A stretch of 34,170 bases of DNA from Bacteroidota bacterium. GTDB lineage: Bacteria > Bacteroidota > Bacteroidia > Chitinophagales > UBA2359. Positions within the stretch are counted from its first letter, which is position 1, and the number at the start of each line of letters is the position of its first letter. A model generated the notes under the pieces. It ran no database searches. It saw only the letters and a list, made by a program, of their open reading frames with translations, and had not been told where the DNA came from. Positions 1 through 34,170 of the stretch are shown one piece after another. Both the position numbers and the translations under genes were made by a program. Where the stretch lies: NCBI GenBank assembly GCA_020631155.1, contig JAHDHV010000016.1, positions 1 to 34,170 of the forward strand, given 5' to 3'.

Positions 1-33
1 ATCACTAATCTACTAATCACGAATCCACGAACT
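1..33. repeat. GATTCGT-type short repeats (ATCACTAATCTACTAATCACGAATCCACGAA); reverse complement shares ~19 nt (GTGGATTCGTGATTAGTAG) with 1925-1945
   Basis: Direct reading; inverted relationship to repeat block at 1899-1960. Confidence 0.5.
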
Positions 34-191
34 GTCAAAGTAAACACAAACTGTTTGGTAAAAAAACACGCTATTTGAAACATACCCTTTTGGGGCATTG
101 TCATAAAGATGGATTTAGAACTATATGTGAACATTAGGAACTTTTTTTAAGAAAAGAAGTGTTATACATTATACCATTCAAAAAATAAGTG

Positions 192-199
192 TATATTTG
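192..199 (+). promoter_or_regulatory. Bacteroidota-type -7 promoter box TATATTTG (TAnnTTTG) ~28 nt upstream of tRNA
   Basis: Exact match to TAnnTTTG consensus; position relative to tRNA 5' end. Confidence 0.35.
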
Positions 200-226
200 C
201 AATCGCTTTTCTAAAAGCTCTAAAAT

Positions 227-300
227 GGCGAGGTAGCTCAGCTGGTTAGAGCGCAGGATTCATAATCCTGAGGTCGCGAGTTCAAGCCTCGCCCTCGCTA
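227..300 (+). tRNA. tRNA-Met (anticodon CAT; could alternatively be tRNA-Ile2 lysidine type)
   Basis: Cloverleaf: acceptor GGCGAGG/CCTCGCT, D-arm GCTCAGCTGGTTAGAGC, anticodon stem CAGGA/TCCTG with loop TTCATAA, T-arm GCGAG-TTCAAGC-CTCGC; no encoded CCA. Confidence 0.8.
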
Positions 301-305
301 CAAAG

Positions 306-343
306 AAAGCCCTACAGTATTATTCTTGTAGGGCTTTTTTTAT
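306..343 (+). terminator. Rho-independent terminator after tRNA (AAAGCCCTACAG-loop-TGTAGGGCTTT then T-run)
   Basis: 11-bp perfect stem followed by TTTTTTTAT. Confidence 0.6.
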
Positions 344-362
344 GAGAAAAGGTAAAATCTTT

Positions 363-386
363 AAAACCTTCTAACCTTCCAAACTC
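363..386 (+). promoter_or_regulatory. Copy a of conserved upstream motif AAAACCTTCTAACCTTCCAAACTC
   Basis: Near-identical motif also at 11537-11574 (+) and 15677-15709 (on - strand), each upstream of a gene start. Confidence 0.3.
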
Positions 387-449
387 TTGTGTGCTGTTCC
401 ATGTACAATGTATTGTTTATCTCATATCTTCCAGCTAAACCAAAAACTT

Positions 450-1898
450 ATGTATTATTCAATACGCGTATTTTTAGTAGTCTATTTATGGTTAAATCTT
501 CTTTGTATCAACAACATTTGTGCTCAACAATCAAATAAATGGGAAGCAGATTTCGATTATTTGATAGAAGAACTGCGCTTACAACATAAAGGATTATATC
601 AATACAAAACTAAGCAAGTAGTTGATAGTCAATTGGATAGCCTGCGTAAGTTGCTAAAAAAGCCAATGAATAAAATTGAGTTTTTCAAAATAGTCTATGC
701 GACAATTGCCTTAACAAATGAAGGGCATACCTATGCTTATTTACCTAAATGGGCAATGGTAAAAGTGGGTTTGTCGAAATCTTTTTTACCTTTAGCCGTA
801 AAATTTTGCAATAAAAAATTACTCATTCATCAGTATTATGGAAAAGAGCATCCAAAACTAAAACGAGGCCTGCAAATTCTATCCATTAATGGAAAAACAG
901 TAGAACAAATCACCAAAGATTTATTTTCCTATATGCCTTCTGATGGCTTCAATGAAACCTTTAAATACGAATCATTGGGTTTAGGAGTCAATTTATCCCT
1001 ATTATACCGTTTGATATATGGTAAGGCAAAACGATTTGAGCTAGTCGTACAAGAATTTGAAAAAGATGCACCCCTTTCATTAACTTTGAAAGGAGTGCGA
1101 TTTACTAAATTTAGAAAACAAAAAAATATTCAACTGAAAAGCAAGAAATTTAACTTTCAACAATTTCAATATACACTTCTTAATGATTCAATCGGATATT
1201 TAAGCGTGCCCAGTTTTGGCAATATCGACAGCGATAAAGGCAGTTTTTCACAATTTTATGCAGAGAGCTTTCGCAAAATAGATTCCGCAAAGGTTAAACA
1301 TTTAATCCTTGATTTACAAGCAAATCGAGGCGGAACGGAAGGAAATGAGAATTTGTTATATAGCTATTTGAGTAAGGATGTTTTTCAGAAATACGCTTTT
1401 GTGTCTATGCCGTTGAAGCCCTATAAACAAAGAAAAACCAGAAAATCATATATAGAAGATGGATGGCAAATAAAAAATGAACGAGCAGAACGAGGGGAAC
1501 ATACTTTGAGGAGTGATTACTACTCAGATTTAGGGTATCGTCCAGTAGATAAAAAAATGATTTACGATAATAAATTATATATTTTGACCAGTGGTACTAC
1601 TTTTTCTGGAGGAGCAGAATTTTCTAGTATGGTAAAAATGAATCAAAGAGGGGTTTTTATTGGTGAAGAAACGGGGGGCGTATATGAAGGCAACATCAGT
1701 GGACATGCTGCTACGATACAATTGCCCAATAGCAAAATAACTGTTGATATTCCCATTATGCACTTTCGCATCAATGTAGAGCCTGAAAAAAAGGGGAGGG
1801 GCGTAATGCCTGAACATACAGTGCCGCAGACATGGGAAGCGTATCTGCAAGGAAAAAATGCCAAATTAGATTATGTATTAGAGAGGTTGGTTCGTTGA
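450..1898 (+). CDS. S41-family (C-terminal processing/tail-specific-like) peptidase, secreted. The ORF track starts at a TTG at 387; ATG at 450 begins signal peptide MYYSIRVFLVVYLWLNLL
   Basis: Motifs LILDLQANRGG and ILTSGTTFSGGAEF typical of S41 peptidases; PDZ-like segment LQILSINGKTVEQI; N-terminal signal peptide. Confidence 0.75.
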   Translation: MYYSIRVFLVVYLWLNLLCINNICAQQSNKWEADFDYLIEELRLQHKGLYQYKTKQVVDSQLDSLRKLLKKPMNKIEFFKIVYATIALTNEGHTYAYLPKWAMVKVGLSKSFLPLAVKFCNKKLLIHQYYGKEHPKLKRGLQILSINGKTVEQITKDLFSYMPSDGFNETFKYESLGLGVNLSLLYRLIYGKAKRFELVVQEFEKDAPLSLTLKGVRFTKFRKQKNIQLKSKKFNFQQFQYTLLNDSIGYLSVPSFGNIDSDKGSFSQFYAESFRKIDSAKVKHLILDLQANRGGTEGNENLLYSYLSKDVFQKYAFVSMPLKPYKQRKTRKSYIEDGWQIKNERAERGEHTLRSDYYSDLGYRPVDKKMIYDNKLYILTSGTTFSGGAEFSSMVKMNQRGVFIGEETGGVYEGNISGHAATIQLPNSKITVDIPIMHFRINVEPEKKGRGVMPEHTVPQTWEAYLQGKNAKLDYVLERLVR

Positions 1899-1965
1899 TT
1901 CGTTGATTCGTGATTTGTGATTTGTGGATTCGTGATTAGTAGCTCAGTGATTCGTTTTTGAGGTT
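1899..1965. repeat. Imperfect tandem repeats of GATTCGT/GATTTGT units (TTCGTTGATTCGTTGATTCGTGATTTGTGATTTGTGGATTCGTGATTAG...)
   Basis: Direct reading. Confidence 0.6.
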
Positions 1966-2110
1966 TTTAGTTTCTTTTTTATCTGACCACATACATGTAG
2001 CCAGATTAGTCCTCTTGAGCTTTGTAAGTAGCTGACAGTCAATTTTTTGTATGTAAATAATTTAAGTAATGAAACTCCAGTTTCTGATCTCTAATTGTTA
2101 ATTTCTAAAA

Positions 2111-2414
2111 GCTAAATATCCAAAAGGCTAAATATCCAAAAGTCCAAATATCCAAAAGTCCAAATATCCAAAAGGCTAAATATCCAAAAGGCTAAATATC
2201 TAAAAGGCTAAATATCCAAAAGGCTAAATATCTAAAAGTCCAAATAGCCAAAAGGCTAAATATCTAAAAGTCCAAATAGCCAAAAGTCCAAATATCCAAA
2301 AGGCTAAATATCCAAAAGGCTAAATATCTAAAAGTCCAAATATCCAAAAGTCCAAATATCCAAAAGGCTAAATATCTAAAAGTCCAAATATCCAAAAGTC
2401 TAAATAGCAATATT
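2111..2414. repeat. Tandem array of ~18.5 copies of a 16-bp unit (two alternating variants GCTAAATATCCAAAAG / TCCAAATATCCAAAAG, point variants ATATCT, ATAGCC), preceded by a leader TTTCTGATCTCTAATTGTTAATTTCTAAAAG
   Basis: Counted units 2111-2398 plus a degenerate last unit; no unique spacers, so not CRISPR. Confidence 0.9.
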
Positions 2415-2434
2415 GTCTCTACTAAAACAATGGA

Positions 2435-2908
2435 TCATTTTTTCTCTTTCACTACCAAGTAATAAAAATTAACGCCGACATTTTCCATAATTTGTTTTAA
2501 CTCTTTCACAATAGGAGCTTTTTGTATTACATTATCACCAATAACAAGCAATACCAATTTGTTTTTATAAACCTTATGATTGAGGTATACGGCACGTCCT
2601 ATAAGGTTGATAAGTTTACTTTTGGTCAAGCCGCGCGCTAGTTGACAAATGATTCCGACTTCCTCAGCAATATCAATACTGATTTTCAAAGCTAGTTCTT
2701 CATCTACTTTATGTTTGCTTTTTACGTCTTCAAAACAAGTTTTTAAAGCAGCAGTAATAATTTTTTCAACCTTGCTAATACTATTCAAATCGCTATGTGT
2801 AATTTTAGCTTCTTCAATACAATACACCACATCCCCCACTGAAACTTCTGTGCCTAGAATGATTTTCAGTCCCTTCTCTAACCGATTAAAAAAATTTTTC
2901 TTACTCAT
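2435..2908 (-). CDS. Hypothetical protein (157 aa), no recognisable motif
   Basis: Clean ORF with plausible start MSKKNFF; no signal peptide; family not recognisable by eye. Confidence 0.45.
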   Translation of the reverse strand: MSKKNFFNRLEKGLKIILGTEVSVGDVVYCIEEAKITHSDLNSISKVEKIITAALKTCFEDVKSKHKVDEELALKISIDIAEEVGIICQLARGLTKSKLINLIGRAVYLNHKVYKNKLVLLVIGDNVIQKAPIVKELKQIMENVGVNFYYLVVKEKK

Positions 2909-3178
2909 GTAGGTATGATATTTGAAGTGTAATGAACTGTTTAAACTTTTATAAAGTATTGAAAAGTATTTTCTCCCCTTTTTTGACTATTTCAAGCTTT
3001 ATGTCTTATTGCTTTTGTGTATTTCTTGTCAAAAATAGCAATAAATTTCGCTTTTTGATACTATCAACCAGACAACTTTTGCTTTTTTATTGCTTCTATT
3101 TTTTTCTTGTCCTATAGCTACTTTTTGTACAACATTTTTAAAGGTGATTTAGTGCCATCATTTGTTAAGTAATACAGA

Positions 3179-3343
3179 AATAATGAGTTGTGAATCATAA
3201 ACCTAAAACTGTTTTAGACTATATGAAGCGAAAAACTTAAACATTGGTAGAAACATATTTCTACTACGGTAAGGTTTTTCAAGGAAATATAAAGCAAAAT
3301 AATAAAGCAAATTGCTTCAACTGATTATTGTAGAATTACTAAG
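3179..3343. repeat. Copy 1 of a ~150-165-bp dispersed element (termini AATAATGAGTTG ... CAACTGATTATTGTAGAATTACTAAG), homologous to 19601-19753
   Basis: Co-linear blocks align between the two copies (AATAAT.A.TTG..A.CATAAA; AAG(G)CGAAAAAC; TACGGyrAGGyTTTTCAAsG; AAGCAAAATAAyAAAGC; CAAyTGATTATTGTAGrATkACTAA). Confidence 0.5.
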
Positions 3344-3636
3344 AATAAAATTGTGTGTAGGTGAATAGTGCTTGACTATTTATCGCATAACAAAGTGCAC
3401 TAATAAACTGATTACAAAAAAATTACAAATAAATTTGATTTACCCTATATGTCATTAGATTTGATTTAAATTCATCGAAAAGATAAGGTTTTTAAAACAT
3501 AAAAATAATTTACTAATCAAAAAATGTTTCTTAACAGGTAGTTAAATTGTCCAAAACTTGCTATTTTTGGTTTTCTTACCTATCTTAAAGCTTTGAAAAC
3601 GATTATCTTTTACTAAATTGTATAACTATTGATTAA

Positions 3637-4194
3637 ATGCTTTACAAATTAACACTCAAAAACACCGATAAAAAGCTCATTGTCTCAGACAAGGTCTATG
3701 AAGCTTTAGCACGAAATGAATATTTTCAAAGTATTCAATTACTCAAGAATTTGCGGATTCACTCCTATGGTTATGCCTTCTTCCAGAAAAATTTTGCCAA
3801 GCCCGAAGGCGGCTATAAAAACATAACGATTTATATACATCGTTATGTGGCAGAAAACTTTGTAGAAAAACCGCAAAGCAATAAACGACTCCTCGTTAGT
3901 TTTCGTAACGGCAACCGCCTAGACTGTAGAGAAGAAAACATCATCTGGGTCACCGCCTCGCAATTGGTTCGCAATACCGAAGGCATCATCAGCAACAGCA
4001 CCGGCTATCGCGGCGTTACAAAGGTAAATAATAAATACCGAGCAGCCATTTTTAGGGGCAAAACTCGCTACGATCTTGGTGATTTTACCAGCCCCGAAGA
4101 AGCTGCACGAGCCTATAACCGCAAGTCTATCGAATGGTTTGGCGTGACTAAAAGCTTAAACAAAATTCCGGGCGAGGACATCCAAGTTCGTTGA
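3637..4194 (+). CDS. HNH endonuclease (HNH_3-like) fused to an AP2/ERF-type DNA-binding domain; homing-endonuclease-like
   Basis: HNH_3-like segment IHRYVAENF...FRNGNRLDCREENIIWV; AP2 signature YRGVTKVNNKYRAAIFRGKTRYDLGDFTSPEEAARAYNRKSIEWFG; local GC clearly above window average. Confidence 0.75.
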   Translation: MLYKLTLKNTDKKLIVSDKVYEALARNEYFQSIQLLKNLRIHSYGYAFFQKNFAKPEGGYKNITIYIHRYVAENFVEKPQSNKRLLVSFRNGNRLDCREENIIWVTASQLVRNTEGIISNSTGYRGVTKVNNKYRAAIFRGKTRYDLGDFTSPEEAARAYNRKSIEWFGVTKSLNKIPGEDIQVR

Positions 4195-4392
4195 TCTACA
4201 TAGGAACCCATTCGTTAACTACCGAACATTACTAATTACTCAACTCATTTTCTTTCATCATTAGCCAATATCTAAAAAGCGTTTATCAGTAAATACCAAA
4301 CGAGTGGGTTCTCTTACAATTTCTCCATAGACAAAAATTTGTCATTAAAAATAGCTCCTTTCTATCAACTTATTCAAAACTTATGCTGAAAT

Positions 4393-5625
4393 TTGCTGTC
4401 CATTAACTTTATTTCAGCTATTTTGAATTTACTTTTCATACAAATATTATTTTGCTTATCCATTTTAGCCGTATTTCACTCTTATGTGTTATACCCTTTT
4501 TTATTAAAATGGATGACACGCTCCCAAAAAAATAATCAACAAACCTTTAAAATAGCTGAAACAGCCAAGCTTCCCCATTTATTTATCTTAATGGCAGTGT
4601 ATAATGAAGAAAAAGTGATTGAAACAAAGCTTAAAAGTATTTATAACACTATATACCCAAAAGATAAATTAACCTTACTCATTGGTTCAGACAGCTCTAC
4701 AGATGCAACAAATAATATTGTAGAACGCTATGCTCAACAATATGATAGGCTTCATTTTCAAATTTTTGCAGCGCGAAGTGGCAAAATTCACATCCTAAAT
4801 CAATTATTTTCCCAATATCAACAAATGATTTTAGAAAAAGACAAAGCAGTGTTGATTTTAACAGATGCAAATGTCTTTTTTACAGAAGAGTTGTTGTATC
4901 AATTGGCTAAACATTATAAAAATCCTGAAATTGGAGTGGTAGGGGCAAATGTATTGAATATTGGTGTGCAAAATTCGGGCATTTCTTTTCAGGAAAAATG
5001 GTATATTCAGCGTGAAAATAAAATTAAATACTACGAAGGTTTATTAGGCGGGCATATGATGGGGGCTTTTGGGGCCTGTTATGCCTTGCGCGCTGATTTG
5101 TTTACCCCCGTTCCGAGCAACTTTATTGTAGATGATTTTTATTTAACTTTAAAAGCCATCGAAAAAAATACAAAGGCAATTAAAGAACTACAGGCCATTT
5201 GCTATGAAGATGTTTCGGACAATATGTTTGAAGAATTTAGGCGAAAAAAGCGTATTTCGGCAGGTAATTTTCAGAACCTTCGCACCTTCGCCCATCTACT
5301 TAATCCCCTAAAAGGTACAATTGCCTTCACCTTTCTATCGCATAAAGTATTGCGATGGCTAGGCCCTTTTTTCTTACTCACCGCCTTTGTTTGCTGTTGC
5401 TTATTAAGACAAGCAAACTATCTTTATGCTGTTTTGTTCTTTGTACAAATAGCATTACTATTCGTGCCATTGGCTGATTATTTACTGAAAAAATGGAATA
5501 TACACATTAAACTATTTCGTTTTATTAGTTATTTCGGGCTAATGAATATCGCACTATTAATTGGTTTTTTTAATTATCTAAAAGGAATAAAAAGCAATGT
5601 TTGGAAACCCACAAAACGGAATTGA
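4393..5625 (+). CDS. Family 2 glycosyltransferase, membrane-anchored (N-terminal TM, C-terminal TM bundle)
   Basis: GT2 hallmarks [29 protein letters not shown]; hydrophobic N- and C-terminal segments. Confidence 0.7.
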
Positions 5626-6856
5626 ACGTTCATCTAAGGCTGCTCAAAGTCAGCTAAACAGCATTGAGGAAGCTATTGCCGACATCAAGGCAGGCAAGTT
5701 GATCATTGTCGTAGATGATGAAGACCGAGAAAACGAAGGCGATTTTATTACTGCCGCTCGCAATGTAACACCCGAAATCATCAACTTTATGGCAACACAT
5801 GGTCGCGGTCTCATCTGTGCGCCGCTCATTGAGTCGGAATGTGATCGCTTAGGTTTAGAGTTGATGGTTAGCAGCAATACCGCCCTTCACGAAACGCAAT
5901 TTACTGTATCCATTGACCTCTTAGGACACGGCTGTACAACAGGTATTTCGGCTGCCGATAGATCGAAAACGGTTCAAGCTATGATTGACCCGAATATTCA
6001 TGCAGAGGATTTTGGCAAGCCCGGACATATTTTTCCGTTAAGAGCCAAAAGCGGCGGCGTATTGCGGCGTGCAGGACATACCGAAGCAACTATTGATTTG
6101 GCTCAATTAGCAGGTTTTGAACCCGCAGGTGTGTTGGTAGAAATTATGAATGAAGATGGAACAATGGCGCGCTTGCCTGATTTATTGAAAATTGCGAAAA
6201 AATTTGATTTAAAAATCATTTCTATTCAAGACCTTATCACTTATCGCTTATCTAAAGAAAGATTGATTAAACGGGAAGTATCCATTAATTTACCTACCAA
6301 ATACGGTGATTTTGACTTGATTGCCTACACTGAAATTCACACAGGCGAGGTACATTTGGCATTGGTCAAGGGGACATGGGGCTTAGATGAACCTGTCTTA
6401 TTGCGCGTTCACTCCTCTTGCGTTACAGGCGACATATTGGGGTCGCTCCGTTGCGATTGCGGCGATCAGTTGTCTACAGCGATGCAGCAAGTACAACAGG
6501 AAGGGCAAGGCGTTGTTTTGTATATGAATCAAGAAGGGCGCGGTATCGGTTTGCTCAACAAATTGAAAGCCTACAAACTACAGGAAGAAGGGCGCGACAC
6601 AGTGGAAGCTAACCTAGAACTCGGTTTCCAAAAAGACCAGCGCGACTACGGCATCGGCGCACAGATTCTACGTGATCTCAATATTCGCAAAATCCGCTTA
6701 ATGACCAATAACCCTAAAAAGCGAATTGGTTTGATTGGCTATGGCTTGGAAATCGTGGAGAATCTGCCGATTGAAATTCAGCCAAATGATCACAATGAAA
6801 AGTATTTGCAAACCAAGCGCGATAAGCTAGGCCATGAGATTTTGAAAGACGCTTGA
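5597..6856 (+). CDS. ribBA: Bifunctional 3,4-dihydroxy-2-butanone-4-phosphate synthase / GTP cyclohydrolase II
   Basis: RibB motif [21 protein letters not shown]; RibA zinc site [21 protein letters not shown] and [12 protein letters not shown]; overlaps upstream gene by 29 nt. Confidence 0.9.
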
Positions 6857-6876
6857 TTTAATTATGAATTTATTTA

Positions 6877-6940
6877 ATTACGAATTACGAATTACGAATT
6901 ACGAATTACGAATTAGAAATTACGAATTAGAAATTACGAA
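6877..6940. repeat. Tandem 9-bp repeat (ATTACGAAT / ATTAGAAAT) x7
   Basis: Direct reading; same unit recurs at 27430-27462. Confidence 0.85.
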
Positions 6941-6995
6941 TTGTTGAATTATTATTTAGTCAACTGACCATTAATAATTCAACAATTCATTTTTT
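6941..6995 (+). terminator. Hairpin TTGTTGAATTATTA-loop17-TAATAATTCAACAA followed by TTCATTTTTT; likely ribBA terminator
   Basis: 14-bp perfect inverted repeat plus T-run. Confidence 0.55.
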
Positions 6996-7034
6996 ATGAG
7001 AAAAAAATATTTTTTATTTTATTTGTTATTAACT

Positions 7035-8165
7035 ATGGAAAAGGCATTTAAAAGTATTCGCATCCAAAATTTTAAGTCTATTAAAGACATAGAACTCAAT
7101 TGCAGCCGCATTAATTTATTTATTGGCAAGCCAAATGTGGGCAAATCCAATATTTTAGAGGCACTGTCTTTATTTGCCGCGCCTTTTAGTCAAGATGAAA
7201 AATATCTATCCGAATTTATTCGCTATCGAAATTTTAGCAATCTTTTTTATGATGATAATATTCGAGAACCCATTTTAATCACTTCTAATCTTGGGAATGG
7301 GCATTTGTTTTATGATAGAGAAAGATGGGCTTTCGGTCTGGTAATGAGTGATAAAAGTGTAAATTCAAATAAGTTGAATGTTTTAAATGTTGATTTAGTA
7401 AGTGACTATCTTGATAGCTTAGTAATTAAAAATACTTTAATCAGTGCTTTTCCTTCAAAAAATAAAGATGCTCATGGTGAGCATATAAGATTTAGTTTTT
7501 TCCAAAGTATTGATAGAGCTGGCTATAGAGGTAGGAGTGATAGAAACTATAAGTTTAAGTTGGAATACACATCAACTCTAAAAAAATACACCTTTAAAGA
7601 AGGAATAAATATCAGTTCACAAGGGGATTACAGCCTTTATCCTCCATTTGGAGATAATTTATTTTTAGTAGTACAAACAAATCCTGAGTTGAGGAGGGAA
7701 ATAGCTGATTTTTTTGAAGAATATAATATGGATTTTATATTAGATATAAAAAATAATGAATTTGAGGTGCAAAAAAAGGTAGATGGCATTGTTTATAAAA
7801 GACCTTACCAACTAATTGCAGATACTTTAAAGCGCATTATTTTTCATTATGCAGCCATTTATTCCAATAAAGATTCGATTTTATTATTTGAAGAACCAGA
7901 AAATCACTCTTTTCCGCCTTATGTGCGAGAGTTAGCCCATAAAATTGTGGATGATGAAAGCAATCAATTTTTTATTACCACACATAGTCCCTATTTATTT
8001 AATACCATTATCGAAAATGCATCAAGAGAAGATGTTTCTGTTTTTATCACTAACTTTGAGCAACATCAAACAAAGGTCAAGCAATTAACAGAGGATGAAA
8101 TTGCCGAACTATCTGATCATGGGGCAGATATTTTTTTCAATTTAAATTGGTTTGAAAATGAGTAA
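7035..8165 (+). CDS. ABC-type (AAA_21/AAA_15-like) ATPase, defense-associated type; module 1 ATPase. The ORF track start 6996 is less likely than MEKAFKSIRIQNFKSI at 7035
   Basis: Walker A IGKPNVGKSNILEAL; Walker B/D-loop ILLFEEPENHSFP; H-loop FITTHSPYLF; N-terminus typical of OLD/AbiL/PARIS-class ATPases. Confidence 0.75.
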   Translation: MEKAFKSIRIQNFKSIKDIELNCSRINLFIGKPNVGKSNILEALSLFAAPFSQDEKYLSEFIRYRNFSNLFYDDNIREPILITSNLGNGHLFYDRERWAFGLVMSDKSVNSNKLNVLNVDLVSDYLDSLVIKNTLISAFPSKNKDAHGEHIRFSFFQSIDRAGYRGRSDRNYKFKLEYTSTLKKYTFKEGINISSQGDYSLYPPFGDNLFLVVQTNPELRREIADFFEEYNMDFILDIKNNEFEVQKKVDGIVYKRPYQLIADTLKRIIFHYAAIYSNKDSILLFEEPENHSFPPYVRELAHKIVDDESNQFFITTHSPYLFNTIIENASREDVSVFITNFEQHQTKVKQLTEDEIAELSDHGADIFFNLNWFENE

Positions 8166-8649
8166 AGAGCGACACCCAAATATTCTTCCTGAATGTTATG
8201 CGGATACTTTGCTAGTGCATTTACTCGGTTTCAAATATCCCAATCATTGCCCTAGTATTGGTGCGGTAGCAAATACGATGAAAAAACAAAGCCTCGCTAT
8301 TGGAGTGATAGATCGAGATAAAAGGCAGCCCAAATATTTTAGTGAGTTTGATTTATTGGAAGAAAAACACGATTTGCAACTCAAAAAGCACCCTAACAAG
8401 CGACATTATTTGATTGTAGTTTCTCCTGCTTTTGAAAAATGGATATTTAAGGCAGCAGATTCTGTTGATGTCAAACCTGAAAAATATGGTTTTAAAACTT
8501 GGAAACGCTTTAAAAATATTTCTAAAAGTAGAACTGTAGATAGAAATCAGGATTTTAAGCAATTCATCAATGCCATCAAGCAAAAAAAATCACCACCTAC
8601 AGAGCAGATGATTGAGTGGATTCAGGATATTTTAGATAAAAACCTTTGA
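8158..8649 (+). CDS. Small (163 aa) partner protein of module 1 ATPase; possible minimal Toprim/RloB-like effector (DxD in LAIGVIDRDKRQ). Start overlaps the ATPase stop (ATGAGTAA); an alternative ATG lies at 8152
   Basis: Translationally coupled overlap with upstream ATPase; basic protein; DxD motif; no confident family assignment. Confidence 0.45.
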   Translation: MSKERHPNILPECYADTLLVHLLGFKYPNHCPSIGAVANTMKKQSLAIGVIDRDKRQPKYFSEFDLLEEKHDLQLKKHPNKRHYLIVVSPAFEKWIFKAADSVDVKPEKYGFKTWKRFKNISKSRTVDRNQDFKQFINAIKQKKSPPTEQMIEWIQDILDKNL

Positions 8650-8799
8650 TGGATTAGCTGTTTGTTTTTAGCGTGAAAAAGCATTTTTTTTACACCAAAA
8701 ACAAGCTTTTTTTCTATTGAAAACTTAGTAAGTACTGCACAATAATTAAACGGGATTCTTTGTTTGATTAAAACAATGAAAGCCAATACTTTAGAACAA

Positions 8800-8813
8800 A
8801 ATTGTGCACAATT
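8800..8813. promoter_or_regulatory. Perfect 14-bp palindrome AATTGTGCACAATT ~80 bp upstream of module 2 ATPase; related half-site CTGCACAATAATT ~60 bp further upstream
   Basis: Self-complementary sequence in the intergenic region between modules. Confidence 0.3.
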
Positions 8814-8892
8814 AATTAGTGCTTGGCACTTATTTCCTATTTTTGTTATTGATTAAGGTAGGGAGCAATTATTTTGTATAAAAAAAAGAAAA

Positions 8893-10185
8893 ATGAAAAG
8901 TTTTCGCATTAAAAATATAAAAGCTTTTAAGGATTCGGGGAAGATTGAAATAAAGCCGATTACTTTATTTTATGGCAAAAATAATACGGGAAAAAGCAGT
9001 TTAATTCGCTTTCCATTGGTATTAAAACAAACGATGCAGCGACCCTATGCCCCATTGATGTTTACAGGCATCCCCGAACGCCCTGATAATGTAGATTATG
9101 GCACTTATAAAGAAGTTGTGTTTAATAATGATGAAAGCAAACATATTGAGTTTGAATTGGAAGTGGATTATAGAAAAAATACCTTAAATTATTTAGTAAA
9201 TATTCAAAGAAAAAATGGACAACTTGAAGTGTTCTCTTATAAGGATAGGTATGAATCGTTGGAAGTAGAAGACGGTCAGTATATCTTCAGTGATTCACAA
9301 CTAACAAAGGAAGCAGTAGAAGTAGATTTTGATGGTTTTTTTCCAAAAGCGAGTCATTTTATTAATAAGCCAAAAACAGAAGATGGAAGGTTACTAGCTC
9401 GTCGTCATTCTTATCTAACTGACTTCTTCAATCAAATTTCTTACCTATCCACTTATCGTCCTAAACCAAAACGGCAATATCGTTTTAGTGATGTGGATTT
9501 CTCTAAATCGGGGGCAGAAGGCATTTATTGGGCAGAAATTTTGGGTTTTTATCATGAACAAAAAAATACCGCTTTTTTTGATGTACTTAATGATTGGTTA
9601 GTAAAAAATACAGGTTTAAGACTGTTGATTAAGGATTTGGGAAGTGTTTTTGAGATTATGGTAGAAAATATAAACACCAAACGAACAGATAATGTGGTAG
9701 ATATAGGCTCAGGATGGCAATTTCTACTACCTATTTTAATACAAACATTTGTTCATATTGAAAAAAAATCAGCTTCACCTTTTATTAAAATCATAGAAGA
9801 ACCAGAAATGCATCTGCATAGTTCGGTGCAAACAGCGGTTGCCGATTTATTTATTTGGGCAACACAAACGAATCCGCAAAATCGCTTTATGATAGAAACC
9901 CATAGTGAAAGTATTCTCTTGCGAACAGTTCGCAGGGTTATGGAATGGCTACAAACAAAAGGGGAAAAAGGCATTAATCCTGATGATGTAATTGTTTATT
10001 TTATTGAAAAAAGTGCCAATGAAGAAGAAGGTTCGAAGGTTACCCCTTTTAAAATTAATGAGAAAGGAATTTTGAAAAGTACTTTAGATGGTAGCATTAT
10101 GGATGAATCATTTTTTGACACTGATTTTGAGGAAGTAGTTGCCATTAACAAATTGCATGTATCACAGGCCGCGAAAAGTCAATAA
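8893..10185 (+). CDS. ABC-type ATPase (AAA_15/AAA_21-like, possibly with DUF3696-like C-terminus); module 2 ATPase, AriA/OLD-ATPase-like
   Basis: Walker A LFYGKNNTGKSSLIRF; signature-like IGSGWQFLLPIL; Walker B IKIIEEPEMHLH; H-loop MIETHSESILL; N-terminus MKSFRIKNIKAFKD. Confidence 0.75.
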   Translation: MKSFRIKNIKAFKDSGKIEIKPITLFYGKNNTGKSSLIRFPLVLKQTMQRPYAPLMFTGIPERPDNVDYGTYKEVVFNNDESKHIEFELEVDYRKNTLNYLVNIQRKNGQLEVFSYKDRYESLEVEDGQYIFSDSQLTKEAVEVDFDGFFPKASHFINKPKTEDGRLLARRHSYLTDFFNQISYLSTYRPKPKRQYRFSDVDFSKSGAEGIYWAEILGFYHEQKNTAFFDVLNDWLVKNTGLRLLIKDLGSVFEIMVENINTKRTDNVVDIGSGWQFLLPILIQTFVHIEKKSASPFIKIIEEPEMHLHSSVQTAVADLFIWATQTNPQNRFMIETHSESILLRTVRRVMEWLQTKGEKGINPDDVIVYFIEKSANEEEGSKVTPFKINEKGILKSTLDGSIMDESFFDTDFEEVVAINKLHVSQAAKSQ

Positions 10186-10188
10186 ACT

Positions 10189-11349
10189 ATGAATATTTGT
10201 ATTTCAGAAAATTTATGGAGGGCGGCTTTAACGGAAGAAGATACTTGCACTGTCATTGAAGAATTGCTACTTACTGTAAGAGCAAAAAAGCATAAGTTGT
10301 ATTTTGACTGGGACGAAGCTGTGCCTATTACAGAGTTGTTACAAAGTGATTTATTTGGTTTTTATAATCGAAGAATACTTAAAAAAAGCTATGAAAGATC
10401 ACGAACAGCTTTTCATTCCCTCGAAAAATATGTCTTAATCGTTCCTAAATCCTATATTGAGCAATGCAAAACGCAAGAGAATGTTAGGGCTTATTTTCAA
10501 GATCAAAAAGCAGTTAAAAGCAGCCCTGAACAAACGATTGAATTTATTGCTATTGAAGCTTGTCAACATTATTTATGCAGCCCTTTGATGATTATGGTGG
10601 AGGATGAAGAAAGTGATAAACTTTTTCTCAGTAGCATTTATCCTATTGTTATTCAATCAGTTAGCAATTTAGAAAATGCCAAATCCTTTGAAGAATTGAT
10701 TAAAGAACAGGAAATAGAGGTACTACATGGTGGAGGTACAGGTGTAACACAACGATTGAAGAATATCAAGTATCCTAGACGTGTTTTTTGCCTAATTGAT
10801 AGCGATAAATTATTTGAAAATGATGAAGGAACGGACGATACTAGAAAAAAACAAAGAGAAATCAACAATATTTGTAATCGAAAAGGCTTTGTTTTACATA
10901 TTCTCCACAACCGAATGATTGAAAATTACTTACCTGATAAAGCAATAAAAGAGTGGAGTAAAAAACAATCTCCTGTTATTCGACAAAACATAGCTAATCA
11001 CCCCTATTTTCAGCTAACAAGTACACAAAAAGCATTTTTTGATTGTAAAAAAGGTTTACTGCTCAAAGATTTTCAATATCCCGAAATTCAACAATCGTAT
11101 CTTGTACAATATCAACAAATACAACAAAATTCAGAACAATTTGATGCACTAAATAAGTTGATTCAAAACCAAGCTACAAAAGAAGATGGTAGCATTTTAA
11201 AAGTGAAAATTATTCAGGGCTTGAATCGGGAAATTTACAAAGCATTTAACGAAATCAAAAAAACTGAAAACCAAATCACCTCTGACAGTTTTGGAACGCA
11301 CCTCCAAGAATTAAAAGACATTTGCATAGCCATTCAAAGGCAGTTATAA
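10189..11349 (+). CDS. Module 2 partner (386 aa): putative Toprim-like (DUF4435/OLD-nuclease-like) effector
   Basis: Candidate Toprim elements MIMVEDEESDKLF (Glu), HGGGTG, FCLIDSDKLF (DxD); starts 4 nt after the ATPase stop; assignment by motif only. Confidence 0.45.
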   Translation: MNICISENLWRAALTEEDTCTVIEELLLTVRAKKHKLYFDWDEAVPITELLQSDLFGFYNRRILKKSYERSRTAFHSLEKYVLIVPKSYIEQCKTQENVRAYFQDQKAVKSSPEQTIEFIAIEACQHYLCSPLMIMVEDEESDKLFLSSIYPIVIQSVSNLENAKSFEELIKEQEIEVLHGGGTGVTQRLKNIKYPRRVFCLIDSDKLFENDEGTDDTRKKQREINNICNRKGFVLHILHNRMIENYLPDKAIKEWSKKQSPVIRQNIANHPYFQLTSTQKAFFDCKKGLLLKDFQYPEIQQSYLVQYQQIQQNSEQFDALNKLIQNQATKEDGSILKVKIIQGLNREIYKAFNEIKKTENQITSDSFGTHLQELKDICIAIQRQL

Positions 11350-11385
11350 CTCTATTAGAGTTTGGAGGTTGGTTTTTAGCCCTTT

Positions 11386-11450
11386 AAGTACTTAGACATA
11401 AGATGTGAGACATAAGACTTGAGATAGTTCATTCATTATTAACAGTTTAT
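11386..11450. repeat. Copy 1 of ~65-bp dispersed element AAGTACTTAGACATAAGATGTGAGACATAAGACTTGAGATAG...ATTATTAACAGTTTAT (second copy at 24060-24124)
   Basis: ~80% identity between the two copies, both immediately 3' of + strand stop codons. Confidence 0.5.
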
Positions 11451-11536
11451 GACAAGTTCAAATGTCATTTAATTTTGTCTAGTTACTTATTTTTTTAAAA
11501 AAGGGCATTAGTTTTAAAGTTTATTTAAAAAATAAA

Positions 11537-11574
11537 AACCTTATAACCTTATAACTTTGCAACCTTCCAAACCC
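11537..11574 (+). promoter_or_regulatory. Copy b of conserved upstream motif AACCTTATAACCTTATAACTTTGCAACCTTCCAAACCC, ends 25 nt before the NUDIX ATG
   Basis: Motif shared with 363-386 and 15677-15709(-). Confidence 0.3.
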
Positions 11575-11599
11575 TAATTTACACCAACATTTCACCACC

Positions 11600-12241
11600 A
11601 TGTACAAAATATTCATCAACGACATACCCGTTTATCTAACCGATGACAAAAAGCAAAAACCGACTACCAAAGCAAAATCGGTATGGCGGATTAAATACAG
11701 CAAAAAAACGGATTTACTCGCCACCATTCAGCTATTGGAGCAGCAACCGCCGATAGATGAGGTGTATATTATTACTGATAAAGTAAGCAAACTGTACAAA
11801 GTGTTTGCAGCGCATTATAAGGGCATTGTAGCGGCAGGAGGCGTTGTGTTTAATGAAAATGGGGAGTTGCTATTAATTTATCGCCGCAAAAAATGGGACT
11901 TGCCAAAAGGAAAGGTAGAGGAAAACGAAACCATTGATATGGCGGCGGTGCGCGAGGTAGAGGAGGAGACGGGCTTGAAAAATGTGGAATTGGGAGAAGA
12001 AATTTACATTCCTAGCAATCAATTTCATACGACTTATCACACCTATTTCAACAGCAAAGGTAAACGCATCCTAAAAACAACTTATTGGTATTATATGTCC
12101 TGTAATGGCGAGGCGCAACACTTAAAACCGCAATTAGAGGAAGATATTGAGGAAGTTCGTTGGGTGAATCCTCAACATATCGCTTCTTATTTAAATAATA
12201 CGTTTTTGTCTATTGTGGATGTCGTAAAGGCGTGTCTGTAG
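11600..12241 (+). CDS. NUDIX hydrolase
   Basis: Nudix box GKVEENETIDMAAVREVEEETGL (GX5EX7REUXEEXGU). Confidence 0.85.
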   Translation: MYKIFINDIPVYLTDDKKQKPTTKAKSVWRIKYSKKTDLLATIQLLEQQPPIDEVYIITDKVSKLYKVFAAHYKGIVAAGGVVFNENGELLLIYRRKKWDLPKGKVEENETIDMAAVREVEEETGLKNVELGEEIYIPSNQFHTTYHTYFNSKGKRILKTTYWYYMSCNGEAQHLKPQLEEDIEEVRWVNPQHIASYLNNTFLSIVDVVKACL

Positions 12242-12281
12242 AGACAATTCATGTAAAGACAACTCATGAATTGTCTCTACA
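12237..12281. terminator. 17-bp perfect hairpin TGTAGAGACAATTCATG-loop-CATGAATTGTCTCTACA between convergent genes (no U-tract; includes the NUDIX stop codon)
   Basis: Perfect inverted repeat between the 3' ends of two convergent CDSs. Confidence 0.4.
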
Positions 12282-12290
12282 CATACACAA

Positions 12291-13067
12291 TTAATCATCC
12301 GCAAGTCGGCTGTGTTGTATATTAACATCTTCACAGCGCACAGCTTCTTGTTGGGTGAGCTCGCTTGTCACTGTTAAACAAATATTATATATACCTTCTT
12401 GTTTATAAAGATGTTTTGGGTTGCGAGCATCAGAGAAAGAGCCATCACCAAAGTCCCAAATAAAAGCATCGTAATTGCCTGTAGAGGTATTGGTAAAGGA
12501 AGTCAATAAACCGCCTGTTTCATCTATAACTTCATGTAAATAACCTACTTCTAAGTCCATAATTGTTTGTTCACACTCCCCTTTTGTCCATGAATAAACC
12601 CCATGAAAGTCTTCTGCAACACAGCTATTAGAATAAGTTTGATTGTCGCAACCGCATACAGGCTCCCAAGTCCAGTCGCAAAGATCAGGGGTAAGGAGTT
12701 CAATGTACTGGCATTTGGTAGCTAGTACCTCTTTTGTTTGCGAGTGAATCATGGTCATGCAGGTTTGGTAGTAGCCCATTGCTTTATAGGTATGGGTAAT
12801 GGTTGCAAATTTTTTCTGTGTATTGATTTGTTGGTAGAATTTTTTGGAGGTAACACCATCGCCAAAATCCCAAAAAATATCTATGCTATCACTAGCGGCC
12901 GTAGGGTTATGATAAGTTACACTTAAACCAGCAATTTCATAATTGTAATCGCTAATGTATAGTGTGTCGCGCTCATCAATATTGTGCTTGCCGTCCTCTG
13001 CAAGAACATTGTTCTGAATCAATAGTAATGTTGAACACAAAATACCCAAATAGTAGCTTATTTTCAT
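12291..13067 (-). CDS. Secreted protein with two PKD-like segments (WDFGDG) flanking a Kazal-type serine protease inhibitor domain
   Basis: Signal peptide MKISYYLGILCSTLLLIQNNVLA; Kazal signature CDWTWEPVCGCDNQTYSNSCVAEDFHGVYSWTKGEC; WDFGDG motif twice. Confidence 0.7.
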   Translation of the reverse strand: MKISYYLGILCSTLLLIQNNVLAEDGKHNIDERDTLYISDYNYEIAGLSVTYHNPTAASDSIDIFWDFGDGVTSKKFYQQINTQKKFATITHTYKAMGYYQTCMTMIHSQTKEVLATKCQYIELLTPDLCDWTWEPVCGCDNQTYSNSCVAEDFHGVYSWTKGECEQTIMDLEVGYLHEVIDETGGLLTSFTNTSTGNYDAFIWDFGDGSFSDARNPKHLYKQEGIYNICLTVTSELTQQEAVRCEDVNIQHSRLADD

Positions 13068-13353
13068 GTGGATTGTATTTTTTGTATAATGTTGAGCTAA
13101 AAATGCTGTGATCTGATGTTTTTAAAAGGCGTGTTTCTATTTACATAGATGCAAATACTTGTATGAATAGGACAGCAATGCATGATTTTTTATAAAAAGG
13201 GCAAAAATATTTTGGGCTGCTTGTTGATGGAGGATAAATGTATTTGAAAATGTAAAAAATATTGTCCTTTGCAAGCATACGTAACATAAACAAAAAAAGA
13301 TACTTAACTAATGGAAGCTTTACTTTTTTATTACAAATATTGGAAATTTCCTA

Positions 13354-15639
13354 TTATTCAACTACAATTTTTTGAACATACTGCTTTCCTTTTTCCATAG
13401 TAATTTGACATAAATAAATGCCTTTAGACACATCTTTAATAGGAATAATACATTGTGTGAGGGCATTAGCAAAGCGTTTTTCCAATATTTTTTGTCCTTT
13501 TATATCAAACAACACTACTTGAACATCATCTTTGCTTAAAACGTTCCCGTCTGTTAATTCGATATGTAGCTGCGAATGAACAGGATTTGGATAACAAATG
13601 ATCTTGGGTTTAGGAGATGCTACTACTTGGGTATTTGTCATAAATGCTGCTTCATACCATCGCAAACCGCCTCTATAAGTGCCTACTACAATATCCCATT
13701 TACCATCATTATCTAAGTCTGCTATGGCAGGGCTAGTGCGAATACCTGTATTAATGCTGGAAAAAAAGTCGGGCGTTTCGGCGAATGAAGCATTTAAATC
13801 AACTTCTATATTTTCATAAAAAAATAATTTACCCTGTTCTGAACCTACAACAAGGGAATATTCGTTATCCGCCCATTCTATCAATTGCGGAATGGAGTAG
13901 CCTGTAGGAACACCTGTTATTCTTATATCTATCTCACCCCAAAAACCATTTATTTCTGTAAAAAGTGCAGCCGTAGTGGTGCCGGTATTTTCCCAGTAAT
14001 TGAGATTACCATTGCGTTCACCAATCACTAAGTCCAAGAGACCATCTCTATTTACATCTATCAATTGTGGCGCACTCGCCTTGCCAATGTCAATGCCTTG
14101 ATAACGCTCCTGTTGTAAAACAAACTCTGCATGACCTGTTGGACCAGGATTATTTTTAAAAAAGTGCAAAAAACCATCCTCATCACCAAGTAGCATGTCT
14201 TGATCGCCATCGCCGTCCAAGTCGCCAAAAGTCGGGCGAGCATTAGGCAAATCAACCTGTAATTGGTCGGAAATATTTGCCCAATCTCTACTGATTAGCT
14301 TAAAAGCAGGCGCGGTAGCTGTTCCTGTATTTTTAAATAAAGCCAAAGCAGGGAGGTAAGGAACATCTCCTTCTTCCTGCCAATAACCATAATTGCCTAC
14401 TACCAAATCCAGTAGACCATCACTATCGTAATCAAAAAAGACGGGATGCGCTGCTTTATCCACATCTATCATATTATCAATTAATAATACATCGCTTTGA
14501 AATTCAAATGTAAGATCAGGGCTTGTACCTTTATTTTTGTAATACCATACACAGTTGTAATTTTGCTGGATAATGGCACCAGGCAAGCGATTAGGTGAAA
14601 CTACTAAATCTTTTAAATTATCATTATTTACATCTACCAAAAAACTAGCAGGGAAGTTAGAGATTGAAATAGGTTTATCATAAGAAGGAAACTGGGTATC
14701 TTGTTCATTCATAAAGGCATAATCAGCCGTTCCATTATTTTTAACCATCAGAATATTGTTAGAGGCCAAATCGCCGAGCAACAATTCTTTGTCGCCATCG
14801 GTATCCAAATCTATAGCCAATAAGCTAGACCCAGCATGTGGATTATTTTTTTCATTTGAAAGTTTGGTCAATGTTGTATCACAACCCGTTTCCAAATCTA
14901 CAGACAGAAATTCAACAGGCATTCCTTCATAAAATTCGCCCCAGCATTTTGTATCTCTAACAAAAAGAAATTCACCACAGGTTTTGCCCTCTTCTTCCGC
15001 TTGATTTTTAAAATATTCTACATAACCACCCCCTTGCTGAAAAGTCAAAATATCCATATCACCATCACTATCCACATCTATCATAGCTGGTATATCAATA
15101 TTAGAAACAAAAATAAACTGCCGTTCTCCTTCTTCATTTTCAAATTGCAGCTTTTCATAAATCAACTCAAACGCCATTTGATCGCCCTCATATCGGCCTT
15201 TATATATACTACCACCATCATCATTATAGGTAAAAATATCTTTAATGCCATCGCAATTATAATCAACCAATAAAGCCCACTCTGATAAACTCGGAAAATT
15301 TTGCTGGTGTGCTGTGCTAAATTCGTAGTCTACTTGGTCGGTGCCGCCTTTGTGGAGGAAGGTAAAAATATGCTGGCCAGCTCGGTCAAATACAAAAAGG
15401 TCATCAATACCATCATTATTGAGGTCAACATTAGAAAATTGCGGATTATTCAGCCCGCCCATCCAGGGGAAAGCCAGTTTCCTATCCTCATCTACCGTTA
15501 CAGGAATATCAAAAACAGGATGAAATTCGCTTTGTGCAATAGCTGATTTATTGATGCCTATAAAAAGAACTAAAAATAATAATGGCATTACAATTGTATA
15601 GTACAGAAGTATTTTAAAATAAGTAATAATTTTATGCAT
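13354..15639 (-). CDS. Large secreted FG-GAP/VCBS-repeat protein with T9SS C-terminal sorting domain
   Basis: Repeated D-x-D/N-x-DG-x-xD-hh-hG motifs (DVNRDGLLDLVIG, DLDNDGKWDIVVG, DLDTDGDKELLLGD); C-terminal KIICYPNPVHSQLHIEL...KGIYLCQITMEKGKQYVQKIVVE typical of the T9SS type-A CTD; N-terminal signal/TM. Confidence 0.8.
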   Translation of the reverse strand: MHKIITYFKILLYYTIVMPLLFLVLFIGINKSAIAQSEFHPVFDIPVTVDEDRKLAFPWMGGLNNPQFSNVDLNNDGIDDLFVFDRAGQHIFTFLHKGGTDQVDYEFSTAHQQNFPSLSEWALLVDYNCDGIKDIFTYNDDGGSIYKGRYEGDQMAFELIYEKLQFENEEGERQFIFVSNIDIPAMIDVDSDGDMDILTFQQGGGYVEYFKNQAEEEGKTCGEFLFVRDTKCWGEFYEGMPVEFLSVDLETGCDTTLTKLSNEKNNPHAGSSLLAIDLDTDGDKELLLGDLASNNILMVKNNGTADYAFMNEQDTQFPSYDKPISISNFPASFLVDVNNDNLKDLVVSPNRLPGAIIQQNYNCVWYYKNKGTSPDLTFEFQSDVLLIDNMIDVDKAAHPVFFDYDSDGLLDLVVGNYGYWQEEGDVPYLPALALFKNTGTATAPAFKLISRDWANISDQLQVDLPNARPTFGDLDGDGDQDMLLGDEDGFLHFFKNNPGPTGHAEFVLQQERYQGIDIGKASAPQLIDVNRDGLLDLVIGERNGNLNYWENTGTTTAALFTEINGFWGEIDIRITGVPTGYSIPQLIEWADNEYSLVVGSEQGKLFFYENIEVDLNASFAETPDFFSSINTGIRTSPAIADLDNDGKWDIVVGTYRGGLRWYEAAFMTNTQVVASPKPKIICYPNPVHSQLHIELTDGNVLSKDDVQVVLFDIKGQKILEKRFANALTQCIIPIKDVSKGIYLCQITMEKGKQYVQKIVVE

Positions 15640-15676
15640 AAGCTTTGATGAATTGTTTTAAACTTGGAAAGTTTTT

Positions 15677-15709
15677 GGAGTTTGGAAGGTTACAAAGTTA
15701 CAAGGTTTT
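15677..15709 (-). promoter_or_regulatory. Copy c of conserved upstream motif (minus strand reads AAAACCTTGTAACTTTGTAACCTTCCAAACTCC), 38 nt upstream of the FG-GAP gene ATG
   Basis: Reverse complement of GGAGTTTGGAAGGTTACAAAGTTACAAGGTTTT. Confidence 0.3.
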
Positions 15710-16027
15710 AAAGTTTTTATTTTTTTTAATGAATTTTAAATCTAATGCTTTTTGTCTTGTTAGTCAAAAATATACAAAATTCAAAGAGGTTATTATTTTT
15801 TTTATCAATAAAATAAAAGGCGAAAAGTCAATTTAGCTCCAAACTCTAAAAAGTTTTAAGGTTAAAAAGTTGGAAAGTTTTATATTATTGGCTTTATATG
15901 ATTGGCGAAGTCCATATAATTTTTTTTAAAAAAAGTTAATTATCAATTACTTAGTCTAATCTCTGATTTCTAACAGCTATACCAAAAACAGTTTAGAATC
16001 GTAATTTTTTATAGCCAAAGCCTATAA

Positions 16028-16105
16028 GGTTTGGTTCGGCGCGAGGTGGAACCTCGCCCCTGTAATCTAGCAGGTGTGAGGCTTTGCCTCGCTCCGAACC
16101 AAATT
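16028..16105. other. GC-rich structured element. Outer 16/17-bp stem TTTGGTTCGGCGCGAGG / CCTCGCTCCGAACCAAA encloses two similar hairpins GCGAGG-TGGAA-CCTCGC and GTGAGG-CTTTG-CCTCGC; candidate small structured RNA or REP-like element
   Basis: Nested inverted repeats; GC content far above the surrounding 1.15-kb AT-rich intergenic region. Confidence 0.3.
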
Positions 16106-16183
16106 AGTAGCCTCTGGCTACACTGATAAAAACAAATAAAAAATTTAACAACTTTCGCTTTTATCCTGTTTTTGGTATAACAG

Positions 16184-16263
16184 CTAAAAATCTAAAAATC
16201 TAAAAATCTAAAAATCTAAAAATCTAAAAATCTAAAAATCCAAAAGTCCAAAAGTCCAAAAAT
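16184..16263. repeat. Tandem 8-bp repeats (CTAAAAAT x6, CCAAAAGT x2, CCAAAAAT) followed by a leader-like TCGAACTTCTAATTGCTAACCTCT
   Basis: Direct reading; same unit family as the 2111-2414 array. Confidence 0.85.
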
Positions 16264-16789
16264 CGAACTTCTAATTGCTAACCTCTATTCATTATGACGA
16301 TTGCAAACTATAAAAAAGATGGCTAAGTAAACCAATGTAATCAATTTTTGGTGTTTTTGATGTAATACATCCGCCAATTAGTTAAGAAATACACAAAGAA
16401 CTTAGCAGAAATAAGTAAATAGTGACTTTACTATGATAAATGTAGACTAAAATATAAGCGAAATAGTGTTAGCTTTTAGAAAGCTTGTAGAAGCATTTTA
16501 TGAATTGTTTTTACTGGAAAGATGTGAAGTTTTTTATATTTTAAGTTGATGATATTTTTTTTATTTAAAAGTTTGATAATCAAGTTAAAACCCAATTAAA
16601 AAGCTAATATCTGATTGCTGTTTACTGAAAAGCTAAAAGAAATATTGTTTTTTAGAAAAATTATAAGCCAATTCAGCATCTAAATTTGAATTTTACTTAT
16701 TTTTGTGACCATTTTGAGACATTTGTATTCCATTAAACCATTATATAGGCGCAGTCCTCAAGCCCCTACCAATCATTAACACAAGCTTT

Positions 16790-19594
16790 ATGCAGATAAA
16801 AAACCTACTGTTTTACCTTCTTTTATTTGGAAGTCTATGCGCGACTAATACGTGGGCGCAAGATGTAAAAGTCAACTTGCAAAAAGATAAGGTAGATACC
16901 GAGAGTAAACGACCTACCGCACCCAAAGATACGAATAAAACTTCCTCAGATTTAGGTAGTAAAATATTACAAAGTATTCAACAAAAAAAGGCTGCCACAA
17001 TCACTACAGAAACAGCGGCAAAGCCTACTCCTACACCTGCCGAAGCTAAAAGACCTACAGATACACAAGCAACTGATACCGCTACTCAACCAAAGACAAC
17101 AAAAACGGAAACGACAACAGAAACTAAAACAGATAGCGATTCTGTGACAGATTCGGATAGTGATTCTAATGACGGTGCCGATACTGTTGCAACAGCCGAT
17201 ACCACAGGAACTACGCCCGAACCTTCGGCGATGGATTCGATGTCTAAAGCGGTGGAGGATGTGGTAAAAACGGGCTTAAAGAAGACAAAACGAAAAATTA
17301 CACATACCATTAATGCTATTACAGCTAACAAACCTGTTTTAGCACCGCCTGCGCCACCTGCCGAGCAAACCAAAATTCTAAAATTTGATGTTCAGGTACT
17401 TCGCGAGCTGGCACCAACAGAAGCAGTTGCCGTTGATGGTAAGCCTAAAAAGGACAAAGAAAAAGAGGAAGAAACTGCTGCCATAGATAGTACAAAACAA
17501 GAAACTAAGGAAGAGACACCAAAAATTACCAAGCTTGAAATTACTGCTTTGGATGCTAGAGGTAGACGGAATACGGCTGTTAATGGAACTTATAATTTCG
17601 CAATTGATAAAGGTGACCCACAATCTTTCGAGTTTGTAGACGGACGTGCAACAAGTGAACTGGACGCTGTTCCGCAAACCTTATTTGTAGAGCATTTTAA
17701 TGGAATAGAACGCTTAAACGATTTTTACCGTGTTAATGCCGATTATGACGATCCGCAAACCAGTATCATTCCTCAGTGGATGGGACTCATTCCGCCTTTG
17801 GTTGCCATTATTTTAGCACTATTATTTCGGGAAGTTTTATTTTCCCTGTTCATTGGTGTATTCATTGGCGTGTTGACTTTGGCAGGCTTTAGTTGGGAAA
17901 ATGTCATTCCTAGCTTTTTCAAAGTAATAGATAAATACATTATTGGTGCATTGAAAAACCCTGATCATTTATCCGTCATTGTATTTTCTTTATTAATTGG
18001 CGGTATGGTGGCCATTATTTCGAGAAATGGGGGTATGGCAGGAGTAGTCAAGGGCTTGTCGTTCTTTGCGCGAGGTCCCCGAAGTTCGCAATTTGTGACT
18101 TGGCTCATGGGTATTGCCATCTTTTTCGATGACTATGCCAACACCTTGATCGTGGGAAATACCATGCGCTCTATTACGGATAAATATCGCGTTTCTCGTG
18201 AAAAATTAGCTTATATTGTAGATAGTACGGCGGCTCCCGTTGCTGCCATTGCTTTGATTACCACTTGGATCGGTGCGGAGTTGGGCTATATTGGCGATGC
18301 TAGTAAAACGCTAGGCATTAACGAAGAACCTTATTCCATTTTCCTAAACTCCTTGCAATATTCTTTTTATCCTGTATTGACTTTATTTTTTATTTTAATG
18401 TTAATTTTATTTAAAAGAGATTATGGGTCAATGTGGGATGCGGAAGTGCGCGCAAGAGCGACAGGAAAACTAGCGGATATGGGCGTGCGTAAGGAAGAGG
18501 AGCTAAAAGATGCAATGGAAGAATTGCAACCTGTAGAGGGAATCGGGCATTATGCATTTAACGCTATTTTACCGATTTTAACCGTTATTGGCGTTACGAT
18601 GTGGGGTTTATACAGCACAGGTTATGATGCTGCCGTTATGGAAGACCCTACCTTAACCACCTTCAACAAATTATCTACCATTGTTGGGAACTCAGATTCC
18701 TATAAAGCCTTGATGTGGAGTTCGATTTCAGGTGTATTGATGGCCGTCTTTTTAAGTGTATTGGGACGATTTTTATCCTTGCGAGGCGCGATGGAAAGTA
18801 TGGTAATGGGGATTAAAACCATGATGCCTGCCATCGTTATTTTGGTATTGGCGTGGGCATTGGCGCAAATCACCAAAGATTTACGCACCGCCGATTATCT
18901 GACTACCTTATTAGAAGGCAATCTCGACCCCAAACTAATGCCGACCATCACCTTTTTACTATCTGGATTCATTGCCTTTGCCACAGGTTCTAGTTGGAGT
19001 ACAATGGCGATTTTATACCCTATTTTACTGCCAACCACTTGGACCATTTGCATGACCGCAGGCTTTCCAGTAGACGTAACCATGCCGATTTTTTACAGCG
19101 TAACCGCCAGCGTTTTAGCAGGTTCGGTCTTCGGCGATCACTGTTCTCCAATTTCCGATACCACCATTTTAAGCTCCTTAGCCACAGGCTGTAACCACAT
19201 TGACCACGTAAGTACACAGCTACATTATGCGATTACTGTAGGAATTGTGAGTGTAGGCATGGGCTTATTAGCAGTATATACTGACTGGCCGTTCTGGTCG
19301 TATTTTGCTATTGGAGCGAGTTGTTTATTACTCATCGTACTAATTGCAGGGCGCACCGTTCACGATGCCGAATACTACCAACCACAAGTAGCCGCAGCAG
19401 GAGTAGGAGCAGAAGAAAACACTGGTATTGCTGCCGATAATGCAGATGCCACAGATAAAAGTGCCGATACGGGCGAAATTCCACCAAGCAGCAAAGTGGA
19501 GGTTTTTCCAACCATCTTACCCCCACCATCAGAAGAAGACATAAAAAAAGCTAGTGAAGGCAATGATGACGATGAAATTTTTGATCCTAAGTAA
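16790..19594 (+). CDS. NhaC-family Na+/H+ antiporter fused to a ~330-aa N-terminal signal-peptide-bearing, T/D/S/P/K-rich low-complexity extension and a short acidic C-terminal tail
   Basis: Signal peptide MQIKNLLFYLLLFGSLCATNTWA; low-complexity region with DSDS and TETTTETKT repeats; C-terminal 600 aa shows NhaC-like TM core (FFDDYANTLIVGNTMRSITDKY, DSTAAPVAAIALITTWIG). Confidence 0.7.
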   Translation: MQIKNLLFYLLLFGSLCATNTWAQDVKVNLQKDKVDTESKRPTAPKDTNKTSSDLGSKILQSIQQKKAATITTETAAKPTPTPAEAKRPTDTQATDTATQPKTTKTETTTETKTDSDSVTDSDSDSNDGADTVATADTTGTTPEPSAMDSMSKAVEDVVKTGLKKTKRKITHTINAITANKPVLAPPAPPAEQTKILKFDVQVLRELAPTEAVAVDGKPKKDKEKEEETAAIDSTKQETKEETPKITKLEITALDARGRRNTAVNGTYNFAIDKGDPQSFEFVDGRATSELDAVPQTLFVEHFNGIERLNDFYRVNADYDDPQTSIIPQWMGLIPPLVAIILALLFREVLFSLFIGVFIGVLTLAGFSWENVIPSFFKVIDKYIIGALKNPDHLSVIVFSLLIGGMVAIISRNGGMAGVVKGLSFFARGPRSSQFVTWLMGIAIFFDDYANTLIVGNTMRSITDKYRVSREKLAYIVDSTAAPVAAIALITTWIGAELGYIGDASKTLGINEEPYSIFLNSLQYSFYPVLTLFFILMLILFKRDYGSMWDAEVRARATGKLADMGVRKEEELKDAMEELQPVEGIGHYAFNAILPILTVIGVTMWGLYSTGYDAAVMEDPTLTTFNKLSTIVGNSDSYKALMWSSISGVLMAVFLSVLGRFLSLRGAMESMVMGIKTMMPAIVILVLAWALAQITKDLRTADYLTTLLEGNLDPKLMPTITFLLSGFIAFATGSSWSTMAILYPILLPTTWTICMTAGFPVDVTMPIFYSVTASVLAGSVFGDHCSPISDTTILSSLATGCNHIDHVSTQLHYAITVGIVSVGMGLLAVYTDWPFWSYFAIGASCLLLIVLIAGRTVHDAEYYQPQVAAAGVGAEENTGIAADNADATDKSADTGEIPPSSKVEVFPTILPPPSEEDIKKASEGNDDDEIFDPK

Positions 19595-19600
19595 TGCGGA

Positions 19601-19753
19601 AATAATCAATTGAACCATAAAGCCACAGTGATTTTGTTTTGTACAAGGCGAAAAACGTAGGCATAGTGTGGAGCTACGGCGAGGCTTTTCAACGTAGTAC
19701 AAGGCAAAATAACAAAGGCGACTGGTTCAATTGATTATTGTAGGATGACTAAT
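19601..19753. repeat. Copy 2 of the ~150-bp dispersed element; starts 7 nt after the antiporter stop; perfect 17-bp terminal inverted repeats AATAATCAATTGAACCA / TGGTTCAATTGATTATT
   Basis: Co-linear homology to 3179-3343; internal direct repeats GTACAAGGCGAAAA / GTACAAGGCAAAAT. Confidence 0.5.
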
Positions 19754-19842
19754 GCAGATGATGATTTATTGGCGAAGGGGTGATATAGATGGGAGATAGG
19801 AGACGTGAGAGATGAGATTTTTAAAATTTAAGATAAATTAAG

Positions 19843-19885
19843 AAAGCCCAGTACTTTTTGGAAAATGAAGTGCTGGGCTTTTTAT
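19843..19885 (+). terminator. Rho-independent terminator AAAGCCCAG-loop-CTGGGCTTT followed by TTTAT
   Basis: 9-bp stem plus T-run on the + strand. Confidence 0.5.
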
Positions 19886-19946
19886 GTAAGAATTATTTTT
19901 TTTGCAAGAAAGATAATTTTTGTAATTTAAATATTACGAATCCACA

Positions 19947-20432
19947 TTACCTTTCCCCCACCAACTCTTTAGCCTTTTTATTAATTATAATACCGCCAAT
20001 CAAACAAGTAAGAAAAGTCGCCAGCATAACCACCCACCAAAAATAGCGCATATCAAAAAAGCGAACCCCAGTTTCTGCCCAAAAAGCAGCGTATAAACCC
20101 ACAACTGACCAACTCATGCCATAAAAATGTCCAACCATCCAGTCTTTATTTTTGCGTTTGAGAGCTGGATACATACCTGCGATTATGGAGCCTAAACTTA
20201 GGAGTGCAAATCCATGAAATAGATTTATCTTGCCAAAATTATAAATAAATAAAGCCGATACATTAAGAGAAATCATAGCTACAACATACACATAACCAAT
20301 GCGTTTGTGAAAAAGCGTACCTTTAGGTTTTAAGAAAACAATACTGCCACAAATCAGCGCAACAAGGGCTACTAGGGTGTGAAATAGCCCTAGATAACTA
20401 TGAATGATATGGTATTTTGCTAAAAAATCCAT
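19947..20432 (-). CDS. Integral membrane protein (4-5 TM), family uncertain
   Basis: Hydrophobic helices throughout; clean ORF with ATG start. Confidence 0.5.
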   Translation of the reverse strand: MDFLAKYHIIHSYLGLFHTLVALVALICGSIVFLKPKGTLFHKRIGYVYVVAMISLNVSALFIYNFGKINLFHGFALLSLGSIIAGMYPALKRKNKDWMVGHFYGMSWSVVGLYAAFWAETGVRFFDMRYFWWVVMLATFLTCLIGGIIINKKAKELVGER

Positions 20433-20787
20433 GAGTAAATGTTTTTAATTTAGGTAAAGTGAAAAGGTAAGCGAAATAGAATAGACTATTTTTTTGTGGG
20501 AGAATACTAGATGTCACACATCAAGTTAAATTTATTTATACAAATATTGGCATGTTTTCTGAAAATACAGTAACTTACAGCACCTATACAACCATTTTCC
20601 AACAATACTAACTACTGGAAAGTTCCTAGAAAAGACTTTATTTTAAATTTAATACTATAAAGGAACTATTTGTTTGAAAACATCCTTGTTTTTTACGGAA
20701 GGAATTTACTTAATCTTGAATTGAGGTTAACTACTAGTGGCTTGATTATCTCAAATCTTATGTCTAATTTCTTATATCTAAGTACTT

Positions 20788-21525
20788 ATGATAGAACTCT
20801 TAAATGAATCCTTATCCTCTGCAAATATTTTACTGACGTTCTTATTGATTGTCATGCTAATATACTGGTTTTTTGTTATATTAGGTGCAATTGATATGGA
20901 ATTTTTTGATTTCGATTTAGACCTAGAGGCGGATATGGATGTTGACGTAGATGTGGATGTAGATGTAGATGTGGACGCAGATATGGATGTGGACGCAGAT
21001 GCTGATGCAGATACGGCGAGTACTGCTAGTGGAGGCCCCGGAATTTTTGTGTCTATCCTACAATTTTTCAATGTGGGTTCTATCCCATTTATGATGTTCC
21101 TCAGTACATTAGTCCTTTGCATGTGGGTCATTTCTATCCTCACCAATTATTACATTATCCCAAATAAAACTTTTGCACTTGGATTATTGTTTATGATTCC
21201 AAATTTATTTATCAGTCTATTTATCAATAAAATAATCACTACACCACTTGTTTACATATTTAAAAACTTGGATGTTGCTCATAAAGATATGGACTTAATT
21301 GGTCATCTGTGTACATTAACTTTAGCCCTGAAAGGGGGACAACTAGGGCAGGCAGAAATTATTGCAAACAAAGGCGATCATTTGAGCATTACAGTTAGAG
21401 CAGCTAAAAATGCTTCATTTAAAAAAGGAGATAAAGCAGTGATTTTGGATAAAAATGAAGAAAGAGGATACTATGTGATTGGACAAATAGATGAAGATTT
21501 AGAAGCTTTTGAATTTAAGAACTAA
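20788..21525 (+). CDS. NfeD-like membrane protein (short YuaF-type homolog with C-terminal OB-fold), with internal (DV/DA)n repeat
   Basis: N-terminal TM segments; C-terminal GQAEIIANKGDHLSITVRAAKNASFKKGDKAVILDKNEERGYYVIGQ resembles the NfeD OB-fold; sits immediately upstream of the flotillin gene, as in yuaF-floT operons. Confidence 0.6.
   Translation: MIELLNESLSSANILLTFLLIVMLIYWFFVILGAIDMEFFDFDLDLEADMDVDVDVDVDVDVDADMDVDADADADTASTASGGPGIFVSILQFFNVGSIPFMMFLSTLVLCMWVISILTNYYIIPNKTFALGLLFMIPNLFISLFINKIITTPLVYIFKNLDVAHKDMDLIGHLCTLTLALKGGQLGQAEIIANKGDHLSITVRAAKNASFKKGDKAVILDKNEERGYYVIGQIDEDLEAFEFKN
20929..21013 (+). repeat. In-frame hexanucleotide microsatellite (GATGTG/GATGCA)n encoding DMDVDVDVDVDVDVDADMDVDADADAD
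   Basis: Direct reading inside the NfeD-like CDS. Confidence 0.7.
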
Positions 21526-21565
21526 TTGTAGATTTATGAAAAATAATATTTTATCTGAAAAACTA

Positions 21566-21617
21566 ATTTCTGATCTCTAACTTCTAAAAACCTAAATATC
21601 CAAAAGTCCAAATATCC
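21566..21617. repeat. Short copy of the leader plus 16-bp repeat family (AATTTCTGATCTCTAACTTCTAAAAACCTAAATATCCAAAAGTCCAAATATCCA)
   Basis: Matches leader and units of the 2080-2414 array. Confidence 0.7.
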
Positions 21618-21742
21618 ATATTATTGAATCAAAAATAAATGTCTTATGTCTTTACTGTTGATTATTTTTTTATTATGTTTGCTGCATAAATGCAGTGAAT
21701 TAGGAGCTTTGTGAAATTAAAAACAATAAACTATATATAACT

Positions 21743-24061
21743 ATGATATTATTAAGTATTTTAGGGGCTCTAGGCGTTGCTGGCCTAGTCATTGTTGCCA
21801 TCATTTTAATGGGTATTATTGCCTTTATTGCCTCTTTTTATAGAAAAATTCCACAAGGTTCTGCCCTAGTTCGCACAGGTGCAGGCGGTACAAAAATTGG
21901 TTTTGACAGTGGAATGGTCGTTTTGCCTGTCCTTCACTTAGCCGAAATAATGGATATTGCGGTTAAAAAAGTGGAAATTGAACGTATGGGCAAAGACGGT
22001 TTGATTTGTAAAGACAATTTACGTGCAGACATCAAAGTAGTGTTTTTTGTTCGGGTAAATAAATCGGTGGAAGGTGTAGAGCGAGTAGCGCAAACCATTG
22101 GTTGTGCGCGTGCTTCAAGCATCGATACCTTGGTTACCTTATTTGAAGCGAAGTTTTCAGAAGCTCTAAAAACGGTTGGTAAACGCTTCGATTTTGTAGA
22201 CCTCTATGATTCGCGTGAAGCTTTTAAGCAAGAAATTATCAACGCAATTGGTACAGACCTAAATGGTTATGTATTAGATGATTGCGCTATTGATTATTTA
22301 GAGCAAACGCCTATCGAACATCTTAAAGAAAGCAATATTTTAGATGTAGAAGGTATCAAAAAAATCACTGAATTAACTGCTAGAGAAAAAATTAAAGCAA
22401 ATTTAATTCGTAGAGAGGAAGAAAAAACCATCAAAAAACAGGATGTTGAAGCCAAAGAAGCCATTTTGGAACTAGAGCGTCAATTGGCGGAAAAGGAAGA
22501 AATTCAAAGGCGAGAAATTGCCATTATTAAGGCAAGGGAAAGTGCAGAAACTCTGCGTGTGCAAGAGGAAGAACGCCTGAAAGCCGAGCGAGCAAGAATT
22601 ACAACAGAAGAAGAACTGCAAGTAGCCGAAGAAAATAAATTGCGACAAATTATTGTTGCTCAAAAAAATAAGGAGCGAACAGAAGCCATTGAAACAGAAA
22701 AAGTACATAAGGATAAGCAGTTGGAAGTGACAGAGCGAGAGAAAATTGTGGCTTTGGCGCAAATAGAAAAGGAAAAAGTGGTAGAGGAGGAGCGCAAAAA
22801 CATTCAGGATGTGATTAGAGAGCGCGTGATGGTAGAAAAAGCAGTGGTAGAGGAGGAAGAAAAAATCAAAGATACCAAAGCATTTGCCGAAGCAGAAAGA
22901 AATAAATCGGTTGCGATTACGGTTGCTGAACAGCAAGCAGAAGAAGCATTGGTGAAGCAATTGAAGGAAGCAGAAGCACAAAAATTGTCGGCAGAATGGA
23001 AAGCACAACAGCGATTAATTGATGCCGAAGCAGAAAAAAATGCATCAGCAAAAGAAGCAGAAGCCAAGAAAATTATGGCGGAAGCAATTGCAGCAGAGGA
23101 AGCAGCACTTGGGGTATCGGAAGCGCAAGTAATGGAAGCAAAAGCAATAGCCGTTGAGCGTCAAGGAGTTGTAGAAGCAAATATCATTACCAAAAAAGCA
23201 GAAGCGGAGGCAAAAGCAATTGCATTGAAAGCGGAGGCAGCCAAAAAGCGCGGTTTGGTAGAGGCAAATATAATGCAAGAAAAAGGTTTGGCAGAGGCAA
23301 GGGTTATCGAAGAAAAAGCCTTTGCAGAAGCCAAAGGTTTAGAGGAGCGCGGTGTGGCAGAAGCGAAAGTTTTGGAGCAGGCAGCATTAGCAGAGGCCAA
23401 AGGTATTGAAGAAAAAGGCAGCGCGGAAGCGAAAATTTTGGAGCAGGCAGCATTGGCAGAAGCCAAAGGCATTGCAGAAAAAGGCAGCGCAGAAGCAAAA
23501 ATTTTAGAAGAAGCAGCACTTGCAGAAGCCAAAGGTATTGAGCAGAAGGCAGAGGCGATGAAAAAATTGGATGGTGTAGGTAAAGAGCATGAGGAGTTCA
23601 AACTCAGATTGGAGAAGGAAAAAGCCATCGAATTGGCAGCCATCAAGATTCAGGAAGCCATTGCCGAGTCACAAGCTAAAGCCATTGCCGAAGCACTCAA
23701 ATCTGCAAATATCGACATTGTGGGTGGTGAAACGATGTTCTTTGAGAATATTGTAGAAGCTATTACAAGAGGTAAAACGATTGACAGAACGATTGATAAT
23801 AGCCAAAATTTGACGGCTTTGAAACATGGACTTTTAGGCAATACTGCGAATGGCGGCGGCAATGTGATGGATAAAATCAAAGGCTTTGTCAAGCAGTTCA
23901 ACTTAGATACAGAGGACATTAAAAACTTGTCCCTCACTGCTTTAATGGTGAAAATGATTGCAATGAGCAGCAATAGCAATGACAAAAGTATCTTAGGCGA
24001 ATTGCTTAATGTAGCCAAAGGAGTAGGCATCGCCAATAAAAAAGTAGATAGCTTGTTTTAA
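21743..24061 (+). CDS. Flotillin-family (SPFH/band 7) protein, unusually long (772 aa) with an extended Ala/Glu-rich coiled-coil repeat region
   Basis: N-terminal TM + SPFH domain (IPQGSALVRTGAGGTKIGFDSGMVVLPVLHLAEIMDI...); repeated AEAKGIEEKGSAEAKILEQAALAEAKGI units. Confidence 0.85.
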   Translation: MILLSILGALGVAGLVIVAIILMGIIAFIASFYRKIPQGSALVRTGAGGTKIGFDSGMVVLPVLHLAEIMDIAVKKVEIERMGKDGLICKDNLRADIKVVFFVRVNKSVEGVERVAQTIGCARASSIDTLVTLFEAKFSEALKTVGKRFDFVDLYDSREAFKQEIINAIGTDLNGYVLDDCAIDYLEQTPIEHLKESNILDVEGIKKITELTAREKIKANLIRREEEKTIKKQDVEAKEAILELERQLAEKEEIQRREIAIIKARESAETLRVQEEERLKAERARITTEEELQVAEENKLRQIIVAQKNKERTEAIETEKVHKDKQLEVTEREKIVALAQIEKEKVVEEERKNIQDVIRERVMVEKAVVEEEEKIKDTKAFAEAERNKSVAITVAEQQAEEALVKQLKEAEAQKLSAEWKAQQRLIDAEAEKNASAKEAEAKKIMAEAIAAEEAALGVSEAQVMEAKAIAVERQGVVEANIITKKAEAEAKAIALKAEAAKKRGLVEANIMQEKGLAEARVIEEKAFAEAKGLEERGVAEAKVLEQAALAEAKGIEEKGSAEAKILEQAALAEAKGIAEKGSAEAKILEEAALAEAKGIEQKAEAMKKLDGVGKEHEEFKLRLEKEKAIELAAIKIQEAIAESQAKAIAEALKSANIDIVGGETMFFENIVEAITRGKTIDRTIDNSQNLTALKHGLLGNTANGGGNVMDKIKGFVKQFNLDTEDIKNLSLTALMVKMIAMSSNSNDKSILGELLNVAKGVGIANKKVDSLF

Positions 24062-24124
24062 GTACTTAGACGTAAGATATGAGATATGAGACTTGGGGTA
24101 ACTGATTTATTGTTAATTGTTTAT
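24060..24124. repeat. Copy 2 of the ~65-bp dispersed element AAGTACTTAGACGTAAGATATGAGATATGAGACTTGGGGTAACTGATTTATTGTTAATTGTTTAT; overlaps the flotillin stop codon
   Basis: Alignment with 11386-11450. Confidence 0.5.
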
Positions 24125-24220
24125 CTTAATTCTAGCTGCTTATAGGTAAAAAATATGATAAGATAAAAAGAAAAGGTAGCATTGACCAATAAGTTGATGT
24201 TACCTTTTTTTGTTTGATTT

Positions 24221-24268
24221 ACAACTCACAACTCACAACTCACAACTCACAACTCACAACTCACAACC
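24221..24268. repeat. Heptanucleotide tandem repeat (ACAACTC) x ~6.5 immediately upstream of the folC ATG
   Basis: Direct reading. Confidence 0.85.
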
Positions 24269-24273
24269 AATTC

Positions 24274-25578
24274 ATGACCTACCCACAAGCCATACATTAC
24301 CTAGAATACGAGTTACCTATGTACCAAAAGATAGGTGCAAAAGCTGCGAATATGGGTTTGCAAAACATCCAAAAACTATGCGCTTATCTAGGCAATCCAC
24401 AACGGCAATTTCGCAGCATCCACATTGCAGGCACGAATGGCAAAGGCTCTACCGCACACGCACTATCGGCAATTTTGCAAGAAAGCGGCTACAAAGTAGG
24501 TTTACACACTTCTCCCCATTACAATGACCTTCGAGAGCGCAATAAAATCAATGGGCAGTTGATGAGCAAAACGGCTGTTACGGCTTTTATCAACAAGCAT
24601 CAAACATTCCTAGAACACTTAAAACCTTCCTTTTTTGAGGTGCTAGTAGCAATGGGTTTTGATTATTTTGCCCAGCAAAAAGTAGATATTGCCATCATTG
24701 AAACAGGTCTGGGCGGCCGTTTAGATGCGACCAATATCATTATGCCAACTTTATCTATTATTACAAATATTGGAAAAGAACATGTGCAGTTTTTAGGAAA
24801 TACCCTAGCAAAAATTGCTTATGAAAAAGCAGGAATTATCAAGCCAAAAATACCTGTGGTAATTGGAGAAACGCATCCCGAAACAAAGTCTGTTTTTGAA
24901 GAAGTAGCTAATAAAAATAGTTCAAGCATTTATTTCGCTCAACAAAACTATACCACTGAAAATGAGTTGTTTAAATTAGATTCTACTACAATAGATGTTT
25001 TGCATCATCAAAAATTATTATATCCTCAATTACAAACAGATTTAACAGGTAATTTTCAACGAAATAATATTTTAACTGTTTTGCACGCAGTAGCTATTTT
25101 ACAAGAAAAAGAAATTTTTATTAAAAAAGAAAATGTATACAATGCGTTAAAAAAAGTGCGAAAATTAAGCAATTTAATAGGGCGATGGCAAATATTAAAA
25201 GCGCGAAACCCTACGATAATAGCAGATAGCGCACACAATCTAGCTGCTTGGAAATATGTAGTCAAACAACTGAATGATATAGCAGATAATTACGAACAAA
25301 TACATATGATTATTGGTATGGTGAAGGGCAAAAATGAGGCGGAAATACTATCATTATTACCTAAAACAGCAACTTACTACTGGTGCGCCCCTAATTTAGA
25401 GCGAGCTTTACCAGCTAACATTTTACAAAAAAAAGCTTACAAATTAGGTTTAAATGGAGAAGTTTATTCCTCTGAAAAAGAGGCATTTATTGAAGCTAAA
25501 AGAATAGCAAAAAGTAAGGATTTAATTTTTATTGGCGGAAGTAATTTTGTAGTTGCAGAAGTGTTAGGGGAGGAGTAA
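24274..25578 (+). CDS. folC: Folylpolyglutamate synthase / dihydrofolate synthase. The ORF-track start 24214 lies inside the heptamer repeat; ATG at 24274 (MTYPQAIHYLE) is preferred
   Basis: Mur-ligase P-loop IHIAGTNGKGSTAH; FolC-like overall architecture. Confidence 0.85.
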   Translation: MTYPQAIHYLEYELPMYQKIGAKAANMGLQNIQKLCAYLGNPQRQFRSIHIAGTNGKGSTAHALSAILQESGYKVGLHTSPHYNDLRERNKINGQLMSKTAVTAFINKHQTFLEHLKPSFFEVLVAMGFDYFAQQKVDIAIIETGLGGRLDATNIIMPTLSIITNIGKEHVQFLGNTLAKIAYEKAGIIKPKIPVVIGETHPETKSVFEEVANKNSSSIYFAQQNYTTENELFKLDSTTIDVLHHQKLLYPQLQTDLTGNFQRNNILTVLHAVAILQEKEIFIKKENVYNALKKVRKLSNLIGRWQILKARNPTIIADSAHNLAAWKYVVKQLNDIADNYEQIHMIIGMVKGKNEAEILSLLPKTATYYWCAPNLERALPANILQKKAYKLGLNGEVYSSEKEAFIEAKRIAKSKDLIFIGGSNFVVAEVLGEE

Positions 25579-25583
25579 AATAA

Positions 25584-25635
25584 TGTTGTTTTTGTTTCTA
25601 AAAATCTGTATTTTTGTAGAAAAAAAGAAATAAAT
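25584..25635. repeat. 52-bp direct repeat, copy 1 (TGTTGTTTTTGTTTCTAAAAATCTGTATTTTTGTAGAAAAAAAGAAATAAAT), abuts the abiEi ATG
   Basis: Identical to 27034-27085. Confidence 0.9.
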
Positions 25636-26263
25636 GAGCTTTTTTGAATTTCAAAATACCTTTGTTAAGCATCCTGTTATTTCAATATTAGAGATTAAAA
25701 AGTACTTTTCAAATTTTGATAATAATGCTTTAACTCGATGGCAAAAAAAAGGATATATAAGAAAAATTAGAAATGGTTTTTATCGTCTAAGCAAACCAAA
25801 GATTACTACTGTAGAAGAACTATTTTTTACTGCAAATCGCATTTATTGGCCTTCTTACATTTCGTTACATTCTGCTTTGCGATGGTATGATTTTATTCCA
25901 GAGGAAGTATTTTCAATAACCTCTGTTACTACTAAAAAAACACAGCAGTTTGAAACAGTAGATGGCACGTTTAAGTATCAAAATTTTAAAAAGAATCTGT
26001 TTTTTGGGTATAAACTAGAAAAGAATAATAAAGGATATTACTTTAAAATGGCAACACCAGAAAAAGCATTACTAGATTTTTTGTATTTGAATCCCCATCT
26101 TAAAACAGAAGATGATATTTTTGAATTGCGATTAAATGCTTTTGAAATTCAGGAGAAAGTAAATCTAAAAGTTTTAGATGCATATTTGTCACTTTTTGAT
26201 TCTAAAGCCTTAAATAAAAGAGTAAGTAATTTTAAAAAAATATTATATAATGAAAACTATTGA
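25634..26263 (+). CDS. abiEi: AbiEi-family antitoxin / transcriptional regulator (type IV TA)
   Basis: N-terminal wHTH GYIRKIRNGFYRL; core PSYISLHSALRWYDFIPEEVFSITSVTT typical of AbiEi; overlaps downstream abiEii by 14 nt. Confidence 0.8.
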   Translation: MSFFEFQNTFVKHPVISILEIKKYFSNFDNNALTRWQKKGYIRKIRNGFYRLSKPKITTVEELFFTANRIYWPSYISLHSALRWYDFIPEEVFSITSVTTKKTQQFETVDGTFKYQNFKKNLFFGYKLEKNNKGYYFKMATPEKALLDFLYLNPHLKTEDDIFELRLNAFEIQEKVNLKVLDAYLSLFDSKALNKRVSNFKKILYNENY

Positions 26264-27026
26264 TGAAATTTGTTCCTTTTATCCTTCTGCTTTGCATAAT
26301 CGGGGAGCTTTTTTGTTGAGGGAGTATTTACAGTATAAGATTTTAGAGATCATATTTCAAAGTGACTATGCCTTGAAATTTTCATTTTTAGGTGGAACTT
26401 GTTTACGTATTATCCATAATACTCAGCGATTTTCAGAAGATTTAGACTTTGATAATTTTGATTTATCAGAGAAAGATTTTGAATTAGTTTCAGAGGTAAT
26501 TAAAAATGGGTTAGAAGAGCAGGGCTTTCGCGTTGAAATGCGTAATGTCTTTCGAGCAGCATATCATTGTTATATTCGCTTTCCTGGATTATTATATAAA
26601 ATGGGGCTAAGTGGACATAAAGAGGCTAAAATTTTAATTAACTTAGATACAGAACCACAAAACTTTGTTTTTCAGTCTGAAACACATTTTTTAAATAAAT
26701 TTGATGTTTTTACCTCAATATATACGACTCCATTAGACCTATTATTAAGCCAAAAAATTCTAGCAATTACGCAAAGAAAGCGACCTAAAGGACGGGATTT
26801 TTACGATGTCGTTTTTTTGAGTGGGCATACAAAACCAAATTATGGTTTTTTAACACAACGTTTGTCTATTACTAATGCAGATGAACTAAGAATACATATG
26901 GAAGCTATTTGCAAAAAAAGGAATTTTCCACAACTAACTAAAGATGTTGAACCATTTTTATTTAATATAAAGGATCGGCAACGCATTTTATTATTTCCTG
27001 AATATCTTAAAACTATAAAATGGTAA
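26250..27026 (+). CDS. abiEii: AbiEii/AbiGii-family nucleotidyltransferase toxin (DUF1814)
   Basis: Motifs SFLGGTCLRI and RFSEDLDFDN characteristic of AbiEii nucleotidyltransferases. Confidence 0.85.
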   Translation: MKTIDEICSFYPSALHNRGAFLLREYLQYKILEIIFQSDYALKFSFLGGTCLRIIHNTQRFSEDLDFDNFDLSEKDFELVSEVIKNGLEEQGFRVEMRNVFRAAYHCYIRFPGLLYKMGLSGHKEAKILINLDTEPQNFVFQSETHFLNKFDVFTSIYTTPLDLLLSQKILAITQRKRPKGRDFYDVVFLSGHTKPNYGFLTQRLSITNADELRIHMEAICKKRNFPQLTKDVEPFLFNIKDRQRILLFPEYLKTIKW

Positions 27027-27033
27027 TCAATTG

Positions 27034-27085
27034 TGTTGTTTTTGTTTCTAAAAATCTGTATTTTTGTAGAAAAAAAGAAATAAAT
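27034..27085. repeat. 52-bp direct repeat, copy 2, identical to 25584-25635
   Basis: Exact match. Confidence 0.9.
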
Positions 27086-27108
27086 TAACTTTTAAAGACA
27101 AAGTATTT

Positions 27109-27429
27109 CTAATTATCCCGCCTAGGAAATGCCAACTTCATTAAAATTCCAATAAGCCCACCTGTAATAGCCCCTGCCAAAATGGTATGCGACCAAGTGC
27201 CAGAGGAGGCAGCAACAATAATAAAAAATAACGCACCAATCACCACACTAAGCCCAATAATACCACCACAACCAACAAAGAACCCATGATTCAGGTCTTT
27301 ATGAAACCAGCCGATAAAGGTGCCCATTAAGGTAGCAATGATAACGTTTAACCAATTCCCGTCAAATAGAAATAGTTGGATAAGTCCTAAAATAATGCCT
27401 GCAATGAAACCGCCGATGATGTCTCTCAA
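27109..27429 (-). CDS. GlsB/YeaQ/YmgE-family small membrane protein (transglycosylase-associated)
   Basis: Gly-rich TM helices IIGGFIAGIILGLI...GGIIGLSVVIGALFF...GAITGGLIGIL typical of the family. Confidence 0.7.
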   Translation of the reverse strand: MRDIIGGFIAGIILGLIQLFLFDGNWLNVIIATLMGTFIGWFHKDLNHGFFVGCGGIIGLSVVIGALFFIIVAASSGTWSHTILAGAITGGLIGILMKLAFPRRDN

Positions 27430-27462
27430 TTTAATTACGAATTAGAAATTACGAATTATGAA
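27430..27462. repeat. 9-bp ATTACGAAT / ATTAGAAAT repeats (same family as 6877-6940)
   Basis: Direct reading. Confidence 0.75.
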
Positions 27463-27515
27463 TTGTTTTTTTGGATGGGGGAGATATAAAGGTTTTCAAT
27501 CTAATTGATAAGTTT

Positions 27516-27851
27516 TTAATCAAGTGTTGCCAATAACCCCTCTAATGACTGTTCCCAGGGTTCATCAGTCATGAGTGTTTGTACTTCCTTGAATGTGATT
27601 GATTGATTGCCTTGTTCTTCAAATATTTGTTCTTTTGATATGGCTTTGCGAATGTTTATTTTTCCCAAGTGAAATTTATCCATCTCTTGTGGGCTAGGCG
27701 TTGTATTTTCCAAAGCTAATTGAACTGTTGTATAAATAGCTTGGAGTTGTTGATAATCTGTTATTTTTGTTATCAAGCTTATCAGGTCAAGTTTGATGTC
27801 ATTGAGTGAGTTTTCATTTTGTTTTTTTAGTTTTCCTTCAAGGAGTTTCAT
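27516..27851 (-). CDS. Hypothetical 111-aa protein, third gene of the UPF0175/DUF3368 operon (overlaps the PIN gene by 14 nt)
   Basis: Clean ORF, operon position; no recognisable motif. Confidence 0.4.
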   Translation of the reverse strand: MKLLEGKLKKQNENSLNDIKLDLISLITKITDYQQLQAIYTTVQLALENTTPSPQEMDKFHLGKINIRKAISKEQIFEEQGNQSITFKEVQTLMTDEPWEQSLEGLLATLD

Positions 27852-28326
27852 TTGCCATATTTAAAATGCGAATTTTAAGCTGGGGTTTGATATAGAACCC
27901 AACTTGTTCGAGTTCTGTCAAGATGAGTTTCACTTCTGGAATCAACTTTTGTGTCTTAGCATCAATCAATAAGCCTAACAAACCAATGGTGTTTAGCCCA
28001 ATTTCTCTAGCCTTTTTTGTTCCAATACGTTCATCAATCAATAACAGATTTGCATTTAATTCTTTGGCTAAAGTAATTGCTTCTGCTTCGCCTCTATCTA
28101 GCACTTTCAGTAAGTTTTGAACAGAAACATTGTTTTTAGGCTGCTGTATTCTTAACCAACTAGCTTGATTGTAACTTGTTAAGTCAATATTGAAATGAGC
28201 TAGTGCTAGGATTTCATTATGAACAAAAGGTGGGACTATCACCTCATTAAACAATTGACCTAGCAATTCAAACCGTCCAATTTGAATCAAGTTGCTGATA
28301 GGAGAGGTATCACTTACAACAATCAT
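27838..28326 (-). CDS. DUF3368-family PIN-like putative toxin
   Basis: N-terminus MIVVSDTSPISNLIQIGRFELL and LLIDERIG typical of DUF3368/COG2405 PIN-like proteins; 4-nt overlap with the upstream UPF0175 gene. Confidence 0.7.
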   Translation of the reverse strand: MIVVSDTSPISNLIQIGRFELLGQLFNEVIVPPFVHNEILALAHFNIDLTSYNQASWLRIQQPKNNVSVQNLLKVLDRGEAEAITLAKELNANLLLIDERIGTKKAREIGLNTIGLLGLLIDAKTQKLIPEVKLILTELEQVGFYIKPQLKIRILNMANETP

Positions 28327-28568
28327 TGTTTTCTTAATTTAGCTAAAGTTTTCATATCTTCTTCAAAATCTTCAATGTCATAATGAATAGGGATTTTACA
28401 TTTTGCCAACTCCCTTTGAAATTGTATTTGATGAATACCTGCAAGTTGACTGCCTTGACCTAGTGTTATTTTTTCTTCTTTAAAAAGTTCAATTGCCAAT
28501 TTCAACATAAGTGCCTCTATGCTTATACCAATCTGTGCTAGAAGTTGGTCTGGAATTTCAATTGTCAT
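28323..28568 (-). CDS. UPF0175-family putative antitoxin
   Basis: MTIEIPDQLLAQIG...LMLKLAIELFKEEKITLGQGSQLAG matches the UPF0175 pattern; paired with DUF3368. Confidence 0.7.
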   Translation of the reverse strand: MTIEIPDQLLAQIGISIEALMLKLAIELFKEEKITLGQGSQLAGIHQIQFQRELAKCKIPIHYDIEDFEEDMKTLAKLRKQ

Positions 28569-28665
28569 ATTTTTCTATTAAATGGATTAATGGGTATCTA
28601 TAAAATAACAGAGGCTTTAGGTGTTTGGTTTAACATCAAAAAAACGATTAGACCACTCATGGTAG

Positions 28666-28718
28666 AATTGGACAAGCCCTAAAATAATGCCTGTGATACA
28701 TCCGCCGATGATGTCTCT
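28666..28718 (-). pseudogene. Diverged (~82% identity) duplicate of the first ~17 codons of the GlsB-family gene (start ATG changed to ATA), 1.24 kb from the intact copy
   Basis: Alignment of 28666-28718 with 27374-27426; reverse-complement translation I-RDIIGGCITGIILGLVQ vs MRDIIGGFIAGIILGLIQ. Confidence 0.55.
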
Positions 28719-28745
28719 TATGTAGAAATGAATTATTAGTTATTT

Positions 28746-31328
28746 TTATTCGTTGAGCTTTTTTACCAATGAAAACAATCTAGAGGTGTCTACTATTACT
28801 TCATTTAATTGTTCTTTACTATATTTAGCTACTCTTGAATGAAAAGTTTCATTTCGTTCATCTATTGTGTACTCTTTTAAATTCTTTACCACTTGCTTTA
28901 TAATTAACTTAATTTCGTTAGTTTTGGAATTACCAAAATAGTTTAAAATAAAGTTGTGTTCTAACCACAGCCAATTTAAAACTTTTTTCATTTCACCAAG
29001 GCTAGAATAGTATATGAGATGTAAATCATTTTTTAAAGCTCTATTTCTATTATATTCCCATTTAGATACTAACTTTGAGTTTCTTTTATTTACAAAATCT
29101 TCAAATGTTATGTCATTTTCAAAAAGTTCAATTACAAAAATTCTTAATTGCTCTTCCGAGTTTATTAAGTGAGTCGTTATTTTTTGTATCATATTTTCTT
29201 GTTCTTCTTCAGCAATCATTTTCTTTGCTTTTGCATAAACACTTTTGCAGTTTTCATCATTAAGGGCAATCCTCTTATGATCTTCAAATGTTATAAGTAT
29301 TCTTTCCCAATCACGCTCACTTGCATGGATTTGTAATAAAACTCTTAATGCATTTTTTTCATACTCAATATCTGTGTCTTTATCTGAGTAGGTTAATATT
29401 TTTTTTGCTATTTTCTTTGCTTTTTCATAATCTCTATCTTTACTTGAGGTATAGTAGTTCATGTCCTTTACAAAATAATTGATGGAATTTTTTATCTTAT
29501 TTTCATAGAGTCTTATTTTACTATTAATCTTATCATTAGAAAAAATTTTCAGATATTTAGTATGAACTTTCTTTTTTTCTTTTAAATATTTTATTTTATT
29601 TTCAATACTGTCATCTTCCTTAACTAGTTTATCTACTAATTGTAAATAAATATTTTTTTCCTTATGCACAAGTAAAGTCAATTCAATACTTTTCCATTCC
29701 CGTAAAAATTCTATTTTATCAGCAATTCGTTCATTATTATATTGACTAATTATTTTTTTTGCTTCCTCCCTTAGTATTTCAAATCTTTTTAAATATTTAT
29801 ATATGTTAATGTACTGTTTTGCAATTGAGGTGTCATATGATGTTTCTTTTAAAGCGTTTATTGCTATGTTAATTGCAACTTGTCTTCTTTTGGGACGCTG
29901 TTCCATTTTTATCCAATCAAACCATATGTTTTTATTAGTTGGATTGAGCTCTGTAGCTCTACGAAAATTTTCAGATGCTTTAGAATACAAATAAAGAACA
30001 GTTTGTACTTTTGCTAACTCATGATATAATCTATAATCTTCAATTCTTTCAATTGCATTTATTAGTGAATTTTCAGCTCCCTTATAATCTAAGTCATTTA
30101 AATAGATTTTTAATCTTTCAAGAAATAAGTCAACTTTATCTTTAGAAATCTCCTTATTTAGCATCGCATTTTTAAGTCCAAGTACTTTGTTCTCTATTTC
30201 GTCGTAGTCTATATAGTGCTGTTTAGCAAAATTTATAGCCATCTTACTTATTATTATTTCTCCATTAGCACTTTCAGCAATCAACTGATTTGCATAGAGT
30301 TCATCAATAATTTGCTCCAGTTTGCCAGAATCAAAGTTACTATAGTTCATTAGAGTTTCTATTGTGATAGGTTCATCTTTTTTACTCCGATTTCTATGTA
30401 ATGAAGTTATTATTTTAAATATCAACTGTGTATCTGTGTTCAATGATTCATACATATCCTTGAAACTAAATAGGATTATTTCAGACATTCTTTGTTTTTT
30501 CTCTTTAGGCGTTTTAGCATCTTCAATACTAGGATAACCCTCAAGTTCTTGAAAAATTTGCCCTCTAGACTTACCTCTGATTAGTTGTCCAATTATAAAT
30601 TCAATAGCTAGTGGAATTTTTCCAACTCGTTCTATTAACTTTAAGTTCATCTTTTCGGAAGAATTGATGATTTCAAGAATTCTCTTTTCTCTATTATTTT
30701 CTGCTAACCATATTAACATATCATAGGCTTTTGTCAGAGAAAGACCTTGTATTTCAATAGGAAAGTCTGCTATCTTTTTTCTTTTTCGTGATGTAGTTAA
30801 CACTTTTAAATATCTATTATTTCGGCTATATTTATTGAATTTTCTGAGAAAAGTGAAAAAATCGGGATTATTTATCGTCTCCAAGTTATCTAATACAAAA
30901 AAGATTTTTTCATCTTTTACAATTTCTTCAAAAAAACTCTTTCGTTCTAGAAAAGGATGTTTAAGGAATTCGGGGAATCCAGCTAATCTAATAGTTTCAT
31001 CAATTAATATTTCAATTGGCTTATCTTTGAATTCATTTTTTATATTTATTATTTGATTATCTGTTGCAAAGGCATCAAAAACAGTATTCTTCGCTGTAAC
31101 CCAAACAAGGTAACTAAAATCACCACTTTTAAGCAAATATTCTTTACAGAAATAATAGGCTAGTGCTGTTTTGCCAATTCCACCAATTCCATCTATAGAG
31201 GCTATATATGTGCCACCTTCAATTAATTCATCTTTGATTTTTGAAATTGTGTTTTCACGACCAAAAAATTTCATATATGGTTGATTTGGTAAATTGTGAG
31301 TTGTTTTTGTATATGTTAGCTCTTTCAT
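28746..31328 (-). CDS. STAND-class NTPase (NB-ARC-like P-loop at residues ~45-55) followed by ~600 aa of TPR/helical repeats; no recognisable N- or C-terminal effector domain
   Basis: P-loop IDGIGGIGKTALAYYF; Walker B FFVLDNLE; repetitive helical remainder with frequent Y/W/K-rich ~34-aa periodicity. Confidence 0.7.
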   Translation of the reverse strand: MKELTYTKTTHNLPNQPYMKFFGRENTISKIKDELIEGGTYIASIDGIGGIGKTALAYYFCKEYLLKSGDFSYLVWVTAKNTVFDAFATDNQIINIKNEFKDKPIEILIDETIRLAGFPEFLKHPFLERKSFFEEIVKDEKIFFVLDNLETINNPDFFTFLRKFNKYSRNNRYLKVLTTSRKRKKIADFPIEIQGLSLTKAYDMLIWLAENNREKRILEIINSSEKMNLKLIERVGKIPLAIEFIIGQLIRGKSRGQIFQELEGYPSIEDAKTPKEKKQRMSEIILFSFKDMYESLNTDTQLIFKIITSLHRNRSKKDEPITIETLMNYSNFDSGKLEQIIDELYANQLIAESANGEIIISKMAINFAKQHYIDYDEIENKVLGLKNAMLNKEISKDKVDLFLERLKIYLNDLDYKGAENSLINAIERIEDYRLYHELAKVQTVLYLYSKASENFRRATELNPTNKNIWFDWIKMEQRPKRRQVAINIAINALKETSYDTSIAKQYINIYKYLKRFEILREEAKKIISQYNNERIADKIEFLREWKSIELTLLVHKEKNIYLQLVDKLVKEDDSIENKIKYLKEKKKVHTKYLKIFSNDKINSKIRLYENKIKNSINYFVKDMNYYTSSKDRDYEKAKKIAKKILTYSDKDTDIEYEKNALRVLLQIHASERDWERILITFEDHKRIALNDENCKSVYAKAKKMIAEEEQENMIQKITTHLINSEEQLRIFVIELFENDITFEDFVNKRNSKLVSKWEYNRNRALKNDLHLIYYSSLGEMKKVLNWLWLEHNFILNYFGNSKTNEIKLIIKQVVKNLKEYTIDERNETFHSRVAKYSKEQLNEVIVDTSRLFSLVKKLNE

Positions 31329-31520
31329 TTTTTTATGTTTTGTAAATTATAGGACACTAAAGTGTTCAAGCTGTCTAAAATCTAGAACTTTTTCTTCCTT
31401 AATTCATCAACTTAAAAGCACTTCTAAGATTATATATATACTGCAAATATAGTCAAGCTTAACAACTCCACCAAATAATCACAACATTTATTAAATCTTT
31501 AGCAATTAATCCACAAAAAC

Positions 31521-31565
31521 CAAAAAAAACGCCTATATTTTGGCTACATACTCCAAAATATAGGC
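31521..31565 (-). terminator. Hairpin GCCTATATTTTGG-loop9-CCAAAATATAGGC followed on the minus strand by GTTTTTTTTGG; probable original terminator of the A2M gene, now separated from it by an IS
   Basis: 13-bp perfect stem with minus-strand U-tract. Confidence 0.5.
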
Positions 31566-31592
31566 ATTCAATTATATCATGCCATCATTTTC

Positions 31593-33116
31593 CTAGTAAT
31601 AACGGTTTTCCCCGAAAAGTTATTACTGATAGTCAGCGAGTTATGCATTTTCTGCATGAAAAAAGGGTGTTTTATCCGTTTTTTGAAATAAATATATAAC
31701 AGATGACACTTTCATAGTAATGGATTATTTCCATTTAAAGAAGTAGCCACTAATAAATTTTCTAGCCAGTGGTCTCTATATCTAAAGCCATTGAGTTGCT
31801 CAAAACGCGACTTCACTCCCCCTTTAGCTTTAATGGTTTGGCTACTATAATGGCTAAAATTAATTAAAAGGGCATGAGCTCGCATGATGTCATTGGCACT
31901 CTGTATGTCACCATGAAAGTGCTACATAGCACTTAATTTTTTTTTTGTGTTTTCATCAATCTATCTAACATATTAGAGGTTCTACGACAATCTATTTGGT
32001 CATAATAAGTCATATATTCCTCTTTTTTAAGACAGAGTTTCAGGGCTGCTTTTTTGAGTGGATTATCAGGCAGGTGTAGGAGTATCCATTCTTCTAAGCG
32101 TCTCATTTGTTGGGCAAAACTTTGTTTATTTTCTGCCTTATAAGCTGTCCAAGCCTTTTTTAGTAGTACAGTCGCATAAGGTTGTAATTGTTTAGTCGCT
32201 CTTTTGTCTATATTGAGTATGCCATGTAAAAAACAACGAATCAGTGTGGTGTTCTCAAATAAGTGTTCCATTACTTTAAGGGTAGATTTAAAGCCATCTG
32301 TATTGATAGTCAATGGTTTATAATCATCTGCTATGCACTTAACTTCTTGTTTAAAGACTTCATAAGCATTCGTTAAGTGCTCAAAGTCAATGGATGGACT
32401 AGCGGCTGTACCCAAAAAACAATCTCCACCTACGGTGGTGGCTAAATATATTTTTTGCCCATTTAGCTTGTCATGGTGTTCATCTACAATAAGATGCTCT
32501 GGAAGCAAAGACCGCCTTTTGATGCTTGTTCCAACAATGTTTTTTCATGCCCAAAAGCACTCCGCTCGATACCAGAACATGGCATCTTTACCCAACAAAG
32601 TGACTACAGCATGATAAGGCACATTATAACGTCGTAGAAACAAACCTTCTGCAACAAAGCTAGTGCTTGCACGTAAATATGGAAACATAAAACAAGGATG
32701 TAAGAGGTATTCTGCTTGATTAGATAGTAGCTGAATTCTACGTCTAGGCAAAGCTTGTTTTTGACTTGTTTTACTCCAACCATAAAAACGATAGCCTTGT
32801 TGGATAGCAGTTGGAAATAACTCTGGAAAACAGCTAATTAAGTCATCTATATACTTTCTAAATTCAAAACGATTATGTAAAACCTCTGCATAAGAGCGCA
32901 TGTCGATAGGTAATATAATTGTTTTTGAACCCCTGTTGCTTAAAAGATAATTTTGCATATGACAAAGATGCTGATTATCAAGCAATTAACCTAATTAAAA
33001 CAAAAATAGAATGTATATGTTTTCCAAGATCCGATAAACTTGATTTTTTACCCCCTTTTTTTTCGTAAATTACTGATTATCAAGCTTATAAAATCGGGGA
33101 AATCCGTTACAACTAG
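31593..33116 (-). mobile_element. Degenerate insertion sequence (~1524 bp): imperfect ~27-bp terminal inverted repeats (CTAGTAATAACGGTTTTCCCCGAAAAG vs reverse complement CTAGTTGTAACGGATTTCCCCGATTTT), perfect 8-bp target-site duplication TCATTTTC (31585-31592 and 33117-33124); DDE transposase gene interrupted
   Basis: TIR and TSD read directly; internal ORFs 32545-32985 and 31933-32508 plus further C-terminal fragments down to ~31700 are co-linear on the minus strand but separated by a frameshift and stops. Confidence 0.7.
31700..32985 (-). pseudogene. Transposase pseudogene (frameshifted / stop-interrupted; family not assignable by eye)
   Basis: Two ORF fragments and downstream stop-containing continuation (e.g. 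HYSSQTIKAKGGVKSRFEQLNGFRYRDHW) in different frames. Confidence 0.55.
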
Positions 33117-33151
33117 TCATTTTCAATTCTCCATTTTCAACTTTCCATTCA

Positions 33152-34170
33152 TCAATCCACCGTCACCCGTATGCCCTCAGAGTGACTGCTAAATTCGGGG
33201 GCGTACATGCATTGAATACTGGTGATACCGTTGGAGAAGTCTCCTTTTTGGGCTACTCTTAATGGGTATTCAAATACGTAGGTGCCTTTGTTTAGGTAGC
33301 TGATGAAAAAGTTGGTTGCTGCGTCTTTGGTTGTTTCGTAATAGCCTAAGCCGTCTTGATAGCGGTAGCGCGAAATGACGTTAATCGGTTCGAAGCCTGC
33401 TGCGCGCATGTCTTTCATATGTACGTATTCCATGGCTCGGTCTACACGTAATTCGATGCGAACTTTTACTTTGTCACCTACTTTTAAGGTGCCTTTATCG
33501 CTGATGGCGTTCAATTTTTGACCGCTTTTGCTGTCTTCTACCAAAAACAATTCTTTTTTGATGCTTAAAGGCGTTTCGGCGGCGGTGATTTTGTCCAACT
33601 GCTCGAAGTACTGCCAGTAAACGGCTCCCCAGCTTACGCCTTCGTCTTTTTTCTCCACCGTAATATTGCCCATATCGGCGGTGATGTCATCGGCAGACCA
33701 AGCGGTTTTAAAGTAGCCTGTGCCTGCTTCTGCTTTGGCTTCGGGCAAATTGTTGGGGTCAATTTTTTGGCTGCCAATTTGGATGTCTACCAATGCGTCT
33801 TGTGATAGGAAATCAGTGCCGCGCATCAACAGGGCATAACAAGCTTCTGCCGTTGCTTTGGTGGTTTTCCAATCTTGTGTTTGCTTTTGTTTGAGCAACC
33901 AAATTTTCATGGCTTCCACCGATTCTTTATCACCTGCCACCTCGTCAAAGGCTTCTATCAGTAGGGCTTGCGTTTCTATCGGTGCTTGATACCAGAACCA
34001 AGCTCTTTGTTCTCCTTTAAAATACATGCCCATTTCTTCATTATGTGTAGCGTTCTGTTTCAAGGATTTTAGAATCTCATTGGCAACTTTGGAATCTTTA
34101 TTAGTAAAGCGGTGCAGCGCGAGGGCAATCATGCCTTGTGTGTATTTATTGTTATTTAACCAATAAGTTT
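33152..34170 (-). CDS. Alpha-2-macroglobulin family protein, C-terminal part (gene continues beyond the window edge)
   Basis: Frame stays open to the window end; C-terminal sequence ...GDFSNGITSIQCMYAPEFSSHSEGIRVTVD typical of bacterial A2M receptor-binding-like C-terminus. Confidence 0.65.
   Translation of the reverse strand, partial: TYWLNNNKYTQGMIALALHRFTNKDSKVANEILKSLKQNATHNEEMGMYFKGEQRAWFWYQAPIETQALLIEAFDEVAGDKESVEAMKIWLLKQKQTQDWKTTKATAEACYALLMRGTDFLSQDALVDIQIGSQKIDPNNLPEAKAEAGTGYFKTAWSADDITADMGNITVEKKDEGVSWGAVYWQYFEQLDKITAAETPLSIKKELFLVEDSKSGQKLNAISDKGTLKVGDKVKVRIELRVDRAMEYVHMKDMRAAGFEPINVISRYRYQDGLGYYETTKDAATNFFISYLNKGTYVFEYPLRVAQKGDFSNGITSIQCMYAPEFSSHSEGIRVTVD

Follow-up and report, generated by a model that had tools for sequence, protein, structure and literature searches.

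Correia elements of Neisseria are inverted-repeat elements of ~100 to 150 bp that lie before unrelated genes and carry promoter sequences at their ends; their terminal repeats measure 26 bp, a TA target is duplicated, and copies number in the hundreds. In the Bacteroidota, the BrickBuilt MITE of Porphyromonas gingivalis holds an imperfect tandem repeat inside a conserved "leader" and "tail" with small terminal inverted repeats (PMC4596501). The putative mobile promoters surveyed by Matus-Garcia et al. in 2012 (PMC3488235) form an operational category that implies no mechanism, defined by homology of ≥50 nt at ≥80% identity before nonhomologous coding sequences of one genome. Short tandem arrays are represented by TAACTGA heptamers and the cyanobacterial STRR (MacGregor 2015, PMC4679880), head-to-tail units of 7 to 8 nt that are intergenic, mostly "forward," and near start codons and for which a post-transcriptional role has been proposed. 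The sigma-A promoter of the Bacteroidota consists of a −33 TTG and a −7 box, TAnnTTTG, the latter spanning positions −12 to −5 (PMC9723704).

The window analyzed here, a stretch of 34,170 nucleotides from a Saprospirales-like MAG, contains three exact copies of the 12-mer AACCTTCCAAAC, at positions 373 to 384 (+), 11561 to 11572 (+), and 15680 to 15691 (−), compared with a mean of 0.03 matches in shuffled sequences, none of 100 of which reached three. All three copies are intergenic, in the sense orientation to the downstream gene, and located 25 to 63 nt 5′ of its start codon. The motif end (..CCAAACYC) lies 63 nt before an S41 peptidase gene (ATG at 450), 25 nt before a NUDIX gene (11600), and 38 nt before an FG-GAP gene (15639, − strand), the Pfam assignments of which were S41, NUDIX, and FG-GAP plus Por_Secre_tail, respectively. 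The sequence-only reading of this DNA had described a near-identical motif in gene orientation 25 to 65 nt before the ATG of these three genes, and the measurements bear it out; occurrence in coding regions or in random orientation, which would have counted against that description, was not seen among the exact copies. A 14-mer placed at random in the intergenic DNA of the window, on either strand, has a probability of 0.106 of ending 0 to 65 nt 5′ of a start codon on its own strand, which gives 0.0012 for three of three copies. When the inverted copies of the core are counted in, two of five do not point at a gene. This position makes a role in transcription initiation and/or in the 5′ leader most likely for the element; to that extent the function originally suggested for the motif stands, whereas the alternative sigma factor or TF regulon attached to it is not supported.

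The shared motif is not the stand-alone site of ~30 bp that had been proposed but the right end of an intergenic repeat element with inverted repeats at its boundaries. The copies at the second and third sites (E2 and E3) are homologous over 69 nt at 87% identity (11505 to 11572 versus 15748 to 15680; BLAST, E = 2e-17), with similarity continuing past these 69 nt in a wider alignment, and each has an inverted partner, GAGTTTGGA, 150 to 200 nt upstream, giving elements of ~213 to 225 bp. In local alignments, both partners beat 500 of 500 shuffles. The sequence at 15841 to 15870, previously taken for degenerate copies of the motif, is indeed related but represents the inverted CCAAACTC core (15838 to 15846, +) preceded by a second AAC(C/T)TT array, and an inverted copy matching this left core is also found at E2 (11354 to 11371). 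The 12-mer is not demonstrably better conserved than the rest of the repeat. Special constraint on it was considered and rejected by arithmetic, 12 straight matches at 87% identity having a p of ~0.19 (0.87^12).

AACCTT(N2)AACCTTCCAAAC(T/C)C is thus probably the right end of a small, AT-rich, noncoding dispersed repeat family of ~170 to 225 bp and MITE-like form, represented by two complete copies and one partial copy within the 34-kb contig. From left to right, a full element would consist of a short inverted repeat (GAGTTTGGA...), a middle that varies, a ~70-nt block that is conserved (GCATTAG-TTTAAA followed by a run of A), the octamer AAC(C/T)TTNN in an imperfect tandem array, and a second inverted repeat at the right end (..TCCAAACYC). 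The string AACCTTCCAAACYC would mark element copies, and GAGTTTGGA...TCCAAACYC is the inverted-repeat pair. E2 (225 bp) and E3 (213 bp) are short noncoding elements with terminal inverted repeats, as MITEs are, and E1 is single-ended.

E2 (11354 to 11578, +) starts 4 nt past the stop codon of hyp386 and ends 21 nt before the NUDIX ATG, filling 225 of the 250 nt between the two genes. As delimited by sequence, inverted-repeat alignment, and folding, it forms one long imperfect hairpin (minimum free energy [MFE], −52.7 kcal/mol; z = −3.4). Its left inverted repeat, ATTAGAGTTTGGAGGTTG (11354 to 11371, +), is an inverted, compacted copy of the right end (score of 26 versus a null of 14.2 ± 2.1, reached by 0 of 500 shuffles); reverse complemented, it reads as the right arm in compacted form (GTACTTA-AAGGGC-TAAAAACC-AACCTCCAAACTCTAAT). 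A box scan placed the −7-like sequence TAATTTTG at 11470 to 11477 (+), and tandem-repeat analysis delimited an AAC(C/T)TTNN array of period 8 and 3.8 copies at 11537 to 11566 (+), which includes TAACTTTG (11552 to 11559, +). The right inverted repeat, CAACCTTCCAAACCCTAAT (11560 to 11578, +), holds the invariant 12-mer.

E3 (15656 to 15868, −), before the FG-GAP/T9SS gene, has 31-nt arms that are 81% complementary and 151 nt apart (score of 35 versus a null of 17.1 ± 2.5, 0 of 500 shuffles). It measures 213 bp between the outer inverted-repeat ends and 169 bp from core to core (15678 to 15846). On the gene strand, the right-end core AACCTTCCAAACTC (15678 to 15691, containing the invariant 12-mer at 15680 to 15691) adjoins the octamer array (15689 to 15715, period 8, 3.4 copies), which includes TAACTTTG (15700 to 15693); the −7-like box TATTTTTG is found at 15765 to 15772. 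The left core (15838 to 15846), located by inverted-repeat search, reads TCCAAACTC on the + strand and GAGTTTGGA on the gene strand. The second AAC(C/T)TT array (15848 to 15886, −) lies just outside this left core in the orientation of the main array.

E1 (353 to 386, +) is a solo right end, GGTAAAATCTTTAAAACCTTCTAACCTTCCAAACTC, in which BLAST matched 353 to 375 with 15719 to 15697 and 365 to 386 with 15699 to 15678. It lies directly 3′ of a tRNA-Met gene (227 to 301) and its terminator hairpin (302 to 341), and local alignment found no inverted-repeat partner. E1 corresponds to E3 without exactly one 8-nt unit, the one bearing the −7 box, which is the pattern expected from array slippage. The E1 region is identical in an independent Logan contig of 1.9 kb (L051), which spans site 1 only.

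No convincing flanking direct repeat of the kind left by target-site duplication was apparent by inspection at E2 or E3, the boundaries of which are uncertain by a few nucleotides, and no transposase with matching (GAGTTTGGAAGGTT-like) ends was found in the window; the sole nearby transposase is a degraded IS256-like fragment (31933 to 32508) with ends unlike those of the element. An nhmmer profile of E1 to E3 recovered only the array part elsewhere among all fetched loci. Neither E2 nor E3 had a BLAST match among plasmids or phages, a motif scan of viral contigs gave 8 matches, none related to the element, and a full-text literature search for the motif strings returned primers only. A stricter pattern run against metagenomes yielded two loci, L049 and L050, and no second assembly of site 2 or 3. 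In a motif scan of 185k species genomes, at least 47 single matches in unrelated phyla were present among the matches listed; AACCTTCC-like arrays are widespread, 22 of 49 matches being intergenic, with 10 pointing toward gene starts and 10 toward gene ends among the matches listed. Two NCBI paralogues (P0144 and P0150) belong to other organisms.

At E2 and E3, the octamer unit directly 5′ of the 12-mer is TAACTTTG, a perfect sigma-A −7 box, and the earlier denial of any resemblance between the motif and the sigma-A −7 consensus was wrong for these two sites. The box lies 48 nt (NUDIX) and 61 nt (FG-GAP) before the ATG. By the −12 to −5 rule (PMC9723704), transcription is predicted to start at ~11564 and ~15688, with 5′ untranslated regions (UTRs) of ~36 and ~49 nt. 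The boxes TAATTTTG and TATTTTTG, candidate P1 promoters to the candidate P2 formed by TAACTTTG, are 130 and 133 nt before the respective ATGs, and no TAnnTTTG other than those of the elements is nearer to either gene. For the FG-GAP gene, with an upstream region of 1150 nt, all such boxes in the 300 nt scanned 5′ of the ATG are inside the element. A −33 TTG was not found at the expected 17 to 23 nt upstream of TAACTTTG in E2 or E3, where the sequence is A-rich. By our estimate, TAnnTTTG arises by chance in ~10 to 15% of AAC(C/T)TTNN arrays, and the −7 match counts once, having come to E2 and E3 by common descent. In similar arrays from other organisms (L049 and L050), its place is taken by AAACTTTG, AACTTTCC, or TAACTTTC. 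The best match at site 1 is TAACCTTC (6 of 8 positions), so the explanation preferred here leaves the S41 gene promoterless. Other promoter types were also considered and rejected: a scan for Escherichia coli-type sigma-70 promoters and terminators gave no excess over shuffles, and inspection by eye for a sigma-54 consensus found no GG/GC spacing.

We favor, with moderate confidence, the reading in which these sequences are copies of a MITE-like "mobile promoter" repeat that supplies an ordinary housekeeping promoter and an unstructured leader and defines no special regulon. The TAACTTTG unit of the array would serve the housekeeping sigma factor as its −7 box, transcription would start inside the invariant 12-mer, and the resulting leader would be G-poor, unstructured, and 36 to 49 nt long; a second −7-like box, ~130 nt before the ATG, would also be provided from within the element. 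The element would have been duplicated or mobilized to sites before unrelated genes and its copies kept where a generic promoter and leader suit translation without a Shine-Dalgarno sequence. Such spread and retention would account for copies before unrelated genes, which would need no common dedicated regulator.

The leaders themselves show little structure, with MFE values of 0 and −3 kcal/mol for the short forms, z values of +0.9 and +1.1 for the long forms, and an overall range of 0 to −7.5 kcal/mol with z above 0. No Rfam family matched the leaders or elements at gathering or E-value thresholds. A structured RNA such as a riboswitch was rejected because there was neither an Rfam family nor a stable fold in the leaders. 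The 60 nt before the NUDIX and FG-GAP ATGs hold 1 to 3 G, and G-poor leaders are general in the window. Low leader structure tunes translation in Bacteroidota (PMC6847099).

The 6.4 kb of intergenic DNA in the window contains at least seven dispersed repeat families detected by BLAST, in addition to many arrays of period 7 or 8. The other array families occur in either orientation, also between convergent genes, and a second G-free array, ACAACTC in 6.7 copies, ends 6 nt before a folC-like ATG. Upstream of the nearest homologues of the NUDIX (77% identity), FG-GAP (65%), and S41 peptidase (50%) genes, the motif is absent; these homologues are distant, at 50 to 77% amino acid identity, so that intergenic turnover is expected anyway and the loci cannot stand in for true empty sites. 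The NUDIX homologue is preceded by a different gene, the end of which lies 10 nt from the ATG.

The G-free AAC(C/U)UU array together with CCAAACYC could instead act post-transcriptionally, lying in a 5′ UTR that begins at the upstream −7 box and binding a single-strand RNA-binding protein of the S1, cold-shock, or RRM type that would set translation. The sense orientation near start codons, the extreme G depletion, the lack of secondary structure, the second G-free array before the folC-like gene, and the published parallel of TAACTGA heptamer arrays in Beggiatoaceae, Cyanobacteria, and Bacteroidetes (PMC4679880) are all consistent with such a leader element. The TAACTTTG promoter, if used, would nevertheless leave most of the array untranscribed, the other array families of the window keep to no orientation or gene-start position, the balance of gene starts and gene ends across phyla is even among the matches listed, and no binding protein was identified. 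We consider this account fairly unlikely; it overlaps partly with the mobile promoter reading and does not exclude it.

It is also possible, though unlikely, that E2 and E3 are invertible promoters (invertons), in which the GAGTTTGGA and TCCAAACYC cores would be the sites of one invertase and a promoter segment of 150 to 200 bp would flip to switch the NUDIX and the FG-GAP/T9SS genes; the common core would then reflect a common invertase, as with Mpi in Bacteroides fragilis. At sites 2 and 3, a promoter-like segment does lie between significant inverted repeats with the same core; the −7 box beside the gene-proximal repeat reads outward, and one downstream gene codes for a secreted, surface-type protein. 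The spacing of 151 to 199 nt is typical as well: invertons, which are common in Bacteroidetes, measure less than 300 nt in more than 75% of known cases (PMC11602134). However, site 1 has no partner repeat, and the exact core of E3 is just 9 to 10 nt, the rest of its 31-nt arm being an A/T-run pseudopalindrome. E2 is palindromic far past its ends, which fits a MITE better than a minimal recombination site, and the two arms are conserved unequally between the loci. No recombinase was recognized among the open reading frames of at least 80 amino acids in the window, and a single orientation was seen, in assembled sequence only.

The proposal that accompanied the motif, a site for an alternative (ECF- or SigP-type) sigma factor or a TF defining a regulon of S41 peptidase, NUDIX hydrolase, and T9SS cargo, appears improbable. 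In its favor are the three sense copies near start codons, the recurrence of the AAC triplet as in ECF −35 elements, a similar motif 28 nt before an ATG in the unrelated metagenome contig L049, and the ECF-controlled T9SS genes known in Flavobacterium (PMC9723704). The comparison with ECF promoters fails at the −10 position, as no CGT-type box follows the AAC units at ~16 to 17 nt and the stretch from each array to its start codon is free of CG dinucleotides. Two of the sites carry a canonical sigma-A −7 box, the closest homologue of each of the three genes lacks the motif upstream, and no sigma or anti-sigma gene was recognized among the window's open reading frames of at least 80 amino acids. 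The period of 8 bp does not fit the helical phasing of direct-repeat binders. The copies also form part of longer homologous elements that inverted repeats delimit, the 12-mer is not demonstrably better conserved than its flanks, other dispersed intergenic repeats crowd the genome, and the functions of the three genes are unrelated. When unrelated genes in this lineage share a motif, the spread of a repeat is a better explanation than coregulation, and an inference of a regulon from motif sharing would therefore mislead.

Another view, that the repeat is selfish or neutral debris of recombination and slippage, without function for its neighbors and positioned where insertion was tolerated, we find doubtful. 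The crowding of every intergenic context with repeat families, the absence of the motif at homologous loci, the truncation of E1, and the AACCTTCC-like arrays seen without an orientation rule in many phyla, among the matches listed, agree with it. Position and orientation are nonrandom, however (p ~0.001), and some promoter function is hard to avoid for the FG-GAP gene, the only scanned TAnnTTTG boxes of which are within the element.

A bolder idea is that this window and distant phyla share a recurrent class of cis-element, the G-free octamer array of AACCTTCC type, which would be read by a conserved single-strand nucleic acid-binding factor (S1-, cold-shock-, or RRM-like) or by a guide RNA and would drive expression without a Shine-Dalgarno sequence or promoter. 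We think this quite improbable; if true, the three copies in the window would be a real trans-controlled gene set and not a passive repeat. Least convincing is a role as targets of dCas12f-sigma-E. In this case (T/C)AACCTTCCAAAC would be matched by a guide RNA from another locus, and RNA polymerase would be brought in with no need of promoter motifs; guides of 14 nt and a 5′-G TAM characterize such systems, in which one guide can target up to seven loci (PMC12259090). Near-identical 14- to 15-mers do precede unrelated genes of this Bacteroidota genome and adjoin a 5′ G at sites 2 and 3. However, the TAM position at site 1 is C, and the reported start 46 bp past the TAM would put transcription from the G at 11559 at ~11605, beyond the conserved start codon (ATG at 11600). 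The window contains neither an rpoE-dcas12f locus nor a guide RNA, most of the targets reported are susCD operons and two-component systems, and the ~55 nt of homology upstream of the would-be target is not needed for target matching alone. We regard this account as exceedingly unlikely.

If the element does provide a promoter and leader, it exemplifies a way in which a change in gene order may be followed by rewired expression in a poorly sampled Saprospirales-like bacterium. Two defense-like genes, inserted as a pair, have cost the NUDIX gene its upstream operon partner, and this gene now lies behind the element. In addition, the window samples in compact form the unexplained abundance of intergenic 7- to 8-nt arrays in filamentous or gliding Bacteroidota and Cyanobacteria.

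The element can be compared with the systems described at the outset and with invertons. It shares with Correia elements the inverted repeats, the placement before unrelated genes, and, as candidates here, promoter sequences at the ends, whereas 26-bp terminal repeats, a TA duplication, and hundreds of copies describe the Correia family. Mpi-type invertons of Bacteroidales resemble E2 and E3 in having inverted repeats 150 to 200 bp apart around a candidate promoter, a core common to the loci, and a neighboring gene for a secreted or surface protein; they differ from the present case, in which no invertase was found in the window, one orientation is seen, one copy is partnerless, and the element is internally palindromic. 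The likeness to the Bacteroidota sigma-A promoter consists of a perfect TAACTTTG box at two sites, at a typical distance from the ATG, whereas the −33 TTG is missing and site 1 has only a 6-of-8 match. The arrays share with TAACTGA and STRR arrays (PMC4679880) their tandem period (8 nt, 3.4 to 3.8 copies), intergenic forward placement near start codons, unrelated downstream genes, and coexistence of several array families per genome, Bacteroidetes included; the unit, AAC(C/T)TTNN, is neither TAACTGA nor a known STRR unit, and here the array sits inside a longer inverted-repeat-bounded element with a sigma-A −7 box. Like BrickBuilt (PMC4596501), the element is a noncoding, always intergenic Bacteroidota repeat with an imperfect tandem array inside conserved flanks and small terminal inverted repeats, found in full, partial, or one-sided copies. 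The BrickBuilt unit is 23 nt, in up to ~23 copies and elements of up to 991 nt, compared with 8 nt, 3 to 4 copies, and ~200 bp here; the two have no sequence similarity, and promoter activity was measured for BrickBuilt segments and is only inferred for ours. Relative to the mobile promoter survey (PMC3488235), which took for every promoter a fragment of fixed length (100 nt) placed 50 nt from the start codon, the match between E2 and E3 is partly nearer to the ATG, but with 69 nt at 87% identity before the unrelated NUDIX and FG-GAP genes the pair falls within the category as it was defined.

The 12-mer AACCTTCCAAAC occurs exactly three times in the window (373-384 and 11561-11572 on the plus strand and 15680-15691 on the minus strand), compared with a mean of 0.03 matches in dinucleotide shuffles, where three copies were reached in 0 of 100 trials; permitting two mismatches added only noise. 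The copies precede genes encoding an S41 peptidase (ATG 450; the mechanical open reading frame begins at TTG 387), a NUDIX hydrolase (ATG 11600), and, on the minus strand, an FG-GAP protein with a T9SS sorting domain (ATG 15639), which are the identities given by the sequence-only reading. Each copy lies in the sense orientation and ends 63, 25, or 38 nt, respectively, before the start codon. A random intergenic 14-mer on either strand has a probability of 0.106 of ending 0 to 65 nt before a same-strand start codon, and the chance of all three copies being so placed is ~0.0012. The shared motif and its gene-ward orientation near start codons are confirmed.

The similarity extends beyond the ~30-bp site first described. 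The sites upstream of the NUDIX and FG-GAP genes (sites 2 and 3) share 69 nt at 87% identity (11505-11572 versus 15748-15680; E = 2e-17) and are more weakly alike farther upstream, where AATTTTGT is common to both. The site upstream of the S41 gene (site 1) aligns with site 3 over only ~35 nt, the difference being a clean 8-nt deletion of one unit of an array of AAC(C/T)TTNN octamers. Because overall identity is already 87%, an unbroken 12-mer is unremarkable (0.87^12, or ~0.19), and nothing marks it out as specially constrained. At sites 2 and 3 the right-end core, CCAAACYC, has an inverted partner upstream (ATTAGAGTTTGGAGGTTG at 11354-11371 with CAACCTTCCAAACCCTAAT at 11560-11578, and 15838-15868 with 15656-15686), and each pair beats 500 of 500 dinucleotide shuffles; the same test found no partner at site 1. 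The site 3 arms form a clean inverted repeat only in a 9- to 10-nt core, the outer part being an A-run/T-run pseudo-palindrome. The "degenerate copies" reported at 15841-15870 correspond to this inverted core together with a second AAC(C/T)TT array, giving five core copies, three directed at genes and two directed away. Of the 250 nt separating the NUDIX ATG from the stop codon that precedes it, 225 belong to the element at site 2 (E2, 11354-11578, plus strand), which over its full length folds into a single long, imperfect hairpin (-52.7 kcal/mol; z = -3.4). By direct reading of the sequence, the left arm of E2 reverse-complements to a compacted version of the right arm, to which the array and its -7 box are confined.

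We consider it somewhat better than an even chance that the motif forms the right-hand end of a dispersed, MITE-like repeat that carries a promoter, with putative solo (353-386, plus strand), E2, and E3 (15656-15868, minus strand) copies. In the proposed layout, a left inverted repeat is followed by a variable middle, a conserved A/T-rich block, the octamer array with its -7 box, and finally the right inverted repeat. Duplication or mobilization may have placed copies before unrelated genes, and copies would be retained where the element provides a leader that is poor in G and unstructured, together with a sigma-A promoter; slippage of the array could delete the box, as in the solo copy. The element may be mobile; neither an evident target duplication nor a cognate transposase was found in the window.

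At sites 2 and 3, the array unit that immediately precedes the 12-mer, TAACTTTG, is a perfect match to TAnnTTTG, the Bacteroidota sigma-A -7 consensus, which the motif had been said not to resemble. No -33 TTG accompanies this box, and by our own estimate about one in ten arrays would match by chance; site 1 is missing precisely the box-bearing unit. From the position of the box in Flavobacterium psychrophilum (-12 to -5; PMC9723704), transcription starts are predicted at ~11564 and ~15688, within the 12-mer, with predicted leaders of 36 and 49 nt; the median 5' UTR in Bacteroidota is 24 to 32 nt (PMC9723704). A second -7-like box (TAATTTTG / TATTTTTG) lies 130 to 133 nt before each ATG, also within the element, and no further TAnnTTTG was found nearer to either gene. 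Since both nearest boxes are element borne, a sigma-A promoter of the NUDIX and FG-GAP genes would be supplied by the element, whichever box acts.

Leaders in the window, read on the sense strand, tend to contain little G and more C than G, and the motif leaders have almost no structure (short ones, 0 and -3 kcal/mol; 131- to 134-nt ones, z = +0.9 and +1.1) and match no Rfam family. They are compatible with Bacteroidota translation, which lacks Shine-Dalgarno pairing and is tuned by leader structure (PMC6847099); a translational benefit may follow. A leader-binding protein acting on the array, as proposed for TAACTGA arrays (PMC4679880), agrees with the G-free, unstructured leader and would overlap the promoter-bearing repeat model if the upstream box were the true promoter; we regard it as doubtful. 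An inverton, that is, a promoter segment invertible between inverted repeats, would suit the repeats, their spacing, and the internal promoter but is unlikely, because site 1 is a solo copy, E2 is palindromic inside, and no recombinase was recognised in the window.

The motif is absent upstream of the closest homologues of all three genes. In the locus of the NUDIX homologue (L048; 77% identity), the ATG comes 10 nt after the end of a different gene; in the window, two defence-like genes and then E2 precede the NUDIX gene, the second AAA_15/AAA_21 ATPase pair replacing the gene found there in L048. The 90 nt upstream of an FG-GAP homologue (65% identity, aligned from Met1) are unrelated, and two S41 homologues (50% identity) have other neighbors and no motif. 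Named homologues of the FG-GAP protein point to Saprospirales/Saprospiraceae as the affiliation of the window. Across site 1, the sequence is the same in a Logan contig from SRR14415274. The absence at homologues argues against a conserved regulon without proving recent insertion, because the relatives are distant. The sequence-only reading was apt in pointing to a promoter- or leader-related element, but its alternative-sigma regulon is not supported: a dedicated sigma or transcription factor is improbable, since an ECF-type -10 box is missing, the homologues do not conserve the motif, and no regulator linked to it was recognised in the window. Neutral debris is similarly improbable, being contradicted by the positional bias. 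Targeting by dCas12f-sigma-E is an attractive idea in view of the 14-nt guide and 5'-G TAM (PMC12259090) but is very improbable: transcription, reported to begin 46 bp from the TAM, would here start beyond the NUDIX ATG, and the G is missing at site 1.

The promoter-bearing repeat would sit in a repeat-crowded setting. The window, one whole contig of 34,170 bp from an unannotated MAG at NCBI (34.7% GC), has 6.4 kb of intergenic DNA with at least seven dispersed repeat families and many arrays of period 7, 8, 14, or 16, spanning all intergenic contexts in both orientations; sequence common to three upstream regions is therefore weak evidence of co-regulation. Arrays include CACGAATC/TTCGTGA (1-31, at the contig start, and 1899-1951, directly after the S41 stop codon), AATTACG heptamers (6873-6942 and 27430-27464, pointing both ways with respect to the gene that follows), intergenic CTAAAAAT, and a 300-bp AAAGGCTAAATATCCA/AAAGTCCAAATATCCA 16-mer array of ~19 copies between convergent genes (2107-2406), at which an independent Logan assembly breaks; shorter relatives lie in intergenic DNA at 16178-16264 and 21583-21622. 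A G-free ACAACTC array (6.7 copies, 24221-24267) ends 6 nt before the likely start (ATG 24274) of a folC/Mur-ligase-like gene, the layout of the published TAACTGA arrays; the mechanical open reading frame from TTG 24214 runs through it. A 40- to 60-nt module, GTACTTAGACATAAGA... (GTACTTAGACATAAGATGTGAGACATAAGACTTGAGAT), occurs at 11385-11450 (plus), 24062-24124 (plus), and 20747-20787 (minus), with one copy nested in E2, one directly after a stop codon, and a third, oppositely oriented, adjoining a start codon.

Other features were also seen. A GC-rich, near-perfect hairpin of ~105 nt (16012-16120; -66 kcal/mol; z = -9.3 on the plus strand and -10.8 on the minus strand) lies in a 1,150-nt intergenic region of 29% GC and had only a sub-threshold mir-14 match in Rfam. 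Identical 50-nt direct repeats (25584-25633 and 27034-27083), containing a promoter-like TTG ... TATTTTTG, flank an AbiEi-like/AbiEii toxin-antitoxin pair, possibly as the trace of a cassette that is mobile or was duplicated. A 79-nt repeat (78% identity) is common to two intergenic regions lying far apart (3264-3342 and 19674-19752), the latter copy lying inside a 17-nt perfect inverted repeat (19601-19617/19723-19739). An open reading frame at 31933-32508 (minus strand), adjoining a 604-nt gap (31329-31932), weakly and partially matches IS256-family transposases (profile positions 190 to 312 of 338) and probably represents a degraded insertion sequence, with ends unlike the inverted repeats of the element. 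Defence-type genes are abundant (6996-11349, 25634-27026, and 28746-31328), including two AAA_15/AAA_21 ATPase pairs, AbiEi/AbiEii, and an NB-ARC protein.

A metagenome scan matched two loci. L049 (41% GC) has AAACTTTGAAACCTTCCAAACCC 28 nt before an ATG and a TTG 22 nt upstream of box-like AAACTTTG; L050 (35.6% GC) has several AAC(C/T)TT arrays, one directly upstream of a textbook TTG-N19-TATTTTTG promoter. Across the window, L049, and L050, the G-poor strand is the sense strand of the next gene in six of six independent intergenic regions. L050 also contains (8755-9400) a tandem 157-nt unit plus a third partial copy, each unit having a conserved box, AATTTCACCT..CATGTCGCACCAC.CCC..AGTGT.ATTT, then an AACTTT-type array, with no Rfam match. 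Among the genome-scan matches listed, AACCTTCC-like octamer arrays (L003, L007, L011, L015, L026, L027, L031, L038, L041, and L042), several of them hairpins with GGAAGGTT arms, occur in Cytophagales, Chloroflexota, Elusimicrobia, Verrucomicrobiota, Cyanobacteria, Peribacteria/candidate phylum, and other hosts; by crude open reading frame calls, 22 of the 49 matches listed are intergenic, oriented to gene starts versus gene ends 10 to 10. Given the number of octamer classes, this cross-phylum recurrence is not clearly above simple-sequence expectation. In L027, CGATTAC heptamers adjoining the array are reminiscent of the AATTACG arrays of the window. Four IMG/VR viral contigs (L056, L057, L058, and L061) share a conserved, apparently non-coding stretch with AACCTTCAAACCTTCCAAACCT and nearby CCAAACC/CAAACCTT words, showing no relation to the element beyond the AACCTTCAAACCTTCCAAACCT word.

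The unit sequence and architecture are new, and the kind of element is already known. The array belongs with the loosely defined intergenic short direct repeats of Cyanobacteria, Beggiatoaceae, and Bacteroidetes, and the E2/E3 pair falls under the operational definition of putative mobile promoters. The closest described relative is the BrickBuilt MITE of P. gingivalis, also of the Bacteroidota, which is strictly intergenic, has an internal tandem repeat between conserved flanks with small terminal inverted repeats, and occurs as full and partial copies; promoter activity has been measured in BrickBuilt and would be expected of the element.

What the first reader, a model, noticed from the sequence alone, without database searches (positions are those of the whole stretch)
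3179..3343. Dispersed ~150-bp element with terminal inverted repeats (two copies: 3179-3343 and 19601-19753)
The two copies align co-linearly over five blocks. Copy 2 has perfect 17-bp terminal inverted repeats and internal direct repeats; copy 1 is more degenerate. Both are intergenic: one is ~300 bp upstream of the HNH-AP2 gene, the other starts 7 nt after the antiporter stop. This fits a MITE-like mobile element or a family of structured small RNA genes (long closing helix).
Basis: seen in the sequence. Interest (0 to 1): 0.5.

Follow-up and report, generated by a model that had tools for sequence, protein, structure and literature searches.

The report
Two-copy palindromic MITE-like repeat element
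Two copies of a ~160-170-base non-coding sequence that folds into one long hairpin sit at unrelated places on this Bacteroidota contig and look like a small non-autonomous mobile repeat, one copy fresh and one decayed; this is an ordinary kind of bacterial genome feature, and its mobility and copy number could not be tested.

Summary
Two same-strand copies (refined: 3169-3339 and 19591-19749) share 71-78% identity (blastn E 6e-14). Homology stops sharply on both sides. The copy 2 stem is a perfect 17-bp inverted repeat within a 28-nt imperfect one. Each copy is bracketed by TAA...TAA next to GTAAT/ATTAC termini. In copy 2 the element supplies the antiporter's stop codon and lies upstream of a strong terminator, so it is probably transcribed in the 3' UTR.

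Copy 2 is GC-rich (40%). Copy 1 (27%) has decayed to intergenic composition: 31 of 49 differences are G/C to A/T. Pair conservation between the copies is no better than a neutral simulation.

I found no Rfam family, no Bacteroidota-type promoter motif, no third copy in the window, and no copy in two syntenic relatives or in the plasmid and phage collections. Single-motif scans of the viral, genome and metagenome collections gave only chance hits. The rest of this genome is not in any searchable collection, so copy number and mobility remain untested.

Best reading: a lineage-specific, MITE-like (Correia/ERIC/REPIN-like) palindromic repeat, meaning a new member of a known kind. The small-RNA-gene alternative is not supported. 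Interest is low.

The parts
3169..3339 (+). Copy 1, 171 nt, the degenerate AT-rich copy (27% GC). It lies in the 728-nt divergent spacer between the 157-aa gene (2435-2908, - strand) and the HNH/AP2 gene (3637-4194, + strand).
   Evidence: Alignment and repeat; CM score 200.9 bits; weaker fold, z = -3.6; GC content.
3166..3168 (.). TAA directly left of copy 1, a candidate target-site duplication.
   Evidence: Read. The same trinucleotide flanks all four ends.
3340..3342 (.). TAA directly right of copy 1, a candidate target-site duplication.
   Evidence: Read.
3168..3190 (+). Left inverted-repeat arm of copy 1. It pairs with 3318-3340 (23 nt, 78% complementary).
   Evidence: pair I1 of region 2.
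3318..3340 (+). Right inverted-repeat arm of copy 1.
19591..19749 (+). Copy 2, 159 nt, the intact GC-richer copy (40% GC). It forms one long imperfect hairpin. It lies between the NhaC-type antiporter ORF and the terminator shared with the convergent DUF2306 gene.
   Evidence: MFE -53 kcal/mol as RNA, z = -6.2; as DNA z = -7.2; CM score 193 bits.
19588..19590 (.). TAA directly left of copy 2, a candidate target-site duplication.
   Evidence: Read.
19750..19752 (.). TAA directly right of copy 2, a candidate target-site duplication.
   Evidence: Read.
19590..19617 (+). Left inverted-repeat arm of copy 2 (28 nt, 82% complementary). Positions 19601-19617 are the perfect 17-bp part.
19723..19750 (+). 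Right inverted-repeat arm of copy 2. Positions 19723-19739 are the perfect 17-bp part.
19641..19653 (+). Internal direct repeat, unit 1 (GTACAAGGCGAAA).
   Evidence: family D1.
19697..19709 (+). Internal direct repeat, unit 2 (GTACAAGGCAAAA).
   Evidence: family D1.
16790..19594 (+). NhaC-family Na+/H+ antiporter gene. Its last 4 nt, including the stop codon at 19592-19594, lie inside the GTAAT terminus of copy 2.
   Evidence: ORF; Pfam PF03553, E = 3.8e-52; coordinates read.
19841..19883 (.). Strong intrinsic terminator hairpin: a 17-bp stem, an A-run before it and a U-run after it. It sits between the convergent genes, 90 nt downstream of copy 2.
   Evidence: -25 kcal/mol, z = -6.5.

Best explanation
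This is a lineage-specific, non-autonomous palindromic repeat element, MITE-like in the same functional class as Correia, ERIC and REPIN elements. It is about 160 nt long, has no coding capacity, and ends in imperfect inverted repeats (GTAAT...AATAATCAATTGAACCA and its complement). The whole unit can fold into one long hairpin.

Inferred history: a transposase encoded elsewhere in the genome inserted copies at TAA sites and duplicated the TAA. Copy 2 is a comparatively recent insertion. It landed in the last codons of the antiporter gene, so the protein now ends on a stop codon supplied by the element. Copy 1 is an old insertion in a divergent spacer that has drifted to the AT-rich composition of intergenic DNA and lost about a fifth of its base pairs.

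Inferred effect: copy 2 lies between the stop codon and the terminator. The antiporter mRNA should therefore carry a very stable 3'-UTR hairpin of about 160 nt, which could alter mRNA stability or processing. This would be a side effect, not the reason the sequence exists.

Shown here: the two copies, the inverted repeats, the sharp borders, the TAA flanks, the compositional asymmetry, and the position relative to the stop codon and terminator. Inferred: transposition, TAA as a target duplication, the relative ages, transcription, and any RNA-level effect.
For: (1) The two copies are highly significant and sit in unrelated contexts: one in a divergent promoter spacer, one in a convergent 3' end. 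Both have sharp homology borders.

(2) Terminal inverted repeats of 28 nt (82%) and 23 nt (78%) are present, with a perfect 17-bp core in copy 2. The hairpin energy is far below shuffles on both strands, and also with DNA parameters.

(3) All four ends are bracketed by TAA in direct, not inverted, orientation, next to GTAAT/ATTAC (copy 1) or GTAAT/ATGAC (copy 2).

(4) There is no ORF of note in the element; all six frames are interrupted.

(5) 31 of the 49 differences are G/C in copy 2 against A/T in copy 1, with only 9 the other way. GC content is 40% in copy 2 and 27% in copy 1, against 28.7% for intergenic DNA. This fits a young copy and a decayed copy of the same inserted sequence.

(6) Loss of pairing in copy 1 is compatible with neutral decay. 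Of copy 2's 56 pairs, 37 are kept, 5 compensated, 2 kept one-sidedly and 12 broken. A neutral simulation expects 3.1 compensated pairs (P = 0.19) and 17.7 broken pairs (P = 0.056).

(7) The element is absent from the syntenic antiporter locus of the nearest available relative, where only 88 nt separate the stop codon from the next gene. It is also absent from 36.6 kb of relatives' DNA.

(8) Two independent Logan assemblies of the same organism both break at window position 19714, inside copy 2's right arm, whereas contigs run straight through the degenerate copy 1. This hints that copy-2-like sequence recurs in that metagenome.

(9) Removing the element plus one TAA leaves an open frame that continues ...DPNADDDLLAKG*. 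This resembles the acidic-hydrophobic C-termini of homologues (...FDEDLIA...WDEDLIV). The support from this point is weak.
Against: Only two copies are known, and the rest of the genome cannot be searched. Exact-motif scans for the 3' arm returned only chance hits: a 21-mer in 596 Gb of species-representative genomes and in 241 M metagenome records, and the 18-nt core in IMG/VR.

TAA is very common in 29%-GC spacer DNA. It could be part of the element rather than a duplication, and with n = 2 the two readings cannot be separated. Copy 2 also shows a competing 9-nt direct repeat (TAATGCGGA / TAATGCAGA) that copy 1 does not share.

No transposase with matching ends is present. The only IS on the contig (31593-33116, IS256-like) makes an 8-bp duplication and shares just (T)AGTAAT with the element's termini.

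No empty site is available in a close relative; the relative examined is only 62% identical in the antiporter protein.

Broken pairs are somewhat fewer than neutral expectation (P = 0.056), so weak selection for the hairpin cannot be excluded.
Confidence: 0.6

Rival explanations
1. The copies are structured RNAs: either a small family of about 160-nt hairpin sRNA genes, or a cis-acting 3'/5'-UTR RNA element selected for its fold.
For: The predicted hairpin is very stable. RNAalifold keeps 39-40 pairs in both copies, with 4-5 double-sided changes. Both copies are on the same strand, and copy 2 lies inside a probable transcript. Broken pairs are slightly fewer than neutral expectation (P = 0.056).
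Against: No Rfam family matches at gathering score or at E <= 1-10 on either copy. No TAnnTTTG -7 motif lies in or just upstream of either copy on either strand, and no sigma-70-like hit stands above shuffles. No U-tract terminator follows the hairpin.

The double-sided changes are mostly GC to AT and are expected under the observed AT-biased spectrum (P = 0.19). The shuffle control gives 30/500. The hairpin is equally good on both strands and as DNA.

The two genomic contexts are functionally unrelated. Copy 1 has drifted to background composition. No copy was found in the relatives.
Confidence: 0.12
2. The copies are a non-mobile repeat: a palindromic protein-binding or recombination site, or a remnant of one segmental duplication or gene-conversion event. 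It would not be transposed and would have no family beyond these two.
For: Only two copies have been seen. No relatives were found anywhere. Conserved internal direct repeats (AAGC[G]AAAA) on both arms could be binding sites.
Against: The borders are sharp, with unrelated flanks, and the inverted repeats are terminal. Identical TAA brackets at all four ends are what an insertion leaves. One copy overlaps and terminates an ORF. Composition differs strongly between the copies, which is unexpected for a maintained binding site. The Logan contig breaks hint at further copies.
Confidence: 0.15
3. The mobile-element reading is correct but the mechanism differs. The element would be a REPIN/PATE-type hairpin moved as single-stranded DNA by a Y1 (RAYT or IS200/IS605-type) transposase. 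TAAG or TAA would then be a recognised target or cleavage motif, not a duplication.
For: The whole unit, not only its tips, is a hairpin, and it folds well as ssDNA. GTAG is conserved at the outer end of the right arm (TTGTAG in both copies). The same motif, TAAGTAAT, sits at the left border in both copies.
Against: No Y1 transposase is on the contig. The true terminal inverted repeats with matching direct TAA on both sides fit a DDE cut-and-paste model more simply. GTAG is only a 4-mer.
Confidence: 0.1

Closest known systems
Correia elements (NEMIS) of Neisseria
   Same: Size of about 100-160 bp, non-coding, terminal inverted repeats of about 26 bp, short A/T-only target duplication, and frequent location next to or overlapping gene ends. 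They are co-transcribed into mRNAs, where the hairpin is processed (own knowledge).
   Different: There is no sequence similarity and the phylum is different. Correia elements duplicate TA, not TAA, and occur in hundreds of copies. Here only two copies are known and nothing is known about expression.
ERIC / IRU elements of Enterobacteria, and REPINs
   Same: They are imperfect palindromes of about 100-130 nt in which the whole unit forms one long hairpin. They lie in transcribed intergenic regions and 3' UTRs (own knowledge).
   Different: ERIC elements have no clear TIR/TSD architecture. REPINs are doublets of GTAG-bearing REP sequences tied to a RAYT gene, and no RAYT was seen here. There is no sequence similarity.
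MITEs of Porphyromonas gingivalis (BrickBuilt, MITE239, MITE464/PgRS, MITE700; PMC4596501)
   Same: These are the Bacteroidota precedent: intergenic, non-coding, TIR-bearing elements with 10-20 copies and variable or missing TSDs.
   Different: Their TIRs match resident IS5-family elements (GAGACC..., ACGTCAG...). The present termini (GTAAT...) match no IS on the contig. The P. gingivalis elements are not whole-length hairpins.
Tourist-type MITEs / PIF-Harbinger-IS5 superfamily (3-bp TSD; PMC2213677)
   Same: A 3-bp TAA/TTA target duplication next to short TIRs is the signature of this superfamily.
   Different: That signature is described mainly in eukaryotes. The bacterial IS5 subgroups with 3-bp duplications are a lead from memory only. 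No such transposase was found here.

Membership tests
MITE (non-autonomous DNA transposon) | Short (about 50-1000 bp) and without coding capacity for a transposase | tested here: met
   The copies are 159 and 171 nt. All six frames are interrupted, and the longest frame inside the element is 52 aa with no real homologue.
MITE (non-autonomous DNA transposon) | Terminal inverted repeats | tested here: met
   Copy 2 has a 28-nt, 82% repeat with a perfect 17-bp core. Copy 1 has a 23-nt, 78% repeat.
MITE (non-autonomous DNA transposon) | Target-site duplication flanking each copy | tested here: inconclusive
   TAA lies directly outside both ends of both copies. With two copies and 29%-GC spacers it cannot be told apart from element sequence. 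A rival 9-nt repeat exists in copy 2 only.
MITE (non-autonomous DNA transposon) | Multiple dispersed copies in the genome | not testable with these tools
   There are two copies in 34 kb. The window is the whole contig, and lookups and scans returned no other DNA of this organism beyond short Logan contigs identical to parts of the window. The only hint is that two Logan assemblies break at 19714, inside copy 2.
MITE (non-autonomous DNA transposon) | Ends shared with an autonomous IS in the same genome | tested here: inconclusive
   The one IS on the contig (31593-33116, IS256-like, 8-bp TSD) shares only (T)AGTAAT with the element's ends. The rest of the genome is unavailable.
MITE (non-autonomous DNA transposon) | Presence/absence polymorphism (empty sites) among close relatives | not testable with these tools
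   The nearest antiporter locus available is 62% identical at the protein level. It lacks the element (88-nt spacer) but is too distant to count as an empty site. Three Logan samples carry copy 1 identically.
Curated structured RNA family (Rfam 15) | Score at or above a family's gathering threshold | tested here: not met
   Only a tRNA at 227-300 passes in the window. Permissive scans give no match at E <= 1 for copy 1. For copy 2 the only hit on the hairpin is a plant miRNA-precursor model at 20.5 bits against a gathering score of 180.
Independent sRNA gene (generic) | Own promoter and terminator; base pairs maintained by covariation | tested here: not met
   No TAnnTTTG motif lies within or just upstream of either copy. 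No sigma-70-like signal stands above shuffles, and no terminator directly follows the element. Covariation is not above the neutral simulation.
REP/REPIN (RAYT-mobilised) | Pairs of short GTAG-bearing palindromes plus a RAYT (Y1 transposase) gene in the genome | not testable with these tools
   GTAG is present at the right arm but is only a 4-mer. No Y1 transposase is on the contig, and the genome is unavailable.
Integron attC site | RYYYAAC ... GTTRRRY core sites, arrays of cassettes, and an integrase nearby | tested here: not met
   The arms read GAAATAATCAATTGAACC / GGTTCAATTGATTATTGTAG and contain no such cores. There is no integrase or cassette array among the ORFs.

The most novel reading that the evidence does not exclude
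The element could be the first glimpse of a so-far undescribed, whole-length-hairpin repeat family in an uncultured Chitinophagales-like lineage. On this reading the family is maintained for its fold, either REPIN-like and mobilised as ssDNA, or exapted as a 3'-UTR or stop-codon-donating RNA hairpin. It would then not be a dead DDE-type MITE.
Probability: 0.1. Interest if true: 0.4.

Novelty: new member of a known kind. Interest (0 to 1): 0.2.

Why it matters
If confirmed, the finding adds a MITE-like palindromic repeat to a poorly sampled Bacteroidota lineage. It also gives a concrete case of such an element replacing the 3' end and stop codon of a transporter gene and placing a -53 kcal/mol hairpin in its 3' UTR. 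That is useful for annotation, because it explains contig breaks and spurious small ORFs, and as a strain marker. It does not open a new question, since elements of this kind are well known in many bacteria.

Tried and rejected
Searches for more copies all failed.
- The exact-motif scan TGNTTCAAYTGATTATTGTAG in genome contigs gave 4 hits and in metagenome contigs gave 9. All lie in unrelated coding DNA, with no similarity beyond the motif.
- Three viral-contig scans gave nothing real.
- blastn 'distant' against plasmids and phages gave no match.
- The covariance model R1 found nothing in the relatives' loci or the viral loci.
- A protein-space search with a concatenation of the element's open frames found nothing.
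- A representative-library search with the 52-aa antisense frame returned a 1569-aa tandem-repeat ORF. Its E-value is inflated by 27 weak repeats (23% identity), so it is a chance similarity and was rejected.
- Look-ups of the window's own proteins returned only short Logan contigs identical to the window.

Hypotheses rejected:
- 6S RNA or another known hairpin RNA: no Rfam hit.
- attC site: no core sites and no integrase.
- Intrinsic terminator: no U-tract after the hairpin, and the real terminator lies 90 nt downstream.
- Derivative of the IS256-like element on the contig: different TIRs and an 8-bp rather than 3-bp duplication.
- Functional link to the HNH/AP2 gene: copy 2 has no such neighbour.
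- Selection for pairing: the neutral simulation is not exceeded.

Full report
**Observation**

The two stretches were read and aligned. They are co-linear on the + strand.
- The repeat finder reports 3264-3342 vs 19674-19752 at 78% identity without gaps (family D8).
- blastn of copy 2 against the window gives E = 6e-14 for the 3' half and E = 1e-3 for the 5' end.
- Over the full alignment, identity is 119/168 = 71%.
- A covariance model built from the pair scores the two sites at 201 and 193 bits. Nothing else in the window scores better than 13 bits (E = 0.7), so the window holds exactly two copies.

It sits inside a 28-nt, 82% complementary repeat. Copy 1 has a 23-nt, 78% version. The internal direct repeats also exist.

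Copy 2 folds into one long hairpin. Its MFE is -53.1 kcal/mol on the + strand (z = -6.2) and -48.2 on the - strand (z = -7.6), and it also folds well as ssDNA (z = -7.2). Copy 1 folds less well, with z between -2.7 and -3.8.

**Refined borders**

Outside these points, ungapped comparison of the flanks gives 3/15 and 4/16 matches, which is background (read).

Read as an insertion, each copy is TAA|GTAAT ... AT(T/G)AC|TAA.
- Copy 1 core is 3169-3339, with TAA at 3166-3168 and 3340-3342.
- Copy 2 core is 19591-19749, with TAA at 19588-19590 and 19750-19752.

The TAA trinucleotides are in direct orientation on both sides of both copies. That is what a 3-bp target duplication looks like, and not what an inverted terminal repeat would give (TAA...TTA). 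With two copies in 29%-GC spacer DNA this remains a candidate only. Copy 2 also shows a competing 9-nt direct repeat (TAATGCGGA / TAATGCAGA) that copy 1 lacks.

**Context**

The window is a complete 34,170-bp contig from NCBI. It comes from a Bacteroidota organism: one ORF has a Por_Secre_tail domain. The nearest antiporter homologues are about 60% identical Chitinophagales MAG proteins, and the nearest RibBA is 82% identical.

Copy 1 lies in the 728-nt divergent spacer between a 157-aa gene of unknown function (- strand) and an HNH_3 gene with an AP2-like tail.

Copy 2 overlaps the end of the NhaC-type antiporter ORF (16790-19594; Pfam PF03553). The stop codon at 19592-19594 is the TAA inside the element's GTAAT terminus. 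A strong terminator lies 90 nt downstream, shared with the convergent DUF2306 gene (19841-19883; -25 kcal/mol, z = -6.5). Copy 2 is therefore most likely transcribed as part of the antiporter 3' UTR; this is an inference.

Deleting the element plus one TAA leaves the frame open for ten more codons (...DPNADDDLLAKG*). Some homologues end similarly, in ...FDEDLIA and ...WDEDLIV. This is suggestive but weak, because a ten-codon open stretch is not unusual by chance.

**Age and selection**

The copies differ at 49 aligned positions. At 31 of them copy 2 has G/C where copy 1 has A/T, and only 9 go the other way. GC content is 40% for copy 2, 27% for copy 1, 28.7% for intergenic DNA and 34.7% for the window overall. 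Copy 1 therefore looks like an old copy that has relaxed to background composition, and copy 2 looks like a younger copy.

RNAalifold finds 39-40 shared pairs, with 4-5 double-sided changes. The shuffle control reaches the observed values in 30 of 500 trials.

Mapping copy 2's own 56 pairs onto copy 1 gives 37 unchanged, 5 compensated, 2 kept one-sidedly and 12 broken. I ran a simulation that mutates copy 2 site by site with the observed substitution spectrum. It expects 3.1 compensated pairs (P of 5 or more = 0.19) and 17.7 broken pairs (P of 12 or fewer = 0.056). There is therefore no significant evidence that the fold is under selection. The 'compensations' are mostly GC to AT on both arms, as AT-biased decay predicts.

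**Is it a known RNA or an sRNA gene?**

No Rfam family reaches its gathering score, apart from a tRNA at 227-300. Permissive scans of both copies give nothing credible. Neither copy has a Bacteroidota -7 motif (TAnnTTTG; the consensus is from my own knowledge) within or just upstream of it on either strand. Sigma-70-type hits do not exceed shuffles, and no U-tract follows the hairpin. The hairpin is as good on the minus strand and as DNA. The sRNA reading is therefore not supported.

**Relatives**

The source genome is not in the searchable collections.
- The 21-nt 3'-arm motif hit only unrelated coding DNA in 596 Gb of species-representative genomes and in the metagenome collection.
- Three viral scans found no real copy: one returned no matches and two returned only chance matches.
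- Plasmid and phage blastn gave nothing.
- Two syntenic loci from the nearest available relatives were fetched: L017 around RibBA and L018 around the antiporter. They contain no copy. In L018 the antiporter stop is followed by only 88 nt before the next gene.
- Protein-space searches with the element's open frames found nothing real.
- Logan contigs from SRR14415273-75 are 100% identical to the window. Three run straight through copy 1. The two that approach copy 2 from the right both stop at 19714, inside its right arm. This could be a graph branch caused by further copies, or it could be strain variation.

**Mechanism**

The best-supported reading (0.6) is a non-autonomous palindromic mobile repeat, MITE-like. 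It would be inserted at TAA by a transposase encoded elsewhere in the genome. Copy 2 would be recent and copy 1 a relic.

The only IS on the contig (31593-33116) is IS256-like. It has a perfect 8-bp duplication (TCATTTTC) and different inverted repeats, so it is not the parent.

A variant (0.1) is REPIN/PATE-like single-strand transposition. The rivals are a structured RNA (0.12) and a non-mobile palindromic site or duplication (0.15).

**Comparison with known families, and verdict**

The element works like Correia, ERIC and REPIN-type elements and like the P. gingivalis MITEs (PMC4596501). The TAA bracket recalls the 3-bp duplications of the PIF/Harbinger-IS5 superfamily (PMC2213677). Membership in 'MITE' is met for size, lack of coding capacity and terminal inverted repeats. 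It is inconclusive for the target duplication and the parent IS. It is untestable here for copy number and insertion polymorphism.

Verdict: a new member of a known kind, of low interest (0.2).

Noticed in passing
window 31585-33124: A degenerate IS is bounded by inverted repeats CTAGTAATAACGGTTTTCCCCGA / TCGGGGAAATCCGTTACAACTAG (31593-31615 / 33094-33116) and a perfect 8-bp target duplication TCATTTTC (31585-31592 / 33117-33124). Its transposase lies on the - strand, split into two ORFs (32545-32985 and 31933-32508), with a weak IS256-family hit (E = 1.7e-7, below cutoff).
   Followed up: partly
window 1888-1939, 2059-2474, 6872-6949, 11527-11575, 16171-16297, 21583-21622, 24221-24269: Many intergenic spacers carry tandem arrays of 7-, 8- or 16-nt units, for example TCCAAAAG/GCTAAATA about 26 times, TCTAAAAA, ACGAATT and ACAACTC. 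This habit of short tandem repeats in spacers is striking for a Bacteroidota contig and is unexplained.
   Followed up: no
window 25579-25643 and 27029-27093: A 65-nt direct repeat (94% identical) brackets a two-gene AbiEii-type toxin-antitoxin cassette (25634-27026). The repeat contains a TAnnTTTG-type promoter motif (TATTTTTG), as if a promoter region was duplicated when the cassette was inserted.
   Followed up: no
window 11383-11450 and 24057-24124: A second dispersed repeat of about 70 nt (81% identical) begins with the palindrome TAAGTACTTA, followed by purine-rich GAGAYATRAGA-like units. Both copies sit at or just after a stop codon, and the second overlaps the stop of ORF 21743-24061. 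Similar purine-rich units follow copy 2 of the element (19770-19815).
   Followed up: partly
L023 and L024 (= window 19714-22048 and 19714-21035): Two independent Logan assemblies (SRR14415274, SRR14415275) end at exactly window position 19714, inside the right arm of copy 2, whereas contigs spanning copy 1 are unbroken. This could be an assembly-graph branch caused by more copies, or by strain variation.
   Followed up: partly
L019 (ENA ERZ23499453, 765 bp) vs window 3478-4178: The HNH/AP2 gene and 160 nt upstream of it recur at 86.7% nucleotide identity in an unrelated ENA metagenome, although no other protein looked up from this contig has a >90% relative. The HNH gene may itself be mobile.
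   Followed up: partly
window 6996-11349 and 28746-31328: Several defence-like genes are present. There are two AAA_15/AAA_21 ATPases, each followed by an ORF with no Pfam family. There is also an 860-aa NB-ARC (STAND) protein next to a UPF0175/DUF3368 pair. The contig is rich in accessory genes.
   Followed up: no

Follow-up and report, generated by a model that had tools for sequence, protein, structure and literature searches.

Bacterial immunity has repeatedly made use of an ABC ATPase paired with a Toprim nuclease, as in OLD, Gabija, PARIS, AbiL, MADS and some Menshen systems. In OLD and in GajA of Gabija the two parts form a single polypeptide. PARIS divides them between AriA, an ABC ATPase, and AriB, a DUF4435 Toprim (PMC11464382), whilst AbiL of Lactococcus (PMC13064643) and RloAB have the OLD-type Toprim partners AbiLii and RloB. 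MADS (MAD3/MAD4), the AAA_21 + DUF4276 pairs and HEC-01 each join an ATPase to a small DUF4276-type Toprim; HEC-01, a related candidate, gave no protection in one study (bioRxiv 10.1101/2024.01.29.577857). Menshen combines NsnA (DUF262), NsnB (an ABC ATPase with DUF3696) and NsnC (an adaptor plus effector; PMC12065111), with some NsnC effectors being DUF4276 or RloB Toprims. PDC-M55 is a ‘guilt-by-embedding’ candidate (Payne et al., bioRxiv 10.1101/2024.01.29.577857).

Here we analyse a four-gene locus that, we think it probable, encodes two independent, adjacent modules, in each of which translational coupling joins an OLD-ABC-type ATPase to a nuclease that is metal-dependent and of Toprim type, acting in PARIS/AbiL-like abortive infection. 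As the combination of ABC ATPase and Toprim is already familiar from PARIS, AbiL and OLD, this is not a new kind of system.

Organisation of the locus

The window (the whole stretch of 34,170 nt that was analysed, from a Bacteroidota contig) holds four co-directional open reading frames, A1, B1, A2 and B2, between ribBA and a NUDIX gene (Table 1), an arrangement given in a preliminary description and borne out by the reading frames and by Pfam matches of the flanking genes. The first 8 nt of B1 are shared with the end of A1, B2 starts 3 nt past the A2 stop, and 250 bp of non-coding DNA follow B2 before the NUDIX gene. Consensus scans of the spacer between the modules gave a sigma-70-like match at 8717-8746 and, at 8818-8830, a weak hairpin, neither above shuffle expectation; these features would be consistent with separate transcription units for the two modules.

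Table 1. Features of the ribBA–NUDIX region, with positions counted from the first letter of the window
Feature	Position	Strand	Description
ribBA	5597-6856		DHBP_synthase 3.3e-85, GTP_cyclohydro2 6.8e-74
Heptamer microsatellite (AATTACG)x9.6	6876-6942	.	TRF; just 3' of ribBA stop
A1	7035-8165	+	376-aa ABC ATPase, AAA_15/AAA_21, AbiLi-like
B1	8158-8649	+	163 aa from ATG at 8158; putative stand-alone mini-Toprim partner
Inter-module spacer	8650-8892	+	243 bp between A1/B1 and A2/B2
A2	8893-10185	+	430-aa ABC ATPase, PDC-M55A / NsnB-like type
B2	10189-11349	+	386-aa divergent PDC-M55B-family protein
NUDIX gene	11600-12241		1.9e-22

The GC content of the four-gene island (0.30-0.34) lies below that of ribBA (0.41-0.43) but still inside the range of the contig. 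Repeat-rich DNA had been said to bound the genes, and we considered the flanking repeats as possible insertion scars or island borders; this was rejected, as they are microsatellites of a type seen across the window and not specific to the island. The unit of the left-hand array recurs at 27433-27464 (TRF), and comparable arrays of 7-8 nt units fill intergenic DNA at many other places in the window. The four genes are marked by neither flanking direct repeats nor a tRNA or integrase, and mobile-element markers were not found. Among 80 related Bacteroidota ribBA loci, where ribBA identity reaches 77% at best, we found no empty site, and in none of the 80 does the NUDIX gene, or any of A1, B1, A2 and B2, sit beside ribBA.

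Two distinct ABC ATPases

Pfam matches and sequence motifs uphold the assignment of both A1 and A2 to the ABC/AAA_21 class, with Walker A, Walker B and H-loop. A1 matches AAA_15 (7.5e-18) and AAA_21 (6.7e-15), and its Walker A (GKPNVGKS; G31-K37-S38), Walker B (LLFEEPE; E286-E287-P288-E289) and H-loop (TTHS; H317) are invariant in the family alignment, which also backs the start at 7035; by comparison, a middle insert at about residues 90-200 is highly variable. The top PADLOC match of A1 is AbiLi (PDLC02336, 1.3e-22), of modest score, spanning residues 5-362 of the protein and positions 2-335 of the 340 in the profile. A2 has the motifs GKNNTGKS (Walker A; K34), IIEEPE (Walker B; E302-E303-P304-E305) and ETHS (H-loop; H337), matches AAA_15 (1.9e-19) and carries a weak DUF3696 tail (0.015) that is clear in its homologues. 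In PADLOC it matches PDC-M55A (2.7e-65, over residues 3-426 of 430), NsnB (7.6e-45) and HEC-03B (2.3e-31). Both proteins also match AriA HMMs (A1 8.3e-18; A2 1.3e-19), but these matches are partial and for neither protein the best.

The two ATPases had looked paralogous at first sight. BLASTP similarity between them is confined to the Walker B/H-loop stretch and the P-loop, the latter at 45% over 38 aa (E 2e-5), and on this comparison A1 and A2 are neither close nor recent paralogs.

Module 1 and its small, probable Toprim partner

The E and DxD motifs ascribed to the partners in the preliminary description are present, and invariant, in both the B1 and the B2 family. In B1 the putative metal-binding residues are E14, D18, D54, D56 and E95, alongside a conserved K125 (residues are counted from the TTG at 8152; counted from the ATG, each number is lower by 2). 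B1 has the attributes of an OLD-type Toprim, namely a four-stranded core with a glutamate following beta-1, DxD following beta-3 and further acidic residues for metal B, and the acidic constellation agrees with those of AriB (E26, D30, D88, E90, E122; PMC11464382) and Bp OLD (E400, E404, D455, D457, E508, K562; PMC6755086).

At about 160 aa, B1 stays below the thresholds of Pfam, PADLOC and NCBIfam alike. It has no PADLOC match at E<=1 and only weak matches to DUF4276 (0.087; family best 0.0011) and MAD4 (0.036), whilst RloB is matched, below threshold, by 2 of 28 members of its family (best 0.0018). Module 1 thus resembles AbiL in the best match of A1, and AbiL and RloAB in its apparently OLD-type partner, but B1 lies under threshold for the AbiLii and RloB models. 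It differs from PARIS in that AriB is about twice as large as B1 and in that the DUF4435 and PADLOC AriB models match neither B1 nor B2 (E<=1). MADS shares the small-partner layout, but A1 is weak on MAD3 (6e-8; 32 bits against an NCBIfam cut-off of 420), the MAD4 score is 14 against a cut-off of 160, B1 is shorter than the roughly 200-aa MAD4/DUF4276 profiles, and no methyltransferase or other MADS gene occurs among the window proteins scanned. In contrast to OLD and GajA, ATPase and partner are here encoded by two genes, with neither a GajB nor a UvrD-type helicase gene adjacent. The family of module 1 is rare and unclassified, with a probable effector that is unusually small for a Toprim and bears a distant likeness to DUF4276 and RloB.

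In six different neighbourhoods A1-B1 is found again as a cassette of two overlapping genes, and these loci resemble Bacteroidota, as judged from neighbouring genes only. Each pair occurs separately elsewhere, and we therefore take the modules to be independent and not parts of a four-gene system. The preliminary description had raised the idea that the two pairs act together, and adjacency and shared direction would suit a composite system of two mutually dependent ATPase-nuclease pairs, as would a metagenome locus (L134) in which a PDC-M55 system stands directly beside an AAA_21 + DUF4276 pair. We regard this as very improbable: none of the six other A1-B1 neighbourhoods has an A2-B2 relative, some 65 PDC-M55-type loci have no B1-family gene, each pair stands alone in every other locus examined, the 243-bp spacer parts the pairs here, and the neighbour in L134 has a true DUF4276 partner and an ATPase from another family.

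Module 2 as a two-gene form of PDC-M55

The preliminary description found no clean match to any single described system; for module 2 this no longer holds. A2 corresponds to PDC-M55A at full length and B2 to PDC-M55B (3.7e-21, partial, residues 107-313), with the same A-then-B order and tight coupling. An exhaustive HMMER search gave 1068 relatives of B2, and PDC-M55B was matched by all 123 of 123 sampled. In the canonical order A-B-C, the third protein is a DUF262 protein (GmrSD_N) of about 520-550 aa encoded directly after B. No such PDC-M55C/DUF262 gene was found in the window, either with a local C-family HMM run on its reading frames or in Pfam scans of the flanking genes. On sequence grounds, we assign module 2 to a two-gene subclade of this PADLOC candidate, one that lacks the DUF262 (GmrSD_N/NsnA-like) component.

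Since a DUF262 gene follows B in nearly all other PDC-M55-type loci with enough downstream sequence, and since the PADLOC match of B2 is weak and partial, module 2 might instead be a decayed, non-working remnant of a three-gene PDC-M55 or Menshen-like system that has lost its DUF262 sensor. We consider this quite unlikely. The nearest relatives of B2 with enough downstream DNA (L007, L096, L097 and a Bacillus plasmid) are likewise A-B only, and the two-gene form is a coherent subclade, in which most of the nearest relatives carry a longer ATPase (about 470 aa) and B has an N-terminal region of its own (about 125 aa). Two-gene reading frames are intact in Bacillus plasmids and metagenomes, about 30 full-length representatives are found at E<=1e-30, and B2 keeps all of the family-invariant residues.

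Menshen is another close relation: A2 matches NsnB, its relatives share the DUF3696 tail of NsnB, and a DUF262 protein also belongs to canonical PDC-M55. The window is unlike Menshen in having no DUF262 gene, B2 matches no NsnC model (E<=1), and the PDC-M55 order is ATPase-effector-DUF262 as against NsnA-NsnB-NsnC.

The core motif set of B2 comprises E138, D143, GGG181-183, D204-S-D206, R242..E245-N-Y-L-P and K287. The motifs run in the order E...D, GGG, DxD and E...K, with a predicted strand just before each, and a Toprim is defined by a glutamate after beta-1, a glycine after beta-2 and DxD after beta-3 (PMC6755086). ATPase-B fusions occur (L155 and L160), and over the DxD region the fused homologue L155 matches the B-family HMM at 48 bits as well as Pfam DUF4435 (4e-4, sub-threshold). 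From the motifs, the predicted strand order and this bridging match, we infer that a Toprim fold is plausible for B2. The Toprim-nuclease architecture proposed at the outset stands in part, with module 2 as the plausible portion only.

B2 could instead be a PIN-like or other acidic-residue nuclease, or an adaptor, comparable to the partners in HEC-03 (ABC ATPase + PIN) and Menshen (NsnC, with an inactive-PIN N-domain and an effector; PMC12065111; bioRxiv 10.1101/2024.01.29.577857). NsnB and HEC-03, the next-best PADLOC matches of A2, do have PIN-type partners; B2 has no match by sequence in Pfam or PDB, does not significantly resemble any Toprim family and shows no similarity at profile level with either B1 or P2 Old; and its AF2 model is of low confidence (pLDDT 39.6), leaving no confident structure. 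Saying this, motif order, predicted strands and the L155 fusion all fit a Toprim, and we think a non-Toprim B2 unlikely.

A speculative model for abortive infection

We suggest that the most likely function of the modules is PARIS/AbiL-like abortive infection. By analogy with AriA/AriB and AbiL, an oligomer of the ATPase would sequester the nuclease, with the variable insert of the ATPase serving as the infection sensor. The binding or hydrolysis of ATP, combined with a phage trigger, might then release or activate the nuclease, which would cut tRNA or DNA, such that the infected cell stops growing. Nuclease activity, sequestration and release, and defence are thus all put forward by inference, and it is family resemblance, together with neighbours in other genomes, that points to a defence role.

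A different reading makes the pairs selfish, toxin-antitoxin-like addiction modules, or ATPase-nuclease pairs of DNA repair or housekeeping. The A1-B1 cassettes are indeed surrounded by housekeeping genes, outside recognisable defence islands, with a position that is kept in two related metagenome contigs (L002 and L006); no member of the B1 family turns up in viral contigs, plasmids or phages; and the P-loop region bears a weak likeness to RecF/SMC_N. On the other side, the best family matches are all to defence ATPases (AbiLi, GajA, AriA, Old, PDC and HEC), the distribution is patchy, with six unrelated neighbourhoods, none of the four genes sits by ribBA in the 80 genomes, and relatives of B2 occur once in a viral contig and, on Bacillus cereus-group megaplasmids, as an A-B pair beside AbiG; on the Bacillus cereus plasmid its neighbours are AbiGi/AbiGii and a DUF86/nucleotidyltransferase gene pair. 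We judge a role other than anti-phage defence to be improbable; the toxin-antitoxin and anti-phage readings also overlap, because PARIS itself behaves as a toxin-antitoxin pair.

More tentatively, and with some doubt, we speculate that module 1 represents a new ATPase-controlled defence family with the smallest stand-alone OLD-type Toprim known, that module 2 works without DUF262, and that both are uncatalogued anti-phage systems.

Implications

The locus adds two uncatalogued versions of the ATPase + Toprim design and leaves the concept of such systems unchanged. Both modules would extend detection models, because module 1 would be missed by PADLOC and module 2 would not be called complete. 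With its roughly 160 aa, B1 as a minimal Toprim effector would give a compact setting in which to study the caging of a nuclease by an ATPase, whilst module 2, naturally reduced from three genes, makes it possible to ask directly if the DUF262 protein acts as the sensor or can be dispensed with. If the more tentative reading above is true, module 2 would show that PDC-M55 and Menshen-like systems can run without a DUF262 sensor, and sensing would have moved to the insert of the ATPase or to the N-terminal domain particular to the B2 subclade.

Organisation of the locus

ORF and domain calls bear out the preliminary description of four co-directional genes with ribBA on one side and a NUDIX gene on the other (see table). 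An alignment of six homologues agrees with a start for A1, the first of two ABC-type ATPase genes, at 7035 and not 6996. B1, its partner, starts at an ATG inside the end of A1 (8-nt overlap; the database copy is likewise 163 aa long) and B2 starts 3 nt past the stop codon of A2, such that each ATPase/partner pair (modules 1 and 2, respectively) is tightly coupled; the spacer between the two pairs is 243 bp. Genes around the block are for the most part housekeeping, and the contig looks chromosomal and Bacteroidota-like, with the best ribBA matches in Chitinophaga and Flavobacteriales MAGs (≤77% identity). A similar stretch of 29 nt lies at or upstream of both ATPase starts (7010-7038 and 8830-8858; 72% alike, core TTTGTTATTRAYTAWGG) and may be a chance likeness or a common promoter-like element.

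Features of the window
Feature	Position	Strand	Details
tRNA-Met	227-301		Sole tRNA
Microsatellite	1886-1955		7-8-nt unit, in/near intergenic DNA
Tandem array	2107-2406		Intergenic; 16-nt unit AAAGGCTAAATATCCA x18.8; 48-nt super-period
HNH_3 ORF	3637-4194	+	185 aa; HNH_3 2.7e-6; upstream of GT2-ribBA genes
ribBA	5597-6856		DHBP_synthase 3.3e-85, GTP_cyclohydro2 6.8e-74 (Pfam)
Microsatellite	6876-6942		7-8-nt unit, in/near intergenic DNA
A1	7035-8165	+	376 aa
B1	8158-8649	+	163 aa
A2	8893-10185	+	430 aa
B2	10189-11349	+	386 aa
NUDIX gene	11600-12241		Domain match 1.9e-22
Microsatellite	16184-16264		7-8-nt unit, in/near intergenic DNA
Purine-skewed ORF	21743-24061	+	772 aa; no Pfam match
Internal repeats of this ORF	23252-23552		33/66 nt
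Microsatellite	24221-24267		7-8-nt unit, in/near intergenic DNA
Microsatellite	27433-27464		AATTACG; in/near intergenic DNA
NB-ARC gene	28746-31328	-	860 aa; NB-ARC (STAND NTPase) 6.6e-10

Two ATPases of one superfamily

Both ATPases exceed the Pfam thresholds for AAA_15 and AAA_21, and the Walker A (GxxxxGKS), Walker B (hhhhEEPE) and H-loop motifs reported for them are seen in each; all three are invariant across an alignment of the A1 family, the middle segment of which (~residues 90-200) is very variable. Saying this, the suggestion that the two look paralogous holds only at the level of the superfamily, as just two segments align, one at the P-loop (38 aa at 45%, E 2e-5) and one spanning Walker B and the H-loop; they are not recent paralogs. 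Recent tandem duplication of one module was likewise rejected. In a defence library, the top match of A1 is AbiLi (1.3e-22, full length), followed by ATPase-Toprim, GajA, AriA, Old and several PDC/HEC ATPases; A2 matches PDC-M55A (2.7e-65), NsnB of Menshen (7.6e-45) and HEC-03B (2.3e-31), and carries a DUF3696 tail, weak in A2 itself but clear among homologues. For none of the four proteins did the PDB yield a relative, by sequence or by profile search.

Module 2 is a reduced form of the candidate system PDC-M55

Word-indexed searches with B2 gave only six relatives, for the most part from Bacillus cereus; an exhaustive HMMER search gave 1068 representatives (E≤1e-3), with almost the entire length aligned in 30 of them (E≤1e-30) and the match in the remainder confined to profile positions ~130-354. 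Every sampled relative (123/123) matches PADLOC's PDC-M55B and none matches Pfam, nor does the family have a sequence match in the PDB. PDC systems are 145 candidates predicted via ‘guilt-by-embedding’ (bioRxiv 10.1101/2024.01.29.577857); a literature search on the name ‘PDC-M55’ found no paper.

Canonical PDC-M55 comprises three genes, A-B-C, as seen at the only PDC-M55 locus in viral contigs (L095) and at 65 metagenome loci, where C encodes a 520-550-aa GmrSD_N/DUF262 protein (PDC-M55C 5.4e-69; Pfam 6.3e-36). C is present at nearly all loci with enough downstream DNA, the exceptions being the window and three of B2's closest relatives (L007, L096 and L097); in a fourth, L098, the downstream DNA is too short to judge. 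Most of these relatives have a longer ATPase (~470 aa), and in both the window and its closest relatives B has its own N-terminal domain. The two-gene form also occurs on eight Bacillus cereus-group megaplasmids, annotated as a ‘DUF3696 domain-containing protein’ plus a ‘hypothetical protein’. In the one megaplasmid inspected (L161, NZ_CP040343.1 233310-247948; 350 kb), this PDC-M55-like pair adjoins AbiGi/AbiGii, an Rpn-family nuclease, a recombinase and a DUF86/nucleotidyltransferase pair, in what looks like a plasmid defence island. Given these C-less relatives, megaplasmid pairs included, module 2 falls, as a divergent member, within a subclade of PDC-M55 that has only A and B, and so is a known candidate family in reduced form. 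B2 had no match in a phage collection. Elsewhere, one locus (L141, 742-8218) carries the A-B-C triplet twice, with identical scores and 3841 bp apart, which probably reflects a circular element or a concatemer made in assembly.

Toprim-like features of the partners

Across the 123 relatives, residues E138, D143, F146, G182-G183, R198, D204-S205-D206, R242, E245-N246-Y247 and P249 of B2 are invariant or nearly so, with K287 invariant in a 35-sequence alignment. In a low-confidence model, short strands fall just before E138, GGG181-183, D204 and R242, an order of motifs and strands that would be the canonical one for Toprim domains, in which beta-1 precedes the glutamate, beta-2 the glycine and beta-3 the DxD (PMC6755086). 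At two loci a PDC-M55A-like ATPase and a PDC-M55B-like domain are joined in a single ORF (L155, 2241-3860; L160, 169-1884), that of L155 scoring 48 bits against an independently built B-family HMM over the DSD...REIENYLP segment, with a sub-threshold match to Pfam DUF4435, the AriB domain (4e-4, residues 368-479). Comparison of the B2 superfamily by hhalign with the B1 family, and with P2 Old, gave nothing significant.

Among 5.8 billion protein clusters B1 has 27 relatives, each of ~160 aa and none with a precomputed Pfam domain. Numbered from position 8152, the family invariants are E14 and D18 (PEC.ADT), D54 and D56 (GxxDxDK), P92 and K125, with E95 (SPAFE.W) kept in at least 90% of members. 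Weak, sub-threshold HMM matches to DUF4276 (B1 itself 0.087; 3/28 family members, best 0.0011), RloB (2/28, best 0.0018) and MAD4 (B1, 0.036) point in the same direction as these acidic motifs. Neither Foldseek of B1 against the PDB, nor hhalign of the family against P2 Old or of B1 against a bona fide DUF4276 protein, gave a significant result. There is good, if not overwhelming, support for B1 as a minimal OLD-type Toprim, and module 1 is a small-Toprim family absent from catalogues.

Two probably independent cassettes

In all six further neighbourhoods surveyed, a B1 homologue lies directly downstream of, and overlaps, an AAA_15/AAA_21 ATPase of 340-382 aa (38-52% identical to A1). Surroundings vary, again with mostly housekeeping genes, and in two related metagenome contigs (L002 and L006) the cassette occupies the same place, with a polysaccharide-synthesis gene on one side and an EamA gene on the other. 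These other cassettes have no A2/B2 relative nearby, and B1-family relatives were found neither in viral contigs nor in a plasmid collection. That all four genes form one joint system, as had been entertained, is unlikely: the two pairs are unrelated in sequence, are separated by a spacer and occur apart everywhere else. Modules 1 and 2 are independent. At one metagenome locus (L134, 2263-8635), canonical PDC-M55 A-B-C is directly followed by an AAA_21 ATPase and a bona fide DUF4276 protein (1.1e-8); this second case of two adjoining ABC-ATPase/Toprim cassettes appears to reflect the way defence cassettes ordinarily cluster.

Genomic setting

GC content is 0.30-0.34 in the four genes against 0.41-0.43 in ribBA, the range across the contig (0.26-0.45) including both. 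Around the four genes there was no sign of an integrase or of flanking direct repeats, and the tRNA lies ~6.7 kb upstream of A1. The repeats taken to border the island do not do so specifically, as the AATTACG array next to it recurs far downstream and short-period microsatellites (AATTACG twice, CTAAAAAT x10, ACAACTC x6.7, TTCGTGA x6) look like a window-wide feature, possibly of contingency type. A role for them as attachment sites was ruled out on the same grounds.

Among 80 Bacteroidota ribBA loci from GTDB species genomes, searched for an empty site, ~8 have the upstream GT2-ribBA pair in common; none has any of the four genes, or the NUDIX gene of the window, near ribBA, and neither a close relative nor an empty junction was found. 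The four genes thus lack core synteny with ribBA, an arrangement that would have spoken against a defence island; they may have been inserted at precisely this site.

Elsewhere in the window, the NB-ARC gene, within the lowest-GC part (0.26-0.29), is a possible antiviral STAND gene of the Avs-like kind; the HNH_3 ORF is possibly a homing-endonuclease-type protein; and the DNA around the 772-aa ORF has a strong purine skew (GC skew 0.3, AT skew 0.46).

A proposed mechanism

By analogy with PARIS (PMC11464382), AbiL (PMC13064643) and the predicted NsnB-NsnC complex (PMC12065111), we infer a common mechanism for both families. A1 and A2 would each oligomerise and keep a cognate nuclease inactive, until the variable ATPase insert senses a phage-derived trigger; this event, along with the binding or hydrolysis of ATP, would release the Toprim or switch it on, and cleavage of tRNA or DNA by the Toprim would then bring the infection to an abortive end.

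The preliminary description was thus largely right in what it observed and right in the kind of system it proposed; it was imprecise in that module 2 belongs to a known candidate family and the modules are independent. The PARIS/AbiL-like design is itself known; what the locus adds is an uncatalogued family in module 1 and, in module 2, a reduced form of PDC-M55.

Follow-up and report, generated by a model that had tools for sequence, protein, structure and literature searches.

What does a basic protein of 163 residues do when its gene begins inside the end of an ATPase gene? This question is raised by a gene pair, here called module 1, in a stretch of DNA of 34,170 nt (the window). A preliminary description regarded the pair as the least classifiable in the window, and offered a minimal Toprim, a non-nuclease effector or an adaptor as identities for the downstream protein (the partner).

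Both ORFs were present as described. The ATPase ORF is open from position 6996, with an ATG at 7035 and a TAA stop codon at 8163-8165. In an alignment with 37 orthologues, MEKAFKSIRIQNFKS matched the N-terminus of the family, which supports the start at 7035 given in the preliminary description. The partner ORF begins with the ATG at 8158 and ends with the stop codon at 8647-8649. Homologues in other genomes were found for the ATPase (E = 1e-50 to 1e-105) and for the partner (E = 1e-11 to 1e-62), and these E-values show that the two are real genes and not chance ORFs. The features of the module are listed in Table 1.

Table 1. Positions of module 1 features in the window, with the basis of each assignment.
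Feature	Position	Strand	Basis
ABC-type (OLD/RecF/Rad50-like) ATPase, 376 aa	7035..8165	+	Pfam AAA_15/AAA_21, orthologue alignment
Walker A / P-loop GKPNVGKSN, residues 31-39	7125..7151	+	alignment of 38 orthologues
Walker B ILLFEEPE, residues 282-289	7878..7901	+	alignment of 38 orthologues
H-loop TTHSP, residues 315-319	7977-7991	+	3′ of Walker B; same 38-orthologue alignment
ATGAGTAA, partner start codon and ATPase stop codon, 8-nt overlap	8158..8165	+	read from sequence
Predicted stand-alone minimal OLD-type Toprim-like protein, 163 aa, pI 9.56	8158..8649	+	sequence, model
Motif P-E12-C13-Y-A-D16, putative Toprim Glu and acidic residue at i+4	8188..8205	+	conservation, 320 members
D52-R-D54, putative Toprim DxD, end of strand 46-52	8311..8319	+	conservation; strand from model
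E93 in P-A-F-E-K-W, candidate metal-B ligand, like E508 of Bp OLD	8434..8436	+	conservation; comparison inferred
K123 in helical tail, candidate counterpart of the Bp OLD catalytic Lys K562	8524..8526	+	inferred

The ATPase and partner genes are always adjacent and in the same order, they nearly always overlap, and they diverge together. The translational coupling that had been proposed from the overlap in the window was borne out. Of the 47 measured junctions, 46 overlapped: by 4 nt in 24 modules, by 8 nt in 14, by 14-29 nt in seven and by 1 nt in one. A single module had a 3-nt spacer instead. Wherever DNA upstream of the partner was available (51 modules: the 47 together with an archaeal provirus and three other phyla), an orthologous ATPase gene directly preceded it, and the two proteins co-diverged (rho 0.77, n = 35). 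The expected co-occurrence with an ATPase was thus found throughout, and the partner matched no housekeeping family.

The pair was found in Bacteroidota, Planctomycetes, KSB1 and archaea, and once in an archaeal, pleolipovirus-like provirus. Its distribution is patchy, across domains and phyla, and the partner family is mostly from Bacteroidota among the genomes sampled. One genome carries two tandem copies of the module (L019), and the ATPase gene is broken at three or more loci (L002, L031 and L036 among them). When plasmids were searched by tblastn, the partner had no matches, and the sole match of the ATPase was the remnant of a truncated ATPase on a Parabacteroides plasmid. A pattern scan of IMG/VR gave no close relatives.

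The first gene of the pair encodes an ABC ATPase in which the Walker A, Walker B and H-loop motifs are all intact. The protein scored above the Pfam gathering cut-offs of AAA_15 (65.7 bits; cut-off 32.1) and AAA_21 (56.4 bits; cut-off 27), which places it in this group. Among the 38 orthologues, G31, P33, N34, G36, K37, S38 and N39 of Walker A were invariant, as were E286, E287, P288, E289, T316, H317 and P319 of Walker B and the H-loop. The invariance of the latter residues predicts an ATPase that is competent to bind and hydrolyse ATP. The protein is acidic (pI 5.43). Its top PADLOC match was AbiLi (1.3e-22), with residues 5-362 aligned to profile positions 2-335 of 340, and the PADLOC AriA models were matched at 8e-18 and 1.3e-17. 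In the PDB, the ATPase family profile matched RecF (1.4e-8), the retron Eco8 OLD nuclease, PtuA, Rad50, GajA, OLD and, weakly, AriA. The similarity to RecF is limited to the N-terminal P-loop region, which is common to all these ATPases.

The family of the partner is large and unannotated; at 50% identity it forms 1,269 clusters, and all members are stand-alone proteins of ~143-196 aa. As the preliminary description had stated, the protein is basic (pI 9.56), with 30 Lys and Arg residues against 20 Asp and Glu residues. In the model, an alpha/beta core (residues ~9-90) is followed by a helical tail (residues ~92-162). The partner has the sequence pattern of an OLD-type Toprim, that is, a Glu after the first strand and a DxD after a later core strand.

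Residue conservation was computed over 320 family members. The DxD that had been pointed out in GVIDRDKRQ is real, and conservation within the family is highest there (D52 100%, D54 99%). E12, which follows strand 9-11 in the model, is conserved in 98% of the members, C13 in 94% and D16 in 96%. The usual motif at the catalytic Glu of Toprim domains is EGxxD/E, and we presume that in this family a Cys stands where the Gly usually follows. E93, at the start of the helix after the last core strand in the model, is found in 95% and replaced by Asp in the rest; P90 is found in 95%. K123 is present in 85%, with Asn instead in the archaeal-virus branch. The N-terminus had also been described as containing His and Cys; this holds for C13 and for H30 (94%), whereas C32 in HCPS is not conserved.

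In the OLD nuclease of B. pseudomallei (Bp), the two-metal active site includes E400, E404, D455xD457, E508 and K562, and the C-terminal region of this enzyme (~205 aa) cuts DNA without the ATPase domain (PMC6755086). E12, D16, D52xD54, E93 and K123 of the partner occur in the same order and with the same spacing, which is a match in order and spacing and not a superposition. From this we infer an equivalence of E12/D16 to E400/E404; the weakest of these assignments is that of K123 to K562, which is tentative. Across the 320 sequences, which come from two domains and several phyla, five acidic residues are conserved at 95-100%, a pattern typical of metal-binding active sites and not of scaffolds. 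The near-invariant residues of the partner are those expected of a putative two-metal Toprim active site, and its model appears most like the catalytic C-terminal region of OLD nucleases. The partner thus looks like a minimal OLD-type Toprim nuclease, as predicted from its sequence.

Among 150 family members, the curated model matched most often was MAD4, with weak matches for 19 members (best E 9e-6). In Pfam, two of the 150 weakly matched DUF4276 (E <= 1e-3) and one matched RloB (4.7e-4); these links are hmmscan matches of individual members and not profile-profile comparisons. With PADLOC, mad4 and AbiLii were each weakly matched by three of the 150, AbiLii at about 0.01. For the window partner itself, Pfam, NCBIfam, PADLOC and PHROGs gave no match above threshold. 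The protein scored 13.5 bits (E 0.089) against DUF4276 (PF14103), below the cut-off of 30.2, and had no Pfam match to RloB (PF13707). Foldseek found no matches of the partner model in PDB or BFVD, and hhalign of the family profile with P2 Old gave no meaningful similarity. Partner profiles searched against PDB sequences gave only chance-level matches (WbpB, PCNA and CopM). The conserved Glu and DxD, the additional OLD-like acidic residues and the weak but specific links to MAD4, DUF4276, RloB and AbiLii all favour the first of the three options in the preliminary description, the minimal Toprim. The small size that had been emphasised (about half that of AriB and AbiLii, by the preliminary description) is unusual when compared with these two, but not when compared with DUF4276 (192 positions), MAD4 (206) or the C-terminal region of Bp OLD.

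At 40 other loci, the immediate neighbours of the module were mostly housekeeping genes (nuoF/nuoG, carB, xseA, ffh) and not defence genes, which weakens a case for defence made from genomic context. At least 11 species representatives of a Chitinophagaceae-type clade carry the module between nuoF and nuoG, with an overlap of 7-13 nt between its 3′ end and the start of nuoG. The module directly follows carB in 7-8 species; further neighbours are xseA, ffh, yicC and gldM. The position varies between clades, even between relatives of 50-60% identity. These differing neighbourhoods, the provirus copy and a G+C content below that of the flanking core genes are counted in favour of a mobile module. 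No convincing direct repeats or target-site duplications were found flanking the modules.

In the window, module 1 has as neighbours ribBA and module 2, another ATPase module to which it is unrelated (PADLOC PDC-M55A/B), and whose ATPase gene (PDC-M55A) follows the partner after a 243-nt gap. No methyltransferase gene was identified beside module 1. A single four-gene system made of modules 1 and 2 was considered and rejected because no module-2 homologue was found in loci L001-L050. Comparison of the family profile with the module-2 partner by hhalign gave no meaningful similarity except for a short hydrophobic-IDxDK stretch in the latter. The Bacteroidetes-type -7 motif (TAnnTTTG) was absent from the 178-nt gap 5′ of the module 1 ATPase gene. 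One such motif occurs 48 nt upstream of module 2.

The architecture of module 1 is that of PARIS AriA/AriB, lactococcal AbiLi/AbiLii, MAD3/MAD4 and the AAA-ATPase:Toprim toxin-antitoxin pairs. Judged from the sequences, we consider it reasonably likely that the module is a coupled OLD-like ABC ATPase and Toprim nuclease, in which a sensor ATPase restrains the nuclease until a trigger arrives. By analogy, its function would most likely be that of a PARIS/AbiL-like sensor ATPase with a nuclease effector, toxin-antitoxin- or abortive-infection-like, and on this basis we infer a defence role. The two proteins would be produced together and form a complex, in which an oligomer of the acidic ATPase, as both sensor and antitoxin, would keep the basic nuclease inactive. 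The ATPase would sense a trigger, for which phage proteins and infection-linked stress are the most plausible candidates, and undergo an ATP-dependent change of conformation that releases or activates the nuclease. The active nuclease would then hydrolyse nucleic acid in a metal-dependent manner, either tRNA/RNA (as AriB) or DNA (as OLD and GajA), and arrest the cell. A toxin-antitoxin-like property would also explain the persistence of the cassette among core genes.

That property could in principle be all there is. A selfish addiction (toxin-antitoxin) cassette would have no trigger-sensing or anti-phage role; its ATPase would do no more than neutralise a toxic nuclease, and the pair would persist through post-segregational killing or because its loss is not tolerated. 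Toprim_OLD/RloB-like toxins are neutralised by AAA ATPases; in E. coli such pairs behaved as toxin-antitoxin systems, and one of the AAA-neutralised pairs did not protect against phage (PMC10440598). The module lies alone between core genes, not in defence islands, and its tight translational coupling sets the stoichiometry, as an addiction cassette would have it. However, the invariant, complete catalytic machinery of the ABC ATPase goes beyond the needs of passive neutralisation, the characterised relatives (PARIS, AbiL, OLD and Gabija) are phage-triggered (PMC11464382, PMC13064643), and the window copy adjoins another candidate defence module. We regard a pure addiction role as rather unlikely.

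A domesticated housekeeping role, in which the pair acts on the nucleic acids of its own cell (DNA nicking or repair, chromosome or RNA processing), is kept in play by the mostly housekeeping neighbours and the nuoF-nuoG placement, and we judge it improbable. Fixed positions across genera, between nuoF and nuoG or behind carB, suggest long vertical retention, and the catalytic motifs of both proteins are retained in the nuo and carB clades. The ATPase profile matches RecF, and RecF (an ABC ATPase) with RecR (a Toprim protein) is a loose precedent. A closer one is the archaeal OLD-family protein Cran1, which acts in the cell cycle and illustrates that the family can have essential members with no link to defence (PMC12796447). 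Against such a role, the distribution is patchy, the position differs between clades and between relatives, and provirus, tandem and broken copies occur. The RecF likeness is confined to the P-loop region, and retention at a fixed site would also be expected of a toxin-antitoxin-like cassette.

We give little credence to a combined reading in which the family is a distinct, ancient minimal OLD-type Toprim lineage with a Cys/His-modified site, and some Bacteroidota copies (nuo, carB) have been domesticated; these copies would process host nucleic acid or operon mRNA and would not act against phages. Least probable is a partner without nuclease activity that serves the ATPase as an adaptor or DNA-binding regulator, built on a degenerate Toprim- or Rossmann-like scaffold. 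The basic charge of the partner, the lack of a Toprim match by Foldseek or curated Toprim profiles and the parallel of RecR (a Toprim protein that is not known to have nuclease activity) could be cited for this reading. Like the non-nuclease effector of the preliminary description, it is disfavoured because the putative metal ligands, five acidic residues at Toprim/OLD-type positions, are near-invariant.

The preferred reading, a nuclease restrained by its ATPase, gives an identity to a large family (~1,270 clusters) that public profile libraries leave unannotated, and points to an active site that can be tested. It extends the split ATPase-plus-Toprim repertoire to a minimal effector of ~150-190 aa, and the small partner would be handy for biochemists and structural biologists who ask how a Toprim nuclease is kept in check by an ABC ATPase. 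The stable nuoF-nuoG and post-carB placement is unexpected and raises the question of what keeps these copies there: addiction, defence or a use to the host. For OLD-like systems as a whole, the picture is unaltered.

Compared with known systems, module 1 shares features with each and belongs to none. AbiL also has two genes, ATPase then effector, and AbiLi is the best PADLOC match of our ATPase, over its full length. AbiLii is an OLD-type Toprim/RloB-like effector (PMC10440598, PMC13064643); however, the window partner had no AbiLii match at E <= 1 in PADLOC, and AbiL is hosted by Firmicutes plasmids (Lactococcus), whereas the module is found in Bacteroidota and others. MAD3/MAD4 likewise combine an ABC ATPase with a small stand-alone Toprim-like protein (~200 aa), and DUF4276, the family of MAD4, has been placed in the Toprim superfamily (PMC12065111). 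The window ATPase scored 32.2 bits (6e-8) against MAD3 and the partner 14.2 bits (0.035) against MAD4, far below the equivalog cut-offs of 420 and 160 (NF047734, NF047739), and the module is a self-contained pair without the other MADS genes, including the methyltransferase.

PARIS ('Class 4 OLD'), with its AriA ATPase and its DUF4435 Toprim nuclease AriB on adjacent genes, serves by analogy as the mechanistic model, in which AriA sequesters AriB (PMC11464382, PMC13064643). Our ATPase matched AriA but is ~90 aa shorter (376 vs 464 aa), and the partner had no AriB or DUF4435 match in PADLOC or Pfam and lacks the extra regions of AriB (163 aa vs ~35 kDa). The OLD nucleases (P2 Old, Ts OLD, Bp OLD and GajA) were the best structural matches of the predicted partner model; they share the ATPase superfamily, and Bp OLD has the same spacing of the putative metal ligands and lysine. 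In contrast to module 1, their ATPase and Toprim domains are fused, and Gabija (Class 2 OLD) adds a UvrD helicase, whereas the gene that follows module 1 encodes an unrelated ATPase; the conserved H30 of the partner family is a further difference. The NetFlax pairs of an AAA-ATPase (D29) with a Toprim_OLD/RloB-like protein (D44, D60) are also small two-gene operons, in which the ATPase neutralises the Toprim-type toxin in toxicity-neutralisation assays (PMC10440598); these are other sequence families. The pair is less unclassifiable than it had seemed, because an ATPase with a small Toprim-like partner is an architecture that has already been described (PMC10440598, PMC12065111, PMC11464382). 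Module 1 is an unannotated representative of a known two-gene conflict module and not a novel type of system.

The preliminary description had reported two ORFs with overlapping start and stop codons, a basic partner and a DxD motif, all of which were seen in the sequence. The ATPase starts with the ATG at 7035 (MEKAFKSIRIQNFKS...), in agreement with the N-termini of 37 aligned orthologues. The string ATGAGTAA at 8158-8165 holds both the partner start and the ATPase stop, and the two genes have the same orientation. The partner is basic (pI 9.56), whereas the ATPase is acidic (pI 5.43). The partner does contain the DxD, at D52-R-D54, and PEC...H in its N-terminal part. The partner had also been called unusually small. 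This holds against AriB and AbiLii, but not against the DUF4276 profile (192 positions), MAD4 (206) or the C-terminal region of the B. pseudomallei OLD nuclease (Bp OLD), which has 205 aa and is a competent nuclease by itself (PMC6755086).

Coordinates of features in the window and, with L handles, at loci of module 1 homologues from other genomes
Feature	Coordinates	Strand	Description
ATPase gene	7035-8165	+	376 aa; ORF open from 6996; stop TAA 8163-8165
Partner gene	8158-8649	+	163 aa; ATG start 8158
Module 2	8893-11349		430-aa AAA_15/21 ATPase and 386-aa partner; PADLOC PDC-M55A 2.7e-65, PDC-M55B 3.7e-21
Heptamer array	6876-6942		AATTACG x 9.6, decaying to AATTAGA
Shorter heptamer copy	27433-27460		another intergenic region
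Inverted repeat	6931-6995		24-nt arms, 88% complementary; 17-nt loop
TAnnTTTG box	8838-8845		48 nt upstream of module 2
HNH_3 endonuclease ORF	3637-4194		low-G+C stretch
ORFs	20788-21525; 21743-24061		245 aa; 772 aa
Provirus module gp15-gp16	L050:3977-5418		BK065157.1; pleolipovirus-like provirus of hyperthermophilic archaeon
nuo-embedded cassettes	L007:3989-5528; also L035, L037, L038, L040, L042-L047		Chitinophagaceae, Puia, Ferruginibacter, Flavihumibacter, others
carB-linked cassettes	L004:4069-5516; L018, L021, L023, L026, L027, L036, L048
Tandem copies	L019:1434-4495		Saprospiraceae MAG
Broken ATPase genes	L002:4906-6004 (= L028); L031:2674-4001; L036:2988-4491		frameshift or stop
Plasmid remnant	L049:4043-4519		Parabacteroides distasonis plasmid NZ_OY725749.1

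The window ATPase scored above threshold against Pfam AAA_15 and AAA_21. Its top PADLOC model was AbiLi (1.3e-22, full length), followed by ATPase-Toprim, GajA, AriA, Old and NsnB. When a profile of 38 orthologues was compared with solved structures, it matched RecF, the retron Eco8 OLD nuclease, PtuA, Rad50, GajA, OLD and AriA. Walker A (GKPNVGKSN), Walker B (FEEPE) and the H-loop (THSP) were invariant in the alignment of the 38 sequences. Judged from its sequence, the protein probably binds and hydrolyses ATP.

Co-occurrence of the pair in other genomes had been named as a test that could refute the proposal. In every locus with upstream DNA (6 homologue look-ups and 38 species-representative genomes), an orthologous ATPase (phmmer E = 1e-50 to 1e-105) ended at the partner start, and the two genes were adjacent in 51 of 51 modules overall. 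Junctions were measured in 47 modules; 46 bore out the proposed translational coupling, with an overlap of 4 nt (ATGA) in 24, 8 nt in 14 including the window, 14-29 nt in 7 and 1 nt in one, and only one junction had a spacer instead. Similarity to the window pair was correlated between ATPase and partner (Spearman rho 0.77, n = 35). ATPase and partner form an obligate unit that is translationally coupled and co-evolves.

The pair was also seen in one archaeon of the Methanomassiliicoccales, in a bacterium of KSB1 and on a contig from Planctomycetes. Geoglobus ahangari pleomorphic virus 1, a provirus, carries it too: gp15 shares 38% identity with the window ATPase across 99% of its length, and gp16 matched the partner profile with an hhalign probability of 99.5% (E 3.7e-23). 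The close relatives of this provirus module are in Methanomassiliicoccales, KSB1, Planctomycetes and Spirosomataceae, which indicates transfer between domains. The module has wHTH regulators on its flanks and a RelE/ParE toxin gene nearby.

The window partner alone had only sub-threshold matches to DUF4276 (E 0.089) and MAD4 (E 0.035), and none in PADLOC or PHROGs. A word-indexed search gave 12 relatives. When their profile was run in a full HMMER scan, 1,269 cluster representatives matched at E <= 1e-3, and 703 of these at E <= 1e-10. Of the 150 matches listed, nearly all were stand-alone proteins of ~130-195 aa, and no family member looked up carried a Pfam annotation or informative name. 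Among 320 members, conservation (window numbering) was 98% for E12, 94% for C13, 96% for D16, 94% for H30, 96% for G49, 100% for D52, 99% for D54, 95% for P90, 95% for E93 (the remainder Asp) and 85% for K123. Of the 150 members listed, 19 matched MAD4 (best E 9e-6) and at most 4 any other NCBIfam model; Pfam DUF4276 was matched by 2 and RloB by one, and PADLOC mad4 and AbiLii by 3 each. These matches agree weakly with a Toprim/OLD-type partner. Published work places DUF4276 and RloB in the Toprim superfamily and describes MAD4, RloB and AbiLii as partners of AAA_15/21 ATPases (PMC12065111; PMC11464382; PMC10440598).

The AlphaFold2 model of the partner, built from 150 sequences, was very confident (pLDDT 96.4, pTM 0.90). 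In this model, E12 directly follows strand 9-11, D52 and D54 sit where strand 46-52 ends, E93 opens the helix after the last core strand (82-88), and K123 is in the C-terminal helical region. The active site of Bp OLD consists of E400, E404 (i+4), D455xD457, T506/E508 where the helical domain begins, and K562 inside it (PMC6755086). The conserved partner residues mirror its order and spacing, and we infer from this that they may be equivalent residue by residue. Foldseek searches of PDB and BFVD with the model, profile searches of PDB sequences and hhalign against P2 Old gave no meaningful match.

In the window, module 1 is flanked by ribBA and module 2, with a NUDIX gene beyond. G+C is 0.30-0.35 in modules 1 and 2 versus 0.43 in ribBA. 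Homologues of module 2 were absent from all other module 1 loci examined (L001-L050), so the modules are independent; they are unrelated. The module 2 partner has a hydrophobic-IDSDK stretch that recalls the Toprim DxD. The heptamer array lies between ribBA and the ATPase gene. Directly after it, 40 nt upstream of the ATPase start, is the inverted repeat, which could be a ribBA terminator or regulatory hairpin. A Bacteroidetes-type -7 box (TAnnTTTG) was not found in the ribBA-ATPase gap; one precedes module 2. The 245-aa and 772-aa ORFs had no Pfam match at E <= 1e-3.

In other genomes, most immediate neighbours were housekeeping genes. nuoG was directly downstream at 11 or more loci of species-representative genomes, its start overlapping the partner 3' end by 7-13 nt, and nuoF directly upstream at 8 of 11; the cassette therefore lies inside the complex I (NADH dehydrogenase) operon. 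This is an odd and apparently long-lived site for what may be a defence or toxin-antitoxin module. In a Saprospiraceae/Lewinellaceae clade, carB (carbamoyl-phosphate synthase large subunit) was directly upstream at 7-8 loci. A third small ORF follows the cassette in L004 and L005, possibly also in L002 and L003 (166 aa in L004, 176-197 aa in L002/L003); that of L004 overlaps the partner stop and had no match in Pfam and PHROGs scans. Other neighbours were xseA, ffh, yicC and gldM, and occasionally conflict-related genes: TIR_2 with DUF433/DUF5615 (L002), Uma2 (L001), AbiEii (L054) and RelE (provirus). Insertion sites varied among clades, even among relatives with 50-60% identity, and one genome had two tandem copies. 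The ATPase was broken in at least 3 loci, in L036 together with a split partner, which suggests occasional decay. The L002 partner is intact behind its broken ATPase, which would be unexpected for a strongly toxic free nuclease. The only plasmid match to the ATPase was a 158-aa C-terminal piece (40.6% identity, annotated AAA family ATPase) with no partner gene. Overall, this looks like a mobile cassette that can persist long after its insertion.

Module 1 joins an intact ABC ATPase, by obligate coupling, to a small, probably OLD-like partner whose putative metal ligands are conserved. By analogy with PARIS, AbiL, OLD and the NetFlax AAA:Toprim toxin-antitoxin pairs, an ATPase oligomer would keep the basic nuclease inactive and sense a trigger; an ATP-dependent change would then free or activate the nuclease, whose two-metal cleavage of RNA/tRNA or DNA would arrest growth. 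We consider this whole reading somewhat probable. That the pair is purely a selfish toxin-antitoxin cassette is unlikely. A domesticated host function, for which the fixed operon positions and the precedent of Cran1 (an archaeal OLD-family cell cycle protein) speak, is rather unlikely given that the distribution is patchy and crosses domains, that one copy is in a provirus, and that duplications and pseudogenes occur. A non-catalytic adaptor is improbable and disfavoured by the invariant acidic residues. Under the sensor-ATPase and nuclease-effector reading, module 1 would work in the manner of PARIS, AbiL or MAD3-MAD4. At threshold, the partner matches neither AbiLii (AbiL), DUF4435 (PARIS), RloB nor DUF4276. 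Module 1 is far under the MAD3 and MAD4 cut-offs and lacks the MADS context; unlike Gabija, which needs a fused protein and a helicase, it is unfused and has no helicase. Minimal size, a Cys after the putative catalytic Glu, the conserved His30 and unusual genomic placement set it apart. The architecture would not surprise a specialist; moderate interest comes from the family size, cross-domain spread and nuo-operon embedding. Module 1 is best seen as a sequence family that is new and unannotated and belongs to a known kind, "ABC ATPase plus stand-alone Toprim-type effector".

Follow-up and report, generated by a model that had tools for sequence, protein, structure and literature searches.

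The two adjacent genes at positions 8893-11349 of the window, by which is meant the whole 34,170-nucleotide stretch of DNA that was analysed, probably constitute an autonomous anti-phage module (module 2) in which an ABC ATPase, gene A, and a Toprim nuclease, gene B, together make up a split OLD system, while the palindrome that lies upstream of them is best read as part of the remnant of an insertion sequence (IS) end and probably not as a dedicated operator. Judged by its sequence, the pair is a two-gene variant of the candidate defence system PDC-M55 which resembles a split OLD nuclease; it is called a two-gene variant because both the window and its closest relatives are without the canonical DUF262 third gene. 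The features on which this reading depends are the following.

8650-8892: spacer between the modules, 243 nt
8662-8713, forward strand: terminator-like hairpin after module 1, with arms 8662-8680 and 8686-8704 followed by GCTTTTTTTC
8729-8832, forward strand: element of about 105 nt derived from an IS1-family end (a solo IS end, or else a unit of MITE type), which holds the palindrome and the half-site
8736-8743, forward strand: "half-site" TGCACAAT, inside the left arm (resembling a terminal inverted repeat, TIR) of the IS-end element
8800-8813, no strand: perfect 14-nt palindrome AATTGTGCACAATT; right arm part of the IS terminal repeat, left arm not conserved
8838-8845, forward strand: TATTTTTG, a candidate -7 promoter box of Bacteroidota type (TAnnTTTG) lying immediately beyond the IS-end tip, 48 nt upstream of the ATG
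8893-10185, forward strand: gene A, encoding a 430-aa ABC ATPase of the OLD-ABC type whose C-terminus resembles DUF3696, assigned from Pfam, PADLOC and PDB profile matches
10189-11349, forward strand: gene B, predicted 386-aa effector with an N-terminal alpha/beta adaptor (residues 1-128), an OLD-type Toprim domain (about 130-240) and a helical domain
11385-11489, forward strand: second MITE-like repeat directly after gene B, with termini TAAGTACTTAGAC and GTCTAGTTACTTA

The 430-aa product of gene A carries the signature-like motif GSGWQ that was noted in the original prediction (residues 272-276, with G272 and G274 invariant among 24 relatives), together with Walker A (GKNNTGKSS, residues 28-36), Walker B (IIEEPE, residues 300-305) and the H-loop (ETHSE, residues 335-339), and all four elements, the signature in its GxG form, are invariant across relatives and intact in the window. 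The protein matches the Pfam families AAA_15 (1.9e-19) and AAA_21 (3.9e-10), and among the PADLOC models it matches PDC-M55A over its full length (2.7e-65), NsnB over essentially its full length (7.6e-45) and the AriA models only in part, at residues 270-341 (1.3e-19). When a profile of the A family is compared with the PDB, Thermus OLD is the best sequence match (1.3e-17), and AriA is also recovered (2.4e-8). On these sequence comparisons A is related to AriA but is not an AriA ortholog. The C-terminal acidic tail that had been described is present as an acidic patch, DESFFDTDFEE, at about residues 403-414, but it does not form the terminus, since 16 non-acidic residues follow it; all relatives share F408, inside the patch, and residues 361-394, just upstream of the patch, match DUF3696 faintly (E 0.015).

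Gene B is predicted to encode a PIN/HAD-like N-terminal adaptor and, after it, a nuclease domain made up of an OLD-type Toprim and a helical part, in which the two-metal site is complete. The three motifs from which a Toprim core had been read in the 386-aa partner are all present, VEDEESD starting at residue 137, HGGGTG at residues 180-185 and LIDSDK at residues 202-207, and the catalytic residues are invariant or nearly so in the 148 relatives compared: E138, D143 and D204 are found in every one of them, S205, D206, E245 and N246 are at least 90% conserved, and K287 is invariant within the window's own clade. The Toprim fold and helical domain of B carry the glutamate, the DxD motif, the second acidic pair and the lysine of a two-metal site. 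The best match of B among the PADLOC models, PDC-M55B, covers only the core of the protein (3.7e-21, model positions 72-263 of 315), and the N- and C-terminal regions of B lie outside this model. Of the DUF4435/OLD-like nuclease that had been proposed, the OLD-type Toprim survives and DUF4435 does not; classification by profile models returned the anticipated AAA_15 on A and no DUF4435 on B. No Pfam family matches the window's B protein, including OLD-like_TOPRIM (PF20469) and DUF4435, nor do the AriB models of PADLOC. Weak OLD-like_TOPRIM matches occur in 2 of 30 close relatives (best E 9e-4), and single members of a further 118 more distant relatives match RloB, DUF4435 (1 of 118, E 0.012) and DUF4276; Pfam assigned no family to the B relatives. 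Searches of PDB sequences with B profiles gave no matches, and Foldseek against the PDB gave no significant one. An exhaustive profile search with B recovered 731 relatives at E<=1e-3, 28 of them full length, and a word-indexed search returned no more than the protein itself and a single relative, 30% identical to it. The family, which numbers over 700 clusters and has no Pfam model, now has a fold and a catalytic site assigned to it.

The two open reading frames lie in the same frame and are separated by the stop codon TAA and one further codon. In about 30 of the 32 loci, which come from many phyla, A stands directly upstream of B on the same strand and overlaps or abuts it, and in two of the weakest related loci (L011 and L033) a single open reading frame matches both A and B. 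The A-B pair stands alone in relatives. No close orthologous locus was found in the collections, and the genome scan gave no relative above 32% identity. In its canonical form PDC-M55 is an operon of three genes, the third of which, PDC-M55C, encodes a DUF262/GmrSD_N protein of 540-580 aa on which the NsnA model matches at about 1e-11 to 1e-12. This gene was found in 19 canonical loci and on a viral contig (L044); a DUF262 gene adjoins the pair in distant relatives only, and it is absent from the clade closest to the window (L001, L004-L006 and L008). The window is judged to lack it on the evidence of the flanking genes, the next one after B encoding a NUDIX hydrolase.

Directly upstream of the pair PADLOC places an AbiLi-like ATPase module (module 1), and the flanking genes of the pair are those of the module 1 small protein and the NUDIX hydrolase. 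The small protein has no significant family match, its hhalign comparison with the B family yields only a 30-column match centred on DxD with a probability of 2.5%, and exact-sequence look-ups of the small protein and the NUDIX protein returned no match. CBASS genes adjoin the relative in one locus of the closest clade (L004).

These comparisons bear on the alternative that the pair has no immune role and is instead a housekeeping or selfish ATPase-nuclease, such as an addiction cassette of toxin-antitoxin type or a DNA-repair factor related to RecF, Rad50 and OLD. The ATPase profile does match the heads of Rad50, RecF and SMC proteins as well, AAA_21 is annotated as a putative AbiEii/type IV toxin-antitoxin toxin domain, and the defence role of the PDC-M55 family itself has candidate status. 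The best matches of the pair, however, are defence ATPases and nucleases, its distribution across phyla is patchy with defence genes nearby, its genes adjoin another Abi-like module, and the copies through which the wider family was recognised are embedded in restriction-modification (RM), BREX or DISARM systems, PDC-M55 having been defined from 47 such instances. A non-immune role is consequently considered unlikely, and an anti-phage role is preferred.

The spacer between the modules was examined for the origin of its palindrome. Positions 8726-8834 are about 90% identical over 107-110 nt to positions 77-182 of a marine metagenome contig (L037), where they form one end, about 107 nt, of an IS1-family insertion sequence, and positions 8785-8832 are 90% identical, in inverted orientation, to positions 993-1041 of the same contig, where the matching ends are 27-nt terminal inverted repeats, 96% complementary, which flank an open reading frame for a DDE_Tnp_IS1 transposase. 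The 22-mer at 8811-8832 is an exact match to the L037 repeat, with 0 such matches expected by chance. Within the window the element has TIR-like arms at 8729-8749 and 8812-8832, and its internal arms of 21 nt are 71% complementary. A tblastn search with the L037 transposase found no significant transposase remnant in the window (best E 1.2), a single TIR copy is present with no second full end, and the arrangement characteristic of IS1 members, a DDE_Tnp_IS1 transposase between terminal inverted repeats, was not found in the window. Because the window holds no transposase and only one TIR copy, the stretch 8729-8832 is classed, by sequence, as a remnant or MITE-like derivative and not as an IS. 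Its identification as an IS end rests on one related IS, carried by L037, a contig of 1.2x coverage that shows an unusual additional inverted repeat. The closest IS1 transposases to that of L037 (71% identity; loci L038-L043) are bounded by unrelated ends and so yielded no more copies of the element; scans of viral contigs and of plasmids gave no match to the IS end, and no Rfam family matches the spacer.

The original prediction was accurate in its description of the 243-bp spacer, with a perfect palindrome at 8800-8813 and a related half-site, but its suggestion that the palindrome is an operator is not supported. Perfect 14-nt palindromes number 3 in the window against 4.9 +/- 2.1 expected from first-order Markov simulations, one is found in 7.7% of 243-nt spacers simulated with the same composition, and copies of this palindrome with at most 3 mismatches number 5 in the window against 5.9 expected, so that no second copy stands out in its 34 kb. 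As far as conservation, the prediction's own ground for refutation, can be assessed, it is lacking: the palindrome site reads ATATTTGCACAATT and ACTAGGGCACCATT in the two homologous L037 copies, the left arm differing in both, and neither the motif nor a comparable non-trivial palindrome occurs upstream of the ATPase gene in any of 31 related loci. The right arm is part of the IS terminal inverted repeat, and the left arm is read as a local accident.

The reading in which palindrome and half-site form a genuine operator, with a dimeric regulator encoded elsewhere binding the palindrome and controlling a module 2 promoter, can appeal to the facts that the palindrome is perfect, is not of low complexity and lies 80-93 nt upstream of the ATG, and that TGCACAAT recurs 69 nt upstream; binding sites of transposase or InsA type in IS ends can, moreover, be co-opted for regulation. 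It has against it the lack of statistical excess and of a second copy, the unconserved left arm in both IS-end copies and the altered half-site, which reads TAAACAAT at the corresponding position in L037, the empty upstream regions of the 31 related A-B loci, and the absence of any DNA-binding domain match in the genes of either module. Such an operator is very improbable, and the palindrome is probably not a dedicated one; the case is a caution that neat spacer palindromes in repeat-rich Bacteroidota genomes can be leftovers of IS ends. The IS-end nature of the palindrome was revealed in part by contig break points in independent assemblies. The two Logan contigs of the locus share a start at 8807 and one of them runs to 11412, as would be expected if the assembly is interrupted by repeats, one ending near 8836 and another starting at 11383, and the repeat starting at 11383 was confirmed in the window after this expectation had been formed. 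The terminal 13-mer of this second repeat occurs, with at most 2 mismatches, at 8 sites against 1.07 expected, a number reached in 0 of 100 shuffles; the sites include 11385 and 24059 on the forward strand and 11477-11489 and 20776-20788 on the reverse strand. Positions 11383-11450 share 81% identity with 24057-24124 and 88% with 20747-20788, and the tip of the repeat resembles a TIR of IS1 type.

The presence of an element on either side raises the possibility that module 2 is the cargo of a small mobile unit, in which the elements at 8729-8832 and 11385-11489 bracket A and B in the manner of a composite transposon and an IS1-family transposase acts in trans. The left element stops 60 nt short of A and the right one begins 36 nt beyond B, the tips of both share TAAGT(A/G)C..AG, the breaks in the Logan contigs, which come from two sequencing runs, fall within precisely these two elements, and the pair lies between housekeeping genes, ribBA and a NUDIX gene. 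Apart from about 11 nt at the tip, however, the two elements belong to different sequence families; inspection by eye around 8729/8832 and 11385/11489 found no target-site duplications, at outer or inner junctions; and the window is without a transposase. The right-hand element has further copies at 20.7 kb and 24.1 kb, in intergenic regions that are unrelated, and chance flanking is therefore likely in so repeat-rich a genome. Mobilization as cargo is accordingly held to be improbable, and the autonomous two-gene module beside an IS-end remnant is retained as the preferred reading.

Module 1 and module 2 may plausibly belong to separate transcription units, since a terminator-like hairpin and an IS scar lie between them. 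The inverted repeat of the hairpin is 19 nt long and 84% complementary, and the predicted RNA fold of 8645-8725 has a free energy of -22.4 kcal/mol (z = -4.4), a stability equalled by none of 200 shuffles; the hairpin was missed by the consensus terminator scan because its stem is AT-rich. A TAnnTTTG box, which we take to be the Bacteroidota promoter consensus, has its sole spacer match at 8838-8845, but it is weak evidence because the motif occurs about once per kb per strand. A scan with the sigma-70 consensus, which is not suited to Bacteroidota, was at background level (18 sites against 22.6 expected). Combining the TTG of the IS tip with the TAnnTTTG box into a hybrid promoter was rejected, because only 12 nt separate the two. 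The isolation of the pair in relatives and the single TAnnTTTG box are further reasons for regarding separate transcription as plausible.

A mechanism can be proposed for the preferred reading by analogy with PARIS, Gabija, Septu and Menshen predictions, from which we infer an A-B complex, a phage trigger, a nuclease substrate and an abortive-infection outcome. A would oligomerise and hold B inactive, probably through the C-terminal helix of A and the N-terminal domain of B; a phage cue sensed by A would change its ATP state; this change would release or activate B; and B would then cut nucleic acid, which may be DNA (the substrate of OLD and GajA) or tRNA (that of AriB), and so abort the infection. 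A further proposal, which is speculative and has a low probability, is that the A-B pairs without DUF262 (the window and about 28 clusters at 50% identity) form a distinct functional anti-phage system, in which an NsnB-like ATPase senses infection and unleashes a split-OLD Toprim through an adaptor resembling an inactive PIN domain, the cassette having been captured here between two mobilising MITE-like elements derived from IS1. If the pair is functional, the ATPase-effector core of PDC-M55/Menshen type can work without a DUF262 DNA sensor, and the pair would offer a minimal split OLD for the study of how an ABC ATPase gates a Toprim nuclease.

Among known systems, the pair can be compared most directly with PDC-M55, a candidate in PADLOC-DB v2 (Payne et al., bioRxiv 10.1101/2024.01.29.577857), with which it shares an end-to-end match of A, a match of the core of B, the adjacent and co-oriented A-then-B order and the invariant catalytic residues, and from which it differs, as does its closest clade, in having no PDC-M55C downstream of B. 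The OLD nucleases (class 1 from Thermus scotoductus, 6P74; class 2 from Burkholderia pseudomallei, 6NK8) have the same order of two-metal acidic and lysine residues, and the order and spacing in B parallel E400, E404, D455/D457, E508 and K562 of Burkholderia OLD (PMC6755086), a correspondence read from motif order and not from superposition; OLD, however, joins ATPase and Toprim on one polypeptide where the window has two open reading frames, and B has an extra N-terminal domain of 128 residues and does not match PF20469. The original assignment to a PARIS/OLD-like pair is borne out to the extent that the module is an ABC-ATPase/Toprim module of the OLD, PARIS and Gabija kind, but membership of PARIS is not: the PARIS effector AriB, which cleaves tRNA (PMC12409363), is a Toprim of DUF4435 type, whereas B matches no DUF4435 or AriB model, and the NsnB and PDC-M55A models are a far better fit to A than those of AriA. 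Menshen (PMC12065111) differs in that NsnA, a ParB-DUF262 sensor, is encoded with NsnB and NsnC, whereas none flanks the pair in the window; canonical PDC-M55 has an NsnA-like DUF262 partner, and its loci are ordered B-C-A, in Nsn letters, where Menshen is ordered A-B-C. The likeness to Menshen may extend to both proteins of the pair, A being NsnB-like over its full length, with a common GxG signature variant and a DUF3696-type tail, and B perhaps having the NsnC layout of a non-catalytic alpha/beta N-terminal domain followed by a nuclease domain, in a family among whose members Toprim-fold effectors are known (PMC12065111).

The gene pair of module 2 consists of two co-oriented open reading frames which lie in one frame, with a TAA stop and one codon between them, and which are parted from module 1 upstream by a spacer of 243 nt (8650-8892):

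8893-10185, + strand, gene A, 430-aa ATPase
10189-11349, + strand, gene B, 386-aa partner

All of the motifs originally quoted for A and B are found in the translated reading frames. A, with its Walker A motif at residues 28-36, GSGWQ at 272-276, Walker B at 300-305 and H-loop at 335-339, is by its sequence an ABC ATPase, and it matches the Pfam families AAA_15 (1.9e-19), AAA_21 (3.9e-10) and, faintly, DUF3696 (residues 361-394). Its best full-length match among defence-system models is to PDC-M55A, from the PADLOC phage defence candidate PDC-M55 (2.7e-65), followed by the Menshen ATPase NsnB (7.6e-45); the AriA, GajA, Old and PtuA models give partial matches only. When a profile of the A family (24 relatives) is compared with the PDB, the Thermus scotoductus OLD nuclease is matched in its ATPase at 1.3e-17 and AriA of PARIS at 2.4e-8. 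A looks catalytically competent because the ATPase motifs are invariant in the 24 relatives (Walker A, the G272-x-G274 signature, E302, P304 and E305 of Walker B, and T336-H337-S338).

B, which carries VEDEESD from residue 137, HGGGTG at 180-185 and LIDSDK at 202-207, matches no family in Pfam or NCBIfam, and its single model match, to PADLOC PDC-M55B (3.7e-21), covers the core residues 107-313 only. Just one relative is returned by a word-indexed search, and an exhaustive profile search returns 731 clusters at E<=1e-3, with 28 aligned end to end. Residues E138, D143, F146, R198, D204, D206, E245, N246, Y247 and K287 are invariant in an alignment of the clade (30 sequences); in 118 more distant members E138, D143, D204, R242 and Y247 are still invariant, and conservation is 90% or higher at G182, G183, S205, D206, E245 and N246. 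We infer from motif order that the invariant residues parallel in order and spacing the two-metal site of the Burkholderia OLD nuclease, which is formed by E400, E404, D455/D457, E508 and K562 (PMC6755086). The proposal that B has a Toprim-like core stands: a Toprim/OLD-like fold is on balance supported, despite a Foldseek search with B that gave nothing significant and B sequence profiles that reached no solved Toprim protein in the PDB. The Pfam Toprim-clan models are grazed by only a handful of family members. The N-terminal domain of B is compatible with an inactive-PIN-like adaptor such as that of the Menshen effector NsnC, which NsnB clamps with its DUF3696 tails in AlphaFold3 models (PMC12065111).

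The original prediction also gave module 2 its own promoter and an operator in the spacer, where the following features are found:

8662-8713, AT-rich hairpin with a T-run, straight after the module 1 stop (-22.4 kcal/mol, z = -4.4)
8729-8749 and 8812-8832, TIR-like ends of a spacer element, 71% complementary
8736-8743, half-site TGCACAAT, which recurs from the palindrome
8800-8813, palindrome AATTGTGCACAATT
8838-8845, TAnnTTTG box (Bacteroidota-type -7), the only one, just outside the IS tip

The perfect 14-nt palindrome and its half-site are present as described, but such palindromes are no more frequent than chance would produce (3 in the window against 4.9 +/- 2.1 simulated), and 7.7% of simulated spacers of matching length and composition hold one. 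Two independent Logan assemblies from two sequencing runs (8807-11412 and 8807-11171) both begin at 8807, the exact centre of the palindrome, and it was because Logan contigs broke at the edges of both repeat elements, here and after B, that homology to an insertion sequence end was found. When metagenome contigs were scanned for exact 25-mers, one matched, the marine contig L037, in which an IS1-family transposase ORF (DDE_Tnp_IS1, 1.4e-23) lies between terminal inverted repeats of 27 nt with 96% complementarity. Window positions 8726-8834 share about 90% identity with one end of this IS over 107-110 nt, the homology reaching the last transposase codons (AAGTACTAA in L037, AAGTACTGC in the window), and 8785-8832 also matches its other end, inverted. 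Neither a transposase remnant nor a second terminal-repeat copy was found in the window, and the spacer element is a solo IS end or, alternatively, a MITE-like derivative.

The two L037 copies read ATATTTGCACAATT and ACTAGGGCACCATT at the position of the palindrome, the right arm of which falls within the conserved terminal repeat while the left arm differs in both, and the half-site reads TAAACAAT. The motif is absent upstream of A in 31 of 31 related loci, and the collections yielded no close orthologs of module 2. As far as these copies and loci can tell, the palindrome is not conserved, and the most economical account of it is that it belongs to the remnant of an IS1-family end. L037 itself carries an extra 44-nt inverted repeat (1-44 and 935-978, 98% complementary) with one arm beyond the IS and one within it, which may mean that the IS copy in this contig of 1.2x coverage is nested or chimeric; 22 nt of the extra repeat are similar to window 11469-11490.

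Module 2 may plausibly be transcribed on its own, because the two modules are separated by the hairpin and the IS scar and in relatives the pair occurs alone. The TAnnTTTG box is weak evidence for a promoter, since a match turns up about once in every kb of each strand. The spacer matches no Rfam family. A gene nearby encodes a T9SS sorting domain, which supports the view that the window comes from Bacteroidota.

On the other side of the pair, the end of a Logan contig at 11412 predicted a repeat that starts near 11383 (assuming k = 31 assembly), and it is present: 11383-11450 shares 81-88% identity with 24057-24124 and 20747-20788. The 13-mer TAAGTACTTAGAC occurs with at most 2 mismatches at 8 sites against 1.07 expected, inverted copies at 11385 and 11489 included, and forms the termini of MITE-like repeats in three intergenic regions:

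11385-11489, MITE-like repeat
20747-20788, MITE-like repeat
24057-24124, MITE-like repeat

The tip of the right-hand repeat resembles the IS1-type terminal repeat of L037. Module 2 is thus bracketed by two small IS-related repeats, but its reading as a mobile cassette is speculative because these belong to different families and no target-site duplications were found at them.

The remainder of the window holds the following features:

227-300, tRNA gene, at the window start
2107-2406, intergenic tandem array, 16-nt unit x 18.8
3637-4194, HNH_3 endonuclease ORF, 185 aa, about 2.8 kb upstream of module 1
6876-6942, heptamer tandem repeat (AATTACG) x 9.6, upstream of module 1
6931-6954 and 6972-6995, 24-nt inverted repeat, 88% complementary, adjoining the heptamer tract and ending at the annotated module 1 ATG
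6996-8649, module 1: 389-aa ATPase (6996-8165), then a small ORF with its end at 8649
16184-16264, intergenic tandem array, 8-nt unit x 10.1
24221-24267, intergenic tandem array, perfect heptamer ACAACTC x 6.7

The module 1 ATPase best matches AbiLi over its full length (1.5e-22). For its 163-aa partner, which probably starts at 8158, no family match is significant and those to DUF4276/MAD4 are only faint; this partner may be a mini-Toprim, because it has an IGVIDRDK motif that lines up with the B-family strand carrying DxD. The heptamer tract, which is similar to 27429-27471, could be a slipped-strand or regulatory tract, and the HNH_3 ORF or the tRNA gene could be the sign of a region that is mobile or integrative. 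Short repeats abound in the genome. A 69-nt intergenic repeat, 87% identical and inverted, occurs at 11505-11572, upstream of a NUDIX gene, and at 15680-15748.

The comparison of relatives covered 32 loci in genomes of GTDB species (Bacillota, Bacteroidota, Proteobacteria, Actinomycetota, Acidobacteriota, Myxococcota and others), and in about 30 of them a same-strand A homolog lies immediately upstream of B; at two weakly matching loci (L011 and L033) one ORF matches both proteins. Two architectures are seen. In the three-gene layout, found in 19 loci and one viral contig, B is followed by a 540-580-aa DUF262/GmrSD_N protein which matches PDC-M55C (1e-86 to 1e-128) and the Menshen protein NsnA (about 1e-11):

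L009, L012, L014, L016-L027, L029, L030, L034 and L044, canonical PDC-M55 loci, operons of three genes: NsnB-like ATPase, Toprim protein, DUF262 protein

In the two-gene layout, by contrast, no such DUF262 gene is found, as in the closest B relatives (L001, L004, L005, L006 and L008; 25-30% identity), where kilobases downstream were covered, and in the window, where the next gene after B encodes a NUDIX hydrolase. At L004 (5348-7854), in a Bacillota MAG, the genes immediately after the pair encode a SAVED-domain protein and a CD-NTase (CBASS), clearly the setting of a defence island; the AbiLi-like ATPase module directly upstream of the window pair is consistent with a defence context.

Module 2 is best described as a split OLD-like ATPase-Toprim defence candidate and as a two-gene, DUF262-less variant of PDC-M55, within which it belongs to a two-gene subclade. 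By inference from characterised relatives, the ATPase A would hold the nuclease B and, on sensing phage, release or activate it, which would lead to abortive infection. The OLD-like ATPase-Toprim part of the original assignment to a PARIS/OLD-like pair is supported, but kinship with PARIS is only distant. The 47 instances on which the proposal of PDC-M55 was based lie within RM, BREX or DISARM systems, and PDC-M55 is still a candidate. With a DUF262 gene that matches NsnA as its third gene in the 19 loci and the viral contig, it is thus a candidate system of three genes, whose components are Menshen-like but stand in the permuted order B-C-A, with an OLD-type Toprim as the canonical effector; module 2 is related to the NsnB-NsnC pair of Menshen.

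Follow-up and report, generated by a model that had tools for sequence, protein, structure and literature searches.

The closest described relative of the locus presented here is the AbiE system of S. agalactiae (Dy et al. 2014, PMC3985639; structure 6Y8Q, PMC7319586), a type IV toxin-antitoxin (TA) and abortive-infection system encoded by a bicistronic operon whose two genes overlap, with the antitoxin gene, abiEi, in first position. Such systems halt growth through the toxin, which the antitoxin neutralizes, and abort infection by phages. The toxin AbiEii is a pol-beta-type DUF1814 nucleotidyltransferase with motifs I–IV (hG[GS]..DhD with an Arg in motif II, K...R, and +DxxD; PMC3985639). 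AbiEi autoregulates through inverted repeats in its own promoter, as the initial annotation had correctly presupposed, and the published AbiE operators consist of inverted repeats that span approximately 49 bp and overlap the promoter (PMC3985639, PMC7319586). In S. agalactiae PabiE, as in the operator predicted here, the inverted-repeat pair covers approximately 47–52 bp and lies over the promoter core just upstream of abiEi. The M. tuberculosis pair Rv2827c-Rv2826c, which encodes a repressor of the AbiEi fold, has four inverted repeats, and more than one operator pair is therefore possible per AbiE locus (PMC7319586).

The locus described here lies in a 34,170-nt contig of a metagenome-assembled genome (MAG) from an uncultured member of the Bacteroidota, which was analyzed over its whole length and is referred to as the window. 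The locus has the following features:

24274–25578, + strand: folC, the left host flank (TIGR01499, E 4.3e-106); its stop lies 5 nt before R1
25584–27033, + strand: complete cassette unit of 1,450 bp (R, abiEi, abiEii, and 7 nt)
25584–25635, + strand: R1, first copy of the predicted abiE promoter-operator, 52 nt; its last bases are the AT of the abiEi ATG
25586–25588, + strand: candidate -33 element TTG, 20 nt upstream of the -7 box, assigned from its sequence
25589–25599, + strand: left inverted-repeat arm TTTTTGTTTCT, a predicted AbiEi half-site
25609–25616, + strand: putative Bacteroidota sigma-A -7 box TATTTTTG, which fits the consensus TAnnTTTG
25626–25634, + strand: right inverted-repeat arm AGAAATAAA, a predicted AbiEi half-site between the predicted transcription start and the ATG
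25634–26263, + strand: abiEi, 209 aa, antitoxin and winged-helix autorepressor by homology
26250–27026, + strand: abiEii, 258 aa, DUF1814 nucleotidyltransferase toxin by homology
27034–27085, + strand: R2, second, identical copy of the predicted promoter-operator, starting 7 nt past the abiEii stop
27109–27429, - strand: 106-aa ORF with multiple transmembrane segments, the right host flank, convergent with abiE and with no significant family match

As the initial annotation reported, identical 52-mers bracket the AbiE operon and the first overlaps the abiEi start codon, with which it shares two bases (ATG, 25634–25636). The sequences at 25584–25635 and 27034–27085 match at 52/52 nt and form direct repeats around the gene pair with a spacing of 1,450 nt. 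A weaker likeness extends beyond the perfect block (25579–25643 versus 27029–27093, 94% over 65 nt). To the right of the block 6 of 8 bases are equal (GAGCTTTT versus TAACTTTT), an agreement with an estimated chance of approximately 2% in this AT-rich DNA. No further match with up to three mismatches was found in the window, 100 dinucleotide-preserving shuffles yielded no such repeat, where none is expected by chance, and a geometry scan of the whole window found a bracket of this type (at least 19 nt exact) around the AbiE cassette only.

A dispersed REP- or MITE-like repeat that merely flanks abiE would suit a source genome that is rich in short intergenic repeats. However, the 34-kb window contains the 52-mer just twice, and a search for the operator core in 596 Gb of species-representative genomes, which do not include the source MAG, returned five matches, one per locus. 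Four of these lie directly upstream of an abiEi homologue; at the fifth locus (L097) there is no AbiEi match. The 52-mer unit is also single-copy in all of the 8–10-kb loci examined from other genomes. The initial annotation had named a high-copy, genome-wide repeat as the finding that would speak against it; the matches in the window and in the representative genomes do not show such a repeat, and we give the dispersed-repeat explanation next to no credence.

Evidence for the identity of the two genes comes from both sequence and predicted structure. The abiEi product matches the PADLOC AbiEi model over its full length (E 1.4e-65), the NCBIfam model TAA_AbiEi with E 2.8e-7 at 30 bits, which does not reach the cut-off of 150 bits, and Pfam AbiEi_4 weakly (E 0.049). 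Searching the PDB with the sequence alone returned no match and a comparison of folds was needed. An AlphaFold (AF2) model (pLDDT 94, pTM 0.87) was submitted to Foldseek, which returned S. agalactiae AbiEi (6Y8Q) as the top hit (E 2.8e-7, probability 1.00, 208 columns) and Rv2827c (1ZEL) at rank 3, behind two 6Y8Q chains. As modeled, the protein has the two-domain AbiEi fold of its S. agalactiae counterpart, with an N-terminal winged helix and a C-terminal antitoxicity domain. The abiEii product matches PF08843 above its cut-off (E 1.2e-19) and PADLOC AbiEii (E 2.6e-97). Residues G48, G49, R60, D64, K169, R176, R182, D183, and D186 are invariant in 35 homologues (alignment A1), D66 is at least 90% conserved among them, and these positions correspond to motifs I–IV of PMC3985639. 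The genes lie on the same strand, antitoxin gene first, with a 14-nt overlap, which is the bicistronic AbiE layout. Judged by these features, abiEi and abiEii are a genuine AbiE pair.

The differences from S. agalactiae AbiE lie in sequence and in the predicted regulatory sites. AbiEi identity is only approximately 16%, the repeat arm reads TTTTGTTTCYAAAA here and TGTTGCTTTTA there, and the putative promoter shows the -33/-7 elements typical of Bacteroidota sigma-A and lacks a Shine-Dalgarno sequence. The present member also has an extra complete predicted operator after abiEii. Rv2827c differs in another way, as both of its operator pairs stand in tandem within -1 to -131, while the second unit here is an exact duplicate located downstream, 1,450 bp away.

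Inspection of the 52-mer for inverted half-sites, as the initial annotation had proposed, revealed that they are present. The half-sites TTTGTTTCT and AGAAATAAA have their centers approximately 35 bp apart with the -7 box in between, and TTTGTTTCT, from the left arm, agrees in 8 of 9 bases with the reverse-complemented right arm. Bacteroidota promoters have the consensus TAnnTTTG at -12 to -5 (PMC7366714, PMC9723704) and TTTG around -33 (PMC7366714). The position of the -7 box would place the transcription start near 25621, and TTG or CTG occupies the position equivalent to the candidate -33 element in most lineages. A sigma-70 promoter scan was set aside as not applicable to Bacteroidota. In alignment A2, the TTTC columns and flanking T's of the left arm are invariant or nearly so, TAT.TTTG of the -7 box is conserved, and GAAA of the right arm is invariant; arms and box are maintained to this degree while the proteins are only 33–72% identical. 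Several lineages carry both arms as a perfect 14–15-nt palindrome (TTTTGTTTCTAAAA ... TTTTAGAAACAAAA). The predicted clade-wide promoter-operator can be written as TTTTGTTTCYAAAA, approximately 17 nt containing TAnnTTTG, then TTTTAGAAAYAAAA, then ATG. The 52-mer is accordingly best described, from its sequence, as the AbiE cassette's own minimal promoter and predicted operator, and not as folC 3' flank. Conservation of the arms, together with homologues of only approximately 16% identity, suggests that AbiEi binds both. If this AbiEi behaves like Rv2827c and the S. agalactiae protein, two molecules of it on the arms would block RNA polymerase and the bicistronic operon would be under negative autoregulation.

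The same layout of arms and box stands directly upstream of abiEi in approximately 15 other lineages with AbiEii proteins 33–76% identical to ours (L095, L101, L105, L108, L096, L098, L099, L100, L107, L044, L048, L053, L062, L072, and L074). The insertion sites are unrelated, and the unit is always single-copy save for a decayed second copy in L053. The P0123 lineage (L085–L093) has the exact 31-nt core and the GAAATAAA-ATG tail upstream of abiEi, with the cassette located between xylB and xylA. Other cassettes lie 3' of recG, beside an FG-GAP gene, or beside a Cu-oxidase gene. Comparison of the window with L085 revealed 97% identity over 25592–25621, against approximately 70% in coding DNA and approximately 45% in the flanks. 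At the nucleotide level, homology between the two cassettes begins at approximately 25587–25590 and ends at 27026, the abiEii stop. Since homology ends at the left edge of the 52-mer and at the abiEii stop, the mobile unit consists of the 52-mer, abiEi, and abiEii. The cassette has a GC content of 0.283 versus 0.368 and 0.304 in its flanks, and AbiE cassettes are AT-richer than their own flanks in five other hosts too. On this comparative evidence the AbiE unit is a compact cassette that moves horizontally between unrelated chromosomal sites. One homologous locus (L108) has abiEi followed by just the last 36 codons of abiEii, and deletions inside such cassettes therefore occur. Phage carriage was considered as a clue to the mechanism of movement and dropped as uninformative, as the operator and AbiE pair were found on a single viral contig (L107).

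These boundaries bear directly on the origin of the repeats. The initial annotation had offered two origins, of which duplication of the abiE promoter/operator region agrees with our data, whereas insertion of the cassette together with a doubling of the folC 3' flank lacks support, as the 52-mer moves along with abiEi. In the latter scenario a cassette of genes only would have entered the spacer between folC and the membrane-protein gene, doubling 52 bp of host DNA. Direct repeats that hug an insert do look like a target-site duplication, the flanking repeats of three other loci lie outside the operator (71 nt in L070, 58 nt in L054, and 44 nt in L049), and a second TA cassette in the window has on both sides a 51-nt repeat derived from the 5' end of the neighboring gene. 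We nevertheless consider a target-site duplication most improbable, considering that the 52-mer directly adjoins abiEi at unrelated sites in unrelated hosts, exceeds the coding DNA in conservation, and contributes both the putative promoter and the first two bases of the ATG. A transposon would pair a duplicated host target with a transposase; here the repeat is cassette sequence, and no transposase, integrase, or recombinase domain was found among the tested window ORFs. An island bounded by attL and attR would bring a tyrosine or serine recombinase, and its repeats would be the att core, which often coincides with a tRNA gene's 3' end. This cassette contains abiEi and abiEii only, no recombinase domain was found in its tested neighbors, and the sole tRNA in the window lies at 227–301.

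R2 begins at exactly the position expected of a second unit in head-to-tail register and breaks off at the start codon, bringing the total to 1.036 units. All of its sub-features are intact, with arms at 27039–27049 and 27076–27084 and the box at 27059–27066. It is followed by ATT where R1 has ATG, there is no + strand ORF after it, and it is oriented toward the 3' end of the convergent ORF at 27109–27429. We consider it reasonably probable that the 52-mer is the native promoter-operator and that R2 is a young, probably neutral scar left by recombination at a mobile AbiE cassette of the usual type. The locus looks like a common system that has recently gained a structural scar and not like a new kind of element. 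The scar may have arisen by tandem duplication of the cassette and subsequent loss of the second gene pair, a route that requires a deletion ending exactly at the start codon, or by insertion of a piece slightly longer than unit length from a tandem or circular form. Inspection of either junction showed no clear microhomology. Short direct repeats left by recombination are also known as the scars that flank TA loci in mycoplasma (PMC8562856) and as the join points of tandem duplications, and in those cases too they are a substrate for looping-out or amplification. Unlike such scars, the repeat here is the cassette's own regulatory region in head-to-tail register and not an anonymous flank. With 52 bp of perfect homology, RecA-type recombination could loop out the cassette as a 1,450-bp circle or amplify it.

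A Logan k = 31 contig (L001) corresponds to 25584–27063, that is, 1,450 + 30 nt, and its prefix equals its suffix, the shape expected of an R-cassette-R loop. No tandem array, circle junction, or self-closing contig was found at any other locus. The self-closing contig and the exact head-to-tail register would also fit a 52-mer that doubles as an att-like site, at which a 1,450-bp circle recombines with a resident R, possibly with AbiEi as an architectural factor. The unit is very compact and occurs at many different sites with tight boundaries, and the repeat spans nearly exactly the predicted operator footprint. We regard this as quite unlikely, as a first insertion at a site without R would find no R partner, no recombinase is encoded in the cassette or its tested neighbors, and L001 is equally expected from a chromosomal R-cassette-R arrangement with a coverage gap in the k = 31 graph. 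To our knowledge, AbiEi has no catalytic activity. Integron cassettes and attC arrays are compact, promoter-poor or self-promoted, commonly carry TA systems, have repeats between them, and pass through a circular intermediate. The present cassette shares their compactness, but no integrase was found, the predicted promoter-operator is tied to one gene family, and every other copy of the AbiE cassette, in every other lineage, carries one repeat and no second. Integron attC sites are imperfect palindromes with RYYYAAC and GTTRRRY cores at the cassette boundary and occur with an integron integrase or in arrays of different attC sites; by inspection the boundary of the present cassette reads TGTTGTT, and the 52-mer contains no GTTRRRY and no visible attC-type core. 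The specific form in which the 1,450-bp unit excises as a circle and re-enters, with an AbiEi-bent operator as the synaptic or architectural element and a host or other enzyme as the catalyst, is highly doubtful. If true, a repressor-operator pair would here underlie a cassette system of the integron-like kind, L001 would be a circle or tandem array, and R-cassette-R would represent the integrated or amplifiable form.

An assembly artefact was also weighed. The chromosome might have a single R between folC and the membrane gene, or none, with the assembler having used the 52-mer in common to join in a separate R-bearing element. The window was assembled from a metagenome, the folC-R-abiEi and abiEii-R-membrane-gene joins come from that assembly, and the cassette forms an isolated loop in k = 31 graphs. 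Against this, the Logan contigs and the window agree at 100% identity to the left and to the right of the cassette, a 1.45-kb circle without a replication gene is not plausible as a plasmid, and R is cassette sequence, so an R on the host side would need an explanation of its own. Common assemblers end with k > 52, so that reads would have to span the repeat. An artefact is in our view decidedly improbable.

If R2 is a neutral scar, as we favor, it would still be likely to have consequences, as it would provide a second predicted AbiEi-binding site and an AbiEi-repressible outward promoter directed antisense into the convergent membrane-protein gene. Selection might then have kept R2, either as a second operator, through which DNA could loop or AbiEi be titrated, or as an AbiEi-controlled antisense promoter. 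The antisense RNA in that case would be directed against the convergent membrane gene and against the TA operon that follows it. The intactness of every promoter and operator element accords with selection, as does the orientation of R2 toward convergent genes with no terminator-like fold between: the fold energy at R2 is ordinary in its context (z = -0.56 and +0.08), no terminator-like site was detected there, and a terminator or hairpin role for R2 was rejected. We aligned each locus's own 70-nt upstream region locally to the 400 nt after abiEii. The test was positive for the window and L053 alone; approximately 50 further independent AbiE loci, every close relative among them, have no such copy. 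In L053 the locus's operator recurs 44 nt past abiEii as a 41-nt copy (36/41 identical), which is likewise followed by a convergent gene. However, the -7 box of this copy is destroyed and its left arm decayed, as expected from neutral loss of a downstream copy. A conserved downstream operator as a selected design was therefore rejected as the default reading: the duplicated operator is not a conserved design, because only L053 shows another downstream copy and that copy is decayed. The youth of R2 accounts equally well for its perfect identity, and no published description of an AbiE operator downstream of the genes was found. A selected function for R2 is unlikely, although only two cases, the window and L053, bear on this.

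The initial annotation had further suggested that the downstream copy could act as a decoy operator, which is a possible role, or place a minus-strand glsB gene under AbiEi control. The ORF at 27109–27429 has no significant Pfam or NCBIfam family (best E 0.089), and PF04226 is not listed for it even up to E = 10; the name glsB is thus unsupported. Control of this gene through R2 is itself improbable. R2 lies beyond the 3' end of the ORF, and the sole route would therefore be antisense, or convergent, transcription from the R2 promoter.

Long flanking repeats occur in several of the 49 metagenome AbiE loci surveyed (L083, L070, L054, L049, and L053). In a geometry-matched control they were found in 5/26 real versus 12/464 shifted placements, but the count per locus was 3/45. 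We did not adopt the view that AbiE cassettes generally carry flanking repeats, nor build our explanation on it, as the excess is modest and some repeats, in L083 and L054, belong to multi-copy arrays.

The main value of these results is practical, in that they define, at the level of sequence conservation, a putative promoter-operator for a large Bacteroidota AbiE clade. The consensus can serve as a probe for EMSA and reporter work and as a sequence tag for finding AbiE cassettes. The clade moves as an approximately 1.45-kb unit whose insertion sites are unrelated and extend even to the xylB–xylA gap. R2 offers a clean natural example of a small defence/TA cassette gaining flanking homology for looping-out or amplification, and, should it prove active, no remote operator or antisense promoter of an AbiE system would have been described before it.

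An empty-site comparison at folC gave no syntenic relative because the nearest FolC is only 54% identical, and exact look-ups with FolC and with the membrane ORF returned no match. Strain heterogeneity at the second repeat was considered and rejected, as the ends of two Logan contigs (L002 and L003) at 27431 and 27430 fall in a dispersed array of the heptamer AATTACG, which is also present at 6904–6930.

The two copies of the 52-mer are identical (0/52 differences), lie 1,450 nt apart and enclose abiEi and abiEii. A search of the window that tolerated up to three mismatches found no further match, and no 52-mer repeat occurred in 100 shuffles, so the perfect direct repeats that the initial annotation had placed around abiE are borne out. 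It had also placed the first copy over the abiEi start, and the 52-mer does end on the first two bases of that codon. The features of the locus are:

Upstream flank of the cassette, plus strand: folC (gene family match)
25584-25635: 52-mer, first copy
25634-26263, plus strand: abiEi, antitoxin gene (PADLOC AbiEi models, E 1.4e-65)
26250-27026, plus strand: abiEii, toxin gene (Pfam PF08843, E 1.2e-19; full-length PADLOC model, E 2.6e-97)
27034-27085: 52-mer, second copy
Downstream of AbiE, convergent: 106-aa membrane ORF (no significant family match)

The last of these had been labelled glsB, a name that is not supported, as family searches returned nothing like GlsB/YeaQ/YmgE. The abiE genes overlap by 14 nt. 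Since AbiEi passed no model threshold in Pfam or NCBIfam, its fold was tested. The top PDB match of an AlphaFold model built with 50 homologues (pLDDT 94) was S. agalactiae AbiEi (6Y8Q; E 2.8e-7, probability 1.00, 208 columns), followed by Rv2827c (1ZEL). By gene order, toxin motifs and antitoxin fold, the pair is a bona fide AbiE system.

The window is an entire contig (34,170 bp) of a metagenome-assembled genome. The source organism is a deep-branching Bacteroidota, judged by a T9SS sorting domain in one neighbouring gene and by FolC, whose best relatives (Chitinophagales and Pedobacter MAGs) are 54% identical. No host relative close enough to display an empty folC site was found, and we therefore compared relatives of the cassette instead. 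AbiEii homologues with 60-76% identity are common among Saprospirales and Lewinellaceae-type Bacteroidota. The P0123 lineage (15 contigs, 71% identical) carries the AbiE pair between genes for xylulokinase and xylose isomerase, leaving 51 nt and 3 nt on the two sides; in its contigs L085-L094 the cassette is lodged 51 nt past xylB and 3 nt ahead of the xylA ATG, inside an apparent xylBA operon. The 51 nt 5' of abiEi in this lineage read ...TTTTGTTTCTAAAAATCTGTATTTTTGTAGAtaaatAGAAATAAAatg, a region comprising a 31-nt exact match to window positions 25590-25620 plus a tail. Nucleotide alignment of the two loci confined homology to about 25587-25590 through the abiEii stop at 27026, with identities of about 70% in coding sequence, 97% in the operator core and about 45% in the flanks.

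The same layout stands directly 5' of abiEi where AbiEii is only 33-55% identical (L036, L044, L048, L053, L062, L072 and L074), and also in L095, L101, L105, L108, four GTDB genomes (Saprospiraceae, Bacteroidales, Prevotellaceae) and one viral contig. Alignment of operator regions across lineages revealed a conserved left arm (TTTTGTTTCY), box (TATWTTTG) and right arm (AGAAAYAAA). As inverted repeats, the two arms match at 8/9 positions in the window and form a perfect 14-15-nt palindrome in several lineages; the 52-mer does contain inverted half-sites. The box fits the Bacteroidota primary-sigma -7 consensus TAnnTTTG, which spans -12 to -5 (PMC7366714, PMC9723704), and a TTG lies 20 nt upstream of it, at the -33 position. 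Transcription would start near 25621, and the right arm would lie between that position and the ATG. The S. agalactiae PabiE contains TGTTGCTTTTA-N27-TAAAAGCAACA, extendable to two 23-bp repeats that overlap the promoter and are bound by two AbiEi monomers, and Rv2827c has two such inverted-repeat pairs (PMC3985639, PMC7319586). The layout in the window, known here from sequence, mirrors these experimentally defined operators. This likeness, together with the conserved abiEi-linked arms, -7 box and -33 TTG, identifies the 52-mer, which begins 2 nt ahead of the -33 element and reaches into the start codon, as the predicted minimal promoter-operator of the cassette itself. As an operator it belongs to the known inverted-repeat type, in a form suited to a Bacteroidota promoter; by analogy with its homologues, AbiEi would bind both arms and repress transcription.

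A native origin of the 52-mer in the cassette contradicts a target-site duplication of the folC 3' flank, one of two origins proposed initially, and agrees with the other, duplication of the abiE promoter/operator region, as the element is conserved upstream of abiEi elsewhere. A dispersed, high-copy repeat unrelated to abiE is unlikely as well: in the 34-kb window and the other genomes searched, the 52-mer is rare and linked to abiEi. Operator-pattern matches lacking a detectable AbiEi homologue downstream occur in a Prevotella MAG (L097:730-766), where the unit is followed by the ATG of a different or very divergent protein, and in a giant-virus MAG contig (L106).

In the nucleotide alignment the cassette runs from the left edge of the 52-mer to the abiEii stop. 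Because insertion sites vary among the lineages examined and the cassette is AT-richer than its flanks in 6/6 hosts (GC of 0.42 against 0.56-0.59 in L105, for example), it is a compact, horizontally acquired unit. Useful by-products are a consensus for the operator in a large clade of Bacteroidota AbiE systems and a delimited 1.45-kb mobile unit for that clade. Such cassettes do undergo internal deletion: L108 (3052-3778 and 6694-7669), which holds the closest AbiEi relative (67%), has an orphan abiEi followed only by the last 36 codons of abiEii, the remnant of an internal deletion that removed most of the toxin gene. L108 also carries a second, complete AbiE pair, 3 kb off on the opposite strand.

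Given these boundaries, the second 52-mer, which begins 7 nt past the abiEii stop, is in the register of the next head-to-tail or circular unit, and the structure amounts to 1.036 cassette units. The copy halts at the start codon (ATG to ATT), and no plus-strand ORF follows it in the window. This type of operator is single-copy in every other lineage examined. When the 70-nt upstream region of each locus was aligned to the 400 nt that follow its own abiEii, only two loci, the window (score 52) and L053 (28.5), exceeded within-locus controls. L053 (AbiEii 35% identical) has a copy of its own operator 44 nt after abiEii (608-649 / 2074-2115, 36/41 identical). That copy is missing its -7 box and some of the left arm, and an RtcB-like gene follows it, convergent like the membrane ORF in the window. 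We regard it as an independent case of greater age that is now decaying. Upstream in L053, at about 541-575, there is a third operator-like copy, which is partial. Since only these two loci stand out and one copy is decaying, the comparison argues for a recurrent accident over conserved function. Judged by its bases, the second copy in the window would provide another complete AbiEi site and a promoter that faces outward, antisense to the membrane ORF. Selection for a regulatory role is possible, at low probability. Its fold in context is unremarkable (z = -0.56), and no terminator-like site was found there. Our literature search turned up no paper that describes a copy of the AbiE operator 3' of its operon.

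The absence of differences suggests that the second copy is recent. It could have arisen when the unit was duplicated in tandem and the second pair of genes was lost, which would be tolerable with antitoxin supplied from the first copy, or when a fragment slightly greater than unit length, from a tandem or circular form, was inserted. The locus is a known kind of AbiE with what is probably a young structural scar. The second copy brings 52 bp of perfect homology, more than the roughly 25-50 bp that RecA-dependent exchange in E. coli needs at a minimum; looping-out as a 1,450-bp circle, or amplification, would thus be possible.

The Logan k=31 short-read contigs of SRR14415273 and SRR14415274 match the window at 100% identity. 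L001 (SRR14415273, 1,480 nt) covers 25584-27063, or 1,450 + 30 nt; its first base is base 1 of the 52-mer and its last lies 30 nt inside the second copy, so that prefix and suffix are identical over k-1 bases. In this k=31 graph, the cassette closes on itself and lacks an edge into the membrane gene. Either a gap in coverage or a true circular or tandem form could produce this: a closed repeat-cassette loop and a chromosomal repeat-cassette-repeat whose repeat-to-flank edge is missing from a low-coverage graph fit alike. That an assembly path through the loop made the arrangement is possible, at low probability. An att-like 52-mer, or a circular and mobile cassette, is possible but of low probability, as no recombinase was found among the tested window ORFs and the sole tRNA lies at 227-301; that the AbiE operator is the recombination site of such a circle seems highly improbable. 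Contigs L002 and L003 end at 27431 and 27430. Heterogeneity was rejected as the cause, as these ends coincide with an AATTACG heptamer array that has 26-27 exact bases in common with 6904-6930, and short-read contigs break there.

Earlier work noted direct repeats flanking TA modules and interpreted them as scars of recombination (PMC8562856). Direct repeats of 44-159 nt, unrelated in sequence and outside the operator, bracket other metagenome AbiE cassettes:

L070: 3113-3183 / 4756-4826
L054: 3177-3234 / 5057-5114
L049: 387-430 / 2047-2090
L083: 26-184 / 2195-2353

Those of L083 and L054 are members of multi-copy arrays that separate neighbouring genes too. The excess of AbiE flanking repeats over geometry-matched controls is modest.

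A small defence islet 3' of folC (25584-31328) holds AbiE, a UPF0175 + DUF3368 pair that matches PDC-S70, a candidate system of PADLOC, and a gene for an NB-ARC (STAND-type) protein of 860 aa (28746-31328). A second direct repeat (27376-27426 / 28668-28718; 51 nt, 86% identical, spacing 1,292, minus-strand reading) brackets the UPF0175/DUF3368 (PIN-like)/111-aa cassette neighbouring AbiE. In the copy at 28718-28668, codons 2-18 of the membrane ORF of 106 aa recur as an orphan fragment (RDIIGGCITGIILGLVQ...), with ATA just before it in place of the TTG of the gene; a duplicated piece from the 5' end of the adjacent gene therefore brackets this TA cassette. The 51-nt repeat is older than the AbiE repeat.

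A 772-aa ORF (21743-24061), which had no match in Pfam and NCBIfam searches, contains A/E/K-rich internal 33/66-nt coding repeats (23252-23552), and GC and AT skews are strongly positive over it. Short tandem repeats are abundant in intergenic DNA (24221-24267, 6876-6942, 27433-27464, 16184-16264, 2107-2406 and 1886-1955). The heptamer ACAACTC (x6.7) lies immediately 5' of folC, and other arrays consist of AATTACG (x9.6 and x4.6), the octamer CTAAAAAT (x10) and a 16-mer (x18.8).

Follow-up and report, generated by a model that had tools for sequence, protein, structure and literature searches.

Direct repeats of the target bracket the cargo in Campbell-type integration, in elements that lack an integrase but have att sites at both ends, and in homology-facilitated illegitimate recombination. 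Among toxin-antitoxin families, UPF0175 occurs exclusively with COG2405/DUF3368, and the partners in three-component COG2405 systems are HTH and DUF955 proteins (PMC5499597). We analysed a 34,170-nucleotide stretch of DNA (hereafter, the window), comprising positions 1 to 34,170 of the forward strand of contig JAHDHV010000016.1 from a Bacteroidota bacterium (assembly GCA_020631155.1; GTDB Chitinophagales; UBA2359). The contig has a G+C content of 33% and contains abundant short repeats. A block of ~1.3 kb in the window holds one intact toxin-antitoxin pair together with the leftover putative antitoxin gene of a second pair whose toxin has been lost (Table 1). We consider positions 27430 to 28718 to be probably a patch of composite make-up, with toxin-antitoxin genes in partial decay, lying in a part of this uncultured organism's genome that is variable and rich in defence genes.

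Table 1. Features of the block and its surroundings (positions in the window)
Feature	Position	Strand	Remarks
AbiEi/AbiEii cassette with flanking repeats	25584-27085	+	Cassette at 25634-27026; self-BLAST, Pfam, NCBIfam
Membrane-protein gene, 106 amino acids, intact	27109-27429	-	From ORF list; TTG start at 27429-27427
Copy A, first 18 codons of membrane-protein gene	27376-27429	-	Part of the intact gene
Heptamer microsatellite (AATTACG/AATTAGA)n, ending AATTGTT	27433-27471		Directly upstream of membrane-protein gene
Possible last trace of a PIN toxin gene	27465-27500	-	Reads IENLYISPIQK; partner PINs have I(E/D)LLYIS 8 codons before the stop
ORF3, 111 amino acids, orphan of an antitoxin-like family	27516-27851	-	Homologues at 54-66% identity
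DUF3368 (COG2405) PIN-like toxin gene, apparently intact	27838-28326	-	PF11848, E = 7e-11
UPF0175 (COG2886) antitoxin gene	28323-28568	-	PF03683, E = 1.9e-19, full profile
Spacer of 99 nucleotides between copy B and UPF0175 gene	28569-28667		Presumed promoter region of UPF0175/DUF3368 pair
Copy B, dead fragment of membrane-protein gene start	28668-28721	-	Alignment, shuffles, tblastn
Short degenerate counterpart of heptamer array, between copy B and NB-ARC stop	28722-28747		Alignment to 27443-27470
NB-ARC (STAND-type) gene, 860 amino acids	28746-31328	-	PF00931, E = 6.6e-10

The UPF0175 gene lies directly upstream of the DUF3368 gene on the same strand, with a 4-nucleotide overlap, and both products exceed the cut-offs of their Pfam families (69.5 versus 27.9 bits for PF03683; 42.2 versus 27.3 bits for PF11848). 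The DUF3368 protein is also matched by the PADLOC candidate defence system PDC-S70 (E = 1.5e-52) and has more than 1000 homologues of equal length. Six acidic residues that are invariant across 16 DUF3368 homologues (D6, E38, D77, E80, D98 and E99) are kept in the window protein. Families, antitoxin-first order, the 4-nucleotide overlap, lengths and toxin acidic residues are common to this pair, known UPF0175/DUF3368 pairs and PDC-S70. The pair itself does not differ from the known ones; what differs is that a foreign antitoxin gene is joined at its 3' end, whereas the closest DUF3368 locus examined (L104) has the same gene order as a plain two-gene pair. Judged by homology, UPF0175 and DUF3368 are an intact type II toxin-antitoxin pair, whose function is presumably that of a common toxin-antitoxin or defence module. 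Profile searches and PADLOC also bear out the first-pass annotation of the block as toxin-antitoxin material, and they place it in surroundings rich in defence genes.

That annotation had described three minus-strand ORFs forming one operon, with the third as an unexplained addition to a two-gene module. The ORFs exist and the 14-nucleotide overlap between ORF3 and the DUF3368 gene is confirmed, but the relatives of ORF3 contradict the single operon. The family consists of ~100-amino-acid proteins in 80 representative clusters (50% identity), and in seven of seven other loci (L013, L014, L015/16, L097, L098, L099 and L100) homologues down to 40% identity immediately precede a PF01850 PIN gene, adjoining UPF0175 or DUF3368 in none of the seven. 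At every locus seen, a gap of 3 to 33 nucleotides separates the ORF3 relative from a PIN gene whose product has ~150 amino acids. ORF3 is indeed foreign to the UPF0175/DUF3368 pair, but it is no longer unexplained, being half of a second module.

A small gene directly upstream of a PF01850 PIN gene is an arrangement that the ORF3 family shares with VapBC modules, and it is this gene order that makes the family antitoxin-like and a candidate for an antitoxin role. It differs from VapBC in that it matches no Pfam antitoxin family, solved structure or DNA-binding fold. A Pfam search with 54 family members returned no match, ORF3 has no sequence match in the PDB, and a profile comparison found no relationship with UPF0175. 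An AlphaFold model of ORF3 based on 54 sequences (pLDDT 76) comprises a confident helical hairpin and a less ordered tail; a first model based on seven sequences was unusable (pLDDT 47). Foldseek searches of the PDB with the ORF3 model yielded no match at E < 1, and by Pfam, PDB and Foldseek together the family has no recognised antitoxin or DNA-binding fold (RHH, AbrB, Phd/YefM or HTH).

Unlike the antitoxin gene of a complete VapBC-like module, ORF3 in the window is without a toxin, a start codon and a promoter of its own. All five near-invariant residues of the family are kept. However, the ATG matching the start of the homologues (27817-27815) is out of frame by +2 nucleotides, and the frame therefore now opens at an ATG (27851) that lies within the DUF3368 gene. 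At the DNA level, similarity to ORF3-PIN modules spans only ~27511 to 27821. The reading frame shows that ORF3 would be translatable only from the ATG within the DUF3368 gene, on a read-through transcript. Between the ORF3 stop codon and the start of the membrane-protein gene there are only 86 nucleotides, and tblastn with the partner PIN proteins detects no PIN gene across the contig. These data establish ORF3, at the level of sequence, as an orphan of the putative antitoxin family whose PIN partner has been deleted, comparable to the orphan antitoxins that persist once a toxin is lost.

A short minus-strand stretch at 27465-27500 resembles the C-terminus of the partner PIN proteins. It has six of eight identities with the PIN protein of L014, a value reached by none of 1000 shuffles, and five of eight with three other PIN proteins (p about 0.05-0.07); the DNA-level alignment to PIN genes is not significant by itself. 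A stronger statistic (9 of 18 identities, 0 of 5000 shuffles) was dropped as inflated because the last five codons lie within the heptamer array. The 7-codon trace is possibly a remnant of the PIN toxin gene, a suggestion with weak to moderate support once the array is excluded.

The small gene next to the block had been assigned to the GlsB/YeaQ family, an assignment we do not uphold. Its product has three to four hydrophobic segments by inspection and matches no Pfam family at E <= 0.01, and the PF04226 (GlsB/YeaQ/YmgE) profile fails to match it even at E <= 10. An hhalign comparison with an E. coli YeaQ sequence gives a probability of 10.6% with 31% identity over 36 columns. The protein resembles GlsB/YeaQ/YmgE in being small and glycine-rich, with a faint resemblance in the first transmembrane segment, but it is longer and belongs to a very rare family that lacks a Pfam match. 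Only five other clusters (six in all), at 40-54% identity, are found among 5.8 billion proteins. The start position is common to all five, the homologues in other genomes are single-copy, and none of these distant relatives is in the same gene neighbourhood. The intact gene begins with TTG rather than the ATG previously reported, although the ATA reported for the second copy is correct.

No terminator-like site is found from the DUF3368 gene to the membrane-protein gene, and the latter is probably co-transcribed with the toxin-antitoxin block. Scans for sigma-70 promoters and terminators gave nothing above the level of shuffled sequence, and a Bacteroidetes-type TAnnTTTG box is absent upstream of both the toxin-antitoxin pair and the membrane-protein gene. 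The spacer upstream of the UPF0175 gene has no likeness to the intact membrane-protein gene or to any fetched locus. An Rfam search of 26900-28900 and searches of plasmid and viral collections returned no result.

The start of the membrane-protein gene recurs on the other side of the block as copy B, 24 nucleotides from the NB-ARC stop codon upstream of it, and the two copies bracket the 1.24-kb block as first described. The repeat had been given as 53 bp covering 17 codons at ~82% identity; it exists, but its span is 18 codons, with an ungapped match of 44 of 51 nucleotides (86%) between 27376-27426 and 28668-28718 (45 of 53 for 27374-27426 versus 28666-28718). When 27370-27470 is compared with the rest of the contig, the best local score is 67, versus 29.1 +/- 2.7 (maximum 40) for dinucleotide shuffles, and none of 200 shuffles reaches this score or even 60% of it. 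Searches by tblastn using the membrane protein and three homologues as queries also recover copy B (E = 3e-5 to 1e-3). The recurrence is thus beyond chance, as the shuffling check proposed at the outset confirms. The repeat contains two perfectly conserved stretches of 16 and 17 nucleotides, the latter being the longest. It probably reaches ~25 nucleotides further upstream, into the heptamer array (27443-27470 versus 28723-28747; score 29, reached by 23 of 3000 shuffles), which would give a total length of 51 to ~80 nucleotides.

Copy B carries ATA at codon 1 and reads RDIIGGCITGIILGLVQ over codons 2 to 18, past which its similarity to the membrane-protein gene breaks off sharply. It has no canonical in-frame start codon, is absent from the ORF list, and its frame meets a stop after 34 codons. 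Over codons 2 to 18 the copies differ at seven nucleotides, four of them at third positions, with no significant bias to synonymous sites. With so few differences, a diverged functional allele and a decayed in-place duplicate look alike.

Copies of the 9-bp ATTACGAAT repeat reported for the block exist, but they are part of a 7-nucleotide tandem array, (AATTACG)n, that also occurs at 6876-6942. TRF reports a period of 7 with 4.6 copies of AATTACG at 27433-27464, and 9.6 copies in the second array. The 12-mer AATTACGAATTA has nine matches in the contig versus 0.6 expected, all of them at 6876-6943 or 27433-27458, and by self-BLAST the array next to the block is 90-94% identical to 6872-6957. 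Heterocystous cyanobacteria carry STRR repeats, which are short heptamers arranged in tandem between genes. The window arrays are likewise heptameric, tandem, intergenic and present several times per genome, but their unit is AATTACG and the phylum is a different one.

An independent Logan contig (L001) carries, at 100% identity, the NB-ARC gene, copy B, both toxin-antitoxin genes and ORF3. Three independent k=31 assemblies end at 27430-27432, and only the NCBI contig joins the block to the membrane-protein gene across the heptamer array, so there is a slight chance that this junction is a mis-join through the repeated array. Alternative haplotypes were considered for the Logan contig ends (27430-27432; 25584/27063) and rejected, since the heptamer array and a 52-nucleotide repeat tangle the k=31 graph. 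A GTDB scan with the membrane protein gave no match, and in another, for which the Mur-ligase gene next door was the query, the best match had 52% identity; the nearest relatives are Saprospiraceae MAGs, in which a housekeeping gene is only ~52% identical. When the NB-ARC and AbiEii proteins were looked up exactly, nothing but pieces of the present sequence was retrieved. No close relative or alternative haplotype was found in the collections, so the ancestral arrangement and the direction of the event given below are putative.

The AbiE cassette lies on the other side of the membrane-protein gene from the toxin-antitoxin block and is flanked by a perfect 52-nucleotide direct repeat (25584-25635 = 27034-27085) that reaches into the abiEi start codon. 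Direct repeats therefore bracket two cassettes at this locus. The AbiE repeat pair and the gene-start repeat pair are unrelated in sequence. The AbiE region assembles as a 1,480-nucleotide Logan contig whose first 30 nucleotides equal its last 30.

We hypothesize that gain of a cassette by recombination left the truncated copy of the membrane-protein gene start, which is our best reading of the locus and one that we hold, as a whole, with moderate confidence. The copy B stump would mark the place, immediately downstream of the NB-ARC gene, of a former copy or allele of the membrane-protein gene. Recombination within or next to the start of that gene would have brought in the toxin-antitoxin block together with the present 5' end, either by a single crossover of the Campbell type that integrated a circle with a short segment of homology, or by illegitimate joining, on one side only, of DNA that came from a diverged relative. 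The sequence itself shows the putative antitoxin half of a second, unrelated module fused to the 3' end of the DUF3368 gene, with the upstream region of that module gone. Later decay would have removed the second toxin, leaving the ORF3 antitoxin as a harmless, possibly protective, passenger. As in Campbell-type integration, att-flanked elements and illegitimate recombination, one repeat lies on a truncated gene piece and the other on a working gene. The locus differs from these in that its repeats are 14% diverged, with a longest perfect block of 17 nucleotides, and no recombinase, excised form or empty site was observed.

The first-pass annotation had proposed an insertion that duplicated, or recombined through, the gene start, and the bracketing of the block and the dead stump agree with this, but duplication of the target by a transposase is unlikely. 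No transposase is encoded in 27430-28667 and no terminal inverted repeats are reported; a transposon-type target-site duplication, with short, identical repeats around an element that has such ends and a transposase, does not fit repeats of 51 to ~80 nucleotides that are only 86% identical and enclose a block without a transposase. The fuller form of that proposal, in which UPF0175, DUF3368 and ORF3 are a single mobile three-gene operon whose arrival duplicated the gene start as a target site, draws on the co-directional ORFs with overlaps of 4 and 14 nucleotides and on the bracketing direct repeats. We regard it as very unlikely, given that ORF3 relatives always precede a PF01850 PIN gene and never adjoin UPF0175/DUF3368, that ORF3 is unrelated to UPF0175, that L104 is a plain pair, that published three-component COG2405 systems use other partners (PMC5499597), and that the repeats, 14% diverged over 51 to ~80 nucleotides, enclose no transposase gene. 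The least credible account, which we judge to have almost no chance of being correct, is that the similarity arose by chance, the genome being AT-rich, or through faulty assembly. Low G+C content, the many short repeats and the Logan contig breaks at 27430-27432 could be cited for it, but the shuffling result, the recovery of copy B by protein search with four family members, and the identical copy B and surroundings in L001 all oppose it, and an assembly path that was collapsed or duplicated would not yield two copies that differ.

Two further accounts appear unlikely without being far-fetched. The copies could be attL and attR of a small integrase-less cargo element that was moved in trans by a recombinase encoded elsewhere and brought a replacement 5' end, possibly with accretion of successive elements at the same site. 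The cargo is bracketed by direct repeats, one of which completes the target gene as expected of attL/attR, so that the substitute start keeps this gene intact, and perfect blocks of 16 and 17 nucleotides within the repeat, the AbiE cassette with its perfect repeat and the matching ends of its contig all point the same way. However, none of the larger ORFs scanned in the 34-kb contig has an integrase or recombinase domain, the two unrelated repeat pairs would need different recombinases, or none, and a repeat that exceeds the assembler's k accounts equally well for the circular-looking AbiE contig. The gene start might instead have been duplicated in place, by tandem duplication or as tandem paralogues, its upstream copy then being truncated by an insertion or deletion and drifting; we give this history a similarly small chance. 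Substitutions without significant synonymous bias and the lost start codon and premature stop of copy B are consistent with such drift, but homologues in other genomes are single-copy, the copies, though 14% diverged, show no indels over 51 nucleotides, their similarity breaks off at a very sharp boundary, and more steps are required than for one recombination event. On balance, we read the block as an unremarkable scar that recombination left in a variable defence region, and not as a novel three-gene system.

On a small scale, the locus clearly exemplifies how toxin-antitoxin modules accumulate, fuse and decay in defence islands, for it illustrates the loss of a toxin and of a promoter, the orphaning of an antitoxin and the rescue of a reading frame from an upstream gene; a specialist is unlikely to be surprised by any of these findings. 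That two adjoining cassettes each lie between long direct repeats is a hint that recombination drives the turnover of cassettes in this Bacteroidota lineage, which is poorly sampled. It is conceivable, though we think it quite improbable, that both cassettes are substrates of an insertion and excision process without an element-borne integrase, acting through host recombination or a trans-acting recombinase, and that this same process rearranges cassettes of defence and toxin-antitoxin genes about a small gene that stays in place, rebuilding the 5' ends of genes on the way. If so, the 1,480-nucleotide Logan contig could be an excised AbiE circle. The ORF3 family, with ~80 clusters and no Pfam entry, consistently partners a VapC-type PIN protein and is a candidate new antitoxin family, a proposal that is cheap to test. 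A separate idea, which we think just as improbable, is that the orphan ORF3, translationally tied to the toxin gene of another pair, is retained because it confers immunity to PIN toxins of its cognate family when these arrive in the cell.

The first-pass annotation described a three-gene minus-strand operon (UPF0175, DUF3368 and a 111-amino-acid product, ORF3) inserted beside a glsB gene whose start had been duplicated. The reading is right in that a duplicated gene start brackets the block, but there is no three-gene system: two modules are fused, in an unexceptional toxin-antitoxin patch that has partly decayed. Coordinates of the features discussed are collected in the table.

Positions of genes, repeats and defence-type modules in the window
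Feature	Position	Details
UPF0175 gene	28323-28568	minus strand
DUF3368 gene	27838-28326	minus strand
ORF3	27516-27851	minus strand; 111 aa
Membrane-protein gene	27109-27429	minus strand; 106 aa
Gene start, copy A	27376-27426	start of the intact membrane gene
Gene start, copy B	28668-28718	stump
(AATTACG)n array	27433-27464	4.6 copies
(AATTACG)n array	6876-6942	9.6 copies; between ribBA and AbiLi-like gene
Other tandem arrays	1886-1955, 2107-2406, 16184-16264, 21594-21618, 24221-24267	7-8 nt units; 16-nt unit x 18.8; perfect ACAACTC x 6.7
Dispersed repeat	11383-11450 ~ 24057-24124; ~ 20747-20788	direct; inverted
Dispersed repeat	11498-11572 ~ 15680-15753	inverted
Dispersed repeat	3264-3342 ~ 19674-19752	
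AbiE-flanking repeat	25584-25635 = 27034-27085	52 nt, perfect, direct
AbiLi-like ATPase	6996-8165	AAA_15/AAA_21; with 165-aa partner (module 6996-8649)
PDC-M55A/B pair	8893-11349	PADLOC, E = 2.7e-65 and 3.7e-21
AbiEi/AbiEii	25634-27026	
NB-ARC protein	28746-31328	860 aa

The duplicated gene start is real. Copies A and B form an ungapped alignment in which 44 of 51 nucleotides agree (45 of 53 with the limits originally proposed), and a check against chance gave a top local score of 67 for the gene-start region versus the rest of the contig, a value reached by none of 200 dinucleotide shuffles (29.1 +/- 2.7, maximum 40). Protein searches with four members of the membrane family also recovered copy B. 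On the minus strand, copy B reads ATA-RDIIGGCITGIILGLVQ before it gives way to unrelated sequence and then a stop; the intact gene reads TTG-RDIIGGFIAGIILGLIQ. The proposed change of start codon from ATG to ATA is therefore refuted, because neither copy carries ATG. Similarity ends sharply past codon 18 and probably extends about 25 nt upstream of codon 1, where 27443-27470 and 28723-28747 align with a score of 29 (reached by 23 of 3000 shuffles) and the intact copy has additional repeat units relative to copy B. Seven substitutions, four at third positions, separate codons 2-18 of the two copies, leaving three synonymous codons and the replacements F to C, A to T and I to V.

The 9-bp repeats noted previously are present, and are more correctly described as part of the (AATTACG)n heptamer microsatellite next to the membrane gene. 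The short interval from copy B to the stop codon of the NB-ARC gene resembles this array in a reduced, degenerate form, and no (AATTACG)n copies were found in the other fetched loci. In three k=31 assemblies made independently from the source samples, the NB-ARC gene, copy B, both genes of the toxin-antitoxin pair and ORF3 recur exactly, and all three end at 27430-27432, such that the join from the block to the intact membrane gene is seen in the NCBI contig only. The heptamer array most simply accounts for these ends. Each of the two heptamer arrays separates a housekeeping-type gene (ribBA or the small membrane gene) from a defence or toxin-antitoxin cassette.

Judged by sequence, the first module is a normal UPF0175/DUF3368 pair. 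Both proteins match their Pfam families well over threshold, the genes overlap by 4 nt, and the DUF3368 toxin, which matches the PADLOC candidate system PDC-S70, has more than 1000 homologues of equal length and keeps the family-invariant acidic residues. A survey of the PIN superfamily lists COG2405/DUF3368 as the exclusive partner of UPF0175, and the known three-component COG2405 systems have HTH and DUF955 partners (PMC5499597). The nearest large-contig relative of the DUF3368 gene (L104) has the plain two-gene layout. On that contig (at 1102-1813) the pair is directly followed by a BrnT-toxin pair, another tandem stack of toxin-antitoxin modules.

ORF3 belongs elsewhere. A full HMMER scan puts the size of its family at about 80 representative clusters; the close homologues are 54-66% identical. 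Gene context was readable at seven independent loci, down to 40% identity (L013, L014, L015/L016, L097, L098, L099 and L100). At all seven, a PF01850 PIN gene (~150 aa, starting MDYLLDSNI) lies within a few tens of nucleotides downstream, and at none is UPF0175 or DUF3368 present, which contradicts the assignment of ORF3 as third gene of that operon. This gene order casts the family as an antitoxin-like partner for VapC-type toxins. No match to the family was found in Pfam, PDB sequences or Foldseek, nor any relationship of ORF3 to UPF0175; a model built from 54 sequences (pLDDT 76) has a confident N-terminal helical hairpin and then a less ordered tail. One homologue (P0011, L013 6001-6333) carries the JGI label "3,4-dihydroxy-2-butanone 4-phosphate synthase", almost certainly an annotation error given its length of 110 aa and its location upstream of a PIN gene.

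This second module is the remnant of a different pair whose toxin has been lost. Only 86 nt separate the ORF3 stop from the membrane-gene start, and a search of the whole contig with partner PIN proteins found no PIN gene. DNA-level homology to ORF3-PIN modules is confined to about 27511 to 27821, and thus the upstream region proper to the module is missing. The start ATG of the homologues is present at 27817-27815, two nucleotides out of frame, and the ORF3 frame is open solely through ATG 27851, inside the last DUF3368 codons. All five near-invariant family residues are kept, so the gene either retains a use or was orphaned only recently. A remnant of the lost toxin may persist at 27500-27480, which reads IENLYIS where partner PINs have I(E/D)LLYIS at equal distance from the stop. 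With the heptamer array left out, support is moderate: 6 of 8 residues are identical to one PIN (0 of 1000 shuffles), while three further PINs share 5 of 8 (p about 0.05-0.07). The DNA-level alignment is not significant. An earlier, stronger-looking test was discarded because it was inflated by the array.

Identification of the flanked gene as glsB was not borne out. Its product has no PF04226 match even at E <= 10, and the family profile gives E. coli YeaQ a probability of only 10.6%. The family, of small glycine-rich membrane proteins, is very rare (6 clusters among 5.8 billion proteins, 40-54% identity), and its neighbourhoods in other genomes are unrelated to that in the window; on L102, for example, the gene follows one that appears rpoC-like from sequence inspection only. 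No terminator-like site was found between DUF3368, ORF3 and the membrane gene, making their co-transcription plausible.

Contig self-comparison places the AbiEi/AbiEii cassette between perfect 52-nt direct repeats. Copy 1 continues into the abiEi ATG, and copy 2 has ATT there and then diverges. Both contain a TATTTTTG box, which fits the Bacteroidetes -7 promoter consensus. Thus, both cassettes adjoining the membrane gene lie between long direct repeats that take in a gene start. Logan contig L101 spans 25584-27063, exactly one repeat-to-repeat unit whose first and last 30 nt are the same. This could reflect a repeat that exceeds k, giving a repeat-bounded path, or else an excised circle. The perfect repeat could still support excision.

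For the toxin-antitoxin block, we infer that the stump beside the NB-ARC gene is the relic of an earlier membrane-gene start, and that the block and the start now in use were joined in by recombination at that gene start. Two routes fit: a circle bearing a short stretch of homology could have integrated by a Campbell-type single crossover, or DNA of a diverged relative could have been attached by one-sided illegitimate joining. A recombinase encoded elsewhere might instead have integrated the block site-specifically, and a fourth option is an old duplication in place that then drifted; the substitutions in codons 2-18 are too few to choose among these four routes. No close relative or alternative haplotype was found. 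Transposase-type target duplication is unlikely, given the length and divergence of the repeats and the lack of a transposase in the block. Since the longest perfect block shared by copies A and B is 17 nt, recombination between them should be rare at present.

The 34,170-nt window, an entire NCBI contig, is AT-rich (about 33% G+C) and encodes several defence-type modules. Among its products are a protein bearing a T9SS sorting domain and a Mur ligase whose identity to GTDB representatives does not exceed 52% (top matches, Saprospiraceae MAGs), pointing to a poorly sampled Bacteroidota lineage. Further short-period arrays are dispersed over intergenic regions. The Mur-ligase ORF as listed has the ACAACTC array inside its 5' end, and so its true start may be further downstream. 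Several families of dispersed intergenic repeats at gene ends (40-80 nt, 78-88% identity) could be shared terminators, or else REP- or MITE-like elements. No PADLOC entry matches the STAND-type NB-ARC protein, whose C-terminal part is long and helical; it may be an unclassified Avs-like defence gene. ORFs of 191 and 146 aa at 31933-32985, within which Logan contig L001 terminates (31982), have only a sub-threshold DDE-transposase match and look like IS debris. A 772-aa ORF (21743-24061) without a Pfam family contains 33/66-nt coding repeats at 23252-23552 and has strong G and A strand bias.

Two adjacent cassettes flanked by direct repeats are of modest interest, as is the ORF3 family, which may represent a new family of antitoxins to VapC-type toxins.
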